Part shown: positions 1 to 64,000 of the stretch, one piece after another
How positions within the stretch are numbered: the first letter of the stretch is position 1
Layout: the number at the start of each line of letters is the position of its first letter
DNA from: Strigamia acuminata
Taxonomy: Eukaryota
Reading direction: 5' to 3'
NCBI GenBank assembly: GCA_949358305.1
Contig: OX442314.1
Location: 26,412,001-26,476,000, forward strand
DNA length: 64,000 nucleotides
Made by a program: the position numbers and the translations under genes
The notes under the pieces: generated by a model
Databases searched by the model: none
What the model saw: only the letters and a program-made list of their open reading frames with translations
What the model was told of the DNA's origin: nothing

Positions 1-242
1 ACGATAGTGCCTTTGAAGAATTCAGTAAATCAATAAAATGAACATTGCAATGGTCTTTCTTTATCTTTTTTGCATATCTTATCCGTAATGAAGTCAGCTT
101 TTGGCTATCTCCACAAGCAATTACATCGGGCATGTACAGAGTGCTATTTTCCACAACCGACACAACTATTTTTGTAGGTTCACTGAAGTACAGTTGTACT
201 TTCATCACCGCCACAGTAGTTGCAATTACAGTGCTTGCAACT

Positions 243-1832
243 TGTGACGGTTACACTGTCATGCACTTTGTTAGTATAGGACGATTACTTCACCAATAGA
301 TGGCGCTGATGCGTTTTAGCGGTAAATTCAAATTTCGACAATTTTTGAGTGAATAAAATATAAATTACTATTTATATTTTATTCCACTGCAACTTTAGAC
401 ACTTTTAAATACTTTTGGATGTTCAAATGCTAGTTGATTTATTTGTCACATAATTCTATTGAATTATGTGCAAACTCTACACCTGGTGAAGTCACCCCCC
501 ATCACCCACTGTGAGTTGGACTCCTTTTGGATTATAGTCAAAGGGACTTAATCCAAAATGTGTCCTGCGTATCCAGTTCCTGTTTTGGACCTAGTAGAAG
601 ACTATGTCCTGAGTATCCACTTCCTATGACCTAGGATTGGATGGATTTGACTGCCCAGTGATCCCATTGGATCACTGAACAGCTATTCTCCTCACCGAGT
701 ATATATCCCCCTGCAAAACGGATATAGCTCGCTCTTGTTCTGTTTTTGTTTGATACTGATATTACTTGAGCACATATTATACTTCTCTGCGTTCCGACAA
801 TCCGTTGTAGAAATACTTTGTATTTAGTGTAAGTATCTAGAGTGGGTAGAAGACTCACAGACACACTGCCCGCCTCTTCATGCCAACATTCCGTTGTAGA
901 AATGTTGTAACTAGAGTGAGTAATTCACAGACACATTTAAGTGTAGTATCTAGAGTGGGGTACAACCCACAGACGCACTCCCTCCAGCTTCATGCCAACA
1001 TTCCGTTGTAGAGTGCAGAATCTAGAGTGGAGTAAAATTCACAGACGCATTGGTAATGTAGAATCTAGAGTGGAGTATTTATATTTCACAGACGCATTAT
1101 CAGAGTAATCGACGCGGAGTAATTTCCCGGTTACTCTCCCGCCAGCCAGGACCGAGTGGAGTAATTTCCCGGCGATGGATAACCTTTCCTGCGAGATATT
1201 TCGATTCAATTCGTTATTGGTTTGACGGAACATTTAAGTCTAACTTAGATGTTGATTGCACTCGGGGCAAAAAATAGCTCGGCGCTATTTTAATATATTT
1301 TACTTATTTTCATAGTTTTAGTTAAGTTTGTGACTCTAAAATATCATGATTAATTCCATAGAATTAATATGAATATTTATTCTCACATTGTTACATCTCG
1401 CGGTAATTATTGATTACAACAATTATCTGCGATGCGATGTGTGTGACGATACAGAAAAGTCAACCGCACCTCTCGGATATAACCCACCCAGCCTAACCAT
1501 TTACACGCCTTTTAGAACCAAACCCCGGACCATTTAGAAGCCAAAGCCATTCATAGATGACATCTTTTACGTCACAGCAATAAGACCGTTACAAATTCTT
1601 ATTGCATGACTGAAGCCTTCAAATGATATTATTTCAGGGCTTTTGCCAAACAACTGTATAGTTTAACTTCTCGTCATTTTAGCCACTTGTAGGCATAGTA
1701 TTTATATAAGGTTCAAACCGGAATAAATGTTATATGTTTTGAGAAAACATCAGGTTTGCATATTTTACATTTTCACACAGATAGTTCACACTTTAGTTTA
1801 GCAATTGCTATCTCCAGAAGGTAATCGTCACA
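243..1832 (+). repeat. 5' LTR of Gypsy element
   Basis: TG...CA ends, terminal inverted repeat tgtgacggttac/gtaatcgtcaca. No difference from the 3' LTR seen by eye; the ORF-track peptides are identical in both. Confidence 0.97.
1703..1727 (+). promoter_or_regulatory. Candidate LTR TATA box (TATATAAG, 1703-1710) and poly(A) signal (AATAAA, 1722-1727)
   Basis: Motifs and order typical of a U3/R boundary; implies a ~1.45-kb U3. Other AATAAA motifs exist in the LTR, so the assignment is inferred. Confidence 0.5.
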
Positions 1833-1834
1833 CG

Positions 1835-1852
1835 TGGAGGTTCTACCGAGAT
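1835..1852 (+). promoter_or_regulatory. Primer-binding site complementary to tRNA-Gln
   Basis: TGGAGGTTCTACCGAGAT, 2 nt after the LTR. Its reverse complement ATCTCGGTAGAACCTCCA matches the 3' end of animal tRNA-Gln plus CCA. Confidence 0.88.
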
Positions 1853-2710
1853 AGGTTGCATTTTATCGAAGTGAACTCTGTGATCAAAGTGTAAATTGAA
1901 AAATGAATTTTCTTGATTATTTTATATAGATATTATAATTAGAAAATTTCCGATTTTTCTCTATAGATTTACTGTGAAATATCCATTTGTTTTCAAAAAA
2001 ATTCTCATTATCTTTTGGAAATATCTGAATTCGAATTTTTGGATTATTTTGAAAAAAAACTCATTATAATTTCGAATCTCTTACGAAAAATCTATTATGA
2101 TTTTATTGAGTTTCCCAGAATATTCAGCTATATTCTGGAAAATTTCGAAACCTTGAATTTTGATCAAAAAACGAATTTGACTAGAAATCCTGCTGACTGA
2201 AAAATAAAAAGTTAAAGTATTTTATTTTGCTGGTTAAAAACTTGACCAAGTTTCTATTGTTCTGTTTTCAATGTTTTTGATTATTATTTTAATCTTTAAC
2301 AAAGTAAAGAATGTGACAAAGAGAACCACTCACGATGCAGCTCGGAGTAGGTCATCCAGATGTGACATTGTTGAGAATTTCGGATTAGAAATTATCAGGA
2401 ATTTTTCAACATCGCCAATCACAGCAGACTGTCTTGACAAAGGAGATTTTCCGGAAGCTAGTTTGACAACCAATATTCAGCCACACTTGCTTTTCGACAG
2501 TGCGACCATCCAGTTGTGCCTTTGTGACCAGTGCCCGTTTGGACCATTCTTGACCACGCAATAGGACAGTTTTTCCGAAGCCACTTCAGTTTCAGCAGCT
2601 AAGGTTGTATTTTTTCAAATTATTTCTTAGTTTAATATTAAGCGTGTTACATTTACGCTAGTTCAGTTAAAGTTTATTTTTTCTTTTGTACGTGTATTTC
2701 TTTGAGTATT

Positions 2711-4759
2711 ATGGCCCGTAGACCTGTAAGAGTTCGTGGAACACGAGGAAATCGTGGAGCACGACGACGTGGTGGTATGTGTGAAACACCAAGAGGAATT
2801 GTGGAGTCTGATCTAGAAAGCCAGGGGGAAGAAAATGTTCCTAGAGACGTTTCCAACCCAGGTAGTTCTCGAACGGATCCACTATCAGTCCCACATGATT
2901 TAGAAGTTTACTGTCGCCATTACCAATTGGAAGTGACGCAGTTTTCCTCTTTGTGTGAAGCTCAACAATACACGGCGAATAATCATCACGAGAGAAATCG
3001 TGTAATTACTCCCGATGTAGTTGTAACCAACGAACAAAGTGTTTCTGTAGATCGAACTGGCCCTCGTTCGCCGGCCACATATCGCTACCAGCAATTGCCT
3101 GGATGGCGAATGAATGTTGCTCGTGACGACAATGGGCAGTTAAATTCTTCACTATCTGTTCAACCTTTGATTCAGTTACCAACTAGTTCTTGGCGATCGA
3201 ATTCGGCCGAAAGAATGGGAAATTCCGGACAAAGAAATATTTCTGCGCCAATTTCCCGAAATTTACCAAGTGCGACGGCTGTAAATAATATTTTACCCGC
3301 TCCCACTGGGAATTTGAATGATTCTTTCAGAGTTCCACAGCCTCGAACTAATCTGTCGGTCCAACCAAGGGGGAGAAATGAAAATTATCAAAATTTTCAA
3401 TCTCACACCCAATCTGATGGAGATTTTAGGAATTATAGAAATTCCCGCTCTCAAGGTGGACGAGCTCCGCCGAGAAATCAACGATTTCCCGGAGCTCCTG
3501 GTGATCCGCGTGACTCCGATCCTAACTCGAGTAGTGACGAATCTCACGCTGGTGGAGGGGGAAATTATAACAATAATTTCCACCGACGTAATAATTCTCG
3601 TTCTCCACCGCCACCTGATAGACATCAAAATTTTCAAGGAGAGCCAAATCCGCCACCCAGAGACCAAGGAAGTCGGTCTACACCCAATTCGAACTCTGCT
3701 TCTAATTTGTCGGACGAAAATGTAAAACAAATTATTCAGGGTTTAGTTGGTCAAATCCGAAGCCCGAGTAATCCCAGTCAGAATTTTGGAAAAGGAATCG
3801 AGATTCCTATTTTTGACGGGAAACAGACAGAGGTTGCGCGATTCCTTGAAATCGTCAAAGCTGTCGCACTCGGGAAAGGCATCCCTTTAGACGACATGGT
3901 ACACACTGCTGTACCTGGACGACTATTAGGCCATGCACAACGTTGGTTCCATAAGCAACGCCATACTTTTAACAGTTGGCGAACTTTCGAAGCCTCTTTT
4001 CTCGATTGTTTCGACCTCGTTCCACTTACAAGAGAAAGGCGACTTCTTAATGTAAAACAACGAGCCGACGAGTCACTTTATAGTTTTCTTCTGCGTTATA
4101 CGCAAGAACAAGGTGAAGTGCCGCCAGGTGATAAAACTGGACGTGCGCAATTATTCGACAATTTAACTCAAGAAAGTTTCACGGCGTTATGTACACAAGG
4201 AATGTATGGTAACTTTACAGTAGATGACATTCTACAATATGTAGGAGCAAATCGCTCTAAGTTTGAAAGTTCTCAACTTGCAGCAAAATTGGAGTACGAT
4301 AATCGAGAGAATCATCCTACTCCCAAACTTCACGAAAAATCTAAGATTTTTCCATCTAAAACTTCACTACGTTTAACGCAAACTCAAGATGAAGTTGAAA
4401 ATGAAGACGAGTCGGAAAATGACGACTCAACTGACGATGGTTCAATGGAGCGATTATTTGCCGCCCAGTATGAAAAGACTACTGGAAAATGCTTTTTCTG
4501 TCACGAGCCTGGACATTTTAAAAGAGAATGTCCCGCCCTTGCCAAAAAATTAGCAGGGAAAACAGACTCGTTAAATTCAAATAAAAGATTTAACCACTCT
4601 GCTCCCAACCCCGAGTTTAAACGACCCAAACAAAATTGGGTTACGTCAGAAACTTTAGACTCCAAATTTACTGACTTCCAGAAAAACATGGTTGACCTGT
4701 TAATTAAGCATTTACCAGCAGCCACTGAGTCAGTCACTCCCGACGAGACAAAAAACTGA
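2711..4759 (+). CDS. gag: Gag polyprotein (Arg-rich N-terminus, long disordered region, capsid-like region, CCHC zinc knuckle)
   Basis: First ATG at 2711; capsid-like IPIFDG...LLGHAQRWF...W..F...FL; knuckle CFFCHEPGHFKREC. Confidence 0.92.
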   Translation: MARRPVRVRGTRGNRGARRRGGMCETPRGIVESDLESQGEENVPRDVSNPGSSRTDPLSVPHDLEVYCRHYQLEVTQFSSLCEAQQYTANNHHERNRVITPDVVVTNEQSVSVDRTGPRSPATYRYQQLPGWRMNVARDDNGQLNSSLSVQPLIQLPTSSWRSNSAERMGNSGQRNISAPISRNLPSATAVNNILPAPTGNLNDSFRVPQPRTNLSVQPRGRNENYQNFQSHTQSDGDFRNYRNSRSQGGRAPPRNQRFPGAPGDPRDSDPNSSSDESHAGGGGNYNNNFHRRNNSRSPPPPDRHQNFQGEPNPPPRDQGSRSTPNSNSASNLSDENVKQIIQGLVGQIRSPSNPSQNFGKGIEIPIFDGKQTEVARFLEIVKAVALGKGIPLDDMVHTAVPGRLLGHAQRWFHKQRHTFNSWRTFEASFLDCFDLVPLTRERRLLNVKQRADESLYSFLLRYTQEQGEVPPGDKTGRAQLFDNLTQESFTALCTQGMYGNFTVDDILQYVGANRSKFESSQLAAKLEYDNRENHPTPKLHEKSKIFPSKTSLRLTQTQDEVENEDESENDDSTDDGSMERLFAAQYEKTTGKCFFCHEPGHFKRECPALAKKLAGKTDSLNSNKRFNHSAPNPEFKRPKQNWVTSETLDSKFTDFQKNMVDLLIKHLPAATESVTPDETKN

Positions 4760-4797
4760 TTCAGGGGGTTGTTCAAGTTGCCCAACCCCCGCTTAAA
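4750..4797 (+). promoter_or_regulatory. -1 programmed ribosomal frameshift signal (gag-pol)
   Basis: A AAA AAC (4750-4756) in the gag frame just before TGA, a 7-nt spacer, then an 8-bp stem GGGGGTTG/CAACCCCC (4764-4790). Pol is in the -1 frame and open from the slip site. Confidence 0.88.
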
Positions 4798-7700
4798 GAG
4801 TTGTTTCCTTTCTCGGAATTGTCAAATGATTTATTTTTACGAAAAGATGAATTTAAATTAAGACATAAGCCTAGTCATCTCACAGTACCTTATGTCGATG
4901 ATTCGAAGAATAAACCACCATCGTTGGTCATTTCTTACGAAGCAGTACCTGTCTGTCGAAAGACTAGCAGCTCTACTGGCGGTGTCGATGAAAATTTAAA
5001 AGTCATGACAGACCAACTAGAAAATTTGAGTATTTTCAGTGGAAGCTGGAATGCACCCAAGAAACCGCTTGTACCCAAGGTTTTCAAGTTAAGAAAACTT
5101 CTTAAACTTGAAAAATGGAACAAGAAAGAACGAAAAGTATTGCTTGGCAAACTTTGCAATAGCAAATTAATTAATGGTGGCAAAGATGATCCGCGTATGA
5201 ATGTCCAAATTGGAGGTTTGGATTACAACGCACTAATGGACTCTGGAGCCACCCAATGTTTTATTGGAGTACAACTCCTCTCAAACACGGAAATTCCGGT
5301 GGAATTCATACAAGAATGTCCCCGGGGAATGCGTGTCTGCGCGGTCGGAATAGATCACCGACCTATCGGTCAAGTTTGTCTTTGTGTCAAATGGGCCGAT
5401 AAAAGGAGAGTTACACCTACGACCTTCATAATTCTACACAAGAATGTATGTGGGTTGATTTTGGGTCACAATTTTATGCGTAGAACGGGGATAAACCCTA
5501 ATCCCCGACGAGCAGTGTTCACCTGTGATGACATGCCCGGATGGACAGCCCCGTACGAGACCACTGAACTTAACTGTTGCTTAGCAAGCATTAAGACTTT
5601 GGGCCTCCAAGGTGAAGGAACTCCCACTTCACCGGACTGGGCAGAAAAACTCGTCGAAGGCTGCAACAGTTCGGCGGAAGAAAAACAGTTACTCGTAAAC
5701 GTTCTTGTACAATTAAAAAACGTATTTCGAGACCAATTGGGCTGTACGAAGGTTGCCAAGCACAGCATCAAGTTTAAACCTGGTGCTACTTGGAAACACC
5801 AGCCGTATAGAATGTACAATCCGGCCAAGAAGGCGATTATGACGGAATTGGTCGAGGAGTTAGAGGCCGATGGGTTAATCGAACCTGCCACTGGCCCTTA
5901 TATAAGTCACCCCGTCATAGTGGCTAAACCCGGCGGGAAGTATCGATTATGTATCGACTACCGCTGGTTGAATGCGATCACAGAAGTTGATGCAATTCAA
6001 ATGCCAAGTATTGACCTATTAATTCACCATACTAATCAGGCCAAGTACTTTACATCCATTGATTTAACTAAAGGTTATCATCAAATGGAAATGGAGGAGG
6101 AGGATAAGAGTAAAACTGCTTTTTACACCCCAAAAGGCAAATTTCAATTCAAAAGGTTGCCATTTGGTCTTTGTAATGCACCCAGCTCTTTTCAACACCT
6201 CATGACTACCGTATTGGGTGACTCTTTATATAAACATGCTCTGGTCTATTTAGACGATATAATTATTTTTTCCGACACATGGGAAAATCATTTATTACAT
6301 ATTAAAGACGTACTTGAGAAGTTGGATGCCGCGAATCTAACTATCAATAAAGACAAGTCAAAATTTGGTCGAACATCATTACGATTTTTAGGCCATTTAA
6401 TTTCGGAGGGATCTCTTCTTCCAGACCCTGACAAAGTCTCGGCTGTAAGGAATTTTCCCAAACCGACTTGCTCTAAAGACATTCAAAGATTTGTAGGACT
6501 TGCGAATTTTTTCCGAAAATTTATTCCTAACATCGCAAATATTGCTCGTCCATTGACCAATATTATGCATGATCAAGCAAAGTTTGTGTGGGATGATCCA
6601 CAAACAACTGCATTCGAAACTATCAAAGATATTTTGTGTGACAAGGACCAAGCCCTTCTCCACATGCCAGATATGAATAAGCCTTTTGTCATTTTGACAG
6701 ATGCTTCTCATTCAGGCTTAGGTGCAGTACTCTGCCAAGATGTCGAGTTATTCTGTGAAAAGAAACAGAAATTAATTATGGTCCCGAAAGCAGTCGCGTA
6801 CGCCAGTCGAGTGTTACACGGGGCCGAAGTAAGGTATTCTACGCCGGAATTGGAGTGTTTGGCCGTTGTATGGGCAATCGAGAGATTTCGCCCATATATA
6901 GAATACACGACTTTCACTCTCGAGTCCGATGCTAAAGCTCTTAGCTGGTTGATGAGTACGCCGGAACCATCCGGAAGGTTTGGTCGTTGGGCCGTCAAAA
7001 TACAATGTGGCGCGTTTAAAATTATTTTTAGACGCGGCGCAATGAACCAAGTAGCGGACGCATTATCACGCGCTCCACTGTCTGCACTAGACACTCCGGA
7101 TTATGATTATATCGAACCAGAGGAGATCACCCATTTCTATCCAACTTGGAATGGAAACAGGTGTGCATCTTTACAAGTGACGGAAACTGAGCGCAAACAT
7201 TTTCTTACAAATGTTGGCCTTAGTTTAGACTTTTTCTCAGAATCATATAATCCAGTTAGATTTCATGATTCTGGAGAAAAGGGGGAGGAAGAAGGATGTA
7301 CAAGAGAAAATTGCAGACATATAGATGTCCACAATTGTAATCACGAAAATGTACACACTGCGCTAACAGATATCCTAAAAGTAGTTCCGCCGACGCGAGA
7401 CGAAATTATCGAAGCGCAGCTTAAAGATCCAGCATGTAGTAAAATCCTTGTTTACCTAAAAGGAGACGAAAAATTAAAAAATCGTATCACGGATAAACAT
7501 TGGTTAAATGCGATTCGTGGCTACACTCTCGACGAACCGGAAGAAAATAAAGGTGTTATGCTAATTTATTTTGCTCCGACCGATGAGGAAGAGTTAAACG
7601 ACTCTGGCAACGGGTTTAAGGCGGTAATTCCACGCTCTCTCGTGAGACGTGCATTATTCGCATGCCATGGCCACCCACTTACAGGACACGCTGGCATGAG

Positions 7701-9036
7701 CAAAACCCTAGATAGAGCAAAACAGATGTATTTCTGGCCTAGAATGAGCAAAGACACTCGAAACTACGTTCGCAGTTGCACTCATTGCCAACAATACAAA
7801 CCTAGCCAACACCAAAAGCATCGGGCAAGCTATACACCTCACAACATGACCAACCCGTGGGAGACTGTAAGCATTGACCTGATGGGACCAAAACCAGCCG
7901 GTCGTTCACAATTAAAATGGATTTTAGTAATCATTGATAATTGTACAAAATGGATTGAAGTCTTCCCATTAGCGACTGCATCAAGTGAATGCATCGTTAA
8001 TAAAATGAGCGAAGTTTTCCACCGTTGGGGATATCCAAAAAAGATAATCTCCGACAACGGCAAACAATTCGTGTCAACAATATTTAATGATTTTTGTCGA
8101 AAAAATCACGTAGATATTGCTCACATTAGCCCATATCACGCTGCCGCTAATATTACAGAGCGGGCTAACAGGACTTTAAAAATGATGTTAGCTTTATACT
8201 CGGACATTCACTCCCACTGGCCAAAATACTTAAATTCTTTTGCCTTTGCGATGCGCACCGCTAAGTCCGAGGCAACAAATTGTTCACCGATGATTCTTAA
8301 TACGGGAAGAATCGTCCCTTTGCCATTTGACCCGCGTATTACTAAACACGCCATCAAATTCGACAAAGAGAATCCCGAAGCTTATGTCTATAGTATTTTA
8401 GACGTAATTAGACGTGCACACAGCGAAATGCATCGGAAAATTCAATCGAATTACGAAAAGCATGATCGACTACATAAAGACAAATATTATATTTGTCAAT
8501 TTGCCAAAGGAGATCTCGTGTGGAAAGCCACACATATTTTATCAAATAAAGATAAAGGGATTTCGGCAGGATTCGCTGAGAAACGTGATGGACCTTGGGA
8601 AATTACGGCTGTTCTCGGCGGAGGTTCCTACACACTACGTAAGCTTTCTGATAACACGAAAGCAAAAGCGATCAACATACAGGATTTAATGCCTTATATC
8701 CCAAGTTACCCAATTGAGGAATGGACATTAGATCAGAAAGTCGGTACCAACGAATCACACCCGACTCCAGATTGGATGGCAGGTCAGGTTATTAATTCTT
8801 CAGAATTAATAAATGAACCTGTGTCCATGGAAACAGAGGATTTAGTTGAAGAGAAAGAGGAGGAAACTTCTCAGATTTCTTCTAAAGAGGACGAAACTCC
8901 TCAAAATTCATCCAAAAAGAGGAAAAGATTTCCATCTCCCGTTCGACAGTCTAAACGTAGACCCAAGCCGAACACAAAATACGTGACCGATTTTGTACAA
9001 CTCGTAAATTGTCTAAAACAAGTCAAGTTGGGTTAG
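4753..9036 (+). CDS. pol: Pol polyprotein: aspartic protease, reverse transcriptase, RNase H, integrase
   Basis: ALMDSGAT (PR); YRLCIDYR, LPFGL, YLDD (RT); TDAS...ELECLAV (RH); H..H...CTHC zinc finger, IDLMGP/SDNG/TERANR (DDE) and GPW module (IN). No internal stops. Confidence 0.96.
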   Translation, partial: KLIQGVVQVAQPPLKELFPFSELSNDLFLRKDEFKLRHKPSHLTVPYVDDSKNKPPSLVISYEAVPVCRKTSSSTGGVDENLKVMTDQLENLSIFSGSWNAPKKPLVPKVFKLRKLLKLEKWNKKERKVLLGKLCNSKLINGGKDDPRMNVQIGGLDYNALMDSGATQCFIGVQLLSNTEIPVEFIQECPRGMRVCAVGIDHRPIGQVCLCVKWADKRRVTPTTFIILHKNVCGLILGHNFMRRTGINPNPRRAVFTCDDMPGWTAPYETTELNCCLASIKTLGLQGEGTPTSPDWAEKLVEGCNSSAEEKQLLVNVLVQLKNVFRDQLGCTKVAKHSIKFKPGATWKHQPYRMYNPAKKAIMTELVEELEADGLIEPATGPYISHPVIVAKPGGKYRLCIDYRWLNAITEVDAIQMPSIDLLIHHTNQAKYFTSIDLTKGYHQMEMEEEDKSKTAFYTPKGKFQFKRLPFGLCNAPSSFQHLMTTVLGDSLYKHALVYLDDIIIFSDTWENHLLHIKDVLEKLDAANLTINKDKSKFGRTSLRFLGHLISEGSLLPDPDKVSAVRNFPKPTCSKDIQRFVGLANFFRKFIPNIANIARPLTNIMHDQAKFVWDDPQTTAFETIKDILCDKDQALLHMPDMNKPFVILTDASHSGLGAVLCQDVELFCEKKQKLIMVPKAVAYASRVLHGAEVRYSTPELECLAVVWAIERFRPYIEYTTFTLESDAKALSWLMSTPEPSGRFGRWAVKIQCGAFKIIFRRGAMNQVADALSRAPLSALDTPDYDYIEPEEITHFYPTWNGNRCASLQVTETERKHFLTNVGLSLDFFSESYNPVRFHDSGEKGEEEGCTRENCRHIDVHNCNHENVHTALTDILKVVPPTRDEIIEAQLKDPACSKILVYLKGDEKLKNRITDKHWLNAIRGYTLDEPEENKGVMLIYFAPTDEEELNDSGNGFKAVIPRSLVRRALFACHGHPLTGHAGMSKTLDRAKQMYFWPRMSKDTRNYVRSCTHCQQYKPSQHQKHRASYTPHNMTNPWETVSIDLMGPKPAGRSQLKWILVIIDNCTKWIEVFPLATASSECIVNKMSEVFHRWGYPKKIISDNGKQFVSTIFNDFCRKNHVDIAHISPYHAAANITERANRTLKMMLALYSDIHSHWPKYLNSFAFAMRTAKSEATNCSPMILNTGRIVPLPFDPRITKHAIKFDKENPEAYVYSILDVIRRAHSEMHRKIQSNYEKHDRLHKDKYYICQFAKGDLVWKATHILSNKDKGISAGFAEKRDGPWEITAVLGGGSYTLRKLSDNTKAKAINIQDLMPYIPSYPIEEWTLDQKVGTNESHPTPDWMAGQVINSSELINEPVSMETEDLVEEKEEETSQISSKEDETPQNSSKKRKRFPSPVRQSKRRPKPNTKYVTDFVQLVNCLKQVKLG

Positions 9037-10343
9037 GACACAATATATTGAAAATATTTTATTTTAAATAAATATTTCCAATCATATTCACGAAGAATTG
9101 TTAAATTTTATTAATTAAAAACATTTTTTTTTGATGTGGATAAAATTTAACAAATGTTTGAGTTATTTTTTACACAAGCTGATTGTATTCAAATTAATCT
9201 ACGTGTAAACATTTACTTGAAACTGTGTTTCCCCCTTTGGGTTAATAGAAACTTCGAGATGAGTAATTACAAACCAATCAAATTACTCCTCGAAACTCCC
9301 CTTAACCCCTGGTTTGAGATTATCACTCACTTGTTCGCCAAGTTTTGTACTGGACTGAAATCAAGGATTATTCTCGACCCTTCGACGCTTTAACGGATTT
9401 TCGCTGAAATTTAGTGAGTTAAAATCTAGATGATTTTGAACACTTATCGTTTATTTTACTGATTTTTTCATTTGACAAATATCAGTTCAAATTCAGAAAT
9501 TATCGACACGACGCTGATTATCGAAACCATCTCGTGGACAAAATCGCGAGTAAGCCTTTCACGAACTCACTAAGTGAATTCCCGGTAAATATTTAAGCAA
9601 TATTTTGTCAAAATTTATAATATTTTGACATTAATTGACAACATTTATTTTGGTTAAGCGTTCATTACGGCGGACTTAGAATTCGCACGCGCCGCACAAC
9701 GTTTTTATCGGCCAACATCGCCGGAACCGAGCAGCCCTCGCAAATACGTGAAGCTAGACATTAAACTAGCCAAGTATACCCTTCTAGGACTACACCTAGT
9801 TAGTAAGTGTTTATTTTTTGAAAGATAAAATATCTCTTAAGTTCCTTGGAAATTGGTGAGCAGACATGGGTTAACAAGTCACGTGTATGATAGGGGCAAA
9901 CGCCACCAGATGTCGGTAGTAAATTATTTACTCGGACGAATTGTGGAATTATTCGTACAATTAAAACCATGTAAAATGACTATTGTCGGATGCTAAAAAA
10001 CACTTACAAAAATATTTTTTTTTTAATATTTTTATATGTTTTTTAGTTATTATGTCGTGTAGATACAAAAATTAGGTTTATTTCATTAAATAAACACTAA
10101 TTTGAATATTTTATCAGCGATATTGTGTTAAACGATAAAATGAAATTATATGCCAAGTCGAGAATAATTATTAATCTTAATAATTATTCGACAAATGGAG
10201 GAAACACGCTAACAAGGGAACTTAAGAATTAATTATGAAATTAATCCAGTTGTTGGTCGACAATTAATTTAATTTGAAATTAAATTAATTTCCGACGGTT
10301 GATTCATGTTCTCAAATAAAATTTATATTTTCTTGAAGATGCA

Positions 10344-11987
10344 ATGAGTCGCCGAGGTCGTGCTAGCAAGCGACAGTACGTGCATTGGGATCCAGAAGAA
10401 TCGGAAGAGACGGATTATCGCTTTGTTAATCCCTCCTCTGACCCCGAGCTCGTCGCCAACTGGGCCCGTGATAACCCGGATCTCGTACCGCCACGAATTA
10501 GGACCGCCATGGGTGTTAGCCCGACCGACTCGCGTCCTTCCAGAGGCCGTCAAGCTAGTCAGCGTGTTGTAACCTATGATGCGCCGAATTGGGATTTTTC
10601 TGACGACTCGTCACAATACTCCCGTTCTGCCTCGAGGAGACGGCGCCAAGATGACTTCTCACAAGAAGAAGAATCGGTTGAAGAAGCTCCGCCTCCAGCT
10701 ACCAGCAGGCAGTTTGCCCGACCACGAAATCCGCGTGATACCGCTAGTCGAGGCAAGACTGGCAAATCCAAAGGACCCACCAAGTCCACGTTGGCATCTT
10801 CATCCGAAGCGCTGACCCGCCCAACATCGCAAGCTCGTTCGATATCGGAGCTAAATTTGCCAAGTTACCGGAAGCAGCGAAGAGAACACGTATTTCGAGA
10901 TATGGAAGCTGCCGCCTTGGGGACTAACATCATGCCAAAGTCGAAGCTGATGTTCTGCCCATTGTGCGCAGGATGCGGATGGTTGTCGTCCTTGTTATCC
11001 GGCATTCACGCCGTAGTCTGCGTGAACTGTCACGGTGGTAAGCGCGTTGCCATATCCAGCATGTGGAATGAAGAAATTCTTCCATTTATCGTCAAGGGGC
11101 TAAGTACGCCGACAGCACGCAATTGGGCGATGTGTCGCGAATGTGGCCTCATCCACCAGGGCCCGGAGCAGGCTATTTATGTAGACCCGGCACAAATGTC
11201 CAGCACCTCGACTCCACGAGGAGGATTTACGGAGCCACAACGCGAGCCGGAAACTCCCACCCCTGCGATTGATGGAACTCCAGTTGCCTCGGCAGAAAAC
11301 CTTCCAACGTCAGTTATTGCGTCTGATTCTCCGCCGGTTGCATCCGATTCTGGTCCACAAGCCGCCGCTTCTCCAGAGGGAACGTCGACTAACAACATGA
11401 TTGTAGCGACTATCCCGCTCCCAGAAGCAAGCCACGCTGCTGAAACGGTTATTTTACTGGTCCACCCATATATGCCGAGACCAGACATGTCGCTCACGGA
11501 GCAAACTAAGGCGGAAGTGGAACATTATTTCCCAATTTTATTGGAAGCAGCTAAGCGTATTAGTGTGTCGATTTCAAACGACCGAATTCCAGATTTGAGC
11601 GTGCCACTGGCCGTGATCCAATGGATTTTCCATCCATCCCGGCCGGAATCTTTTCAAACTCGCTCTTTTATTTGGTGTAAGATTTTGCAACAGGTCTCAG
11701 CAGCAGCACACCCGTTGATTCGTGAGGGATGGCACTCCGGCTTACCCGACCATCACTTGGTTTTCTCCGAGCCAACCAGCGCTAACACCATTCCGTTAGG
11801 AGGGCCTGATCCCCTGGAAGTATTCACCGAGGAACAACACAGAATGCTCCTGAATCCCCTGGCCCATGACGTTGAGACAGATGTAGTACCGGAATTGGTA
11901 GCTATTCAACTTAATTCTCCACCCGCAGCCGTCTCGGAAGTTGTTACATCCATGGAAGGATTTATTGAGGATGAAGAGTTGGACTAG
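10344..11987 (+). CDS. Accessory ORF3 (547 aa) in the env position; Arg/Ser-rich N-terminus, Cys clusters, acidic C-terminus; function unknown
   Basis: Long, GC-richer ATG-initiated ORF inside the element. Contains CPLCAGC, CVNCH and CRECGLIH; no evident signal peptide or TM helix. Confidence 0.85.
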   Translation: MSRRGRASKRQYVHWDPEESEETDYRFVNPSSDPELVANWARDNPDLVPPRIRTAMGVSPTDSRPSRGRQASQRVVTYDAPNWDFSDDSSQYSRSASRRRRQDDFSQEEESVEEAPPPATSRQFARPRNPRDTASRGKTGKSKGPTKSTLASSSEALTRPTSQARSISELNLPSYRKQRREHVFRDMEAAALGTNIMPKSKLMFCPLCAGCGWLSSLLSGIHAVVCVNCHGGKRVAISSMWNEEILPFIVKGLSTPTARNWAMCRECGLIHQGPEQAIYVDPAQMSSTSTPRGGFTEPQREPETPTPAIDGTPVASAENLPTSVIASDSPPVASDSGPQAAASPEGTSTNNMIVATIPLPEASHAAETVILLVHPYMPRPDMSLTEQTKAEVEHYFPILLEAAKRISVSISNDRIPDLSVPLAVIQWIFHPSRPESFQTRSFIWCKILQQVSAAAHPLIREGWHSGLPDHHLVFSEPTSANTIPLGGPDPLEVFTEEQHRMLLNPLAHDVETDVVPELVAIQLNSPPAAVSEVVTSMEGFIEDEELD

Positions 11988-12633
11988 AAAGCGTCAACGA
12001 TGTCGGGATCCGTTACTTTCCCGATATCTTCCCTTTTAAGGCAAGACCAGAAGTAACGAGTCCATTTTCTCCATCTCCATTTCTTGACCCGAGTTGAAAC
12101 AAAGATTTAGTCAGGTTCAGGTGTATTTTATGCCGTTTTTGTGAATAATTCAAAGATCTTTAATATTTAAATTAACAATTTTGTTAAAATTTGATTACGA
12201 GTCAATGTGAGTTTGTTTAAATGAATACTAATTTTAATACTTGAATTTTAACGTGTAAAGTGTTATTTTGCAAATCATTATATTTCCAGTGAGAAGTTAA
12301 GTTTTGTGAAAATAATTGTTAAATTTTATTAATCATTTGTTTGGTACAAGAGTTTGATGTTAGTTTAAGTTATCGCCTTTTCTTGATGCAGTTGTAAGTC
12401 CACCTGTAAAGAGAGATGGAAGCTATTATTGATAATTGAAAGTTTTATAACCTTAATAAATATTTTTTGAAGCATTTGATTAAGAAATACTCTTTATTTA
12501 TACTATTAAGATATAAAATAAAGGTTTTTGCTTACCAAGGATTACAGCTCGAGTCCCCTAGATGACAGTGTGGTCTTGATCCTCAAGATATTCGGAATAA
12601 ATAGTATGTTAATACAGGTATTAACATATATTT

Positions 12634-12641
12634 AAGGGGGA
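12634..12641 (+). promoter_or_regulatory. Polypurine tract
   Basis: AAGGGGGA 2 nt before the 3' LTR TG. Confidence 0.7.
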
Positions 12642-12643
12642 CT

Positions 12644-14233
12644 TGTGACGGTTACACTGTCATGCACTTTGTTAGTATAGGACGATTACTTCACCAATAG
12701 ATGGCGCTGATGCGTTTTAGCGGTAAATTCAAATTTCGACAATTTTTGAGTGAATAAAATATAAATTACTATTTATATTTTATTCCACTGCAACTTTAGA
12801 CACTTTTAAATACTTTTGGATGTTCAAATGCTAGTTGATTTATTTGTCACATAATTCTATTGAATTATGTGCAAACTCTACACCTGGTGAAGTCACCCCC
12901 CATCACCCACTGTGAGTTGGACTCCTTTTGGATTATAGTCAAAGGGACTTAATCCAAAATGTGTCCTGCGTATCCAGTTCCTGTTTTGGACCTAGTAGAA
13001 GACTATGTCCTGAGTATCCACTTCCTATGACCTAGGATTGGATGGATTTGACTGCCCAGTGATCCCATTGGATCACTGAACAGCTATTCTCCTCACCGAG
13101 TATATATCCCCCTGCAAAACGGATATAGCTCGCTCTTGTTCTGTTTTTGTTTGATACTGATATTACTTGAGCACATATTATACTTCTCTGCGTTCCGACA
13201 ATCCGTTGTAGAAATACTTTGTATTTAGTGTAAGTATCTAGAGTGGGTAGAAGACTCACAGACACACTGCCCGCCTCTTCATGCCAACATTCCGTTGTAG
13301 AAATGTTGTAACTAGAGTGAGTAATTCACAGACACATTTAAGTGTAGTATCTAGAGTGGGGTACAACCCACAGACGCACTCCCTCCAGCTTCATGCCAAC
13401 ATTCCGTTGTAGAGTGCAGAATCTAGAGTGGAGTAAAATTCACAGACGCATTGGTAATGTAGAATCTAGAGTGGAGTATTTATATTTCACAGACGCATTA
13501 TCAGAGTAATCGACGCGGAGTAATTTCCCGGTTACTCTCCCGCCAGCCAGGACCGAGTGGAGTAATTTCCCGGCGATGGATAACCTTTCCTGCGAGATAT
13601 TTCGATTCAATTCGTTATTGGTTTGACGGAACATTTAAGTCTAACTTAGATGTTGATTGCACTCGGGGCAAAAAATAGCTCGGCGCTATTTTAATATATT
13701 TTACTTATTTTCATAGTTTTAGTTAAGTTTGTGACTCTAAAATATCATGATTAATTCCATAGAATTAATATGAATATTTATTCTCACATTGTTACATCTC
13801 GCGGTAATTATTGATTACAACAATTATCTGCGATGCGATGTGTGTGACGATACAGAAAAGTCAACCGCACCTCTCGGATATAACCCACCCAGCCTAACCA
13901 TTTACACGCCTTTTAGAACCAAACCCCGGACCATTTAGAAGCCAAAGCCATTCATAGATGACATCTTTTACGTCACAGCAATAAGACCGTTACAAATTCT
14001 TATTGCATGACTGAAGCCTTCAAATGATATTATTTCAGGGCTTTTGCCAAACAACTGTATAGTTTAACTTCTCGTCATTTTAGCCACTTGTAGGCATAGT
14101 ATTTATATAAGGTTCAAACCGGAATAAATGTTATATGTTTTGAGAAAACATCAGGTTTGCATATTTTACATTTTCACACAGATAGTTCACACTTTAGTTT
14201 AGCAATTGCTATCTCCAGAAGGTAATCGTCACA
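12644..14233 (+). repeat. 3' LTR of Gypsy element
   Basis: Direct repeat of 243-1832, followed by TSD AACT. Confidence 0.97.
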
Positions 14234-16205
14234 AACTAACAGAATCAAGTGGACAAAACGTTCAATGGTTAATTCGTTGCTTCCAGTAGTTTTGGTGGTT
14301 TCGATTAATATTTTTTCATATACTTTCAGTATTCTAGTTGTAATTTTTTTGTTCGATTGATAAGCACGACGAGAAATTGCTGGTCCGATCGCTGCCCAAA
14401 CCCGACGAGTTAAAGTTTGTCCTATTGCCATTAAGGATAACAAAGATAGTCCCAATGAGAATCCCAGATTTCCTCCGAAATCTATTAACAATGCAATTGT
14501 GTCGTAAGTATATTCTTCAGTCAGAAGCAGATATGTTTCTTCGGATTGAAGCGCATATAATACGATTTTATTTTTGTCTTTTTTTGGTAATCTCTCTACA
14601 GCGACTCTTGTCATGTACATGTGCTTCGTGCAAGGTCTTAGGCACCCACAATCTAACGTTGCTACGGTTGTTAATTCAAGTTGGTAGGCATTCTTATGAA
14701 TTTCAAAAACTTTGCTTTTGTTTATAAAATCACTGCAATCTGGAATGCTGCTATTAAATGCCATGTAGGGTAACCTAAAATGATGAGAAAAGCCTGTATT
14801 TCTTGTTCTCCGATTGGTGAACGCAATTAAATAAATCGTCATAGGATTTGGCCCGATAGTTGATGGTTCGTGCGCTTTTGTAGCTGAATTGAGTACATGA
14901 GTAAATGGCAGATACCCAGCACGGTGCCAGACTGCTAGTAACCCTCAAGGAAGGGGCGCTCTTGTGTGTTTAGCACAAAATGTAAAATTGGCAGTATTGT
15001 ATCTCGTTCACTAAATTGTGACCGTGTTCAAGTTCGCGTTCATGATCATGACCATGTGAACACGTTCGTGTTCGCATTCACTAATTTTTTTTTAGAAGTT
15101 AACTAAGTTCAAGTTCATAAACTTGAATCAAAAGTTCACGTTCATTTTTCAGAATTTTTTTTAGAAATTAAAATGTTTTTTGTTACATTTTGTGGATTGA
15201 AGATAACAAAAAAAAAAACACTTTTTTTTAGTAAAGCAGTCATTTTCATCGCTTTCATGGCTGTTTTTGTTGTAAAAAGTGATTGGAAATGAATGTTTTG
15301 ATGATAAAAATGTCATCTAAACATTTAAACTAACATTTTTGCAACGTTTTCATCATCAAACTTGGTGAACGTGAACTTCATTCAAGTTCACTTCTAAAAG
15401 TGAACGAATTTCGAATTTTTCATTCATCTGTAAAAGTGAGCTAGTTCACGAACACTGACAATTGGATGTTAGTATTAGAAACGGGTCTGATAATTCACGT
15501 AGTATGAAACCTTGTTAGGTTTTTTCTACAGTGGGTCTGGCCCACAGAGGATCCTCATTTCGGAGAAATCAGTTTTTAACAGTTTGTTTGGACAAAGACT
15601 GGTGATTAGGTTTGGGTCCCAAAGCAGCAGTCCAAACTTTGCACTTATTCTGACGACAGAGCCGTGTAACGATATCTAGCTAATTTTATTGTAAATAAAC
15701 GATAACTGACCGACATTCACTCTGTTCCAATCTTGCTAAACATTCTTGGTAACACTTAATCTGAGCTTCTTTGTCCGATTCACAATTAGGTTTGTTTAAC
15801 GGTAAAAAATTATACTAGAAATTAAAAAAAAAAATTACGGTAAAAACTAAATTTTTTTTTATAAAAAATATAAATTACTTGTCGCAGAAAGAAGTAAAGT
15901 GAGGCCTTATTGCCTACTGACACTGGTAATGCATATTGAAATGGCATTATAGGGTTGTCAGGTGCTATCTACAAGTATAAGAAAATAAAGAAATAAACTC
16001 CAAACCTATTAGACAGCTAAAGAGTTTGGGAAATATTACTTTTGTTAAGGCGAAAATAAGACCATTTTAATAGGTATTAATGACATTTTCACTCAGACGT
16101 TTAGATTTAAAAATTTTAAAAAGAAAGTGTAAATTTGTACAAGCTTAGTACAATGATTCGTTTGCATGTGGGATAATGAGATGATACAGTAACAAAAACG
16201 GCCAC

Positions 16206-16627
16206 TATACTCTTGTTCGACTCAAAAGGGTGGCCTTCTCCCATTGGCCGAGCCGCATTACTCCTAACTCCAGTCTGTATTACTACCACTAGGAGAAGTA
16301 GTTTTTATTTTTATTTATTTTTAGATTCTTATGACCATTTAAATTGATATAATTTTAATTGTATTTTAATATAAAATGTTATTTCCATTTAGGAAATAAA
16401 GTTTTATGCACATATAAATGTAAAACTCATGTTTGTTCTGTTTATTGGTTGCTTTGTCTGGAAAGCAAACAATTTTGAAATTTTGGCTGTTACCTAGGCA
16501 ATCGATTACAATGTCCGTACATTGTAATGCATTTCTGGTGTTTGGGTCTATATTTTTGGATCACTACACCAGTGATACAGCTCGGCCAATGGGAGAAGGC
16601 CGCCCTTTTGAGTCGAACAAGAGTATA
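16206..16627. mobile_element. MITE, TACTCT-terminus family (TA target)
   Basis: ~49-bp TIRs tatactcttgttcgactcaaaaggg...ggccgagc / gctcggcc...cccttttgagtcgaacaagagtata. Confidence 0.85.
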
Positions 16628-17276
16628 GCCCTCCTCCCCGGGCTAGGTCAATTACCCACATAGGGGTTGACCTTTGGGGCCGCAGGCGGTGTGTGGCAGT
16701 GACGCAGGTCACCAGGGTGGCCTAGCGGTCACAGTTTAAACAGCATTGTTAAACGGTTATATCTTAAAATTTAGCGGCTGATTTAGATTGATTTGAGTGG
16801 CAGTGGGCATGGCCACACAGCATTTAAACATCAAACCATGTTGAACTGCAATTGTAAACTGACTTTCGAATGTAGCTAGCGAATTGTACTTCTAGCATTG
16901 TAGTGACTACACTTTCACGGTCATCATGGTGCGATTTCCCCACCCAATCACAAGCTTTTGATTAAGAGAGCACTTCATTATGAAATAACGGTATTTTTAA
17001 CACATTACTACCGTAGGAATGTGAGCAAAACATAGATTTATTAGGTAGTGTACCAACCAGTATGGCAGTTTCATCGCAGTATCCATCTGTATGGACACCG
17101 AAATTCAATTCACTTCCTTGATCAAGAAAATATCCTAAAAAATGAAATATTTCTGTATGAGAATTTTAGAGATCCAGAAACCACTTCTCATTTTGCAGTT
17201 GCTTCTCATTCTAATTTGGCTAGATTTTTCCATTGAGGAATTGTATGAATAATTTAAATAACATGACCTTACGTTA

Positions 17277-17598
17277 AAGGCAGTGGCTACGTTCATGTCC
17301 GACGTGAAAGTATTATTTTCAAGCTGCGCTGTGATTGGTTGAGAGCTAACGATGGCGCTTCGTTTCATCAATGTACGTTTTCTCAAATCGATGTATTTCG
17401 AGGTGTTAGCTTCTTTTTTCCTAAAGAGGGGGCGCGTAGCCCCCCCCCCCTTGACCCTCCCAGACCTAACCTTATCTGTTTTTAGCAATGTAGACAGAAC
17501 GGACTTTTTCGTCAATGTAGTTCAATGCATCTCTCAACCAATCACAGCGCGCCTTGAAAACAATACGTTCACGTCGGACGTGAACGTAGCCACTTCGT
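17277..17598. mobile_element. MITE (agtggctacgttca TIR family)
   Basis: ~60-bp imperfect TIRs; shorter relative at 49951-50083. Confidence 0.8.
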
Positions 17599-19627
17599 AC
17601 ATGAAAACATGAAGCGAGCAAGTTACTGCAGAAGATCAGAAGCAGGAACTAGTCACCGCATCAGCCTTTCGGTTGTCAAATATTACCTCCATTGACGATT
17701 AATGCAGTTCCCGTTACAGTTTTCTTTTCATAAATGTCAATCATTGATGGGTCTGTGAAGTATGTAAGATTGCCTTCATTTGCAGTCATATTAACGATGA
17801 GACGTTTGTACTATAAATACACAACAGAAGTTTTCTTTTAAAACAGTTAAGGAAAATAATTTTTATTTAACAAAACACTGCTGTATTCAGGATTATTAAT
17901 ACCGTAGAAATTCGGTTCTAAGATGCACCCCCAACTTTTACACATGGTATTTTGGAGAGAAAAAAATTAGCAGTCGATTGTAAGACGTGTGACCATTCGG
18001 CCACCCAAGGATGACCTGCATCACTACCATACACTACCCAATGGTCCCAAGGTCATCCCTCCTCGCAGAGTGATATGACCCAGTAAGGGAAAGGAGGGAG
18101 CGGAGTGGTGTAGGGAGAGAGAAGAGCTGGGTCTCAACCGAGACAGACATGCAAACAAGAAGTCTTTAAGCTAGCAAGAGCAGTCGTGTTCTGTGCTGTC
18201 ACTGCTCTCTTCCCTATTCACCATGGTGACACAGTGGCGAGATGTTAGGTCCACCACAGCCTCCATGAGTGGTTGCTTAGGCTGTGCGGGTAAGTACGGC
18301 AGAATAGATAAGTCCAACCGGTCACATTATTCATGGGGATCCCCCCCTATGTGTGACGAGTCGGTTGCTGGTGTGGGTTGACAGGAGACTCCAACCCCTA
18401 AACGAGATTAATAAAGGCCAACAACCCAACAATCTGGAGTCCTTTGTCTTATTTTACGTGAGTATGCATCCCACCCCATGGTATTCAGTCCACAGGCTGC
18501 CATGGCTAAGATCATACCGTCACAATTGAGGGCCCTGTCCTGAGATGATGAATCTGGACTTTTTTTATAATTTCATCTACTGGTAACAAGTAGATTGCTG
18601 CAAAAAATTTCATGGGTTACAGCAAAATTCCTACATTATTACTGATTATTAAATTCTGTGCATCAGCATGCAGGCACCCTCTATTGTAACTTCCAGTTAT
18701 TTGTGTCTAGCTTGAAATACCATGTACCGGTACTTTGGAGCCCCCTTGGGCCTGTTAGCCCCATATACAAGTATTGTAACAGAACCTGACAAGCTTCGTA
18801 TTTGAAACCCCTGAAAGACTTGTAGTAATCCGAAAATTACTACTAGAAAAGGATTATCATTCTAAGTGTATTTTGAAATATACATTATAAAGGTGTAATG
18901 AAAGAGTTAAATTAACTGATAAAATGAACAAGATGTAGCCCCTATGATTCCGTGGGAAGCGCGAGGAATTGAGTTTACAGAAAACGCTATTTCCAGTTAG
19001 CATGAGGAATTCTCCTCAGTCTGAACCAAACCCTGAACATTGAAACATCTCTGCATGAGCACACTTGAAAACACATTACATTTCTTGTTTGCTTGGAGAT
19101 ATCTGGTCAGCCCTTGGATTCACCACTTGGAATACTAGCCAGTTATTTCCAGCATATTTGGTAATTGTCTTTGCCACAAAACATATTCTGCGTGAGAAGA
19201 ATAGTTAGTGTCTTTGCTACAAAAGACAATGGAATTTCCAAGTCCGTCATCGACGTTGACGCTCGCCCGCTGTCGCAACCACAAGCGGATCAGTGAGAGC
19301 AAATTCCACCGTTGCCGAAGTAAATCGCAAATTGTTCACGAGAATTCCCATACTCAAGTATCGGAGAATCCGATTTACATTTCGCTCCACCTCAAATGAG
19401 TGAAGAGATTCAGCTCGAATCTATCTCTGAGTTACCAGAAGAAGCGCCCGTCGAATCGCGAGTAGAGACCCACGTACGATTCTAAGTCGAGTCCAATCTG
19501 TTGACGAGAGCCCAGTCGGATCGAGTCGGCTATTCGCCAGTTTCAGACCAAATCAGTCATCTTTATTTCTATTGTATTATTTCTTCTTTCCACATTTGCT
19601 ATCTTCATTTGCATATTTTATCAGAAA

Positions 19628-19802
19628 TACGCGTACTGCCTCATTTAAACGCCCGGGTTCATTCAGATGCCGGGCCCGAATAAACGCCGGGGGTTCAGCA
19701 GCGTTTATTGCACCGCGCGCCGCCCCGAACCGACTTTACCGGGAGGGGGGGGTCGACAAAAAAAAATTTAACGCCCGGGCATTTAAATGAGGCAGTAAGG
19801 TA
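19628..19802. mobile_element. MITE, pogo/Tigger-like (TACCGTA-type ends)
   Basis: TIR tactgcctcatttaaacgcccggg / cccgggcatttaaatgaggcagta; related to 28151-28998. Confidence 0.75.
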
Positions 19803-19978
19803 GTTTGTATAGTCTAAAGTCTAAAATTAAACTCGAATTGTACATCTTCTCAAGTTGAGAAGTTCCTATTTATTCTATATTCCATCTTTGTAAATTGTTT
19901 CAAGACGAAACAATCCGGTTCATATTGTGTTAAATAAATTAAGTAAGATTGCTTTGAGAATCCAAGAGATTTCATTAA

Positions 19979-20412
19979 GGGGTTTCATTAAGTGGGCTAT
20001 TATTGTGATTAGTTGATTATTGCAATAATCATAATCATTCAATTATTAATACGTTACAATTGTTTAAAAAAAGTTCCTACAAATAATAATTGCAACTACC
20101 TAACTCGTTTCATGTGTTCAGTTTAACATAAACTGAGCAGACTTTGTTATATTATGACCTTGTGTAGTTCAAGCGGGTCTGGCGCCGCCATGTTAGTTTC
20201 AGTCGAGAGAGCCCAAGCAAGGACGACTACTAGTAGTCGTCCTTGGCCCAAGTCAGCAGAAAATCATGGTTTGGGGTGATTACTTGATTAGTTGCTTATT
20301 AGATTAAATGATTATTCTGGGGACTGGTTGAATCCAGTCACATGAAACATCAAGTAATCGACTAATCAAAGTAATCAAAGTAATCAACTAATCGCTCATT
20401 TAATGGAACCCC
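19979..20412. mobile_element. MITE, PIF/Harbinger-like
   Basis: TIR ggggtttcattaa / ttaatggaacccc flanked by TAA/TTA, with subterminal gattagttgatta repeats. Confidence 0.7.
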
Positions 20413-21592
20413 TTATTGTATAACCATAAGACTTAGAAATAAGCAACCATGCGATATTTGTCTTTTATTAAGTAGTAAAAGTGAGATCACGACAGCCTTT
20501 GTGTTTGCACTGCTGTTGTGTTAAAGTCACTTATTATATTTCTTAGTTTTCTCAATAGAGCATCCAGAAACTCTATATTCATGTTCACAGAAAAAAAATA
20601 ATTCATGACTTTAAAATGGCTAAAATTTAATTAAATTTGATACTTGCCCGATTCACATTCATATAGTCCCAATTTTTAATAATACTGGAATCTGACCACA
20701 GCTGTGTGTAGTTTGAAACAGACACTTTCAACTCGAAAATTCCTTTCAGTGCCAATGCACAAGCTTGAAATTTATTTATGAAGTAACCGTAACCGTGAAT
20801 ATTGTCTTTTGCTTGTTTCCAATAAGTAGTCAAAGCCTTATTATCCATTCCAGACATCATAAGCCGGGAAGAATTTAGTCCAGACGTCTGTCTAAATTCA
20901 ATGTTGACTTTGTATGGGCCAGATAAGTAATATTGTATTCTTTCAAATGTTTGATAGCAGCAGATGGCAAAGCAAATTGGAACAACAACCAACCACAGTA
21001 CACGAACTGAAAGAGACTTCTGTTTGACTAATATCTTATCCAATATTGGTAAAGATCTATTCTCAGTTGACGTTGCAATTTCTGCTTTGCACAAACGCCT
21101 GATGCGAGATTCAGGAATTCTCATTTTGCAGGATTTCACGGTTAACGCCAGAGAACTCTTGCGAGTAATGCTAATGCTGTGAGGCAACAACACTTTCTAA
21201 TCTTTAATATTTATACGCACGCGATGCGTAGATATTAATATTCTTGAATGTATGTATGTATGTGAAGTAGCAGGTGTTTATTCATAATATATACTCTTAC
21301 ACGCGTGGGAATATGTGTCAATTGACAACTATCACAAACCACAGTGAATGTTGTTCAACGAGTTAATTCAAATTTGATTATACATAATTTTAATAATTAT
21401 ACTCGAGCACCTCATTTTACTAACAAATCAATTGTGCTTATACATACATTATAAGAAAAATAAATTACAAAATTAATGTAATTCAAACACAATCTAAACC
21501 TTACTAAAAGTACTTGTAGAACCCAATTTGTAAGTTATGCTTGGTGCTATAAAGTCTGCGCCTTATATCTTGAACTTGATACCAAATTATAA

Positions 21593-21736
21593 CACTAGCT
21601 GCATTCAAAAAATAAAAATAACAATTTTTAAGTGTATTTTAAGTTTTAACATGGGTTTAAACAGGAAATGATATCATTTTTGGTTTAAAATTGAAGTAAA
21701 AGACAAAATATTTTAGTTTTTGAATGCAGCTAGTGT
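21593..21736. mobile_element. Short MITE-like inverted repeat element
   Basis: acactagctgcattcaaaaa / tttttgaatgcagctagtgt; another copy of this end at ~26795-26814. Confidence 0.6.
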
Positions 21737-22613
21737 ATTTTTGATAATCCCTTGAGTTGTATGTTGAATGTTTTTAATAAAATTCTTTATCATTTTGAAC
21801 TGCCTGTGAACGAGTGCCATTAATATTTACAACAAAGAGTGCAAGTTCAACATCTTTTAAAATAAAAAAATCAATTATGGGAGAAATTATCAATTCAATT
21901 CTACGTGTTAAGTAACATTTGAAATATAGTAATTTGTCGTGCTAATTATTAGTTGTGTGCGTGAAGTGAATATTCGATACTGTATACATATTAAATTTTC
22001 TGGAAAGATATTAAAAATTAAAATTTGTTTCAAAAATTTAAAAATGCAACTTGTACAACCATGTAATTTAAAATTATCATTTCTGAATTATTCTAGTTTT
22101 CAACGTGCTAATTTAAATTTTTAATATTTCAATTTGATTACAGGTGCAGCTGTTCATGCTACACATATATATTAATTATAATAATTATTACTGTGCTGAA
22201 TACGCAAATCAATTTTGATTAAATTATAGAAAAAGAAGTAGCAAATTTGTTTCATGTAATTCAACAACACAGCAAAACAAAAGTTTGTTTCAGAAATAAA
22301 TAGCATAAAGACGTCCAACACAATAAAATTGTAAAATAATCTAAACAGGCTCAATTACATGTTTACATACCGTATACCCAGTTATCTAGATAGGTGAAAA
22401 TGTGAATTTCACTTTTTTAGAAAACTGATCATGTAAACAAACCAGTTTACCAGAAAAAAAAACTGATCATTTAAACGAACCTGTTTTCCAATTATTTAAA
22501 CGCTAAAATCAAAGTGCAGGTCTTACACAAAATGTGTTGTGATTTTATCTTAATTTTAAATTTTAAATTAAAACAGACAAGTTGAAATGTAAATATAATT
22601 CGTGACATGAACA

Positions 22614-23026
22614 TATACTCTGGCTCATCGTAAGAGGGGGACCAGTTCCTATTCGCCGAGCCTGTTTATTCCTAACTGTTGCCTTTATACTACCACCAGG
22701 AAGTCTAGTTTTGTTGTGTTTTTAATTTGTTTGATTATTGTAATGGTTGAAATGATGTTAATTGACTTTTATTTAATAATAAAATGTTTTAAAAAATCTT
22801 AAAGCAATGTTTTATGCTGTTATTGTTTCAAAATACATGCTAGTTCAGTTCGTTCAGTTTATTGGTTGCTTTGTCAGAAAAGCAAGCAATTTTTGAATTT
22901 TATTATTGATTGTTTAGTCTGGCAAGCACTCAACATGTATTTTGGCCTACTTTTATGTATACCTACACCAGTGAAATGGCTCGGCCAATAGGAACTAGTC
23001 CCCCTCTTACGATGAGCCAGAGTATA
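22614..23026. mobile_element. MITE, TACTCT-terminus family
   Basis: TIRs tatactctggctcatcgtaagaggggga... / ...tccccctcttacgatgagccagagtata; internal sequence partly shared with 16206-16627. Confidence 0.85.
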
Positions 23027-26000
23027 GAAGTGGAATTAGAAAATCCAGTTGCTTCTATCTGCAATCCAAATGTACAATTGCTAAAATTTCCATGAAGTAA
23101 ATAGTGTGTGTCATGTAGTAGGGTTACTACACTTAATGATGTAATGAATATAACGCCCTCTGCAGATAACCATTGTAAACCAGTTAGGAAGTTACCTTCA
23201 GATGACAAGGTCATCACTCACTCATGTATGATCATTCAGAAGTATAACATGTGTTCCCTCATCAGTAAAAGCTAGAAGCATTCAATGTGGACTCTTTATT
23301 AAGCAATTAGATAACAGTGTGCAAGTGGATTAACGAATCCCTTCTATGTAGGTGGAAAATACAGTCTTGTAAGTTATACCTGCATTTGATTGATTCAAGG
23401 AGCTTCTTTTTGAAGCAACTGTCTTTGCAGTGCTTGTGTTCTTCCATTCCAACACAAGGATTCGATTTTGTTTTCAATAATATTTTCTGCATTATTCAAT
23501 GCGCTAAATATTTTACAGAGTAGTGAAGCTAATTGTCGTGTTGAACAGGTGCACCACTGAATGGCAGCACACGTGTTGTAAACACTGGGCTAAGGTGATA
23601 AGTCAGTTGACAACTGATTCAATAAACAGTTGTGGTGACCCTGATTTTATACCGCCTAAAATCATCGTCCCCGCTTAAATAATTATCTATTTAATTGTTT
23701 GGTGTGGCACACGCCAAAAGTGTGACTTGAGAGCGGAAATCCCTCAGGCACACTTTACCCTCTTTTGGGCTAATGCATTGCATCAGAGCGATAATAGTGA
23801 TGTAATACATCCTGTATTGCACCAAAATTATCACTCTACGCACATTTGGTGCGCAGGACCAGAGAGCACATAAATACCCAAATTTTGGTGCTCTCGATCA
23901 GACTCGACCACATCACCAACAAGAACACAACATCACTGCTTCGAACAAGGAACAAACCTGAACTTCAAGTATTGATAGTGTTAGTTTGGTGAGTTGAGAC
24001 TTCTATTTGCAGTTTCCACTGTATTATCGGTGGAACCAGCCACATTTGCGCTTTGTGTGTAACCGCCACTGCCGGTTACACGCACTCATCACGAATCTCG
24101 GGTAACGCCCGAGAAAACCGCTCACTGCCGGTTATTGTGAGTCTCGTTGACTTGTTCCGAGCCTCATCGTTGCTGGTACAGCACACACGCTTGTTCGTGA
24201 ACCATCGTGGACAACTGCAGACCACCGAGAGCTTCCTCCGGAGTCTGTAGTTTAAACCATCGTACGAGCGGCGAAATTTGTCTCGGCAAAGTCCGCCTCG
24301 CCATTTTGGTGTACGTGACAAACTCTGCGCCCAAATAAAAAACCTTTGTTCCACGAGAGCATTGTAGCTCTCGTTATTTTCATCTTTCCTTTCCTTTATC
24401 ATAATTATTAATATTAGTATTACCATTATTATTGTAAATTCATTGAATAAAGTTATTTGTATTTTTATTTCAATTCAAACTGCAGTTTTCATTTCACTAA
24501 AATTACCCCTAGACACCATTTTTACAGGCAGCCGAGTATAAGGCCTATCCACGGCATCTCAATTGCGAGATATTCACGAACAGGTAAGTATTTCGTGAAT
24601 AAATTCCCGGAGTCGCAACACAGTTAGTTAGGAATTTTCATCCTGTGCACTTCATTGGCTGTAGACACTACACTAATGTTGTCGTAAAGCCAAAGAATCA
24701 CAATTTTAGTTTCAAGCATCATAGGCAAACCACATGCCTGAACCGCATTTTCTTTAGCCTTAGTTCCTAGACCAGGGCATCACATTAGAGGTGAGTTAAT
24801 TAATTAAATGCTTGATAATTTTTTATGGCCGTTGGCAGAAAAAATTTCCCCACCCCAACCCTGTCTTAATCAGTGGCAGGTTAGCTTTTGCAAGGCCCTC
24901 GACAAAATGTTTACATTATTATTATTCCAATGCATAAGGGCGACGTCACATTTACGCATACATGTAGCGTACCTATTTATAACCTGACCAGAACCAACTT
25001 ACCCTGACTAAACGTTTACTGTTTTGTGCCAAATATTGGTTGTAAAAAATTAAAGCATAGCTTAAAACCTAGAGTGGAAGATTAACGCGAATTTATATAT
25101 TGCGCTTACAGATACTTTTTGTCGGCGTAAATGCGACGTCGCCCGTACGCATTTAGTGTTTGACGTGCATATGCGTAAGTGCAACATTGGTTCGTCGCAC
25201 TTATATGTTGGATCACCAATGGTTGAAGTAGGCAAAAAGTAAAAAAATCAAATTTCTACATTTTGTGAATAATACTGTACTTCAAGAAATGAAAATCTGA
25301 GGATTGAAACAGCAGTCTGTAGAATGTTTCGTTTACTCATAAGAATAGAATATTTTTCAGCTCCTTCTGGACGAACGTATAACTATAAAAAAAATACAAA
25401 ATTTGAATCAAACCGAATGCAATCTAAAAATGACGAATAAACAACTGATCCCATAAAGAACTGGAAGTAGATAATTAGGGTAACGACAACTTTTTATAAC
25501 ATTTGTATACTTATACAAAGATTTAGGTTTGACTGTGCGCAAAGCATGGCAGAGAAGAATATGTCCGAGCCATGTCAACTGCAACTATGCTAAAACTCTG
25601 GATATTTTGAACACACAACACATAACAGAGAAATCTTGGAATACAGACAGTAAGTTACCTGAAACAACCCATTAGTGCATTCGATACACACAGGTCTTTT
25701 AATAATGAGGAAAAATGTAGATGTAGTTCCAGCATATTTCATTGGGTCTGTAATAAAAGACATTTGTACGGGTTACTGGCACAATTATTATTCTAATTGG
25801 GTGTACTTATTTTTATATCCAAACATGTTCCTGTGTGCATGTAAATATCTTTATCCTCGTAGCTTTTCTCACCTTCCCGGTTCAAGAAACCTGATCCCTA
25901 CAATCGAAAAGCAAACAATCAAAATTGTTCTGTCTGTGTGTTAAAAATGGTAAATGTTAAATTTGAAACCCCAAAGTGCTTTAAAGATAAAAAAAAAAAG

Positions 26001-26045
26001 TAAGAACTAACACAAATTTTGTCATATGTGGCATTGGATACCCGA

Positions 26046-26296
26046 TGTAGTAATACCATGAACCAAGGATAACATGATCACGTATCAACATGTTCAATAC
26101 GTTTTGCCACTGATGGCGCCACATAATACATAGCTGCATTGTATTCTGGGATGACAACAGGTAACAAATGTGTTAGTCGGCAAGCAATGCATTATACGTG
26201 ATTGCTGTCATCCAATCAGCGCACAGAATAACGAATCAATAGGAAATAACTAACGGATACGTGTCCATGTTATCCTTGGTTCATGGTAATACTACA
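26046..26296. mobile_element. MITE abutting LINE fragment
   Basis: 41-bp near-perfect TIR tgtagtaataccatgaaccaaggataacatg..cacgtatc. Confidence 0.8.
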
Positions 26297-26785
26297 CAAA
26301 ACACTGCGCGCAACAACCCGATAAACATGAGGACCAAAAGTAAGGCCATCATCCACAGTAACACCAAGATACCTAATAGTTGAACAACGAGGTATAAGAA
26401 CACCAGCAAAACGACAAAGAAAACAAAGCTTAACCGTCCTCGAGAAAAAGGACACGACAACCGACTTTTCAAGATTTACCGATATATGGCTCAAAGACGT
26501 CCACTCAAGGACCACACCGAGACACTGCTGAAGACGACTACAGTCCTCAATCGAGCAGATGACCACACCCAACTTGGTATTGTCCATGAATAAAGCATGG
26601 TAAAAATCACAAATAAAACACGATAAATCATTCATAAAAATCAAGAAAAAAATACGGCCAAGGATAGAGCCCTGGGGGACACCAGTTAAACAATTAAAGG
26701 AAACAGGATAAACATAGTCACCACACTTAACATAAGCAGAACGAGAACTCAAAAAACTCTTAAACAAGAAGCAGAAAACGTACAA
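26297..26785 (-). mobile_element. Degenerate non-LTR (CR1/L2/Jockey-group) reverse transcriptase fragment
   Basis: GVPQGSILG..FFLIFMNDL, decayed FADD (FMDNTKL), N.EKS, RYLGV..D..LTF..H. Confidence 0.85.
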
Positions 26786-28150
26786 GTATTTTAATTTTTG
26801 AATGCAGCTAGTGTCTGGAAAAATCTAGTAAAATAAGAAATTTCTTTTCATTTTCTCACAAAAATATCAAATTCTTATTCAACGCTGAAGCAGCAAGAAT
26901 AAAATATTGTGTTTTTTGACAGCTTGTGAACACTTTTGAAAAAGGAACGGTAATTATAATATTAACTCTGCAGTCACATACCTCGACAAATTTCTGCATT
27001 AAGGATTTATCCACTTTTGGCTTCTGAGAGTCCCACAGTTTTTTTAGCAACGATAAAGGCTTTGAAGTGTTCAGTAAATCAATAAAATGAACATCGCAAT
27101 GGTTTTTGCTTATCTTTTTTGCATATCTTATCCGTAATGTAGTCATCAAATGGCTATCCCCACAAGCAATTACATTGGGCAAGTACAGAGTGCCATTTTC
27201 CACAACTGTGACTACCATTTTTGTAGGTTCACTACAGTACAGTTGTACTTTCATCACCGCCAAAATAGTTGCAAGTACGATGCTCACAACTAACACAATT
27301 AAATGGCCAATACGTTCAATGGTTAATTTCTTGTTTGCACTAGTGTTAGTGGTTTCGATTAATATATTCTCATACACTTTCTGTATTCTAGTTTTAATTT
27401 TTTTGTTCAATTGATAAGCACGACGAGAATTTGCTGGTCTGATCGTTGCCCAAAGCCGACGAGTTAAAGTTTGTCCTATTGCCATTAAGAATCCCAAATT
27501 TCCTCCGAAATCTATTAACAATGCAATTTTGTCGTAAGTATACTCTTCGGTCAGAAGCAGATATGTTTCTTCGGTTTGTAACGCATATACTTGTAATACG
27601 ATTTTATTTTTGTCTTTTTCTGGTAATTTCTCTACAGCGATTCTTGACATGTACATGTGCTTCGTGCAAGGTCTTCGGCACCCACAATCTAAAGTTGCCA
27701 CGGTTGTTAATTCACGTATGTATGCGTTCTTATAAATTGCAGGAACTTTGCTTTTGTTTTTCAAATCAGTGCAATCTGGAATGCTGCTATTATATTCCAT
27801 ATAGGGTAACCTAAAATGAAGAGTAAAGTCTGTATATTCTGGTCTCTGATTGGTGACCACAAATTAATTTTTGCAATTTTTAAGTTAATGCTCTTCTTCC
27901 GAACATCGTCACAGAATTTGCTCCGACAGCTCATAGGTCTTGTTAAAAACAACCAGTAAAGCAACGTTTCTATTGTATGGTTTTCAGTCCAGAATACTGG
28001 TAAATGCCTAACTATGGATGTGTGAGATTATTTTGCTTTTGTCTCTGATATAATTTAATTTTTGGGTTTTAAGAATTAATGACTTTTAAATTTGTTTATT
28101 TTTATTAAATCGACAAATTATGACGAATTTCTTATAACAGAATCCTCTAT

Positions 28151-28998
28151 TACCGTACTGCCTTGAATAAACGTCGGAGTGTTTATTTATTTTTTCGACT
28201 CAACCCCCCCCCCCCCCCCACCCCATGTTTATTCAAAGTCCGGTGCTTATTCGACCCGGGCGTCTATAAAAAAAAAAGTTGAAAACATAACAAGTATACT
28301 CTGGTTCGACTCAAGAGTATGCCCTTCTAAGAGCCGCATCACTGGTGTAGTGATCCAAAAATGTAGACCCAAACACCATAACAAACATGAGTTTTTCATT
28401 CATATGTTCATAGAACTTTATTTAATAAGTTTAATAAGTATAATAAGTATAAAAATAATCAAAATTATATCAACTTAAATGGTAATAACAATCACAAATC
28501 ATAATAAAAATAAAAACTACTTTTCCTAGTGGTAGTAATAAAACTTGAGTTAGGAGTAATGCGACTCTTAGAAGGGCATACTCTTGAGTCGAACCAGAGT
28601 ATAGTAATAAATTTCATGAATTTGTCTCGAGTCCACACCGAACTTCCTTGTCACCACTTCACCAGAATTTTCCAATGCAAACATCACTGCACGTAACTTA
28701 AATTCGAGGTCTTACGAACGGTTTTAAAGACTGGTTGGAGCCATACAGCTGTATTAATGGTAAAAATGCAGCAGTGAAACAATGAAGGCGTGTTAAATAC
28801 TGGATTCGTAACGTACGGTATAGTCGATTAAAAACGTTATCCGAACGTTTTCATGTATTTACTCTAAACCCGGCGTTTAAACAAACCTGACGTTTATTCG
28901 AGGCTGGAGCTTATAAATATTTCGGCGATCGGTTGACCGGCGCTTAATCGAGAGCCGGCGTTTGATTAGACCCGGCGTTTATGCAAGGCACTACGGTA
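28151..28998. mobile_element. pogo/Tigger-like non-autonomous element containing a nested MITE
   Basis: TIR taccgtactgccttgaataaacg / cgtttatgcaaggcactacggta. Confidence 0.75.
28295..28603. mobile_element. Nested MITE, TACTCT-terminus family
   Basis: TIR tatactctggttcgactcaagagtatgcccttctaagag / ctcttagaagggcatactcttgagtcgaaccagagtata. Confidence 0.85.
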
Positions 28999-29215
28999 AC
29001 TCACATTTTTGGTGATAAATTGTATTAAATATTTTAGAAATACCGTATGCCGGTACTGGTACCGTTGATAAAAAAACCAAAGGTTCGTGTACCGAGTCGC
29101 GATACATTTTTTCGAGTACTGGCCCAACACTGGTTAATAATGAATTGATAATATTGGATTTATTTTATTTAATTCACCACTTATATTCATCCAGTCCTAC
29201 GTAGTTATTCATAAC

Positions 29216-29375
29216 TACAGTGTACTCTGTGTAGACTGGACATAGGACGGGTCCCAGAAAGTTGTCCAGAGCAACTGTCCAGTTGAGAGAGAGGATTTAA
29301 CATTGCCGGATATAAGTCGGAACCCCCAAACCTGTCTGGACGGCACTATGTCCGGTCTACACAGAAAACACTGTA
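29216..29375. mobile_element. Tc1/mariner-like MITE (TA-CAGTG ends)
   Basis: tacagtgtactctgtgtagactggacatag / ctatgtccggtctacacagaaaacactgta. Confidence 0.7.
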
Positions 29376-31557
29376 GTAGATATCTTCACTGACTATTATT
29401 GATTAACTCAGTATTAGCTGGTGCTGAGTCAATTACATAATGTATTTAATTATGATTGGATATAAATGATTACAGACCGACATTCGCTCCTTTCCAACCT
29501 TGCTAAACATTCTTGGTAGCGTTTAATCTGAGTTTCTTTGTCTGATTCACAATGAGGTATGTTTAATGGTAAAAAGCGATACTACAAATTTAAAAAGGTA
29601 AAATAAAATGTTTTTTTATAAAAAAAAATATTTAATTACCTGTCGCAGAAAGAAAACAAATGAGGCCTTATTGCCTACTGTAACCGGTAATACATATTGT
29701 AATGGCATTATAGGATTGTCAAGTGACATCTACGTATGTGAAAAGAAAAAAACTTAGGATAACCATATTTATAAAGTCATTTAAACTGGCTCTCTTTTGT
29801 AAACCACTCTAAATGTCAAATTTTACATGACAAATTTTACGTTTATCATAGCTTTTGCATTTGGGATTAAGCAGATTATGCTCACAGCATTTAAACAGCA
29901 AAACTTGTTGACTAAAATTTTAAACTGACTTTTGAAATGCAGTACTGTGGTGCATTGTGGTGGTTTTAAGTATAGTTTTGGATATTAATGTGAGTGAATG
30001 TGTTTATTTATCGCTGAAGCTGTACTATTTGAAAATAGTATAGTGTACCCACCAGTATGCCACTTCGATCGCAGTATCCATCTGTATGTAATCCAACATT
30101 AAATTCAGTTCCTTCACTAAGGAAATAAGCTAAAAAAAAAATACAATAATTTTGCGTGAATGTTAAAGATTGAGTGATCAGAAACCATTTCTTATTTTTC
30201 ATTTGCTTCCCATTCTAATTTGGCTAAATGTTTCCACTTTTCAATATTATTTTATATATGGACATCAAATTAAAATACAAAGCAAGCAAATCACTGCAAA
30301 AGACCAAAAGGGCGAGAACTGGACACCACATCAGTCTTTTGGTTGTCAAATATTACCTCCATCGACGACCAATGATGTTCCCATTACAGTTTTCTTTTCA
30401 TAAATGTCAAACATTGATGGGTTTTTTGTGACGTATGTAAGATTGCCTTCATGTCCAGTCATACTAAAGATTTGGTATTTGTACTATAAATACACAAAAA
30501 ACCTTTTTTTAAAAAAAAATATTACTTCATGTATTATAAATTGTAAATTTTAGTATTAGGATTGTTGAATTTTAATGATTTTCTCAAGGGTTTTCTTTCT
30601 GTTTTAAGTTTCTTTGGTTTTACGTATGTTAAAGTTGTCACGCGTCTTGTTCGAGTTGCATAAACGTGCTTATTCCTGTTTCCAGTGTTTAAACTCCCTT
30701 TATCATTTGTTTTGTTTGTCATCCAATAAATCTAATCCTATTTTTTTTTTTAATTTCCTGAGTTTTGACCTTGTCATAACTTTGATTTTGTCTATCTGTC
30801 ACTCCTGTCTGGTTTTGGACTTGAGTGATTGATTTTGATAATTTGGATCGGTCTATTTGATGTTTTACTCTTGTTTCCCCCTCGTTTATTTTTTACTTTC
30901 TCCCATTTAATTTACATTTGACTTGTGATGCATTGAATGACTCAGTTCATCATTATTCACCAATGCATCTCATTGGCTACTCTAACTGTCTCTGATTGGT
31001 CCTTCTATCCTGACCCAAGTTTACCTTTTTGAATGCAACCTTCTATTTGGCGCAGAATTAGTTTGCACTTTGACTTGTTAAGAGCTCTCTTCTTGAGTAG
31101 CCAGAGTCTCACGAGCCTCTTTTTCTCCCCTGGGTTTACCTCTCACATCTTTGTAGATATGCATGTTTTATCCTTTTGAATTCCTCTTTCTATTCCTTTT
31201 TTTGTATATTTTAATCACGACGTTGAAATGTCTCTGGAGCCAAATTGAATTAATTGGCCATTAGTTTATTTATTTGACTGTCTGAGCACGTTTCATTGCG
31301 CGTAAGCTTGGTCTGGCCGCTCCTCCATTCTGGGGCCCAAGCCAGATTCTGCATCTTTTCTATACCTTCGAAGCATTGGAACGACCGCATGCATATGTTA
31401 ATATCCCGTGTTGCTCTCTTTTTGTTTAGGTATATCTCTTTTCTGTCCCAGTATTTTAAGATTCAAAAAGACCCGTACTATTAATCGTCTCATGTCGAGC
31501 ACTTGGAAATTGTTCCACCACACTGCAGCATAATTTCGAAGACAGGCAGGTGCTCAA

Positions 31558-31921
31558 TAGGGTTGTGCAGTTATTTCTTCGGACGAGGGCGGTGCGGTTG
31601 CCATAAAAAAACAGAATGCATGCGATATATCGCAAAACCACAAAAAACCGCAAAAAACTGCATAACTGCTAAAAACACAAAACCGCTCAACCGCAATTTT
31701 ATATAAAAAATTAATTGCACAATTGGTTATTTTTATTGATTTTTAATGTTTTTATCCATTTTTAATGGTTTTTATTTGATTTTTTTCCGTTTTTATCAGT
31801 TTTCTTTAAGGATTCTTTGCAGTTTTGCAGTTTTCTGCGGTTTGCGGTTAATCTTGTTGCGGTTTTTAAAAAAAATGGCAGTGCGATGTATCCGGATATA
31901 TCGCACTCGTGAACAACCCTA
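31558..31921. mobile_element. hAT-like MITE
   Basis: TAGGGTTG / CAACCCTA termini, 8-bp TSD gtgctcaa/gtgctcag (7/8), and inverted subterminal aaaccgc repeats. Confidence 0.75.
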
Positions 31922-32303
31922 GTGCTCAGGACCAGCTCTCCCAAGTGTACTCTTAACTGCGCAAAATTGAAGATGCGTTTGTGAAGATTCGCAAAGTCGA
32001 TTTGTAACTAATTTTGACTAAAACTGTGTAAATTTACTACTTTTCTAACTTTTATGAATTCTCGAAATAAAGCATGTCTTTTTTGGGTTAAGAACAAGTT
32101 TATTGTAATTTCTGGGGGTCACAAGTACAAATTCAGGGGAACAAAGGGTGAAACAAGATAATTTATGACACTTTTACAGCACTTCCGGTCACGCGTCATT
32201 CAATATCACTCAAAAACACCTCCTGCAGGTTGGCTTCTCTGTGCTGCGCCGTGCTCTTTCCCTCGAACTCGTGCGACCTTGTTACTTCTAACAACGCCAG
32301 TTT

Positions 32304-35300
32304 TCACACTGGGGCCGGAGTGGTATCACCACTCAACTCTTCCATGTCGTGAGTTTCCAGAACGCACAATCGCTGTACTGGTCGACGCAAGTTCTTTCCG
32401 ACTGGTAACTTTATCTCACATGCGCGAACACGACCGTCTCGTCCACGGAATATCTCAACGACTCTTCCTATTTTCCAGGTCATCCTGGGCTGGTTTAACT
32501 CTTCTACGAGAACTACATCTCCTTGTTTAACTTCTCGTGAATTCTTATCATTTTTACGGTGAACTCTCAGCTCGGTGAGATATTCCTTTTGCCATCGCGT
32601 CCACCAATGTCCTAACTTCAGTTGACGGAGTTTCCAACGCTTCAAAATCGTGACTGATGTCGATGGCAACTGTTGAATCGTTTTTTGGCTGGGGTCTGGC
32701 AAAGTACAGCTTCGTTTTCCGACCAGAAAATGAGCTGGAGTGAGTGGGTGAGTGTCTTCGTCTTCAGTGTATACGTAGGAGAGTGGTCGCGAATTTATGC
32801 ACGACTCGACTTCCGAGAGAATGGTTGTCAATTCTTCAAAATCTAGGGATGACTTTCCCAAGACTTTTTTCAAGCTGGACTTAGTTGACTTCACCATTCG
32901 CTCCCAAAAGCCACCCCACCACGGTGCACGTTCGACTATATACTGCCATTTCACGCCTCGTTCGGTCAGAAATCCTTGTATCTGTTCGCCTCTCACTGCA
33001 TTCAACAAAACACAAAGTTCTTTCTCTGTTCGCTTGAACGTCAGCGCATTGTCGGAGTAGATCGTGCTTGGGACTCCTCTGCGCGCAAAAAATCGTTTCA
33101 ATGCCTGAATGAATCGCTCCGTATTCATGCTTGAAACTAATTCCAAGTGCACGGCTCGAACAACCGCACACGTGAACACGACGATGTAGCATTTTTCTCC
33201 ACTACGTTGGTACAATGGGCCCGCGAAGTCGACTCCAACGACTTGAAATGGCTCAGCTTGAGTGACACGATCTGGTGGCAACGATGATTCTGTCTGGCGC
33301 ACGAAACGTCCTTGCACTCGCTTGCACACGAAACATTTGTGTAACACGCTTTTTACTGTCCTTCTCAGCTTTGGCATCCAAAACTTTTGACGAATTTCTG
33401 CCAAAGTCTCTCCAAGTCCACCGTGGAAAATTCTTTGATGTGCTTCTGAAACGATAAGAGTGGTTAAAATGTGATTTGAGGGCAAAACATAAGGATTTTT
33501 CATGTTGCTGTCGATTTTTGCCCATCGCAATCTGGTATTCAATCGCATTAAACCATTTTCGTCTATATAACACGAGACTTTGTTCAAAAAAGAGTTATGA
33601 GCGAACTCCTGACGATGGCTGAGTGCTGCGAGTTCTGTTGCAAAGTTCGATTGTTGCATTACACGAAGCCAATAAAGCTCTGCTGCCGATAATTCATTCA
33701 CCGTCAACGGTGCGCCATTTCTAACTTTGTCTCTGGTGTTTTTGACGAATCTTTGCACCCATCCGGTCACTCGTACTAATTGTCTCCAGCTGCCGTATTT
33801 TGATGGCTCGTCCATCAATGGTGGCTCTGGAATCACGGCTGCTGCTGCCAAATAGTCCTCTGAATCGATCTCGTCGCTATTCTCGTCTATTTTAATGTCT
33901 GGCCATTCGTTCTCGTCCTTCACAAGCCACTCGGGGCCATTCCACCACGTATTCGCTTGAATCAACGCCTCTGCATCTATCCCTCGTGTTAGAAGGTCTG
34001 CTGGATTCTGGACTCCTGGACAGTGTCGCCAACTCGAAAAAGGTACGTGTATCTGGATTTCCTCCACTCTCCTGGCTACGAATGGAATGGCTTTCCTTTT
34101 CTCGTTCAACCAACACAAAACGATTGTCGAATCTGTCCAAGCTGTAACTTTTGCAGTGGTGAATTGTTTCAGTCTGTGCGCAATTCTGGCCAGCAGCAAA
34201 GCTCCCATCAACTCGAGTCTGGGCAACGTAATCGTCTTAATTGGCGCGATCCTGCATTTGGAAAGAATAAAAAATACATTACAACTTCCATTTGGGTGAC
34301 GCACACGATTGTACGCCACCACCCCGTACGCTAAGGGGCTCGCATCACAAAACAGATGGATTTCGTGATTATTCAATTCTGCATCCAAGCCAAAATGTCG
34401 TGGCACGCAAATATTTTCCAACAATGGCAACTGCTTTTTCCATTTCTCCCACTGTTCGAGAAGTTCGAGGGAGAGACGACTGTCCCATCCAATCTGCAAT
34501 TTCCACAACTGCTGGAAAAACAGCTTTCCTGAAACTGTAAACGGCGACGCAAATCCTAACGGATCGAAGATCTGTGCAACCAATTGAATAACCTGCCGTT
34601 TAGTGTTCGATTCACGTTCCAAAGTTGCTTTCACATCCTCGAGTTCTAGTGACAAGTCGTCTCTCTCACCATTCCACTTCAGGCCCAACACTTTTTGCTC
34701 ATTTTCGAACGTTGCAGTTGGATGGTCAACAGCAAATTGCTCTCGTAGCACTGGGGAATTGCTGTACCACTTCACTAGTTCCATATTGGCTTCGAGCATG
34801 ATTGTTGACGTCTTCTTGTAGACATCAATGGCTTCTGTTGTTGTCTTTTCACTGTTCAAAAAGTCATCAACATAAAATCTCTTTAACAATTTCATAATTA
34901 ATTCGGGAAAACGATCTGCATATTGTTCGAGATGGTGTTGTATCGTTCCGTTCAAGAGATAGGGACTTGGAGATGCTCCAAATAGGACTCTGGTTTGTCG
35001 GAGAATCTCCAACACGATTGGTCCTTCAACGTCCCATCCATCCGCGATCCACAGAAACCTCACCGCATCTCGGTCAGCTAACGCCAGCAAAATTTGATGA
35101 AACGCTTGTTTAATGTCTCCAATCAATGCCACAATGAATTGTCTGAAAAATAAAAGGGCATTGATTAATTCTGGAAGGAGATTTGGCCCTGTAAACAGGC
35201 AGTCGTTGAGAGAGCGACTCTTCTGCGCGTGCGACGAGGCGTCGTAGACTATGCGCAATTTTGTGGTGCTTCTCCGCTCTCGAATTACTGGTCGATGTGG

Positions 35301-37502
35301 GAGGTAGTAACACCCAGTCTGGTTGGCTACTTCTGGGGCCGTTTCGATTATTCCAGCGATTTTCTGGTCGTCCAGAACCTTCTTATAGCGGTGGTACAAG
35401 TCCGGATTTTGTTTAAACTTGCGAACAAGATTCCACAGTCTCTTAAGTGCAATTTGATAGTTGCTGTCCAACTCTGATTTGTCCAGCAACCAAGGCAGTC
35501 GCACCTCGTACCGCTCACCCGTCCAGTTGATGGACTCTTTAAATTTTGCTACTGCTTGATCATCTTCGTCCTGGGCGCTGGTGAGAGTTTCGTGGGGAAT
35601 GCCTACTGCTTCCAACTCCCAAAAACGTTGAAGAAGGTGGTCGAGTCGGTCTTCATACTGCACAAGATTCACGTGGGTTGCTGACTGTCTAACCGTTTCA
35701 TCTTGGCTTCTGATCGCGCCGTGGATTGTCCAACCGAGAGACGTGTGAAGACACATCAATCCCTCATCTAAACGTTTCGATTCGCCTGTTACGATACGCC
35801 AAAAGTGGTCCGCTCCAATTAGAATTGCCACCTCGTCTTGTTGGGTCGACATCTGGTCGATATTTAAGGTGATCTTGTGTTTGCGCAACATCTCGCGCAC
35901 GTTTGGACCCGACTGCCTCGCGACTGAGTGAGTTATTCGTGGCACCTCGATCAATTCTAAATCAACAAACTTATTAGTATCGGTAATATTTCTTAAAGTC
36001 ACTTTCACGCGACGACGACAAACGCTCTCTGTTTTAGAGTCGCCAAAACTGGAAATCTGCATATTTTGCTTTCCCACTACTTGGGCATCGAGTTCATTCA
36101 CTAGTTTCTGGCTAATAAACGATCTGTGGCTTCCGCCATCAAACATGCACTGCACAGCCTTGGTTTTACAATTCGATTCCACATTTGTCATTAATACTTG
36201 CAAAAATAAGTCAGTGTTCTCTGCTGTAATTGCTGCTGCTGTCAACGTCGACACAAGCACGGTCTCTGGCTTGGTATTCGACGCTTCGCACAACAGGATA
36301 TGGTGAAACCGCTCACAGTTCACACACTTCTCTTTCTGGGGACAGCTGCGCGCCATATGTTTGCTGCCCAAACATCTAAAACACGTTCGTTTTGACATGC
36401 ACCGCTTCAATCGATCTGGAATGTTGAGCGGACAATCTTCCTTCTTGTGCGACGCATCGTCGCAGAATACGCAACTGGATGATGAAACGTTGGTAGTCAA
36501 TGCATTGGCTGAGGCTATTTTGTCGTTACGCGTCGGCTTCTTGTAGTCGACGAACGTCTTGGCGGCTGGTTTCTCTGTCTGGTCGCTCACGGCTACGTGT
36601 TCTTCTCGTAACTCCAGTTCGGCTCTGAAAAACTCCAAAAACAGTTTCATATCGTGAGTGTTTTCTTTATTTTTGCGTGCAAAATCAAGTGCAATAACGT
36701 CAGGCACCGCATTTCGTATCAATGGACACAATACAATTCCAAACGTGGCTGTATCGATTTCTTCAGTCTCGAGACTTCGAATATGCAATTCGCACGTGTC
36801 GTAGAGTCTACGCAACTCAACGAGGTCGCTAACTCGTTTTACTGGTTTAAGTTTCATCAAAGTCTGAATGTGAGCGTTCACGATGACTTCTTTTCGCCCA
36901 AATCGATTTTGAAGTAAAGTCACTGCAGTTTCATAGTTCTCATCGCTGATTTTGAGACCATGAACAACTGTTGCTGCAGTACCTTCGAGAACTGAGTTCA
37001 AATATACGAATTTGGCTTTTGCTGTAAGTGAACCGTTGCCGTGGACACTCAACTCGAAATTGGACCAAAACTTTGACTACTCAACAGGATTCCCGCTGAA
37101 ATTCCGCATTACTAACTTTGGCAGCTTTATTGTCCCTTCGCCTGAGTTGCTCGTGGCGCTGCCGCCGATTGGAATCGCTGGGGGTATAACTGGTGCTGGT
37201 GGCCGTAAAAGTTCTTCCAATTTGACTTCAATATCGGTAAGAGAGTCGATTATCAACTCACGGAAATCTTCGTTGTCGCTTTCTTCTTTCTCCAAATCCG
37301 CACGCGTAACAATCATCGGCGATATCTTATCGTCGAGCGCTGTCAATTGTTCACTCTTTGCTAACAACTGGTTTTTTAATCGTTTCAACGCGAGGATTTC
37401 TGGAGCAACGTTGGCTAATTCGACGAGTACCGCATTACATAACCGCTTGGCTCCTTCTCTGGACGTGGCTTGTTGAGCGCGCAAACGATCAAGGGCGTCC
37501 AT
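32304..37502 (-). CDS. BEL/Pao gag-pol polyprotein, interrupted by one in-frame TAG at 37077-37079
   Basis: DUF1759-like LPKL...FSG; triple zinc knuckle (CVFC..H..C, CFRC..H..C, CVNC..H..C); FDGGS protease; YLPH/RIVYDAS/YVDD RT; FCDAS RNase H; VDFAGP/SDNA/GGFWER integrase; DUF5641-like tail. Confidence 0.93.
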
Positions 37503-37583
37503 CTTGAAATTTTCGGTCAAAATTCGGCGTGGTCGGCTTTACGATGCTGTTTTCTACTTATTTCTGTCCGGATTCACTGATTT

Positions 37584-37601
37584 TCCCGGGTTTCGGCACC
37601 A
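37584..37601 (-). promoter_or_regulatory. BEL primer-binding site complementary to tRNA-Phe
   Basis: The minus strand reads TGGTGCCGAAACCCGGGA directly after the 5' LTR; the plus strand TCCCGGGTTTCGGCACCA is the tRNA-Phe 3' end. Confidence 0.9.
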
Positions 37602-38779
37602 TGTGAAGATTCGCAAAGTCGATTTGTAACTAATTTTGACTAAAACTGTGTAAATTTACTACTTTTCTAACTTTTATGAATTCTCGAAATAAAGCATGTC
37701 TTTTTTGGGTTAAGAACAAGTTTATTGTAATTTCTGGGGGTCACAAGTACAAATTCAGGGGAACAAAGGGTGAAACAAGATAATTTATGACACTTTTACA
37801 GCACTTCCGGTCACGCGTCATTCAATATCACTCAAAAACACCTCCTGCAGGTTGGCTTCTCTGTGCTGCGCCGTGCTCTTTCCCTCGAACTCGTGCGACC
37901 TTGTTACTTCTAACAACGCCAGTTTTCACAGCGTTTAACTTACAACTAACAGTAAACCAAGCGGTTCATGATAAAGTCATTTATTATATATATTCTTATT
38001 TTTCTGAAAAGAGCATTTAGAAAGTCTATTTTCATCTACACAGAAAAATATAATTCATGACTTAAATTAGCTAAAATTAAGTTAAATTAGATACTTGCCC
38101 TATTCACATGCATAAAGTCAAAATTTTTCATTATGCTTGATTCCTCCCACAGTTGAGTGTAATTTGGAATATTAACTTTTAGATTGAAAAGTCCTTTCAG
38201 TGCTACCGCACAAGCTTGAAATTTAGATAGGGTGTTTTCAGGATTGTCAGGATTGTTTCCAATAAGAAGTCAAAGCCTTAGTATCCATTCCAGACAGCCC
38301 AAGAGCGGGAGAATTTAGTTCGGACGTCGGTCTAAATTCAATGTTGACTTTGTACGGGCCAGATAAGTAATATTGTATTCTTTCGTACGTCTGATAGCAG
38401 CAGACGGCAACGCAAATTGGAACAACAACCAACCATAGTACACGAAGTGACTGAGACTTCTGTTTGACTAATATCTTATCCAATATCGGTAAACATCTAT
38501 TCTCAGTTGACGTTGTAATTTCCGCTTGGCACAAACGTCTGACGCGTAATTTAGAAATTTTCATTTTGCAGGGTTTCACAGTTGACACCAGTTTTACAGA
38601 ATAAACTGATCTGTACTAAAAAAAAACCAACACTTTTTGATCAAAAATAATATTTTTCTTCCAAAACTTCTTTTTTGGAACACTATGTGTTGATGTTGAC
38701 GATACTGTATGTGTTTATGATGTAACTGTGTGTCGAAGGTACAACTGTAACTTATGTATGACGTTAAAGTGTGTTGATG

Positions 38780-38980
38780 CGGTAGATATCAAACTTTGTG
38801 TCAGATGTTGAACTATGTGTCAGATGTCAAACTGTGGCAGGTGGACTGCATGTCAGATGGATTATGTCAGGTGTCAGATGGATTGTGTCAAGTGTCATCA
38901 GACTGCGCGTTAGATGTCAGACTATGTCAGATGTCATGACTTAGTGTCATATGTCAACCTCGTATCAGATGGACTGTGTG
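38780..38980. repeat. Degenerate (TGTCAGA)-rich minisatellite
   Basis: Many imperfect tgtcagatg/tgtcag units. Confidence 0.6.
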
Positions 38981-39443
38981 TGTAGTCGGCAAATTTGTGA
39001 CAGTAAAATTTAGCAGTAGTTGTTTATGCCTCTTGTTTTTGTTGTTGGCATGGTTGTCATGTTCTTCTTGTATACGCTTACTGCTTTTGCTTATTGGATT
39101 TATTCTGCATGAGATAAAAACTACTTTTTGCCTCGTTTATCCTACTGCCTGCTATTTTCAAGCACAAATTGATAATTAATACAATACAATTTTAACAATT
39201 TTGCTTGAATTATACAAGAAAAATAATAAATCTCAGCAATATTTAAAAAAACGAAGTTAACAAAAAGTGTTTTTCAGAAATACGCAAAAGAAGTAACGAA
39301 AAGTATTTTCTAGTAATAAAAGCCTAAGAAGACTTAACAAAAAAAAATTCGAAATAAAATTTAAACTGACCTTCATTTTCAACACAAACGGTAGCTACAT
39401 TCGCGCCAACGCACCGAAGTTATTTTATATTTCTTGTTTCTGT

Positions 39444-42400
39444 ATGAAAGTTCAGGTAAAATTAGTAAGAAATTAATTGATTAACAATAAATTATCTCAC
39501 GGTGTGTGTCAGAATGGCCCATCCGACGAGAAAAATTCAAAATTTTGAATCATATTCGATCGATATCGATAGCATGGCGTGCGTAGCATGGTCGACAGTT
39601 ACTCAACAGTTAAAAGGACCGTCACTAGATGTCGTCAAAGTCGCATCATTCCTACGTTTAAAATTGAAATTTGTGATGGAAGTCTAACAGCAGCAGCATG
39701 AATTTAACCCAAACAAAAAATATTCAAAATGGATAGAATTTTCCTTCCACCACTTAGGTAATTAACGCAACATCTGATGCACTAACCCAGTCGAAAAAAT
39801 TAATTTTACCCTCATTTTTCCCCATCAAAACGCAGGTAATTAAGAAGAATGAAAATTTCTTTAGAGGTATTGAAAGTTGCAACTTTACCCAAGAAGAAAC
39901 CATGGACAAGTATTAAGTTTTTAAGTGAAGTAAGCAAATACAAACAATTAGAAAATCACAAACGAGTCCTAATAAGGCCTCTTTTGTCATGAATTGATAT
40001 ATTTGATCAATAATATACAGAAAAAAAATTAAAATTTCACCGTGTTTCGTCTGAATTTCAGGATGCAGAAGATTTATTACTATTGGGTCGGAAAAATGCG
40101 AGCATTTTTCATTTGGCAAGTGGCAAAATCAAGAAAAAAACACCAAAAATTGAAAACTGCTTCAAAAACAGTGCACTTTATACCAACACAAAAGATGGTA
40201 CAGTATGACGACACATCTGAAAGGAATTTGATGTTAATTTTAATAAATTTTATCCATTTATTTCAGGAAATCATCTCGTTATTTTGTTATTTACTGGAAC
40301 AATTCTTGTTTGGAAATATCAGGTTGATTTTGTATGGACTATCGATCAACTCCCATTTTGTGTTTCTCCACCCAAGAAAAAATTAAAGAACTTAATTTTT
40401 GCATCAAACAACATAGAAAGTGTTTTGGTCATACTTCACACGCATGAAATATATCTTTGGCAACGAGACGGTGTTGAATTCAACACTAAAAATCCAATGC
40501 TTAATGGCAAATGGACTCAAATTGAGAAATCGCCGGGTATTCCCTTTCAACTAACGGATGAAGCAACAGCCGATGCTATATTTATGAATAATTCAGTAAG
40601 AACAAATCACAAATACGCACCGCACATGATCTGTCAGCACCTTAAGCCTAAAATCAATCTAAAAAATAGAGAAATAAATAAAAATTATTTTTCAGGCGTG
40701 GGAAAGTGCCGTAATTTGCACATTGGTTTTTGTGTGCGAGAATGAAATTTCCTTTACTACTTTACAAATATGTTGGAACAAGAGTCGCAGGCTCAAGATC
40801 AACTGGTTCAACTGGCTTTCTAATTACAAAAATTTAAATTTAAAAGCCGTAGACAAGCGCGCATTTGTTGCGCGCTTCGCTAATGACGAGCCGCTTTTAG
40901 CCATTTCTGTCAATCAAACGCGAGCTTCGAATGCCTATTTAATTTTTACTAACCCTTCATTGGAAAGTGTTAAGTTCACAAATTTACCAGCAAATGATGC
41001 AGGTTACAGCAACAGGTAATTTTAAAAATAATGTTATTGGGTTAGAATTTCGCCGAATGGACTTTAAAATGCGAAATTTGACTCGAAATACAAAATTACT
41101 GAAAAATTTTACGATTTTGTCATGAAACTTAAAATGATGGTAATTTTAGATATCAACGTATAACGGATCTAGTTTGGCTGCCAAATAATACGTGCCTCGT
41201 GTGTCTTCATAGCAATGGGAGTTTTTGTATTTTGTCACGGTTAGGACATCCAATTCACATCGGTGTTGAAGGATATCATTTGGATTCGTCTAATACATTT
41301 TATGTTTCATTAAGTTCGAAAAACAGGTAAGAATAAATAAATGGGTTTAGACTGGGTAAAATTTACGGAAAAATCAATAGAAAAATTATATTTATGATAA
41401 TTTAGACTGTTAATGCAAGAATAATCCGCCAAGAAAGCCCAGTATTTTTGTCAAAATTTATCAAAATAATTCATGTTTTGTCAAAATTTGTCAAAATTTA
41501 TCAAAATAATTCATGTTTTGTCAAAATTTGTCAAAATTTATCAAAATAATTCATGTTTTGTCAAAATTTGTCAAAATTTATCAAAATAATTCATGTTTTG
41601 TCAAAATTTGTCAAAATTTATCAAAATAATTCATGTTTTGTCAAAATTTGTCAAAATTTATCAAAATAATTCATGTTTTTTCAAAATTTGTCAAAATTTA
41701 TCAAAATAATACACATTTTGTCAAAATTTATCAAAATAATTCACATTTTGTCAAAATTTATCAAAATAATTCACATTTTGTCAAAATGTTTCAAAATAAT
41801 TCACATTTTGTCAAAATTTATCAAAATAATTCACATTTTGTCAAAATGTTTCAAAATAATTCACATTTTGTCAAAATTTATCAAAATAATTCACATTTTG
41901 TCAAAATGTTTCAAAATAATTCACATTTTGTCAAAATTTATCAAAATAATTCACATTTTGTCAAAATGTTTCAAAATAATTCACATTTTGTCAAAATTTA
42001 TCAAAATAATTCACATTTTGTCAAAATGTTTCAAAATAATTCACATTTTGTCAAAATTTATCAAAATAATTCATGTTTTGTCAAAATTTGTCAAAATTTA
42101 TCAAAATAATTCATGTTTTGTCAAAATTTGTCAAAATTTATCAAAATAATTCATGTTTTTTCAAAATTTGTCAAAATTTATCAAAATAATACACATTTTG
42201 TCAAAATTTATCAAAATAATACACATTTTGTCAAAATTTATCAAAATAATTCACATTTTGTCAAAATTTATCAAAATAATTCACATTTTGTCAAAATGTT
42301 TCAAAATAATTCACATTTTGTCAAAATTTATCAAAATAATTCACATTTTGTCAAAATGTTTCAAAATAATTCACATTTTGTCAAAATTTATCAAAATAAT

Positions 42401-45400
42401 TCACATTTTGTCAAAATGTTTCAAAATAATTCACATTTTGTCAAAATTTATCAAAATAATTCACATTTTGTCAAAATGTTTCAAAATAATTCACATTTTG
42501 TCAAAATGTTTCAAAATAATTCACATTTTGTCAAAATTTATCAAAATAATTCACATTTTGTCAAAATTTATCAAAATAATTCACATTTTGTCAAAATTTA
42601 TCAAAATAATTCACATTTTGTCAAAATGTTTCAAAATAATTCACATTTTGTCTAAATTTCTAAAAAAAAATCAAATTTTGTGTAGATTTATCAAAATAAT
42701 TAAAATTTTGTGTAGATTTATCAAAATAATTAAAATTTTGTGTAGATTTATCAAAATAATTAAAATTTTGTCTAAATTTATCAAAAAATTTCAAATTTTG
42801 TCTAAATTTATCAAAATAATTAAAATTTGATCCAAATTATTCAAATTTTATCTTAATTTTTAAAGAATTTTGTCATATTGAACAAACAATTATCAAATTC
42901 ACCCCAAATTAATTCTTAGGCTAGAGCCACCTGAATTTATAGCTGCTATAATAATTCCCATTCTTCAAAATACAAATTTTACAATTTTACAATTTTTTTC
43001 ACTTTTTTCCTTCAGAGACTCTCACATTTCTGATCCAGCAGAAAATTCAGATTCAACAGCTACCGACTCAAACAGCAATCCAAAACAACGCTACTCCATA
43101 ACCACTCATCCTAAACATCCAGCGATGTTTTACTCCGATGGATCCTCCATTATTTCCCTTTCGATGCCACCTGCAATTCAAAACGAAATTAGATTAATCG
43201 AGCATTTATTAACCACTAACAGTCACATTCCGGCTCGAATAACCAACCCAAAGGACAAAACCAAATTCAAACTGACAACATTAGGCAGCGAAGATTCATC
43301 GACTCGATCGGACAACATTCCTGAACAGGAATTTGCCAGTGTCAGGCGAATGTCGCACATATCAAATGTCACCGCGCCAATCACCGATTTACTGGCTAGT
43401 TTTGGTTTGCTCGCATCAACCCGCATGCCCTGGGATGAAAAAATGGAATTAATGTCGGTGGATACAGCGCGGAAACTGAATACAATTCTGGAAGATTTAT
43501 TTATTTACTCCGTTGGTAAATATAAATTAAAAAATTAATAAATTTAATAAATTTATTCTTTTTGATTGCAGGTGTTGACAAGAACTGGAAATTTCCAGTT
43601 GGGATCATTGATTCAATTATTTTGAAGTGTTTCAACACTCTTCGCTTCGATGTTCGGCACAATTTAATGGCGACCGGTCTCAAATTCTTGACGACTGTAA
43701 CAGATTTACTAATTAATAATGTAAGGACAATCACTGGAAAGCAGAGAATGCCATACCTGAATTGTGTGTATGAAATTATGGCCAATTCGGAACAACTTGT
43801 CAATGATATTTACGGCTGGACGTGCAAAAGTGATGCACAAACTCCATTTTCGTATCAAACATGTCAATTAATCACCACAAGCTTTGAAAATAAAGAGCTG
43901 GACTGCGGTTTCCAACACAGGTACTGGAAAAATGATAAATTTATTCATTTGTTTATTTATTTTCTTCGTGATTGTAGATTGAAACTGAAATGGAAAGAAT
44001 TATATAAAGTTTTACTGCAATGCTTTAGTCAAATTCAAAGAAAAAATGATGAAAACGATGAGAAAAAGTGTAAAGAATTGCTATGTAAAATTCAATTGAA
44101 ATTGCAGATCTCGAGATGCGGTTTTAAAAGGCGTAAAAAGAAACATGTCCCTGAAGGTAATTTCAGTTGTAAATGATCAAATTCAATTGATTTTGACTTC
44201 TTTTGCAGGTGTTTATAGTTTTCTCAATGGAAACTATCATTCAGCCATTTTGAGTTGGACTTTAGAAATGGACCAATTATTATCCAGTAAAATATAGTTG
44301 TTAAATAATGTTAGAAAAATGTGGATCAAAAACTGTCATTTTTTCCATTTAGGGAAAAATCTTCATGAGAAGGGAACGAAAAGACTGGAAGAAATTCTTC
44401 ATTGTATTTTACACGGTCTGCTCATTACTAATGACTTAGTCACCGTCTTCAAACTCATACAAAAACTTTTAAAGTTCCTACAATTTGAGTCGAGCTTTAA
44501 ACATATTTCTGCCATAAATTCCATTCTTTTAACATTTGCACGCCTCTTAGCTTCGTATTTAACCAACTGCAGCCCTAAAATTGCAAAATGTTCAAGTTTT
44601 ACGCTTAAATCGGCTAAAAATTCAGGTAAAACATGTATACTAACAATAAATTACCGCTAATCCAACTTTCTGCAGATATCTTTCAACTAATCTCGAGGGA
44701 AAGCATTCGGTCTGCCGTTACTAGCAATAATTTATCCAATTTCTGGTCGGCGGAAACAACTTGCGCTTTGTATATCTTCGTAGGCGCTTTCGCCGAAGCC
44801 GCCATTTTTGCTGACGTAATGGGTGATTGGAAAAGCACATTTTTATTGGCCGTTGCGCATTCCAAAATTGAAGTTTCAGCAAAAATGCATCCGGATATTC
44901 CAAATAATTTAAAATGTTGTGAATTAATGGTCAAGATGTTGAAGCAAATCATCGAGGCGAAAAATGAAGTCGTTGACACGGCGCTGTCCCGAACCGTCAC
45001 ACACACGTTACGAGACCACATAACCGCATCTGTATTGTGCGATATTAATGTGGTCCCGGTTTTATTAAACCATTTCACGGATCAACTGAAACATCTTCTT
45101 CGGCAGTTGCCTCTGGAAGTGCCGAAAGAATTCTATTTACCTTCGCCGCCAATTTTTTGTCCGCAAGATCAAATGGTAATTTCTACAATAAATAGAAAAT
45201 ATTTACAATATTAATATTTTTTTCCTTTTTAGACACTTTCAACCTCTGATGCAAAGATTGAAACTAAAATACGAAACGACCTGTCCAATTTAATCCATTC
45301 CTTTATGAATTTACTCACCGCGTGTAATACATTGCTGCCGACAGCGTACAAATACGCCAAAGATTTGCAAAGCTCAACGCTGGCCCACTCCTTCGCGGAT

Positions 45401-48400
45401 TACGACCATATAATCATGCCGGAACAAGATGAAACACTTGGTCAAATGTACACCGCTTTTCGAGACATTTGTTGTGTTATTTGGTTGCTTCATTCGAGAG
45501 ACAAATTCCAAATTGAATGGAGAAAGTTCTGGCGTATTTCGAGCGAGATGAAATTTTCCCAACCGAAATGCGATGCGCATTGTCTAACGGCTTTAATTTG
45601 GGTAAAAAGAATGAAACCCTTCACTGATTTAATGCAATGGAGTGTGGAATTTCATCAGGTGGTCTTGACCTTGGCAAGAGAAGCCACCCCGTCCACTCAA
45701 ATCATCGATGTTTTCGCTAGTTTGGTGCCGGATGTAAGCGCATTGCCTCTAGAATGCGAATCCAGGGCTAAACTATTGTTAAAAGAATGGGAAACTAATA
45801 AAGTTGGTGAGTTAAAATATATTTTTTTAAATAAATTTTTGTATGAATCTAATTTTGTGTTTTAAGATAAGAAAACTCCAAAGACAATGGTTGACTACTA
45901 CAGAGATTGTTGTGAGAACATTGGTATTATTGGAGAGAAAATGTTTGAATCCGAGTTAGGGGTTCATTCGAAACCGTTTGAAACTGACGACGATTTTCTG
46001 AATTGTGTGTGTTTATTCTACGACGTTGCCATTCACAAGCGCATGGAGGAGACGACTAATCTGACGTATAACGTTCCATTGGTTGTTTCTTACGCGGAGA
46101 AAGTCAAGAAAGTGGAATTCTCCAAGTATCGTCACATTCCGGAAGCGTGTGAAGCGAAAGAAATCCCTCGAAACCGAGATTTGGACAAACTGGACATCAA
46201 ATGCCGAAACCCTAGAAAGGGGTTTTTCCACACTTCAAGTCTTTTAGATCTGACCCAAAGTAACATCAGAGTCATTCCCAAACGAAGTCGGAGTTTGGAA
46301 ACCTTCAAAAGCAAAGATAAAAAAATGGCGTCCAACCTGCACAAAAAACCACATCCGAGCAAGATACCTGTCAGATCAATTCTAAACGAGCTTCAATCAA
46401 TATCTAAATGGAGAAAAGTTGAAGCGATTGATAAAACGCCTTTTTTGGACCATCTCGCTTTGTGGTTGGTCAAATGGAAAGGAAGAAATCACGCGATCAA
46501 AACACTAAACTGCGACAAGGAAATTCAACCACAGATCCACATAGACATGTCTGTGGATCAAATTTTAGCCAGTATTTCGAGGCTGGAATTGTATTCGAAG
46601 AACCCGCCAAGACAAAATGAGAAAACATCAATTGGAGTGCGAAAGCCACCAAAGTCGACTGAAAGGCTTCCAGAAGAATCTAATGGAGCAACCACAGAAA
46701 AGAAGAGTGAAGAGAACCTAATATTCTATGCGCGTGATTTAGCTAGTGTTACCCTACCAAACAGGTAAGTTACGGCTATAAACATTTACACTTTATAAAG
46801 TTAATTGTACCTTGTACATTCTCTCATGCATCAGGCACAGTTAGCATCAGGTTCAGGTATCCTTAAGGTGGAAACACAAGGGAGCGGGTAAAATTCCAAA
46901 GCTTGCTTTTACTTGAAAAAGCGGCTAAAAAGTCGCCTGCTTGAGCAAACACAAGCTTGTGTTTTCATTAGGTGCGTTCAATCTGCTAGTAGAAAGTCAC
47001 TTAACTGACTTAACTGCCTTTCAGAGGGCGGAAGTGACGATAATTACGTCACATTTTGACCAAGTAAAGTCACCTAAGTGACTTTCAGGAAAGTAACTGG
47101 AAAGTTCCTTTTCCACCTTTTAAAAGTCACTTATGTGCGTCTGCATGCGCATTGCACATTTAACAAAGCTACAGTGGCAGCCATTTTGTTCTCGATGAAC
47201 ACGGTAAATTCACACGTGTGGCACACGGTAAATGGAAATTTTGCTACAAATGAGCTGTGATTGGATGCGGGGAAAAAATGGCGCGGAAAAATAGAAATAT
47301 TTCCTATTTTTCCGCGCGATTTTTTTTGCAGCCAACTAGCTGTGACAATTCCACAGCATAAATGTTGGTTTTCGCCAAAAGCACGGATATTTCTTATTTT
47401 TGCCCATTTGTCGATAAACAGCATCAATTATTTTGTTCCTGGCCACTGTTTGAATGTACAAGTGCATTAAACAAAATGAAAACAATTTTACATGTTAGTT
47501 TTATTGTTATATAGTGACAAATTTGAAGATACTCATATTCATCCCACAGGATTGGATTCGCCGAAGCAATCACAAACTGTTTCAGGTCTGTGCTTGGTAA
47601 AACATTCGACAAACTCCGGACAAATCCAGCCTAAACTAATTCCTAGTAATCAAATATTTGACGTCACTTCGAGCAGTGATTCTGTTACGTCATCTCTCGA
47701 GGAAGATGATGACACCCTAAACGACATGAGCTTTCCAAACAGCCTTCCAGATCCACCGCCTAGGACCGTTCGCTTCAGCGAACCTCATCCGCCACCACTT
47801 CCCAACCCATGCATTCCCAAATTCCTCCGGCTGGTCGCCGAGAAAGAAAACTTTCAGACGAAATCCACTGATCCGAGACTGCGAGGTGGAGGATGCTACG
47901 GACAGATGCAATTTCCTCTACTAAGGGCTCCAGCTATTCAGAATTTCAATGTTGGTGCACCCCCTTGTTTGTCACATTGGGGATTACCTCTGCTCCGGCT
48001 TCCCCAAAAGTATTCGACCAATCAAGCACAGCAGTCATCTCCACCATGTCATGTGTGTGTGGATGTTAACCCTTGCAATCAAAATCTCTATGTTCAGAAT
48101 ATGTTGAGAAGTTATTGGATTAATGTGAAACAGAATAGATGTCAACAGATGGTGGATTATTCGCTCAATAGGAATTTGGTTGGTCATCAAACTATGGCAG
48201 CGGTAGAACCCCAAAGCGTAGATCAAATGCGGCTACTCAATGGGAAATATTCAAGCAGTGAAGACAATATTCACACCAAATATAACAAGCACGGATTGTC
48301 AAATCTTCCTGAACTAACGGAAGACACATCTGACATTAGCACACATTTGGAAGACCGGTACAGACAAATTCTTCAATCAGATTCAAGTTGTCAGCAAATA

Positions 48401-51400
48401 ATCCATTCTGCAAATGCATGTTCACCAACTAGAATACACAAAAGAAATAAGCCACAACCAAAAACGTTGAGTAGGGCTACTTCTCCAATTAGAATGCCTA
48501 CAAAAATGGTCACCAGGACTACTTCACCGGAGAAAATGGTCACCAGGACTACTTCACCAGAGAAAATAGTTACCAGGACTACTTCACCAGAGAAAATGGT
48601 TACCAGGACTACTTCACCAGTGAAAATAGTTACCAGGACTGCTTCACCAGTAAAAATGGTTACCAGGACTACTTCACCATATAAAATGTTGTTAAACAAA
48701 ACAACGTCACCAATAATGACATCTTCTGATGAAAGAACTTACAGCCCACCCATTTCTCCGCAAAGAACATTCAGTCCATCCTGTTCTCCCAGAAGAGTAT
48801 GTGGTCCACCACTGTCTCCGCAAAGAACATTCAGTCCACCCTGTTCTCCCAGAAGAGCATGTAGTCCACTATCTTCTCCTGAAAGAGTATCTAGTCCAAG
48901 GCACTCTCCTTTACGAGTATCTAGTCCAAGGCATTCTCCTTTAAGAGTATCTAGTCCAAGGCACTCTCCTTTAAGAGTATGTAATCCAAGGTCCACTCCG
49001 ATAAGAGTACCTAGTCCACCTAATTCCCCGAAAAGACCATTTAGTCCTCGCGCTAAAGCATCTTCAGTTGCCAAAAGTAAAAGCTTATCTTCAAGTAAAA
49101 TGAAGTCTACATATTATACAGGCAGAAGCAGAAGTCCTTCACCTACAAGAAGAAAACATTTAGTCCATTCTTGTAAAAGTTCTCTTTATTCTCCTTCGTA
49201 TGAAGAGATATGTTCACCACCGAAGAGTCCGAAGACTAGTTTTAGCAATCTTAGTTCCTACCCACAGACTGTAATAGAAGAAGATCAATATCTATGTAGC
49301 ATTTTGGATAAAAAATCATCCCTGGATTGTTATGCTGAGATTGATGACAAATTGAAGAGGTTAGTAGCATAACAGTCTTGTTATATACATAGCGACCAAA
49401 ATAATATTCAACTATGCTATAACAAAGATGAGTTATTCTGGTGGCTAGTGCTATTAACCTAACTATTATGGGTCTATTTTTTTTTAGAAAGTCAGACACA
49501 CAACCCAGAACTATTGAAACTCAAGTAAAGACATTATTTTCTGAATTATTTGCCTTCATAATGAATGCTTTTTTTTTCGTAGGTTGATAGTGACATTTTT
49601 CCACCGCAACCTCCAGTAAGATCATAAAAAGAATAATTTGAGAACAAAAAAGAAAGTAATTAAACTATTTTTAACAGAAAGAACAGAGGCTACCTTTTCA
49701 AGATATAAAGCACGGCTTACTGGATGTGGTCAATGAATTTGCGGAAACTCATCATCATGTAATAAATCAACTGGAGGAAGTTCGTGAACTAATGGTAACA
49801 CCGTAAACCTAAAAGAAAATTATTTTATGTAAAAAAAATTGTAAATCAAACAGAAAGAAATGAATAGACAGGATAAAGACAGAGCAATACAACAAACAGA
49901 TCAAAACATACCACCTTCAGGTAAATACCATACCACCTAACATTCATTTAACGAAGTGGCTACGTTCATGCCCGACATGAACAGAATGTCGCGTGTATTA
50001 CAGATCCCCAATGGATTTCAACCAATCATAGCGCATCATTAAAATAATACGTTTATGTCGGATGTGAACGTAGCCACTGCCTTCATTTAAACATTTCAAA
50101 TGATGTGTATACATGTTGCTAATGATTTACAGAAACAAATCAAATAGTTCTCTCTCAGTTGCAAGAAGTACACGACTTCATGGTAAAGATATTAACTATC
50201 AAATTTTATAATAAGTTGATAGACCAATAAATATCTTATTACAATACAGAAAGAAATGCGCCAAAATGATAAGAACTGCAGAGCAATAGACACCATTCAG
50301 ACCTCTCCGCCTTCAGGTTGCAACATTGAAGCCTGTTCTGATAATAAGAATTAACTATAAATATTTTTATAAATAATGCAGATGGTGCTTGCCACTTCAG
50401 TCCACTGCAGAACGGTCGCAAATCACTGCAGAATGAAATGTACCAACCAGATGAGTCAAGGCAACAACAAGAAGAATCTTCAGGTAAATATATTGGAAGT
50501 TAATAAAGTCGGATTTAGACTAAAGCCTGAAGCATGAGCTTAAATACAATAGTAGTTAGTTTCTACCACCTGTAACTGCTTGATATTTTGTAAGTAGAGC
50601 AATCACAATGCCTCGATGTTCCAAAGGCAAGTTTTGAGAATAGGAAAAGCCGACGACAAACTTGTCAAATCCCATCTCCGCCGAATGTCCCATCCGAACA
50701 TTCCTCTTGCACTGCACCTTTGTATGGTAAAAAGTATACAGACACAAAACACAATTGTCATCCAATCCGCAAACAACCAATTCCCGGCTTGGAAGGATAC
50801 GACCGTGCCGAAGAGTCGCCATCACGCGAAAGAAAATGCAAAATCAGAAAAGAAACAAACCCATACCACAATTATTCTCCACACAATTCTTGCATCCCAT
50901 GGGAGCCTCCAAGTGCAGATCTCTATGGAAGAATTCCAAGCGATAGTCCCAAGCGGGTTATCCAAACCGACTCAAACAGACGCAAGATTGAAAAGTGTCA
51001 AAGCCCTCCAAGTGTTAGCGGTCAAAGACCCACAATTTCAAAATACTACAATTATGTAGGAGAAAAAACGAGTGAAAATTGTTTGTCCCAGAGACCATGG
51101 GCACTCAAATCAACAGCCAATCACAGGTGCTTGAAAGTCCAAAATGTAAACAATTCAATCATTGCTGAAGAGAGTAGAAAAATCTGTTGTGACAATACAT
51201 ATTGTGTAACTAAAACATTTTCTCCAACACACTATGGCAAAACTAGCACAAGTACTAAGCAAACAATGCAAACCAGACCTTTGATCACTTCCCCATATTG
51301 TGCTTATTTGCAATGTGCATCTCCTCTGACTTGTCCTCAGACATCAACTTGTGCTGAATATGTTAGAAAGCAGAGAATATCACCTAGACCAAAGAGTTCA

Positions 51401-54400
51401 AGAATTAACCCATTTCTTATAGAAAATATAGCAGAAATGGACGAGGATAAGGAGAATGTGGTACAAATTTGTGACAAAAATTGGCACAGTACTTCAGCAA
51501 TTCCACCATCAGCAGACAAATGCATCCAAAGAAATCTAAGAAGTTGGAGCCATCATCTTTCAAACAAAACTGTTGGTATGTTTCAGTAACAAAATGCAAT
51601 CACAATTCATAAATCACTTAGCCGCAACCATCGCGCGTGCAATTACTGTATTACCCTGCTTTGGAGGGCATGTCCTAAAACCAGTCCCAATTTTCAAGGA
51701 AGAATTCGACTTTTATGGCGTGCAAAAAAAGTACCAGCCAATTAGATGTTGGGATCTGGTCAAACTCGCATTTTAGGGCATTTCCTCCAAAGCGGAGTAA
51801 TATGGTACAACTATGAATGAACAATCCATAGTTTAATGACCAACCAAATTCCTATTGAGCGAATAATCCATACGTATTGTAATTGAATCTGTTTATTAAT
51901 TTACAGAAAGGGAAACTAGTGGGGCTGACGAAGGGCGTACTGACAGTGCGAAAGCCGATATTGTTAAACCAGAAAATGATGAATTTATCAACATTCAAGG
52001 AGTTAAGAACTATGATTCTGGAATAGATGTTGAAGATGAGAAGAAATCAATACTGGATTTCCATATTCCTGATATTGCAGAGGATGTAACTATGGTATGT
52101 TGATTAGTTCCACAATTAAATAAAAAAAATTATTCTCTTTGATAGATATTTGAATTGGATGAAGTTGTGTTGATTAATGAGGTGCAGGAAGATAATAATC
52201 AGACTTTAAGCTACGAAGTTGATGATTTTGAAGAAAAGGATAAATCACAAACTCCACAAGTTAAAGCCAGAGATTCTCTCCACCTTAAACTAAAGACCAT
52301 TAAAGAGCAATGTGACTTGATGGATGCTATTTCAAACGAGTTACAAATAGATTTTGAAGACAGCAAACAGGTATGATGTAGCTAAAGCACAATTATCAAT
52401 TTCATTCACTGTTGAACAATTTTCGCTTTTCATTTTGGTTGGATCGAGTTTAACAAGTTATTACATCACTTAAGGCAATTGTCACTCGCCAATTACAGGT
52501 TAGAAATTTCAAATGAACCAATCAGAAGCTGCTACAATTATAAATCAACCAATCAGAAGCTGCTACATTTATAAATCAACCAATCAGATGCTAATAAATT
52601 TTTAAATTACTATGTAACGTTTTTTTCCAACTAACCAATGAAAAGCCACAAGTTTTTTAAGGTTTCCAATAGAAATCCAATATTTTTCTAAATAATATTT
52701 GGTAAAAAACTGTATTTTTTTAAAATCTTTTAAATTAAGACGCTAGAGGGAGTTTGGTTAGTAGTTGTCATGGAAACAAATTATAAATAAGACTGTGATA
52801 TGAACTTTACTTAAATTCCTACAAGATAATGAAATAAAATCAAATATTCCAAAATTTAAAAATGAAATCAAGACTTTCAACCGATATTTCCATACGCACG
52901 TGATAAAAATAGTTCAAATCTAAATTCGTGAGTTTTTACTCAAATAAATTAACTAACTTGTAAGGTACAGAGTCACAGAATAAATAAAGGTAAACAAAGT
53001 GTTGATGTACATTAATAGACATTACTTTTGCAGTTACTGAATTCGGTCGGCCAGTTAGCAGATAGTAATATGTTTCAGCCATCGCCAAGGAACCACCAGT
53101 AAGCAAATACTCGAGTATTTAAAATCATTTAACTAGTACAAATACCAACTTAAAAAACGCTTTTCAGTGTTGCAAAAACACTGAAATGTACCGGATTAAG
53201 TCTTTTTTTCTGTTTACGTAGAATTTACAGGTCCCCACGCTTAACTCTCAACCTAAATCCAAATGCTCAATTAGTCGTCCATCTGCCCAAATCCAAACCC
53301 AATTTGAGCTACAACAGTTACGCGCACGAATACACGAGAATTCACAGCTGCCACGCCAGAGATTACTCGCCAGCCCACAGCTGCCAAGCCAGAAATTACT
53401 CGCCAGACTACAGCTGTCAAAGCAAGGATTATTCGCCAGTGCACAGTTGTCAAAGCAAAGATTATTCGCCACTGCACAACTATCAAAGCAGATGTTTTAC
53501 GCCAATCAACAGCTGTCCGAGCAAACAGACTACGAGCTTGTCCAGTGACACGATCGAACACTTTCCAAGTCCAGCCACGTCGAAGAATGTCGCTTCGGTT
53601 CACAGTTCGGTGCATTCGAAGGAATGCCAGCACAACATGCATGTCAAAATGAGAATGCAGGATGCGTGTGAACTGATGAAAGAACTGCTTTCGTCGGACA
53701 CAAACGTTGCTAGTTCCGGCACCGAGCAGTTGGCACTTGCCGAAAACGCCAAGCCGAAGGAGATGAAGCAAATTCTCACAAAAATGGAAGAAACCTTGAA
53801 GAAGGATCTTTCCAAAATGGGAATTTATAAAGCTCCATATCTCCAGGCAAACAGCTGGGCAACTAATTCAAACGACAGCGCTCAGTTGTACAATACTGTG
53901 AAGGAAGACGGCAGAAGTCGGGATGCGGCAAGCAGCAGCCAAAACGGTCAGTATGGTCAGTATGGTCAGTTTGGGCAGCATGATGGCGACATGACGAAGC
54001 CCACGGTTCACCCTCTCCGCGATCTGTCAAAGACAAAAAAACTGAGTGACAGGTCAGCAAAAAATTTGAAATTCAACGACGTGTTGGTATCAAAAGAGCA
54101 GCAATTGGGCAACACGATGAAATCTAGAGACCCACAATTGGGCGACATGCCGAAATCTAGAGACCCGCAATTGATCGAAGTGTCGAAATCTAGAGACCCG
54201 CAATTGGATGACGTGTCGAAATCCAAAGACCTGAAATTAAGCGACACGTCGAAATCCAAAGACCCGCAAGTGGGCGACACGTCAAAATCAAGAAACCTGC
54301 AATTGGATGACATGTCGAAATCTAGAGACCTGAAAATGGGCGACACGTCGAAATCCAAAGACCGGAAATTAAGCGACACGTCGAAATCCAAAGACCTGCA

Positions 54401-55590
54401 AATGAATGATAAATCGAAATTAAAAGATTGGCAATTAAATGGCATGTCGAAATCAAAAGACCCGCAATTTGGCGACAATTCGAAATCAAAAGACCCGCAA
54501 TTTGGCGACAATTCGAAATCAAAAGACCCGCAATTTGGCGACAAGTCGAAACAAAAAGGTCCGCAATTGGGCGACACGTCGAAATCCAAAGACCCGCAAT
54601 TGGGCAACGCGTCGAAATCCAAAGACCCGCAATTGGGCGACACGTCGAAATCCAAAGACCCGCAATTGGGCAACGCGTCAAAATCAAAAGACCAGCAACT
54701 GGACGACACGTCAAAATCAAAAAACCTGCAACTGAATTTAAAGTCAAAACCAAAATACCAGCAAGCGCGCACCAACAATATTCCAAAGCCAAACACACGT
54801 GTGCCACGTGTGTCACGTGTTAATGACAAGCCAGTGTCAAATTTGCAACACCTACTGTCGCACTCTCATTTAGACACAGAAATAATGCATGGAGCTTCAC
54901 ATTTGAGCGAGCTAACCAAGTCTCGTAAACACTCTGCACCCAAAACAAAAATTTCGCATCCAAGTATCGCATCGATGGCCACAATCCAGCGTCCGAGCGT
55001 CAGCCAGAAGAAAATCTCATCCGTGTCAACTACTCAGCCTGACAAGTCGAATAAAATGGCGGACAAATCCGGTCAGCCGGAAAAATTTGGAAAGAAGAAG
55101 TCGCGGCGGAAACTGCGTTTGGCCAAAAAAGGATCGTTTGAACGCAATTCGTTTCACCCGCTCGAACCGAAGACGAGGATCAAATGGTTACATCAGCCAC
55201 TTCCGGTTCTAGTGCGCTCAAACAGAACGCAATTTTTGAGGGAGCAAGAAATGTTGAAGACTAAAGGTTTGAGCAATTATTATTATTCTTGTTTGCTCGT
55301 TTGTTACGTTTAATTTACTTACCAGCGACGTCAGGGGCCGTGCACCCGAAAGTCGGAGTTGTAGATTTGGTTGATAGTGCTGACAATATGGACCTACAAG
55401 GTAGATTTAAGTTTGATCTGATTTTTTGAGGATTTTCGAGTTTGATTGCCTTTTTATTGCAGAGGATGATGCGCCGTTGCAGAGTGAGTCTGAAAGGTTT
55501 TCTATCTCGACCACGAGCAGTCCGAGCACTTGGAACGTGCCGCGGGATGTGAGGGAAATTATTTATGGTGGAAATAATGATTCTAATTGA
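39444..55590 (+). CDS. CPLANE1: CPLANE1/JBTS17/C5orf42-like ciliogenesis protein, multi-exon (start approximate)
   Basis: Motifs recalled from vertebrate CPLANE1, in the same order: KKKPW (39890), DLVW...SRLGHP (41170-41250), DSTATDSNSNPKQRYSITTHPKHPAMFYSDG (43050-43140), EQCDLMDAISNELQIDF (52300-52356), and terminal STWNVPRDVREII with stop at 55588-55590. Introns are GT-AG. Confidence 0.75.
41447..42830. repeat. Intronic satellite, 30/40-bp units built from 10-bp subunits
   Basis: tcaaaattta-tcaaaataat-tcacattttg repeated ~40 times with variants. Confidence 0.97.
48500..49040 (+). repeat. Coding 30-bp tandem repeats (MVTRTTSPEK; RVSSPRHSPL)
   Basis: In-frame repeats within ORF 47492-49372. 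Confidence 0.9.
49951..50083. mobile_element. Intronic MITE (agtggctacgttca family)
   Basis: Same TIRs as 17277-17598. Confidence 0.75.
51643..51807. mobile_element. Intronic MITE
   Basis: tactgtattaccctgctttggagg / cctccaaagcggagtaatatggta imperfect TIRs. Confidence 0.65.
53320..54760 (+). repeat. Coding tandem repeats: 33-bp (HSCQSKDYSPV, 53320-53520) and 36-bp (SKSKDPQLGDT-type, ~54090-54760)
   Basis: In-frame repeats in ORF 53304-55313. Confidence 0.9.
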
Positions 55591-55677
55591 TTGATTTGAT
55601 TTGATGGATTGTTTGTACGAAAAAATTTATTTTTAAAGTTCACAGTTTAATAAGAATAATTTTAAAAATGTATGCTT

Positions 55678-55717
<40 letters not shown>

Positions 55718-55722
<5 letters not shown>

Positions 55723-58700
55723 GGCGTAATAAGATGTTGGATGAATCCGGTATGGTCGGTAGGAAGAATGGGATTAGTTTGGGTTTTGCAGCCGCTGGTT
55801 TGAGGTGACTCTTTTTCTGAAAATGAAAGGAAGAAATTTAAATAAAATCGATTTTGTCAGCATCAGACAAAAAACAATCAACATTTTCAACATTTTCTTG
55901 AAATTTATCAGAAATTTCTCAATTTTCTCGACATTTACAAGAAATTTCTCAATTTACCCCACATTTATCCGAAATTTCTCAATTTTCTCGACATTTATCA
56001 GAAATTTCTCAATTTTCTCGCCATTTACAAGAAATTTCTCAATTTTCTCGACATTTACAAGAAATTTCTCAATTTTCTCGACAGTTATCAGAAATTTCTC
56101 AATTTTCCCCACATTTATCAGAATTTTCTCAAATTTCTCGACATTTATCAGAAATTTCTCAATTTTCCCCACATTTATCAGGAATTTCTCAAATTTCTCG
56201 ACATTTATCCGAAATTTCTCAAATTTCTCGACATTTATCAGAAATTTCTCAATTTTTCCTACATTTATCAGAAATTTCACAATTTTCTCGACATTTATCA
56301 GAAATTTCTCAATTTTCCCGACATTTATCAAAAATTTCTCAAATTTCTCGACATTTATCAAAAATTTCTCAAATTTCTCGACATTTATCAGAAATCAATT
56401 TATCAAAAATCAGAAAATCAGAAATTCAACATTACCTTTAACATCCTAATCCAAAATGAATTCGGCACATCAACAGTTTGAACCAAATCACTCCTCCTCT
56501 CTTCCAACTCCTCCAAAACAACTTCAGTTTCAACTTCCATCTCAACATTTTCCTCATCAGTCACGCAAGATTCAGACGACGGCAACTCTAACGTCGCAGG
56601 CCGAAAATCCTCCGACAAAGGCGGCAAAACCCCAATCCGCAATTTCTTTTTCCACAAATAAACACACAACTCGTCTACATGACACGTCGCGAGCGTAAAA
56701 TCTTTCCAAGACACAGACAAACTAATACACGGCGACGTAACGCAAAAACAGTCGATCAAAGCGCCGTTTTGCAAATCCCACGTGCGTATTGTCGAGTCCA
56801 TCGACGAACTGACCAACCAACGCGAATCCGGACTAAAACACTAAAAAAAAAAAAAAATAATTAACTCACAGCAAATAAACTCATCATTAACTATTCATTA
56901 CCGCATCTGTGATTCTATTCGTGTGTCCTTTGAACACTCTGGCCGCTTTTCGCGTACTTGTATCAAATATAAATACGCTGAAATTATCTAAAATACACGC
57001 GAGAAGCCCACTGAAATATTATTAAACGATTAATTAATTGTTTAATTAAATTTTACGTCGAAAAAAAATCCATACTTTTCTCTTTTGAGTACGAGTTTTG
57101 AAGCAGCGGCATCCAACGGCACGCTCTCGATCAATTCCTTCGTTTTAAATTTCCAATATTTCAATCTTGAGTCGATTCCGGCCGTAAAAGTCGTGTGGTT
57201 CAAGCCGTCGACAGCGACGCCGCTCACCGCCAACTTGTGGGCTCTCGGTACGCCGTACGTGCCTCGCCAAATGCCGGACTGGAGGTTAAAAACATCGACG
57301 TGTCCGCTATCGTACCCGATTATAACAAAATTACCGCAAGACGTCAACGTCACGCACTGGAAACACGAAATAAAATGAATTAAATACGTCTTCTGACGAA
57401 ACAAAATTAAATTCGCACCTTTGCAACGACTTTGAGATCCAATTTGAACCTGTCGTGCCTCAAATAATGCGCTCCCAATTTGCTCCTATGTGTCGACCAG
57501 GTGCTGGTTGTGGCGAATCCACGATGACACGCAACGACGTTGTCCCATTCACGTTCTCTCGTCGGCTCTGGAGAGCGAATTAATTAATTTTAATAATTAT
57601 TTGAGTCCGATTTAACTTACCGGCATCGAAACAAACTATACATGGCATTTTCAAATGCTCGTAGTGATGTTTTTTGTACGATTTCTGGTGCAACGACGCG
57701 GTTCCCAAGTTTTTATGTAAAAGATCGTTAATCGTGGAGAAGGATTTCAAAGTGCTGTCTTGTCCGGCGCTTAAAACGTCGTCCGCGTTGTTTCCGTAAA
57801 ATCGGATGAAGGTTGGCGGCGCGCTGTGTCCTTGTCGCAGCTTTAACACCCGCGCTCCGTCGGCGGATTGGTCGAAAATCCAGATTTTTAACGAATTGTC
57901 GGGCGACGAAGTGATGAGAAGAGGTTCTTCGGGTAAAAACTCCATTCCGGTCACGTACGTCGTGTGCGCGTCGCGAATCTGCGACACCAATTTCTTCTTT
58001 TCTAAATTCCATATCGCGATGTGACCGATGGGACTTCCCGTAGCCAATATCGGTTGTCCGTCTGATAATAAAATTTAATTAGATAAATTTTGTAATTTTA
58101 ATTTTTTTTTTTAATACCCGTTCTGAAGGCAATTGAGGTGACGGAGCCCCACTCCTGTTTGAATTTCATCAACGTTTTATCGTGTTCTAAATTGTGGATA
58201 ATTATTTCGCCGGACGTTAAACCGATTGCAACAACATCAACGGCCGTGGATTGTTGTATAACGGTTATCTCGGAGTCCCAGCCGTTGTACGAACGACTCA
58301 ATTGGCTGGTTTCTATGTTCCATAGTTGCATCTTTCCTTGTTTGCTGCCCAAGAGAATTTCGTCCAAATACGTGTTTGGATGCATTATGGCCGTTATTTC
58401 AAAATTCTTTTTGTCGATCGTCAACTCCAATTCCATTTCTAAATATAAAATAAATAAATAAATAAAATCATAAAATTGAAAAATTCGAAAAATTTGAACC
58501 TTTCGTGTCGATATTCCATTTTTTCACGTTATTTTCTTCGTTTACGGAGATTAAAAACGGTCCGAATGGCAACATAAGTCGGACATCACTGTCGTCTTCG
58601 TAAGTGTTTATCAACTGGTAATATATTTCATAATAATTTTAATTTACTTCATTTTATATTTCGTTTATTTTTAATACTTCGCATCCTCTTTTCCAAGAAC

Positions 58701-59026
58701 GAATCACGTTTTGACACCCGGTGTAAATCAAGTATTTATCCGTTGCGGTGCACGTAATATCGCACGGGTGGGATTCGGAGACGGACAATAGACGGAGTTT
58801 ACTGCACTAAAAATAAATAAATACAGAAATTTTTATATTAAATTTAAATTATGTAAAATATTCAATTTTTTTAAAATTTACTTACACCGTAAGTGTTGAA
58901 AACTTTTCCGACACAAGTCACGACTAAATTCTCGCCCCGTCTTTCAATATACCGTGTTCGTAACGGTATGTGATTTGCGACAGAGCCCAGGCTTTTATAA
59001 CCACAAAATATTTTACTGCCACTCAT
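55718..59026 (-). CDS. WDR36: WDR36/UTP21 (UTP-B subunit), ~10 exons, lacking the C-terminal domain
   Basis: MSGSKIFCGYKSLG; HPNTYLDEILLGSKQGKMQLWN; SIAFRTDG; SSPDNSLKIWIFD; RQGHSAPP; SSMDSTIRTWDL; ends KPKLIPFFLPTIPDSSNILLRH* (TAA at 55718-55720). Confidence 0.93.
55893..56392. repeat. Intronic 30-bp satellite (10-bp subunits)
   Basis: gaaatttctc-aattttctcg-acatttatca, ~16 copies. Confidence 0.95.
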
Positions 59027-59392
59027 GCCTGCGTTTATTTTATGAAGAAAAACTAAAATGTTAAGAAATTTACACTCTCCGCGACAGCATGGTTGATTCA
59101 AGCTTCTAGGTTTCGCCGCAACAAGCGCAAGAGCGCACCAGGAGTAAATAATGCATCTTCTACACTCACAAGTCAGTCGAAATATGTAAATTTAATTTGA
59201 AAATCTAATCCGAAAAAAGAAAAAAAGTTTTCAGCTGTGATTATCAGTGCATTTGCTTAGGTAGTTAATTCGACAAAAAAAGTCAAAGAATGGTTAATAT
59301 AATAATCGATGTAGCAGCTGCTTGATGCATTACACAAGCCTGGAGTGCGGAAGCCAATTTGAAATAAATTTTATTTTTATTTTATTACATTT

Positions 59393-59792
59393 TTATAGTA
59401 CAGGATTTATTATATACTTAATCAAACATAACGACTGATTGAATTGCTTCCTCAGTTTTTCCCATGATCCTTTGAGAGCCATTAAAAGGTTCTCAACAAC
59501 TGGCAGAACATCTTTGTCAGCCACAACACTGTTGCAAATGGCATCCCAATGAATCTAAGTCAAACGAATTAATTACGGTCAACCGAAAAATTCAACCAAA
59601 ATACACACAACAAAATTACCTGTAAAAATAACGCTAAATATGATTGTACGAGATTATAGCTCAAATTCGAATTGAGCGCAGCTGTAATAACTTTGAGAAA
59701 TTTAACTGCAGACACCCGCGATTCCATGCTCGTTACTGCGCTAACACCAACAGGCAAACTCGTTCTTTTTAATTCGTCAATTACTAATTGAT
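59393..59792 (-). CDS. Two exons encoding the Utp21/WDR36 C-terminal domain, apparently the terminal exons of the PWP2 transcript
   Basis: 59792-59620: YQLVIDELKRTS...FLKVITAALNSNLSYNLVQSYLALFLQ. 59554-59393: IHWDAI...SWEKLRKQFNQSLCLIKYIINPVL*. Canonical splice sites, AATAAA downstream. Confidence 0.85.
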
Positions 59793-62700
59793 CTACAAAA
59801 TATAATTAAAAAAAACATTATGAAAATGAAAAATTATCTTTTTAATGTATAAATCTGCATTAACAGTGACAAGAATCTTTTTAAAAAACCCAAAATGAAA
59901 CAAAAATGGATATTTTTGGTCCACAAAATGGTTCTTTTTTGGCCGAAATGGAACAAAAATGGACATTTTTGGCCCAAAATGCAACAAAAATGGACATTTT
60001 TGGCCCAAAATGCAACAAAAATAGACATTTTTGACCCAAAATTGAACAAAAATGGACATTTTTGACCCAAAAATAAACCAAAATGACTTTTGTATGTAAA
60101 ATAAATGAAATAATTGTCACTTAGTGCGATTAATTCTCACATTGATCATCCTCTACTTCCCGAATCAGCTTTTCCAAGTCGGAAAACTCGTACAAAACAC
60201 TGCACACATCCTCTAACGAATCTTCTTCCATCTTGTCCATCTTTTCAGCCTTTTCCCTATTTTCCCGCCTCAATTTCCCTTCCTTCAAGATGTATTCTAT
60301 CTTAAACTTACAGGTATCGCACCTAAAACCAAACATCAATTCAAAACCAACACATAATTAAAAATTCCTCGACTTACACTTCCAGGTAAAACGAATATTT
60401 TTCGTTCAGAACTTTCTGCAGCAGAAGATTCGTGGGTCGCGTGCTCACCGCCTGCGACGACATCGAGGCGGTGTGAGCAACGAGCATCGACGAAATCCAT
60501 TTAATACACAATCCCAAGTTTTGGCTCTTTTCCAAATACGACGCGAGGAATTTCAAAAACCGTTCCACGTATTTCACATCCAGAGACTGAGCATAGAACG
60601 GAACTAAAAACATACAAAATATAAACAAAAACTTTTCAATTCAATTTATATTTCTTCTTACTTTTATCCCCTGAAATTCTCTCGACAACTTCGACTATCA
60701 AATCCATTTCGTTTAACCGCAAAGCGTGAGTAATTGCGGTCGAAAAATCCCCCGTTGTTATTTTGTCTCGAATAGTGGCCGGGGTGATGTCAATTTCGAG
60801 TTCGAATGGATTAAAAACGTATGCGTCGTCCAGGGAATAGATCAAAAGTCCTTCGGTCGTCGTTGCCGCCCAACTGCGGCCTAAAAAACACGCAAAATTC
60901 GTTTAAAATATTTGAAAAAAAAAAAAATTAAATTTTCGTTTTTGTTAATATTCACCTGTCGGGGAGAATATTATACAGTTAACACGAACTTCCGGTTTAA
61001 ATGTACGGGAAGCCATGTCCCCTTTCGTGGCGCCAGGAAGCGTTAGAGCCGCGGGTTCGTCGTCGTCCGCGTCGTCACGTTTCTCCACGAGATTTAAATT
61101 CCCAAATTCCGCCATTTTTTTCCTCCGGATGAAATCCTAAACGACATTTAAAGGATTTAAATAAAATTCTCGTCAATCGAATCATCAATTCCTCACGTCC
61201 ATCCCATCGAACGAATGATTTTGCGAAATCTCGAATTTTTTAATCAAAATTTTGTCCGCGCAGCTGTAAATGCAAACGTTCTTCGATTGACCGGCCGCTA
61301 GAATGACCCCTCCGTCCGCCGAATAACAAATCGTAGAAAAAGCTCTGCAAAAAAATAATAAAAATTTAACAAAACAGACAAATAATAAATAAATGAAATA
61401 AAAATTTCTTACTTTCCCTTGAGAACTTTTTTCGGCGTAATTAAATCGGTGTCTCGTCTTCCACTACTTAGATCGTTGCGTCCTTCTATACTTCCGGTTT
61501 GATCGAGCGTTGGGATTTCGAAGAAGGTTATTTGCGCATCCAACGACGCTACGGCCAATTCTTTGCCGTCGGGCCGATACGCAACGGCGAGCACTGCAAA
61601 GATATTAAATGAATTATTTGAAATTTGATATAAAATTGTTAATAAATAATTTAATTGTACCGTCGGAAGTCATTGTGATAATTTCGCGGTTAGCTTTGTT
61701 CTCAAAGACATCCCAAAAGCGAACCGTTTTGTCCCAGGAACCGCTCGCCAGAACCGTTTGCGTCTGGCTGAACGCTAAACTGCTCACGGGACCCGAATGG
61801 CCGCTTAGAATCTGTCGTAAGTGAGGGAATTAGTTTTCTTAATTCAAAATTTATTTATTTTAAATAAATTACCTCCAACAAACGGCCATTTTTGACGGAC
61901 CACACAAATATTTCAAAACTGTCTTGCGCTCCTGCGCACACAAATTCGCCGCTGGAATCTATTGCGACGCACGAAAATTGCGTTATGTTTGATTCGTTCA
62001 TAAACGTACGAAAATTACGATATCTTAAATAAATAATTAATAAAAGTAAGTCAATTTTCATTAATTGTGTTTAAAATTGTATAATTTTGTGTAAAATTGT
62101 ATATTTTTGTCTATAATTTTATATTTTTGGTAAAATTGTATATTTTTTGTGCGTTTTCGACTACAAACTGCATTTTTAGCTTATAAAAAGCCTTTATGAG
62201 GTTATAAGCTGCATTTTCGTGATTAAAAACTGCATTTTCGTGATTAAAAACTGCATTTTCGTGATTAAAAACTGCATTTTCGTGATTAAAAACTGCATTT
62301 TCGTGATTAAAAACTGCATTTTCGTGATTAAAAACTGCATTTTCGTGATTAAAAACTGCATTTTCGTGATTAAAAACTGCATTTTCGTGATTAAAAACTG
62401 CATTTTCGTGATTAAAAACTGCATTTTCGTGATTAAAAACTGCATTTTCGTGATTAAAAACTGCATTTTCGTGATTAAAAACTGCATTTTCGTGATTAAA
62501 AACTGCATTTTCGTGATTAAAAACTGCATTTTCGTGATTAAAAACTGCATTTTCGTGATTAAAAACTGCATTTTCGTGATTAAAAACTGCATTTTCTTGC
62601 TTAAAAACTGCATTTTCGAGCTTAAAAATAATCTTTCGAGGATAAAAGTTATATTTTTAAGCATAAAGTTGCATTTTCGTGCTTAAAACCGACTTTTTAA

Positions 62701-64000
62701 GACATAAAATATATTTTCTCCGTAAAATTAACATTCCATTTTCCGACCCAAACGTACACACCTTTCAAAGTCAAACGCGCGTACAGTTCCATCCAAAGAA
62801 GACGACACAAGAAACTTGCCACTTTTACTAAAAGCAATCCCCGTGATGCTCGCCGCGTGTTCCGAAAACGTTTTAAAACACAATCCCGATGTCGTATCCC
62901 ACAATTTGACTTTGCTGTCGTCCCCGCCCGTCGCCAACCGCAGACCGTTGGGCGAATACGCCACACACCGCATGCAATTAACGTGTCCCTGTTGATTCAT
63001 CACGTACGACTCGCTCTGCCACTCCCAAACAACTAGTTGACCCAGAGTGGGACAAGCCAACGCGATCCAATCGCCGCTATTATTAATACAAATACTCGAG
63101 ATCATCAATTGATCTTCAATGCTAAAAAAAAAAATTAAAATTAAAAATTAATTTTCTTAAATGATAATCAAATTTCGCACCAGAACGCATAAAGTAATTT
63201 CACTTCCGGCATTTCGTGAAGGAAAAACGAGCCGTTTGAGAAGCCGCAAACGAGAATGTCCATCTTCTTGCTGTAATCGACGGCCGATAAATGAATATTC
63301 GCTCCTTGTTTACGGACCAAATCGCCCAAATAATGGCGCGCTTTTCTCTTGTAATTCACGTTTTCTATTTCGAATTCTTTGCCGTTGTTCTGGCTCAACT
63401 GCTCCTTGGTTTTCATTATCAATCCTTTGAAACCAGCGCTGCAAACCCACACGCACACTTGTCCGTTGCGACTGATGCTGTAGACCTGCAATTTAAAACA
63501 ATGTTTTTCTAATGGTAAGGACTGAATTTGGTGATTCTACGTACGTCCATTGAGTTTTTCTTAAAGAAACAACCCTTGATCGAGTCGGTGTGGCCGGCGA
63601 GAGTGATGCAAAGTGGGAAATTGATAAATTTCTCGATGGAATAAACTCGCGAAGTCATGTTTTTCGATCCGACGGCTAAAAACCTGATTTTAATCAATGT
63701 TAATTAATAATCAATGGATTTTTTCAATTTTAGATTTATTCGATTTACCTGGAGTCTGATGACCAATCGAGACTCACGGTGTCGTCGTAAAAGTCTTTGA
63801 TGATTCTATCTATTGTGAAATGCCCGTGGATATTGGGCGCTTTAAATACGGTCACGAAACTGTCTTTGGTAACTGCGTAGTACCTACGGATGAAAATAAA
63901 ATATTATGAAGGAATTTTATATATATTTATTAATTTCGCACCTTCCATCAGGACTGAATTGAATCGCGCGGATTTTCTTATTGAATCTGTGCGTGCCAAC
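59393..64000 (-). CDS. PWP2: PWP2/UTP1 (UTP-B subunit), multi-exon, 5' end outside window; probably extended by the Utp21 C-terminal domain
   Basis: GQLVVWEWQSESYVMNQQGH; ATGGDDSKVKLWD; SLDGTVRAFD..RYRNFRTF; SGSWDKTVR; IEGRNDL; FNPFELEIDITP; ALRLNE. The PWP2-homologous part ends in exon 60322-60141. Confidence 0.93.
59885..60085. repeat. Intronic ~31-bp minisatellite
   Basis: caaaaatggacatttttggcccaaaatgcaa, ~6 imperfect copies. Confidence 0.9.
62209..62595. repeat. Intronic perfect 21-bp tandem repeat
   Basis: ctgcattttcgtgattaaaaa, ~18 copies. Confidence 0.97.

What the first reader, a model, noticed from the sequence alone, without database searches (positions are those of the whole stretch)
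10344..11987. Non-env third ORF: candidate regulatory protein of a 'complex' retrotransposon
Seen: an intact 547-aa ORF in the env position with no signal peptide or TM segment. It has Arg-rich motifs (MSRRGRASKR, SRRRRQ, RKQRRE), Cys clusters (CxxCxxC, CxxCH, CxxCxxxH), a Pro/Ser/Thr linker, a helical-looking domain and an acidic tail. Known: Arg-rich plus Cys-rich accessory proteins in complex retroviruses (Tat, Rev, Rex) bind structured viral RNA, and some transposons encode anti-silencing factors. Inference: ORF3 and the U3 hairpin array may form a trans-factor/cis-element pair.
Basis: partly seen in the sequence, partly recalled or inferred. Interest (0 to 1): 0.78.

Follow-up and report, generated by a model that had tools for sequence, protein, structure and literature searches.

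The report
Centipede-type retrotransposon's conserved zinc-finger third gene
An intact, recently inserted jumping gene carries, where an envelope gene would sit, a third gene that is kept by selection and shared with related centipede elements, and that likely encodes a zinc-binding nuclear protein helping the element express or export its own RNA.

Summary
ORF3 (10344-11987, 547 aa) is real. It lies between pol and the 3' LTR of an intact 14-kb Ty3/Gypsy element with identical 1,589-bp LTRs. It is not an envelope gene: no membrane segment, signal-like start or N-glycosylation site.

Two new results. Among family copies it is under strong purifying selection (32 of the 40 listed variants synonymous, 12 expected). 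Its only homologues are in three Strigamia maritima gene models, each downstream of closely related pol sequence. They conserve a basic helix plus six-cysteine module (CxxCxxxG-type knuckles, not CxxCxxC) and, in two models, a second domain.

The Tat/Rev/Rex analogy is weaker than proposed. Arg density and NES-like motifs are at chance level. LTR hairpins are real (z -7.1), but the pol-ORF3 spacer has hairpins too, and nothing links ORF3 to them. No fold or family was found.

Best reading: a nuclear zinc-binding trans-regulator of its own element, most likely CERV-like genomic-RNA export (0.35). The main rival is DNA-level activation or anti-silencing through LTR repeats (0.3). Non-env ORF3s, including one export factor (CERV), are known in Gypsy elements, so this is an unnamed protein family of a known kind.

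The parts
243..1831 (+). 5' LTR, 1,589 bp, TG...CA ends, identical to the 3' LTR
   Evidence: self-BLAST 240-1832 vs 12641-14233 at 100%; sequence
280..760 (+). Hairpin cluster in the LTR (inferred U3); second copy at 12681-13161
   Evidence: z -7.10, 0 of 100 shuffles as good; 100-nt window scan
764..1172 (+). Direct-repeat block in the LTR: a 15-nt unit in 5 copies, a 16-nt unit in 4 copies, a 112-bp tandem; weakly folded; unit number varies among family copies
   Evidence: z -1.63; joints inside the block
1834..1851 (+). Primer-binding site; tRNA-Gln-like by recall, not tested
   Evidence: sequence; no tRNA gene in the window to compare
2711..4759 (+). gag, 682 aa, long disordered Arg/Asn/Pro-rich N-half, CCHC knuckle
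   Evidence: zf-CCHC E 5e-4, Retrotrans_gag E 0.0045
4729..9036 (+). pol (PR-RT-RH-IN) in the -1 frame, catalytic motifs intact; slippery heptamer at 4750 followed by a stem-loop (predicted -1 frameshift)
9037..10343 (+). AT-rich pol-ORF3 spacer (31% GC, 18 ATGs) with long hairpins, ending in a pyrimidine tract and AG five bases before the ORF3 ATG (splice-acceptor-like, inferred)
   Evidence: 9940-10345 folds at z -3.90
10344..11987 (+). ORF3, 547 aa, non-env accessory gene
10872..11216 (+). ORF3 conserved module, residues 177-291: basic helix (K177, R179, R180, E181, R185), then CxxC-x17-CxxC-x34-CxxC(xxxH); predicted zinc-binding
   Evidence: 34 of 88 invariant positions lie in residues 171-295; 31-32% identity to Strigamia models
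11445..11738 (+). ORF3 second conserved domain, residues about 368-465, mostly helical, fold unknown
   Evidence: aligned to P0004 within a 279-aa, 26% match, E 1e-21; 16 invariant positions in 366-470
11988..12643 (+). 3' untranslated spacer ending in the polypurine tract
12644..14232 (+). 3' LTR; 4-bp target duplication AACT at 239-242 and 14233-14236
   Evidence: empty site in 3 of 4 runs

Best explanation
ORF3 is a selected accessory gene of a Ty3/Gypsy lineage shared with the centipede Strigamia, and it likely encodes a nuclear, zinc-binding protein that would bind the element's own RNA and promote export or use of the unspliced genomic transcript, as CERV does for Cer1. Shown: the gene is intact, under purifying selection, conserved behind related pol genes, and not an envelope. 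Inferred, step by step: (1) ORF3 is made from a spliced or internally started RNA, because it lies 1.3 kb and 18 ATGs past pol behind an acceptor-like site; (2) the full-length RNA then retains an intron and needs help to leave the nucleus; (3) basic patches take the protein to the nucleus; (4) the basic helix with the six-cysteine module binds zinc and nucleic acid, and the second domain recruits a host partner; (5) the target is a structured part of the element's RNA, either the 3' LTR hairpins or the spacer hairpins, which only the unspliced RNA would carry. Steps 1-5 are all untested.
For: Selection: 32 of the 40 best-supported variants are synonymous against 12.0 expected, p 8.5e-11, rough pN/pS 0.11. 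After thinning to one site per 60 nt, 15 of 17 are third-position. All 21 variants in residues 1-295 are synonymous, and the listed indels in the ORF net to frame-keeping changes. Conservation: the only hits among 1.84 billion representatives are two Strigamia models (names). A third came independently from a Pol search. The integrase groups with Strigamia elements at 100/100. Non-secreted anatomy also holds in the homologues (hydropathy maxima 0.8-1.09), and two of them have a basic cluster near their start. Precedent: CERV is 517 aa, lies partly in an ORF once taken for env, has a Cys-rich domain and a further globular domain, and is needed for gRNA export (PMC10309623). The Rex response element lies in the 3' LTR (PMC7551171). 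Structured RNA candidates exist in the LTR and spacer.
Against: No arginine-rich motif above chance; 6 NES-like matches against 5.1 in shuffles. Cys spacing differs from CERV's C193/C195/C200/C269, and CERV was not among the hits. The hairpins are not specific to the LTR (5.7 per kb in LTR, 6.1 in spacer, 2.2 outside), and LTRs can hold hairpins for other reasons. Splicing and the LTR boundaries are inferred only. The three homologues are close to each other, so conservation is nearly a pairwise comparison. The 40 variants are the best supported of 130 rows from unphased contigs and are not independent events.
Confidence: 0.35

Rival explanations
1. ORF3 would be a DNA-level activator or anti-silencing factor: the zinc module binds the short direct repeats in the LTR, and the acidic tail or second domain recruits transcription or demethylation machinery, as foamy-virus Tas or plant VANC do.
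For: The LTR holds a block of short direct repeats whose number varies among copies and which folds weakly. The tail is acidic. Strigamia methylates its silent transposons (PMC6673714). VANC acts through a tandem motif in its own element (PMC6719617). Foamy viruses place tas between env and LTR and have an internal promoter (PMC7828637, figure legend).
Against: No motif is shared between the LTR and the spacer beyond shuffles. The acidic tail is not seen in the homologues, whose gene models may be cut there (1 invariant position in 471-547). LTR repeats are commonly host-factor enhancers (general knowledge). No known DNA-binding domain matched.
Confidence: 0.3
2. ORF3 would be an intracellular adaptor for another step: particle assembly or trafficking, integration targeting, or binding and disabling a host restriction protein, with no role for the hairpins.
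For: Two conserved domains joined by disordered linkers fit an adaptor. CxxCxxxG knuckles also occur in protein-binding zinc fingers (weak Pfam GRXCR1-2_C, E 0.11). Gypsy ORF3s have varied functions (PMC5408684; PMC6431247). A Strigamia Copia family carries a captured targeting domain (PMC6673714).
Against: No similarity to Gag, Pol or any known adaptor. The conserved basic helix beside the Cys module suggests nucleic-acid contact (inference).
Confidence: 0.27
3. ORF3 is a highly diverged envelope or fusion protein.
For: Env position and probable spliced expression; one RxRR-type site at residue 98.
Against: No hydrophobic segment in ORF3 or in three homologues, no sequon, no env family in Pfam.
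Confidence: 0.03
4. ORF3 is a passenger: a captured host fragment or chance frame with no function for the element.
For: No family, fold or Atlas match.
Against: Strong purifying selection; conservation at 26-32% identity in the same position in Strigamia elements; no host homologue.
Confidence: 0.03

Closest known systems
Strigamia maritima Gypsy gene models T1IMA5, T1IH97, T1IRW1 (P0001, P0002, P0004)
   Same: True homologues: pol fragments 40-62% identical to this Pol, followed by the same Cys module (26-32% identity), and in two models the second domain.
   Different: They are automatic gene models that join pol to ORF3 and are named only for their pol domains; they have two extra Cys in the first knuckle loop; their N-terminal regions barely align. 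No description of this ORF was found.
CERV of C. elegans Cer1 (PMC10309623; abstract, sections 9, 15, part 1 of 10, and passages read)
   Same: Ty3/Gypsy accessory protein of similar size, encoded partly in the env position, spliced, non-env, with a Cys-rich domain and a further globular domain.
   Different: Different Cys spacing, no detected homology; CERV shares exons with gag and has a G-protein-like domain; its function is shown, ORF3's is not.
Retroviral Rev/Rex/Rec and their response elements (PMC7551171, passages read)
   Same: Possible logic: a trans factor from a spliced RNA acting on a structured cis element; the Rex element lies in the 3' LTR.
   Different: ORF3 lacks a dense arginine-rich motif and a convincing NES; it is also much larger (sizes recalled).
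Non-env ORF3s of bdelloid Juno/Vesta elements, planarian Burro and plant Ogre extra ORFs (PMC5408684, PMC6431247; passages read)
   Same: A lineage-specific third ORF that is not env.
   Different: Those carry GDSL, DEDDy, TM or apoptosis domains, or are of unknown function; none matched here in Pfam.
VANC of Arabidopsis VANDAL transposons (PMC6719617, passages read) and foamy-virus Tas (PMC7828637, figure legends only)
   Same: Element-encoded accessory proteins acting on their own element's DNA; tandem motifs are present in this LTR.
   Different: No homology detected; VANC belongs to DNA transposons of plants.

Membership tests
Ty3/Gypsy (Metaviridae) LTR retrotransposon | pol domain order PR-RT-RH-IN with intact catalytic motifs | tested here: met
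   Pfam; best solved relative Ty3 Gag-Pol, E 3e-105; motifs
Ty3/Gypsy (Metaviridae) LTR retrotransposon | TG...CA LTRs, target duplication, PBS, PPT, gag with CCHC knuckle | tested here: met
Envelope/fusion protein (errantivirus-type env) | signal peptide and transmembrane anchor | tested here: not met
   maximum 19-residue hydropathy 1.55, in the Cys region; homologues 0.8-1.09; hydropathy scan only, no dedicated predictor
Envelope/fusion protein (errantivirus-type env) | N-glycosylated ectodomain; homology to a viral fusion family | tested here: not met
   0 sequons; no env family in Pfam
Rev/Rex-type export factor | dense arginine-rich RNA-binding motif | tested here: not met
   best 17-aa window 5 Arg; 509 of 1000 shuffles reach it
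Rev/Rex-type export factor | leucine-rich nuclear export signal | tested here: inconclusive
   6 pattern matches vs 5.1 in shuffles
Rev/Rex-type export factor | binds a structured response element and exports unspliced RNA | not testable with these tools
   structured candidates exist; binding untested
CERV family | M-domain Cys pattern C193/C195/C200/C269 | tested here: not met
   ORF3 has CxxC-x17-CxxC-x34-CxxC vs paper
CERV family | sequence homology; G-protein-like C-terminal domain | tested here: inconclusive
   not among the hits, but no direct comparison with CERV was made; models too poor for a fold test
DnaJ-type CxxCxGxG finger / zinc ribbon | paired CxxCxGxG-like knuckles binding one zinc | tested here: inconclusive
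   two knuckles with a conserved Gly after each; Pfam GRXCR1-2_C E 0.11 and zinc-ribbon families E 0.13-0.79, all under cut-off; motif name recalled
GDSL or DEDDy ORF3 of bdelloid elements | SGNH or DEDDy catalytic domain | tested here: not met
   no such family in Pfam or NCBIfam for the whole ORF or its domains; a degenerate fold is not excluded
VANC/Tas-type DNA-binding activator | sequence-specific binding to repeats in its own element | not testable with these tools
   repeats present; none shared with the spacer

The most novel reading that the evidence does not exclude
A myriapod Gypsy lineage has independently evolved a complex-retrovirus-style regulatory pair: a new zinc-module protein family (ORF3) that recognises a hairpin array in its own RNA to license export of the unspliced genome. 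It would be a second invertebrate Rev/Rex analogue after CERV, unrelated to it in sequence, and the first with a candidate response element.
Probability: 0.18. Interest if true: 0.8.

Novelty: new variant of a known kind. Interest (0 to 1): 0.5.

Why it matters
Few accessory proteins of animal LTR retrotransposons have a known job; among the papers searched, CERV was the only Gypsy export factor found. This ORF defines an unnamed two-domain protein family kept by selection in an apparently active, multi-copy lineage shared with a centipede whose transposons are methylated. It is a ready test case for how such elements export unspliced RNA or evade silencing. If it only proves to be one more orphan ORF3, it still corrects annotation, since public gene models fuse it to pol and leave it unnamed.

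Tried and rejected
Word-indexed homologue searches found nothing with ORF3 alone or with alignment A2. One search missed even the proteins the alignment came from, so these blanks are weak. Longer and shorter length classes were not searched.

The Atlas gave no usable hit for the whole protein or residues 165-295. PDB sequence searches with A2 and A4 found no ORF3 match. Viral and metagenome contig scans with Pol, ORF3 or A2 confirmed no locus, so no relative's DNA, LTR or hairpins could be read. No genome is held for this window.

AlphaFold2 models had mean pLDDT 38 and 35. The second used 3 sequences and was made before P0004 was aligned. Fold searches gave best Z 5.1 (rmsd 3.3, 88 aligned) and 6.5 (rmsd 5.5, 79 aligned), and 0 viral matches at E<=0.001, which means nothing either way. 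A homodimer prediction of residues 170-478 with zinc returned 'no answer'.

No RNA holder was listed among the sequencing runs. Rfam gave only a sub-threshold chance match. Run X6 covered 12 of 30 bins and was not used.

An SGNH-like reading of the second domain, suggested by eye, found no support in profiles. ORF3 as a second Gag was rejected (best E 0.56). CpG content does not single out the element. The integrase tree left out P0001 and P0002 (short matches) and has no named clade references, so no Gypsy clade is assigned. PMC13269885 and PMC12440569 (passages) added nothing.

Full report
The element. The window holds an intact Ty3/Gypsy retrotransposon at 243-14232. Its two 1,589-bp LTRs are identical, begin TG and end CA, and are flanked by a 4-bp duplication. 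A primer-binding site follows the 5' LTR (tRNA-Gln-like by recall) and a polypurine tract precedes the 3' LTR. gag (2711-4759) overlaps pol (4729-9036) in the -1 frame, with a slippery heptamer and stem-loop at 4750, and the catalytic motifs are intact. The element splits a coding exon of a host DEG/ENaC gene: the two flanks match contiguous parts of a paralogue at 27050-27867. The empty site is present in 3 of 4 laid runs, so the insertion is recent and not fixed. Contigs of runs X1-X3 cover all 30 bins of the element, many at 90-99% identity, which points to a multi-copy family; the depths are not copy numbers.

The observation. ORF3 is as described: 10344-11987, 547 aa, chance about 1e-10. 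It has no hydrophobic segment above 1.55, no signal-like start and no N-glycosylation sequon. It lies behind a 1.3-kb AT-rich spacer with 18 ATGs that ends in a pyrimidine tract and AG just before the start codon, which suggests a spliced or internally started RNA (inference). The Arg motifs exist but are not unusual: 5 Arg in the best 17 residues, matched by 509 of 1000 shuffles; NES-like patterns number 6 against 5.1. The LTR hairpin cluster is real (280-760, z -7.1). The neighbouring repeat block folds weakly (z -1.6), and the spacer is also structured (z -3.9; 6.1 hairpins per kb against 5.7 in the LTR and 2.2 outside the element).

Selection. One search listed the 40 best-supported of 130 variant rows over the ORF3 region in three runs from two studies; all 40 fall inside the ORF. 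Thirty-two are synonymous against 12.0 expected, p 8.5e-11, rough pN/pS 0.11. Thirty-one are third-position, 15 of 17 after thinning, and only 4 of 40 are in CpG. All 21 variants in residues 1-295 are silent; the 8 replacements lie in the linker, the start of the second domain and the tail. For comparison, 12 of 18 listed pol variants are synonymous. Listed indels inside the ORF net to frame-keeping changes (a 12-nt insertion; paired one-base loss and gain with matching depths). Two larger deletions at low depth show that defective copies exist. These are unphased contigs mixing copies and alleles, so the figure is not a formal dN/dS.

Homologues. phmmer over 1.84 billion representatives gave 2 hits, E 2.5e-12 and 3e-11, both Strigamia maritima gene models. 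A separate search with the integrase region returned 16 proteins, the top three from Strigamia at 51-54% identity. One of them, P0004, also carries the ORF3 homologue, 26% over 279 residues, E 1e-21. So 3 of 5 Strigamia models in hand have ORF3 sequence downstream of pol pieces; the other two end inside pol and say nothing. The 12 non-Strigamia Pol proteins have none, but they are Pol frames only. The integrase groups with the Strigamia elements at 100/100. The host is therefore likely a centipede or near relative (inference). Conserved parts are a basic helix at 177-185, six cysteines (205, 208, 226, 229, 264, 267) with nearby Gly, Trp and Pro, H271 in 2 of 3 homologues, a Thr-Pro at 290-291, and a second domain at about 368-465. 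C211 and H230 are not kept. The first four cysteines look like a pair of CxxCxGxG-type knuckles (motif name recalled; Pfam matches sub-threshold). The three homologues are near each other, so this is close to a pairwise comparison.

How it likely works. The anatomy is disordered basic arm, zinc module, linker, helical domain, acidic tail, with no membrane route. That fits an intracellular and probably nuclear regulator of the element's own life cycle. I rank RNA export first (0.35). A spliced ORF3 message would leave the genomic RNA with a retained intron, and the one functionally studied Gypsy protein of this type that I found, CERV, solves exactly that with a Cys-rich domain (PMC10309623). 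The response element could be the 3' LTR hairpins, as for Rex (PMC7551171), or the spacer hairpins, which only unspliced RNA would carry. DNA-level activation or anti-silencing through the LTR repeats is nearly as likely (0.3): Strigamia methylates transposons (PMC6673714) and VANC works through tandem motifs (PMC6719617). An adaptor for another step takes 0.27; env and passenger readings are nearly excluded. Nothing here shows binding to RNA, DNA or zinc.

What is known. Non-env third ORFs are known in Gypsy elements (PMC5408684; PMC6431247), and earlier unchecked notes of this scan report several others in other genomes. Paper searches (listings seen) found no description of this centipede ORF. 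Subscription journals and repeat databases were not searchable, so an annotation may exist there. A survey of env-bearing elements lists one pol-env element for Strigamia in a supplement table (PMC13524379); I could not tell which lineage it is. ORF3 fails the tested features of env, of Rev/Rex (arginine motif) and of CERV (Cys pattern), so it is filed as none of them, though it may work like CERV.

Verdict. New variant of a known kind; interest 0.5.

Noticed in passing
window 31980-37930: A BEL/Pao element on the - strand (1,582-aa ORF) with identical 329-bp LTRs and a 5-bp target duplication; it also interrupts sequence paralogous to the DEG/ENaC gene region, so two neighbouring channel paralogues each carry a recent LTR insertion.
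   Followed up: partly
window 26856-27860 (-) and 1-242 / 14233-14842 (-): In both DEG/ENaC paralogues the frame runs on past the last membrane segment into what looks like the start of a second channel unit, suggesting tandem (concatenated) subunits.
   Followed up: no
window 1443-1576 (and +12401): Inside the LTR, a 134-bp stretch starts and ends with the same 7-bp inverted termini as the whole LTR, like a nested mini-LTR or an old LTR end; no target duplication seen.
   Followed up: no
window 10157-10190 and 10256-10296: Two long AT-rich hairpins in the spacer are each closed by a CpG-bearing stem; the spacer has CpG observed/expected 1.6 despite 31% GC.
   Followed up: partly
window 2271-2564 (+): A 97-aa ATG ORF in the 5' leader with a hydrophobic start, lying over a GC-richer block that ends at a donor-like site near 2602; a candidate small upstream ORF or leader exon.
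   Followed up: no
window 2711-2780: Gag begins with 8 Arg in 17 residues, denser than any part of ORF3, ahead of a 330-residue disordered region.
   Followed up: no
window 40284-49372 and 57580-58047: Host exons: a multi-exon gene with Ser/Pro/Arg tandem repeats (CPLANE1-like by recall, untested) and a WD40 exon (WDR36-like by recall, untested); 30-bp and 21-bp satellites at 41453-42864, 55892-56395 and 62202-62628.
   Followed up: no

What the first reader, a model, noticed from the sequence alone, without database searches (positions are those of the whole stretch)
55718..60322. Domain transfer between neighbouring UTP-B genes: the WDR36/Utp21 C-terminal domain appears fused to the end of PWP2/Utp1
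Seen: WDR36 (ATG 59026) terminates just after the conserved PFFLPTI motif (TAA 55718) and lacks its helical C-terminal domain. That domain (...QSYLALFLQIH...W..L...FNQSLC..., matching the WDR36 C-terminus as I recall it) sits UPSTREAM of the WDR36 start, at 59792-59393. The last PWP2 exon (60322-60141) ends in a GTGAGA donor in phase 1, and the acceptor at 59793 restores the frame (T+AT = Tyr): ...FSDLEKLIREVEDDQ-YQLVIDELK... The tail of that PWP2 exon already resembles the start of the Utp21 CTD. Known: in UTP-B the homologous CTDs of Utp1, Utp21, Utp12 and Utp13 form the tetramerisation core, with Utp1 and Utp21 as direct partners. Inference: this is a fission-fusion (permutation) in which PWP2 carries both CTDs in cis and WDR36 is a propeller-only subunit, rewiring an essential ribosome-biogenesis complex. 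I know of no described case.
Basis: partly seen in the sequence, partly recalled or inferred. Interest (0 to 1): 0.92.

Follow-up and report, generated by a model that had tools for sequence, protein, structure and literature searches.

The report
Centipede ribosome-factor domain moved between genes
In a centipede related to Strigamia maritima, the gene for the ribosome-assembly protein WDR36 stops before its last domain, and that domain sits at the end of the neighbouring partner gene PWP2, likely spliced into one protein with it, which would rewire a complex that is otherwise built the same way from yeast to humans.

Summary
Confirmed, with one correction. WDR36 (59026-55718, minus strand, 729 aa) ends just after its PFFLPT motif. 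Its helical Utp21 C-terminal domain (CTD) lies upstream, in frame with PWP2. The centipede Strigamia maritima has the same pair of models: a 1006-aa PWP2 carrying Utp12- and Utp21-type CTDs with the same junction, and a 734-aa WDR36 with the same end. Single DNA contigs from three runs span the CTD and the WDR36 start; a spliced, RNA-like run shows the short WDR36 end and the splice between the CTD exons. Correction: the 60140-59793 intron is not the fusion point but an ancestral WDR36 intron (human intron 21, same codon and phase; also in other eukaryotes), so the break probably lies inside exon 60322-60141. WDR36 keeps a conserved tail, so it is not propeller-only. The PWP2-to-CTD splice is inferred, not seen in RNA, and a second WDR36 elsewhere could not be excluded. 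Likely working: PWP2 supplies both CTDs of the Utp1-Utp21 dimer in cis; WDR36 docks non-covalently. No description found in ten literature searches. New variant of a known kind.

The parts
60378..64000 (-). PWP2/Utp1, twelve exons in the window (gene starts beyond 64000): tandem WD40 propellers and the Utp12-family CTD
   Evidence: tblastn with S. maritima T1JPG3, 64-93% identity per exon block; Pfam Utp12 E 1.1e-11 on 60374-60640; open model
60141..60322 (-). Chimeric exon: end of PWP2 helix 7 and charged tail (to about 60220), then the first helix of the Utp21 CTD (about 60190-60141)
   Evidence: PWP2 profile positive to T1JPG3 residue 869; helix-1 12-mer is the best WDR36-like 12-mer of the protein, 48 of 2000 shuffles reach it; model residue 171 aligns with yeast Utp21 809. 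Exact break inferred
59793..60140 (-). 348-nt phase-1 intron in a Tyr codon; same codon and phase as an ancestral WDR36 intron; holds a 31-nt tandem repeat (59936-60072)
   Evidence: human intron 21 after c.2518 = Tyr840; same column and phase in L066/L068 and L070/L071; donor rank 12 and acceptor rank 5 of 23 introns. Splicing inferred
59620..59792 (-). Utp21 CTD exon 1 (helices 2-5)
   Evidence: Pfam Utp21 125-163; 81% identity to T1JPG3
59393..59554 (-). Utp21 CTD exon 2 (helices 6-7) with stop; AATAAA at 59386 and 59375 behind it
   Evidence: Pfam Utp21 164-208; 12-nt loose end in run X4 matches the upstream exon, i.e. spliced; phase-0 intron at the same place in L036, L066, L070; signals
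59027..59392 (-). 366-nt spacer between the CTD stop and the WDR36 start: a tail-to-head join of the old WDR36 gene ends (inferred)
   Evidence: spanned by single contigs in X1, X2, X3; no similar sequence elsewhere in the window
56436..59026 (-). WDR36/Utp21 exons 1-9: two beta-propellers, wrap-around loop, acidic stretch and start of the linker motif
   Evidence: Pfam WDR36 propeller families E to 7e-43; 88% identity to S. maritima T1J751 over residues 1-650; introns spliced in X4
55718..55816 (-). WDR36 last exon: rest of the linker motif (PFFLPT) and stop; both species end in Arg-His-stop
   Evidence: one X4 contig joins 56436 to this exon and runs to the A tract
55680..55719 (-). 40-nt A tract that begins inside the WDR36 stop codon
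   Evidence: both flanks are present in X1-X3

Best explanation
WDR36 here ends before its C-terminal helical domain, and that domain is encoded in frame behind PWP2, so PWP2 is likely made as one chain carrying both the Utp1 and the Utp21 tetramerisation domains, while the shortened WDR36 would dock on it without a covalent link. Shown: gene order, open frames, origin of the moved domain, the same two models in S. maritima, spliced short WDR36 end, spliced CTD exons. Inferred, origin: one permutation of the WDR36 locus (tandem duplication with reciprocal loss, or a circle reopened in the disordered linker) put the 3' part of WDR36, with helix 1 and two of its own introns, behind the charged tail of PWP2. 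Inferred, function: the two CTDs, normally a Utp1-Utp21 heterodimer, pair within one chain through a linker of about 20 residues and bind the Utp12-Utp13 dimer as before; the WDR36 propellers still bind Utp18/Utp6 and are held by contact with the first PWP2 propeller, helped by the retained tail, and by the pre-rRNA scaffold.
For: Independent species: T1JPG3 has Pfam Utp12 at 743-848 and Utp21 at 855-1000 (63 bits, cut-off 30.8); T1J751 is 734 aa without Utp21 domain. Between the species the moved domain is 73% identical, PWP2's own CTD 75%, the chimeric exon 64-65%, with no stop or frameshift. Order CTD-then-WDR36 lies on single contigs in three DNA-like runs of two studies. X4 joins 56436 to 55816 and CTD exon 1 to exon 2. 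The junction intron matches human WDR36 intron 21 in codon and phase; 3 of 6 other human positions also match window introns; same intron in 4 of 13 tested loci, two distinct sequences. The only in-frame Met in CTD exon 1 (59727) is Leu in S. maritima. AlphaFold2 of T1JPG3 708-1006 gives two helical domains, pLDDT 81, pTM 0.71, flexible linker, aligning to Utp1 716-856 (Z 19.6, rmsd 2.5, 140 aligned) and Utp21 809-939 (Z 12.8, rmsd 3.0, 125 aligned). Yeast: Utp21 propellers without CTD bind Utp18; Utp1 K27 crosslinks to Utp21 K730, which lies in the retained motif (PMC3897721 passages).
Against: The PWP2-to-CTD splice is inferred; unspliced read-through gives a stop at 60130 and a normal-length PWP2. 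T1JPG3 is a gene model, and chimeric models are common in invertebrate annotations, S. maritima's included (PMC12220653 passages). PWP2 and the CTD are not on one contig in any run: two X3 contigs overlap by 35 nt inside the 31-nt repeat. No genome was held, so a second, whole WDR36 is not excluded. Helix-1 similarity is modest (score 4.3 and 3.8 against a family median of 11.6; a natural PWP2 tail reaches 3.9), so the break may lie in the intron instead. In yeast and Chaetomium the isolated Utp1, Utp21 and Utp18 propellers showed no detectable binding (PMC5009746 passages), and the linker motif has decayed here (33% against 59-70% in other animals), so how WDR36 is held is the weakest step. 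The model's in-cis packing was not inspected (no coordinates), and its alignment held WDR36 rows.
Confidence: 0.85

Rival explanations
1. Three-way split: PWP2 ends at TAA 60130, the CTD exons form their own small gene, and the S. maritima fusion is a chimeric annotation.
For: An in-frame stop lies 8 nt into the intron; chimeric models are frequent (PMC12220653); the CTD exons are transcribed and spliced.
Against: No conserved start: the Met at 59727 is not in S. maritima and would drop two helices; upstream ATGs lie in or beside the intron's repeat with poor donors. The intron is an ancestral one with ordinary splice sites. The helix upstream of it is conserved and in register. No AATAAA on the sense strand of the intron, two right after the CTD stop.
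Confidence: 0.06
2. A whole WDR36 exists elsewhere; these pieces are left-overs or specialised duplicates.
For: No genome to search; only 120 of 181 hits were listed.
Against: Both pieces are intact and conserved in two species; only one S. maritima WDR36 is among the 120 listed; both CTD searches return only T1JPG3 (word-limited); the pieces are complementary without overlap; no second similar contig shows among the listed pieces (table cut).
Confidence: 0.05
3. RNA-level repair: trans- or back-splicing joins the WDR36 5' part to the upstream CTD exons and restores a normal WDR36.
For: The layout is a circular permutation of one gene, with both parts 366 nt apart.
Against: The last WDR36 donor (56435) is phase 0, the acceptors at 60323 and 59793 are phase 2 and 1; the last exon has no donor behind PFFLPT; the X4 contig splices 56436 to the stop-bearing exon.
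Confidence: 0.02
4. Misassembly.
For: Repeats flank both breakpoints; no contig bridges the A tract or the 31-nt repeat.
Against: Single contigs span CTD to WDR36 exons in three runs, one from a different study with about 2% other letters; an independent assembly of another species gives the same two proteins.
Confidence: 0.01

Closest known systems
UTP-B core of the SSU processome (Utp1/PWP2, Utp21/WDR36, Utp12, Utp13; PDB 5ICA; PMC5009746)
   Same: Both CTDs of the Utp1-Utp21 dimer and both propeller pairs are present and predicted to keep their folds.
   Different: The Utp21 CTD is on the PWP2 chain; WDR36 has no CTD. In 114 of 119 other WDR36 proteins the match reaches the CTD, and in 51 of 51 loci with a CTD hit it lies downstream in the same gene.
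S. maritima UniProt models T1JPG3 ('Uncharacterized protein') and T1J751 ('WDR36/Utp21 N-terminal domain-containing protein')
   Same: Orthologues with the same junction and the same end.
   Different: They sit in the database without comment; 82-88% identity in the propellers shows another species.
Gene fission and fusion that redraw subunit boundaries, e.g. split mitochondrial cox2 (PMC5374615, listing and abstract start only); fused or split RNA polymerase and type II topoisomerase subunits (recalled)
   Same: Domains stay in the complex while the chain boundaries move.
   Different: Here a cut in one subunit is coupled to fusion of the cut piece onto its paralogous binding partner, in a nuclear, intron-rich animal gene pair, and it removes the link by which the cut subunit normally joins the complex.
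Tandem duplication with reciprocal loss, and relocation through circular DNA (recalled)
   Same: Both give a tail-to-head permuted gene, as seen here.
   Different: The two routes leave the same sequence; neither was shown.

Membership tests
WDR36/Utp21 | Two WDR36-type beta-propellers | tested here: met
   Pfam PF25171 and PF25168 above their cut-offs on single exons
WDR36/Utp21 | Linker motif ending in PFFLP | tested here: met
   present but decayed, 33% mean identity
WDR36/Utp21 | Helical CTD on the same chain | tested here: not met
   HMM match ends at 735 of 890 in both species; stop-bearing exon spliced in X4
PWP2/Utp1 | Tandem propellers plus Utp12-family CTD | tested here: met
   T1JPG3 2-873 against human PWP2, E 6e-273; Pfam Utp12
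PWP2/Utp1 | Chain ends in a short charged tail after the CTD | tested here: not met
   gene models of both species go on into a second CTD; median tail elsewhere 20 residues, and none of the 150 listed hits carries a Utp21 CTD behind a Utp1 CTD. Rests on the inferred splice
Utp21 CTD (moved piece) | Sequence, introns and fold of the WDR36 CTD rather than of another UTP-B CTD | tested here: met
   Pfam Utp21 63 bits; 57 bits against 5.8 for PWP2's own CTD; both introns at WDR36 positions; fold match Z 12.8, near the level helical bundles can reach by chance
True gene fusion | One transcript across the junction | tested here: inconclusive
   not decided by the runs laid; see Tried and rejected
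True gene fusion | Conserved in an independent genome | tested here: met
   S. maritima T1JPG3 and T1J751
True gene fusion | No intact copy of the donor gene elsewhere | not testable with these tools
   no genome held; indirect hints only
Functional UTP-B complex | CTD heterotetramer with Utp12 and Utp13; hexamer with Utp18 and Utp6 | not testable with these tools
   partner genes not in the window; biochemistry needed

The most novel reading that the evidence does not exclude
The transfer splits UTP-B into two modules that load separately: a core of PWP2 (with both CTDs), Utp12 and Utp13, and an arm of shortened WDR36, Utp18 and Utp6. The CTD is the only strong link of Utp21 to the core in yeast, and Utp21 is what brings Utp18 and Utp6, so these centipedes would assemble the SSU processome without a pre-formed UTP-B hexamer, after a single permutation event that moved an oligomerisation domain from one paralogous subunit to its partner.
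Probability: 0.35. Interest if true: 0.85.

Novelty: new variant of a known kind. Interest (0 to 1): 0.7.

Why it matters
UTP-B is essential and is described as a tetramer of four propeller-plus-CTD chains. An animal lineage in which one CTD has changed chains is a natural experiment: it says the covalent propeller-CTD link of Utp21 can be given up, and it names the construct that tests this in yeast (Utp1 with the Utp21 CTD appended, plus Utp21 cut after its PFFL motif). It is a clear case of a subunit boundary moving inside a conserved eukaryotic machine, with the donor gene's introns carried along as a tracer. It is also a rare genomic change that could mark a centipede clade, and a warning that filters for chimeric or truncated gene models would discard both of these genes as errors.

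Tried and rejected
No RNA holder was listed for the stretch; X4 is read as RNA only from its GT-AG joints. X4 has no cover over 59626-60381, so the PWP2-to-CTD junction could not be tested; X1 and X2 have no cover over 60193-60570 (filter or gap). No contig bridges the A tract. Complex prediction of the WDR36 tail (T1J751 678-734) with the two CTDs: no answer, score 0.00, alignments not used, controls not folded; it is no evidence either way and may have been aimed at the wrong surface. First AlphaFold2 run (PWP2-only alignment) left the second CTD at pLDDT about 50. Mixed PWP2/WDR36 alignments mostly put the CTDs on the wrong half; one correct but shallow and noisy alignment was used. Position-wise profile test is unreliable for helix 1 (misaligned columns) and was replaced. 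The automatic intron search gave false long joins in 9 of 13 loci. Other fused proteins: none (32 candidates; 789 candidates) or among the best 150 of 398 representatives; T1JPG3 is itself not a representative, so fusions can hide inside clusters. Atlas search returned only UTP CTD clusters. Rejected: duplication of PWP2's own CTD; the A tract as the cause of truncation (S. maritima ends the same way); a retrocopy (introns present). Literature searches gave no description of this arrangement; subscription papers and bioRxiv supplements were not searchable. Earlier-findings look-ups were empty. The neighbouring plus-strand gene could not be named.
Full report
What is in the sequence. On the minus strand the window holds, in this order, the 3' part of PWP2, two exons of a Utp21-type C-terminal domain (CTD), a 366-nt spacer, and WDR36. 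Built by coordinates, WDR36 has ten exons and an open frame of 729 aa from ATG 59026 to TAA 55718; PWP2 reads open for 923 aa through the phase-1 join 60141/59792 to the stop at 59393. Pfam Utp21 falls in three pieces: positions 29-54 on the last WDR36 exon, 125-163 and 164-208 on the two upstream exons. An HMM built from 90 full-length WDR36 proteins (of 119 held) covers the window WDR36 at 4-735 and the PWP2 tail at 748-887 (57 bits), while PWP2's own CTD scores 5.8 bits. The two parts are complementary.

Independent species. The CTD exon finds one protein among 32 candidates: Strigamia maritima T1JPG3, 1006 aa, 81% identical. The best hit of a WDR36 exon is S. maritima T1J751, 734 aa, without Utp21 domain, ending like the window protein in Arg-His-stop. 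The window therefore comes from a close relative of this geophilomorph centipede (inference from 82-88% identity in the propellers). Identity between the two species is 75% in PWP2's CTD, 64-65% in the chimeric exon and 73% in the moved CTD: the moved piece is kept intact like the rest.

The normal state. Of 119 other WDR36 proteins, 114 match into the CTD; of the five that do not, two are fragments whose clusters hold full-length members and three are vertebrate models that leave the family at columns 778-780. The millipede Chamberlinius protein is whole, and so is the unnamed protein P0003, which a quick tree places next to the Strigamia pair (support 94, not starred; stem of the pair 0.6). 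In 80 metagenome loci, 51 have a CTD hit and all 51 lie downstream on the same strand; 29 have none, many cut by contig ends. None of the best 150 of 398 representatives carries both CTDs.

Reads. Single contigs run from WDR36 exons across the spacer into the CTD exons in X1, X2 and X3; X3 is from another study and differs at about 2 letters in 100. X1 or X2 may be the window's source. The PWP2 side is on a second X3 contig that overlaps the first by 35 nt within the intron's repeat, so that link rests on the window and on the S. maritima model. X4 shows joints at GT-AG introns and is read as RNA: one 426-nt contig joins 56436 to the last WDR36 exon and runs to the A tract, and a 12-nt loose end joins the two CTD exons. 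The PWP2-to-CTD splice remains an inference.

Where the break is. It is older. The split Tyr aligns with column 779, which is Tyr840 of human WDR36 (counted from the alignment). SNP rs2290680 is listed as IVS21+60 in PMC2664842 (table passage) and under c.2518 in PMC2765470 (table passage, where the extracted text shows a minus sign); together these put human intron 21 after c.2518, phase 1 of codon 840. I recalled this variant name first and then checked it. As a control, 3 of 6 other human positions from the same tables match window introns in codon and phase. In fetched loci the same phase-1 intron at column 779 is the best join in 4 of 13 tested (two distinct sequences) and is visible by eye in L051; the second CTD intron (phase 0) recurs in L036, L066 and L070. 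The three vertebrate models break off at the same place. So at least the acceptor came with the domain. The donor side probably did too: the 12-mer upstream, at the expected distance, is the most helix-1-like stretch of the protein (0 of 58 blocks and 48 of 2000 shuffles reach it; 1 of 64 and 64 of 2000 in S. maritima), though the score is low, and the predicted model aligns from this helix on with yeast Utp21 809-939. I place the break at about 60220-60190, in the charged tail of PWP2 and the disordered linker of WDR36, the least constrained spot in each. The intron's splice sites are ordinary for these genes (ranks 12 and 5 of 23), it has no sense AATAAA, and two follow the CTD stop.

How it arose (inferred). 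The order 3' part, spacer, 5' part is a circular permutation of WDR36. Tandem duplication with reciprocal loss, or a DNA circle reopened in the linker, both give it (models recalled, not from a call). The first is simplest if PWP2 already stood upstream. That could not be tested in centipedes; one of 80 loci (L060) has PWP2 and UTP21 in the same orientation with one helicase gene between them and no fusion, which shows only that such linkage occurs.

How it likely works. In the solved core the four CTDs form a dimer of dimers, Utp1 with Utp21 and Utp12 with Utp13, through their last helices (PMC5009746, sections 14 and 15 and passages). Fusing the two partners keeps their ratio and needs only a linker. 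AlphaFold2 on T1JPG3 708-1006 gives two helical domains at mean pLDDT 81 and pTM 0.71 with a low-confidence linker of about 20 residues; they align to Utp1 (Z 19.6) and Utp21 (Z 12.8, near the level that helical bundles reach by chance). I could not inspect whether they pack as the natural dimer. The shortened WDR36 keeps what binds Utp18: in yeast the propellers without CTD do so (PMC3897721, passages). It needs a new route to the core. In the 90S particle the Utp18, Utp21 and Utp1 propellers form one group and Utp21 touches Utp10 and the U3-5' ETS helix (PMC5354517, passages), and Utp1 K27 crosslinks to Utp21 K730, inside the motif that the centipede gene retains. I commit to docking on the first PWP2 propeller, aided by the tail and the RNA scaffold. 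Against it, isolated propellers did not bind detectably and the motif has decayed to 33% identity. Since Utp21/Utp1 bridge the Utp6/Utp18 and Utp12/Utp13 pairs (PMC4931317, passages), the bolder reading is that UTP-B falls into two modules here.

Novelty. Both S. maritima models are public but unremarked. Ten searches found no description; the library lacks most subscription journals. Moving subunit boundaries is a known kind of event, but I found no case in UTP-B. Verdict: real; new variant of a known kind; confidence 0.85; interest 0.7.

Noticed in passing
L060 5442-12466: In a GC-rich, intron-free eukaryotic locus (fungus-like by my reading, untested), PWP2, a DEAD-box rRNA helicase (HAS1-like, label recalled) and UTP21 stand side by side; PWP2 and UTP21 point the same way and are not fused. 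A small ribosome-biogenesis cluster, 1 of 80 loci.
   Followed up: partly
window 40221-55590 (+): A long multi-exon gene converges on WDR36; its apparent stop (55590) lies about 130 nt from the WDR36 stop, with the A tract between. No Pfam hit. It recalls the ciliogenesis gene CPLANE1 (from memory, untested) and has a 33-nt coding repeat of 19.5 copies at 54089-54731.
   Followed up: partly
window 55680-55719: 40-nt A tract starting inside the WDR36 stop codon, the only such run in 64 kb; it looks like a poly(A) tail written into the genome or a shared 3' end of two convergent genes.
   Followed up: partly
window 14174-21196 and 26856-38615 (-): Two tandem copies of a DEG/ENaC (amiloride-sensitive channel) gene; the second is interrupted by a long BEL/Pao-like retroelement at about 32300-37540 (label from its open frames).
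   Followed up: no
window 2642-11987 (+): Gypsy-like retroelement with open gag (705 aa) and pol (1435 aa) frames, followed by a 555-aa frame without Pfam match.
   Followed up: no
window 41476-42861, 55892-56395, 59936-60072, 62202-62628: The long introns of otherwise compact genes (53-79 nt) are those that carry AT-rich tandem arrays; the array in the last WDR36 intron resembles the one at 41.5-42.8 kb (about 68%).
   Followed up: no
window 59792-59700 (-): The moved CTD has lost the family's conserved 'E.RSL' helix-loop pattern and is shorter there in both species; the Utp21 CTD contacts Pno1 in yeast (PMC5354517), so a partner surface may have changed.
   Followed up: no
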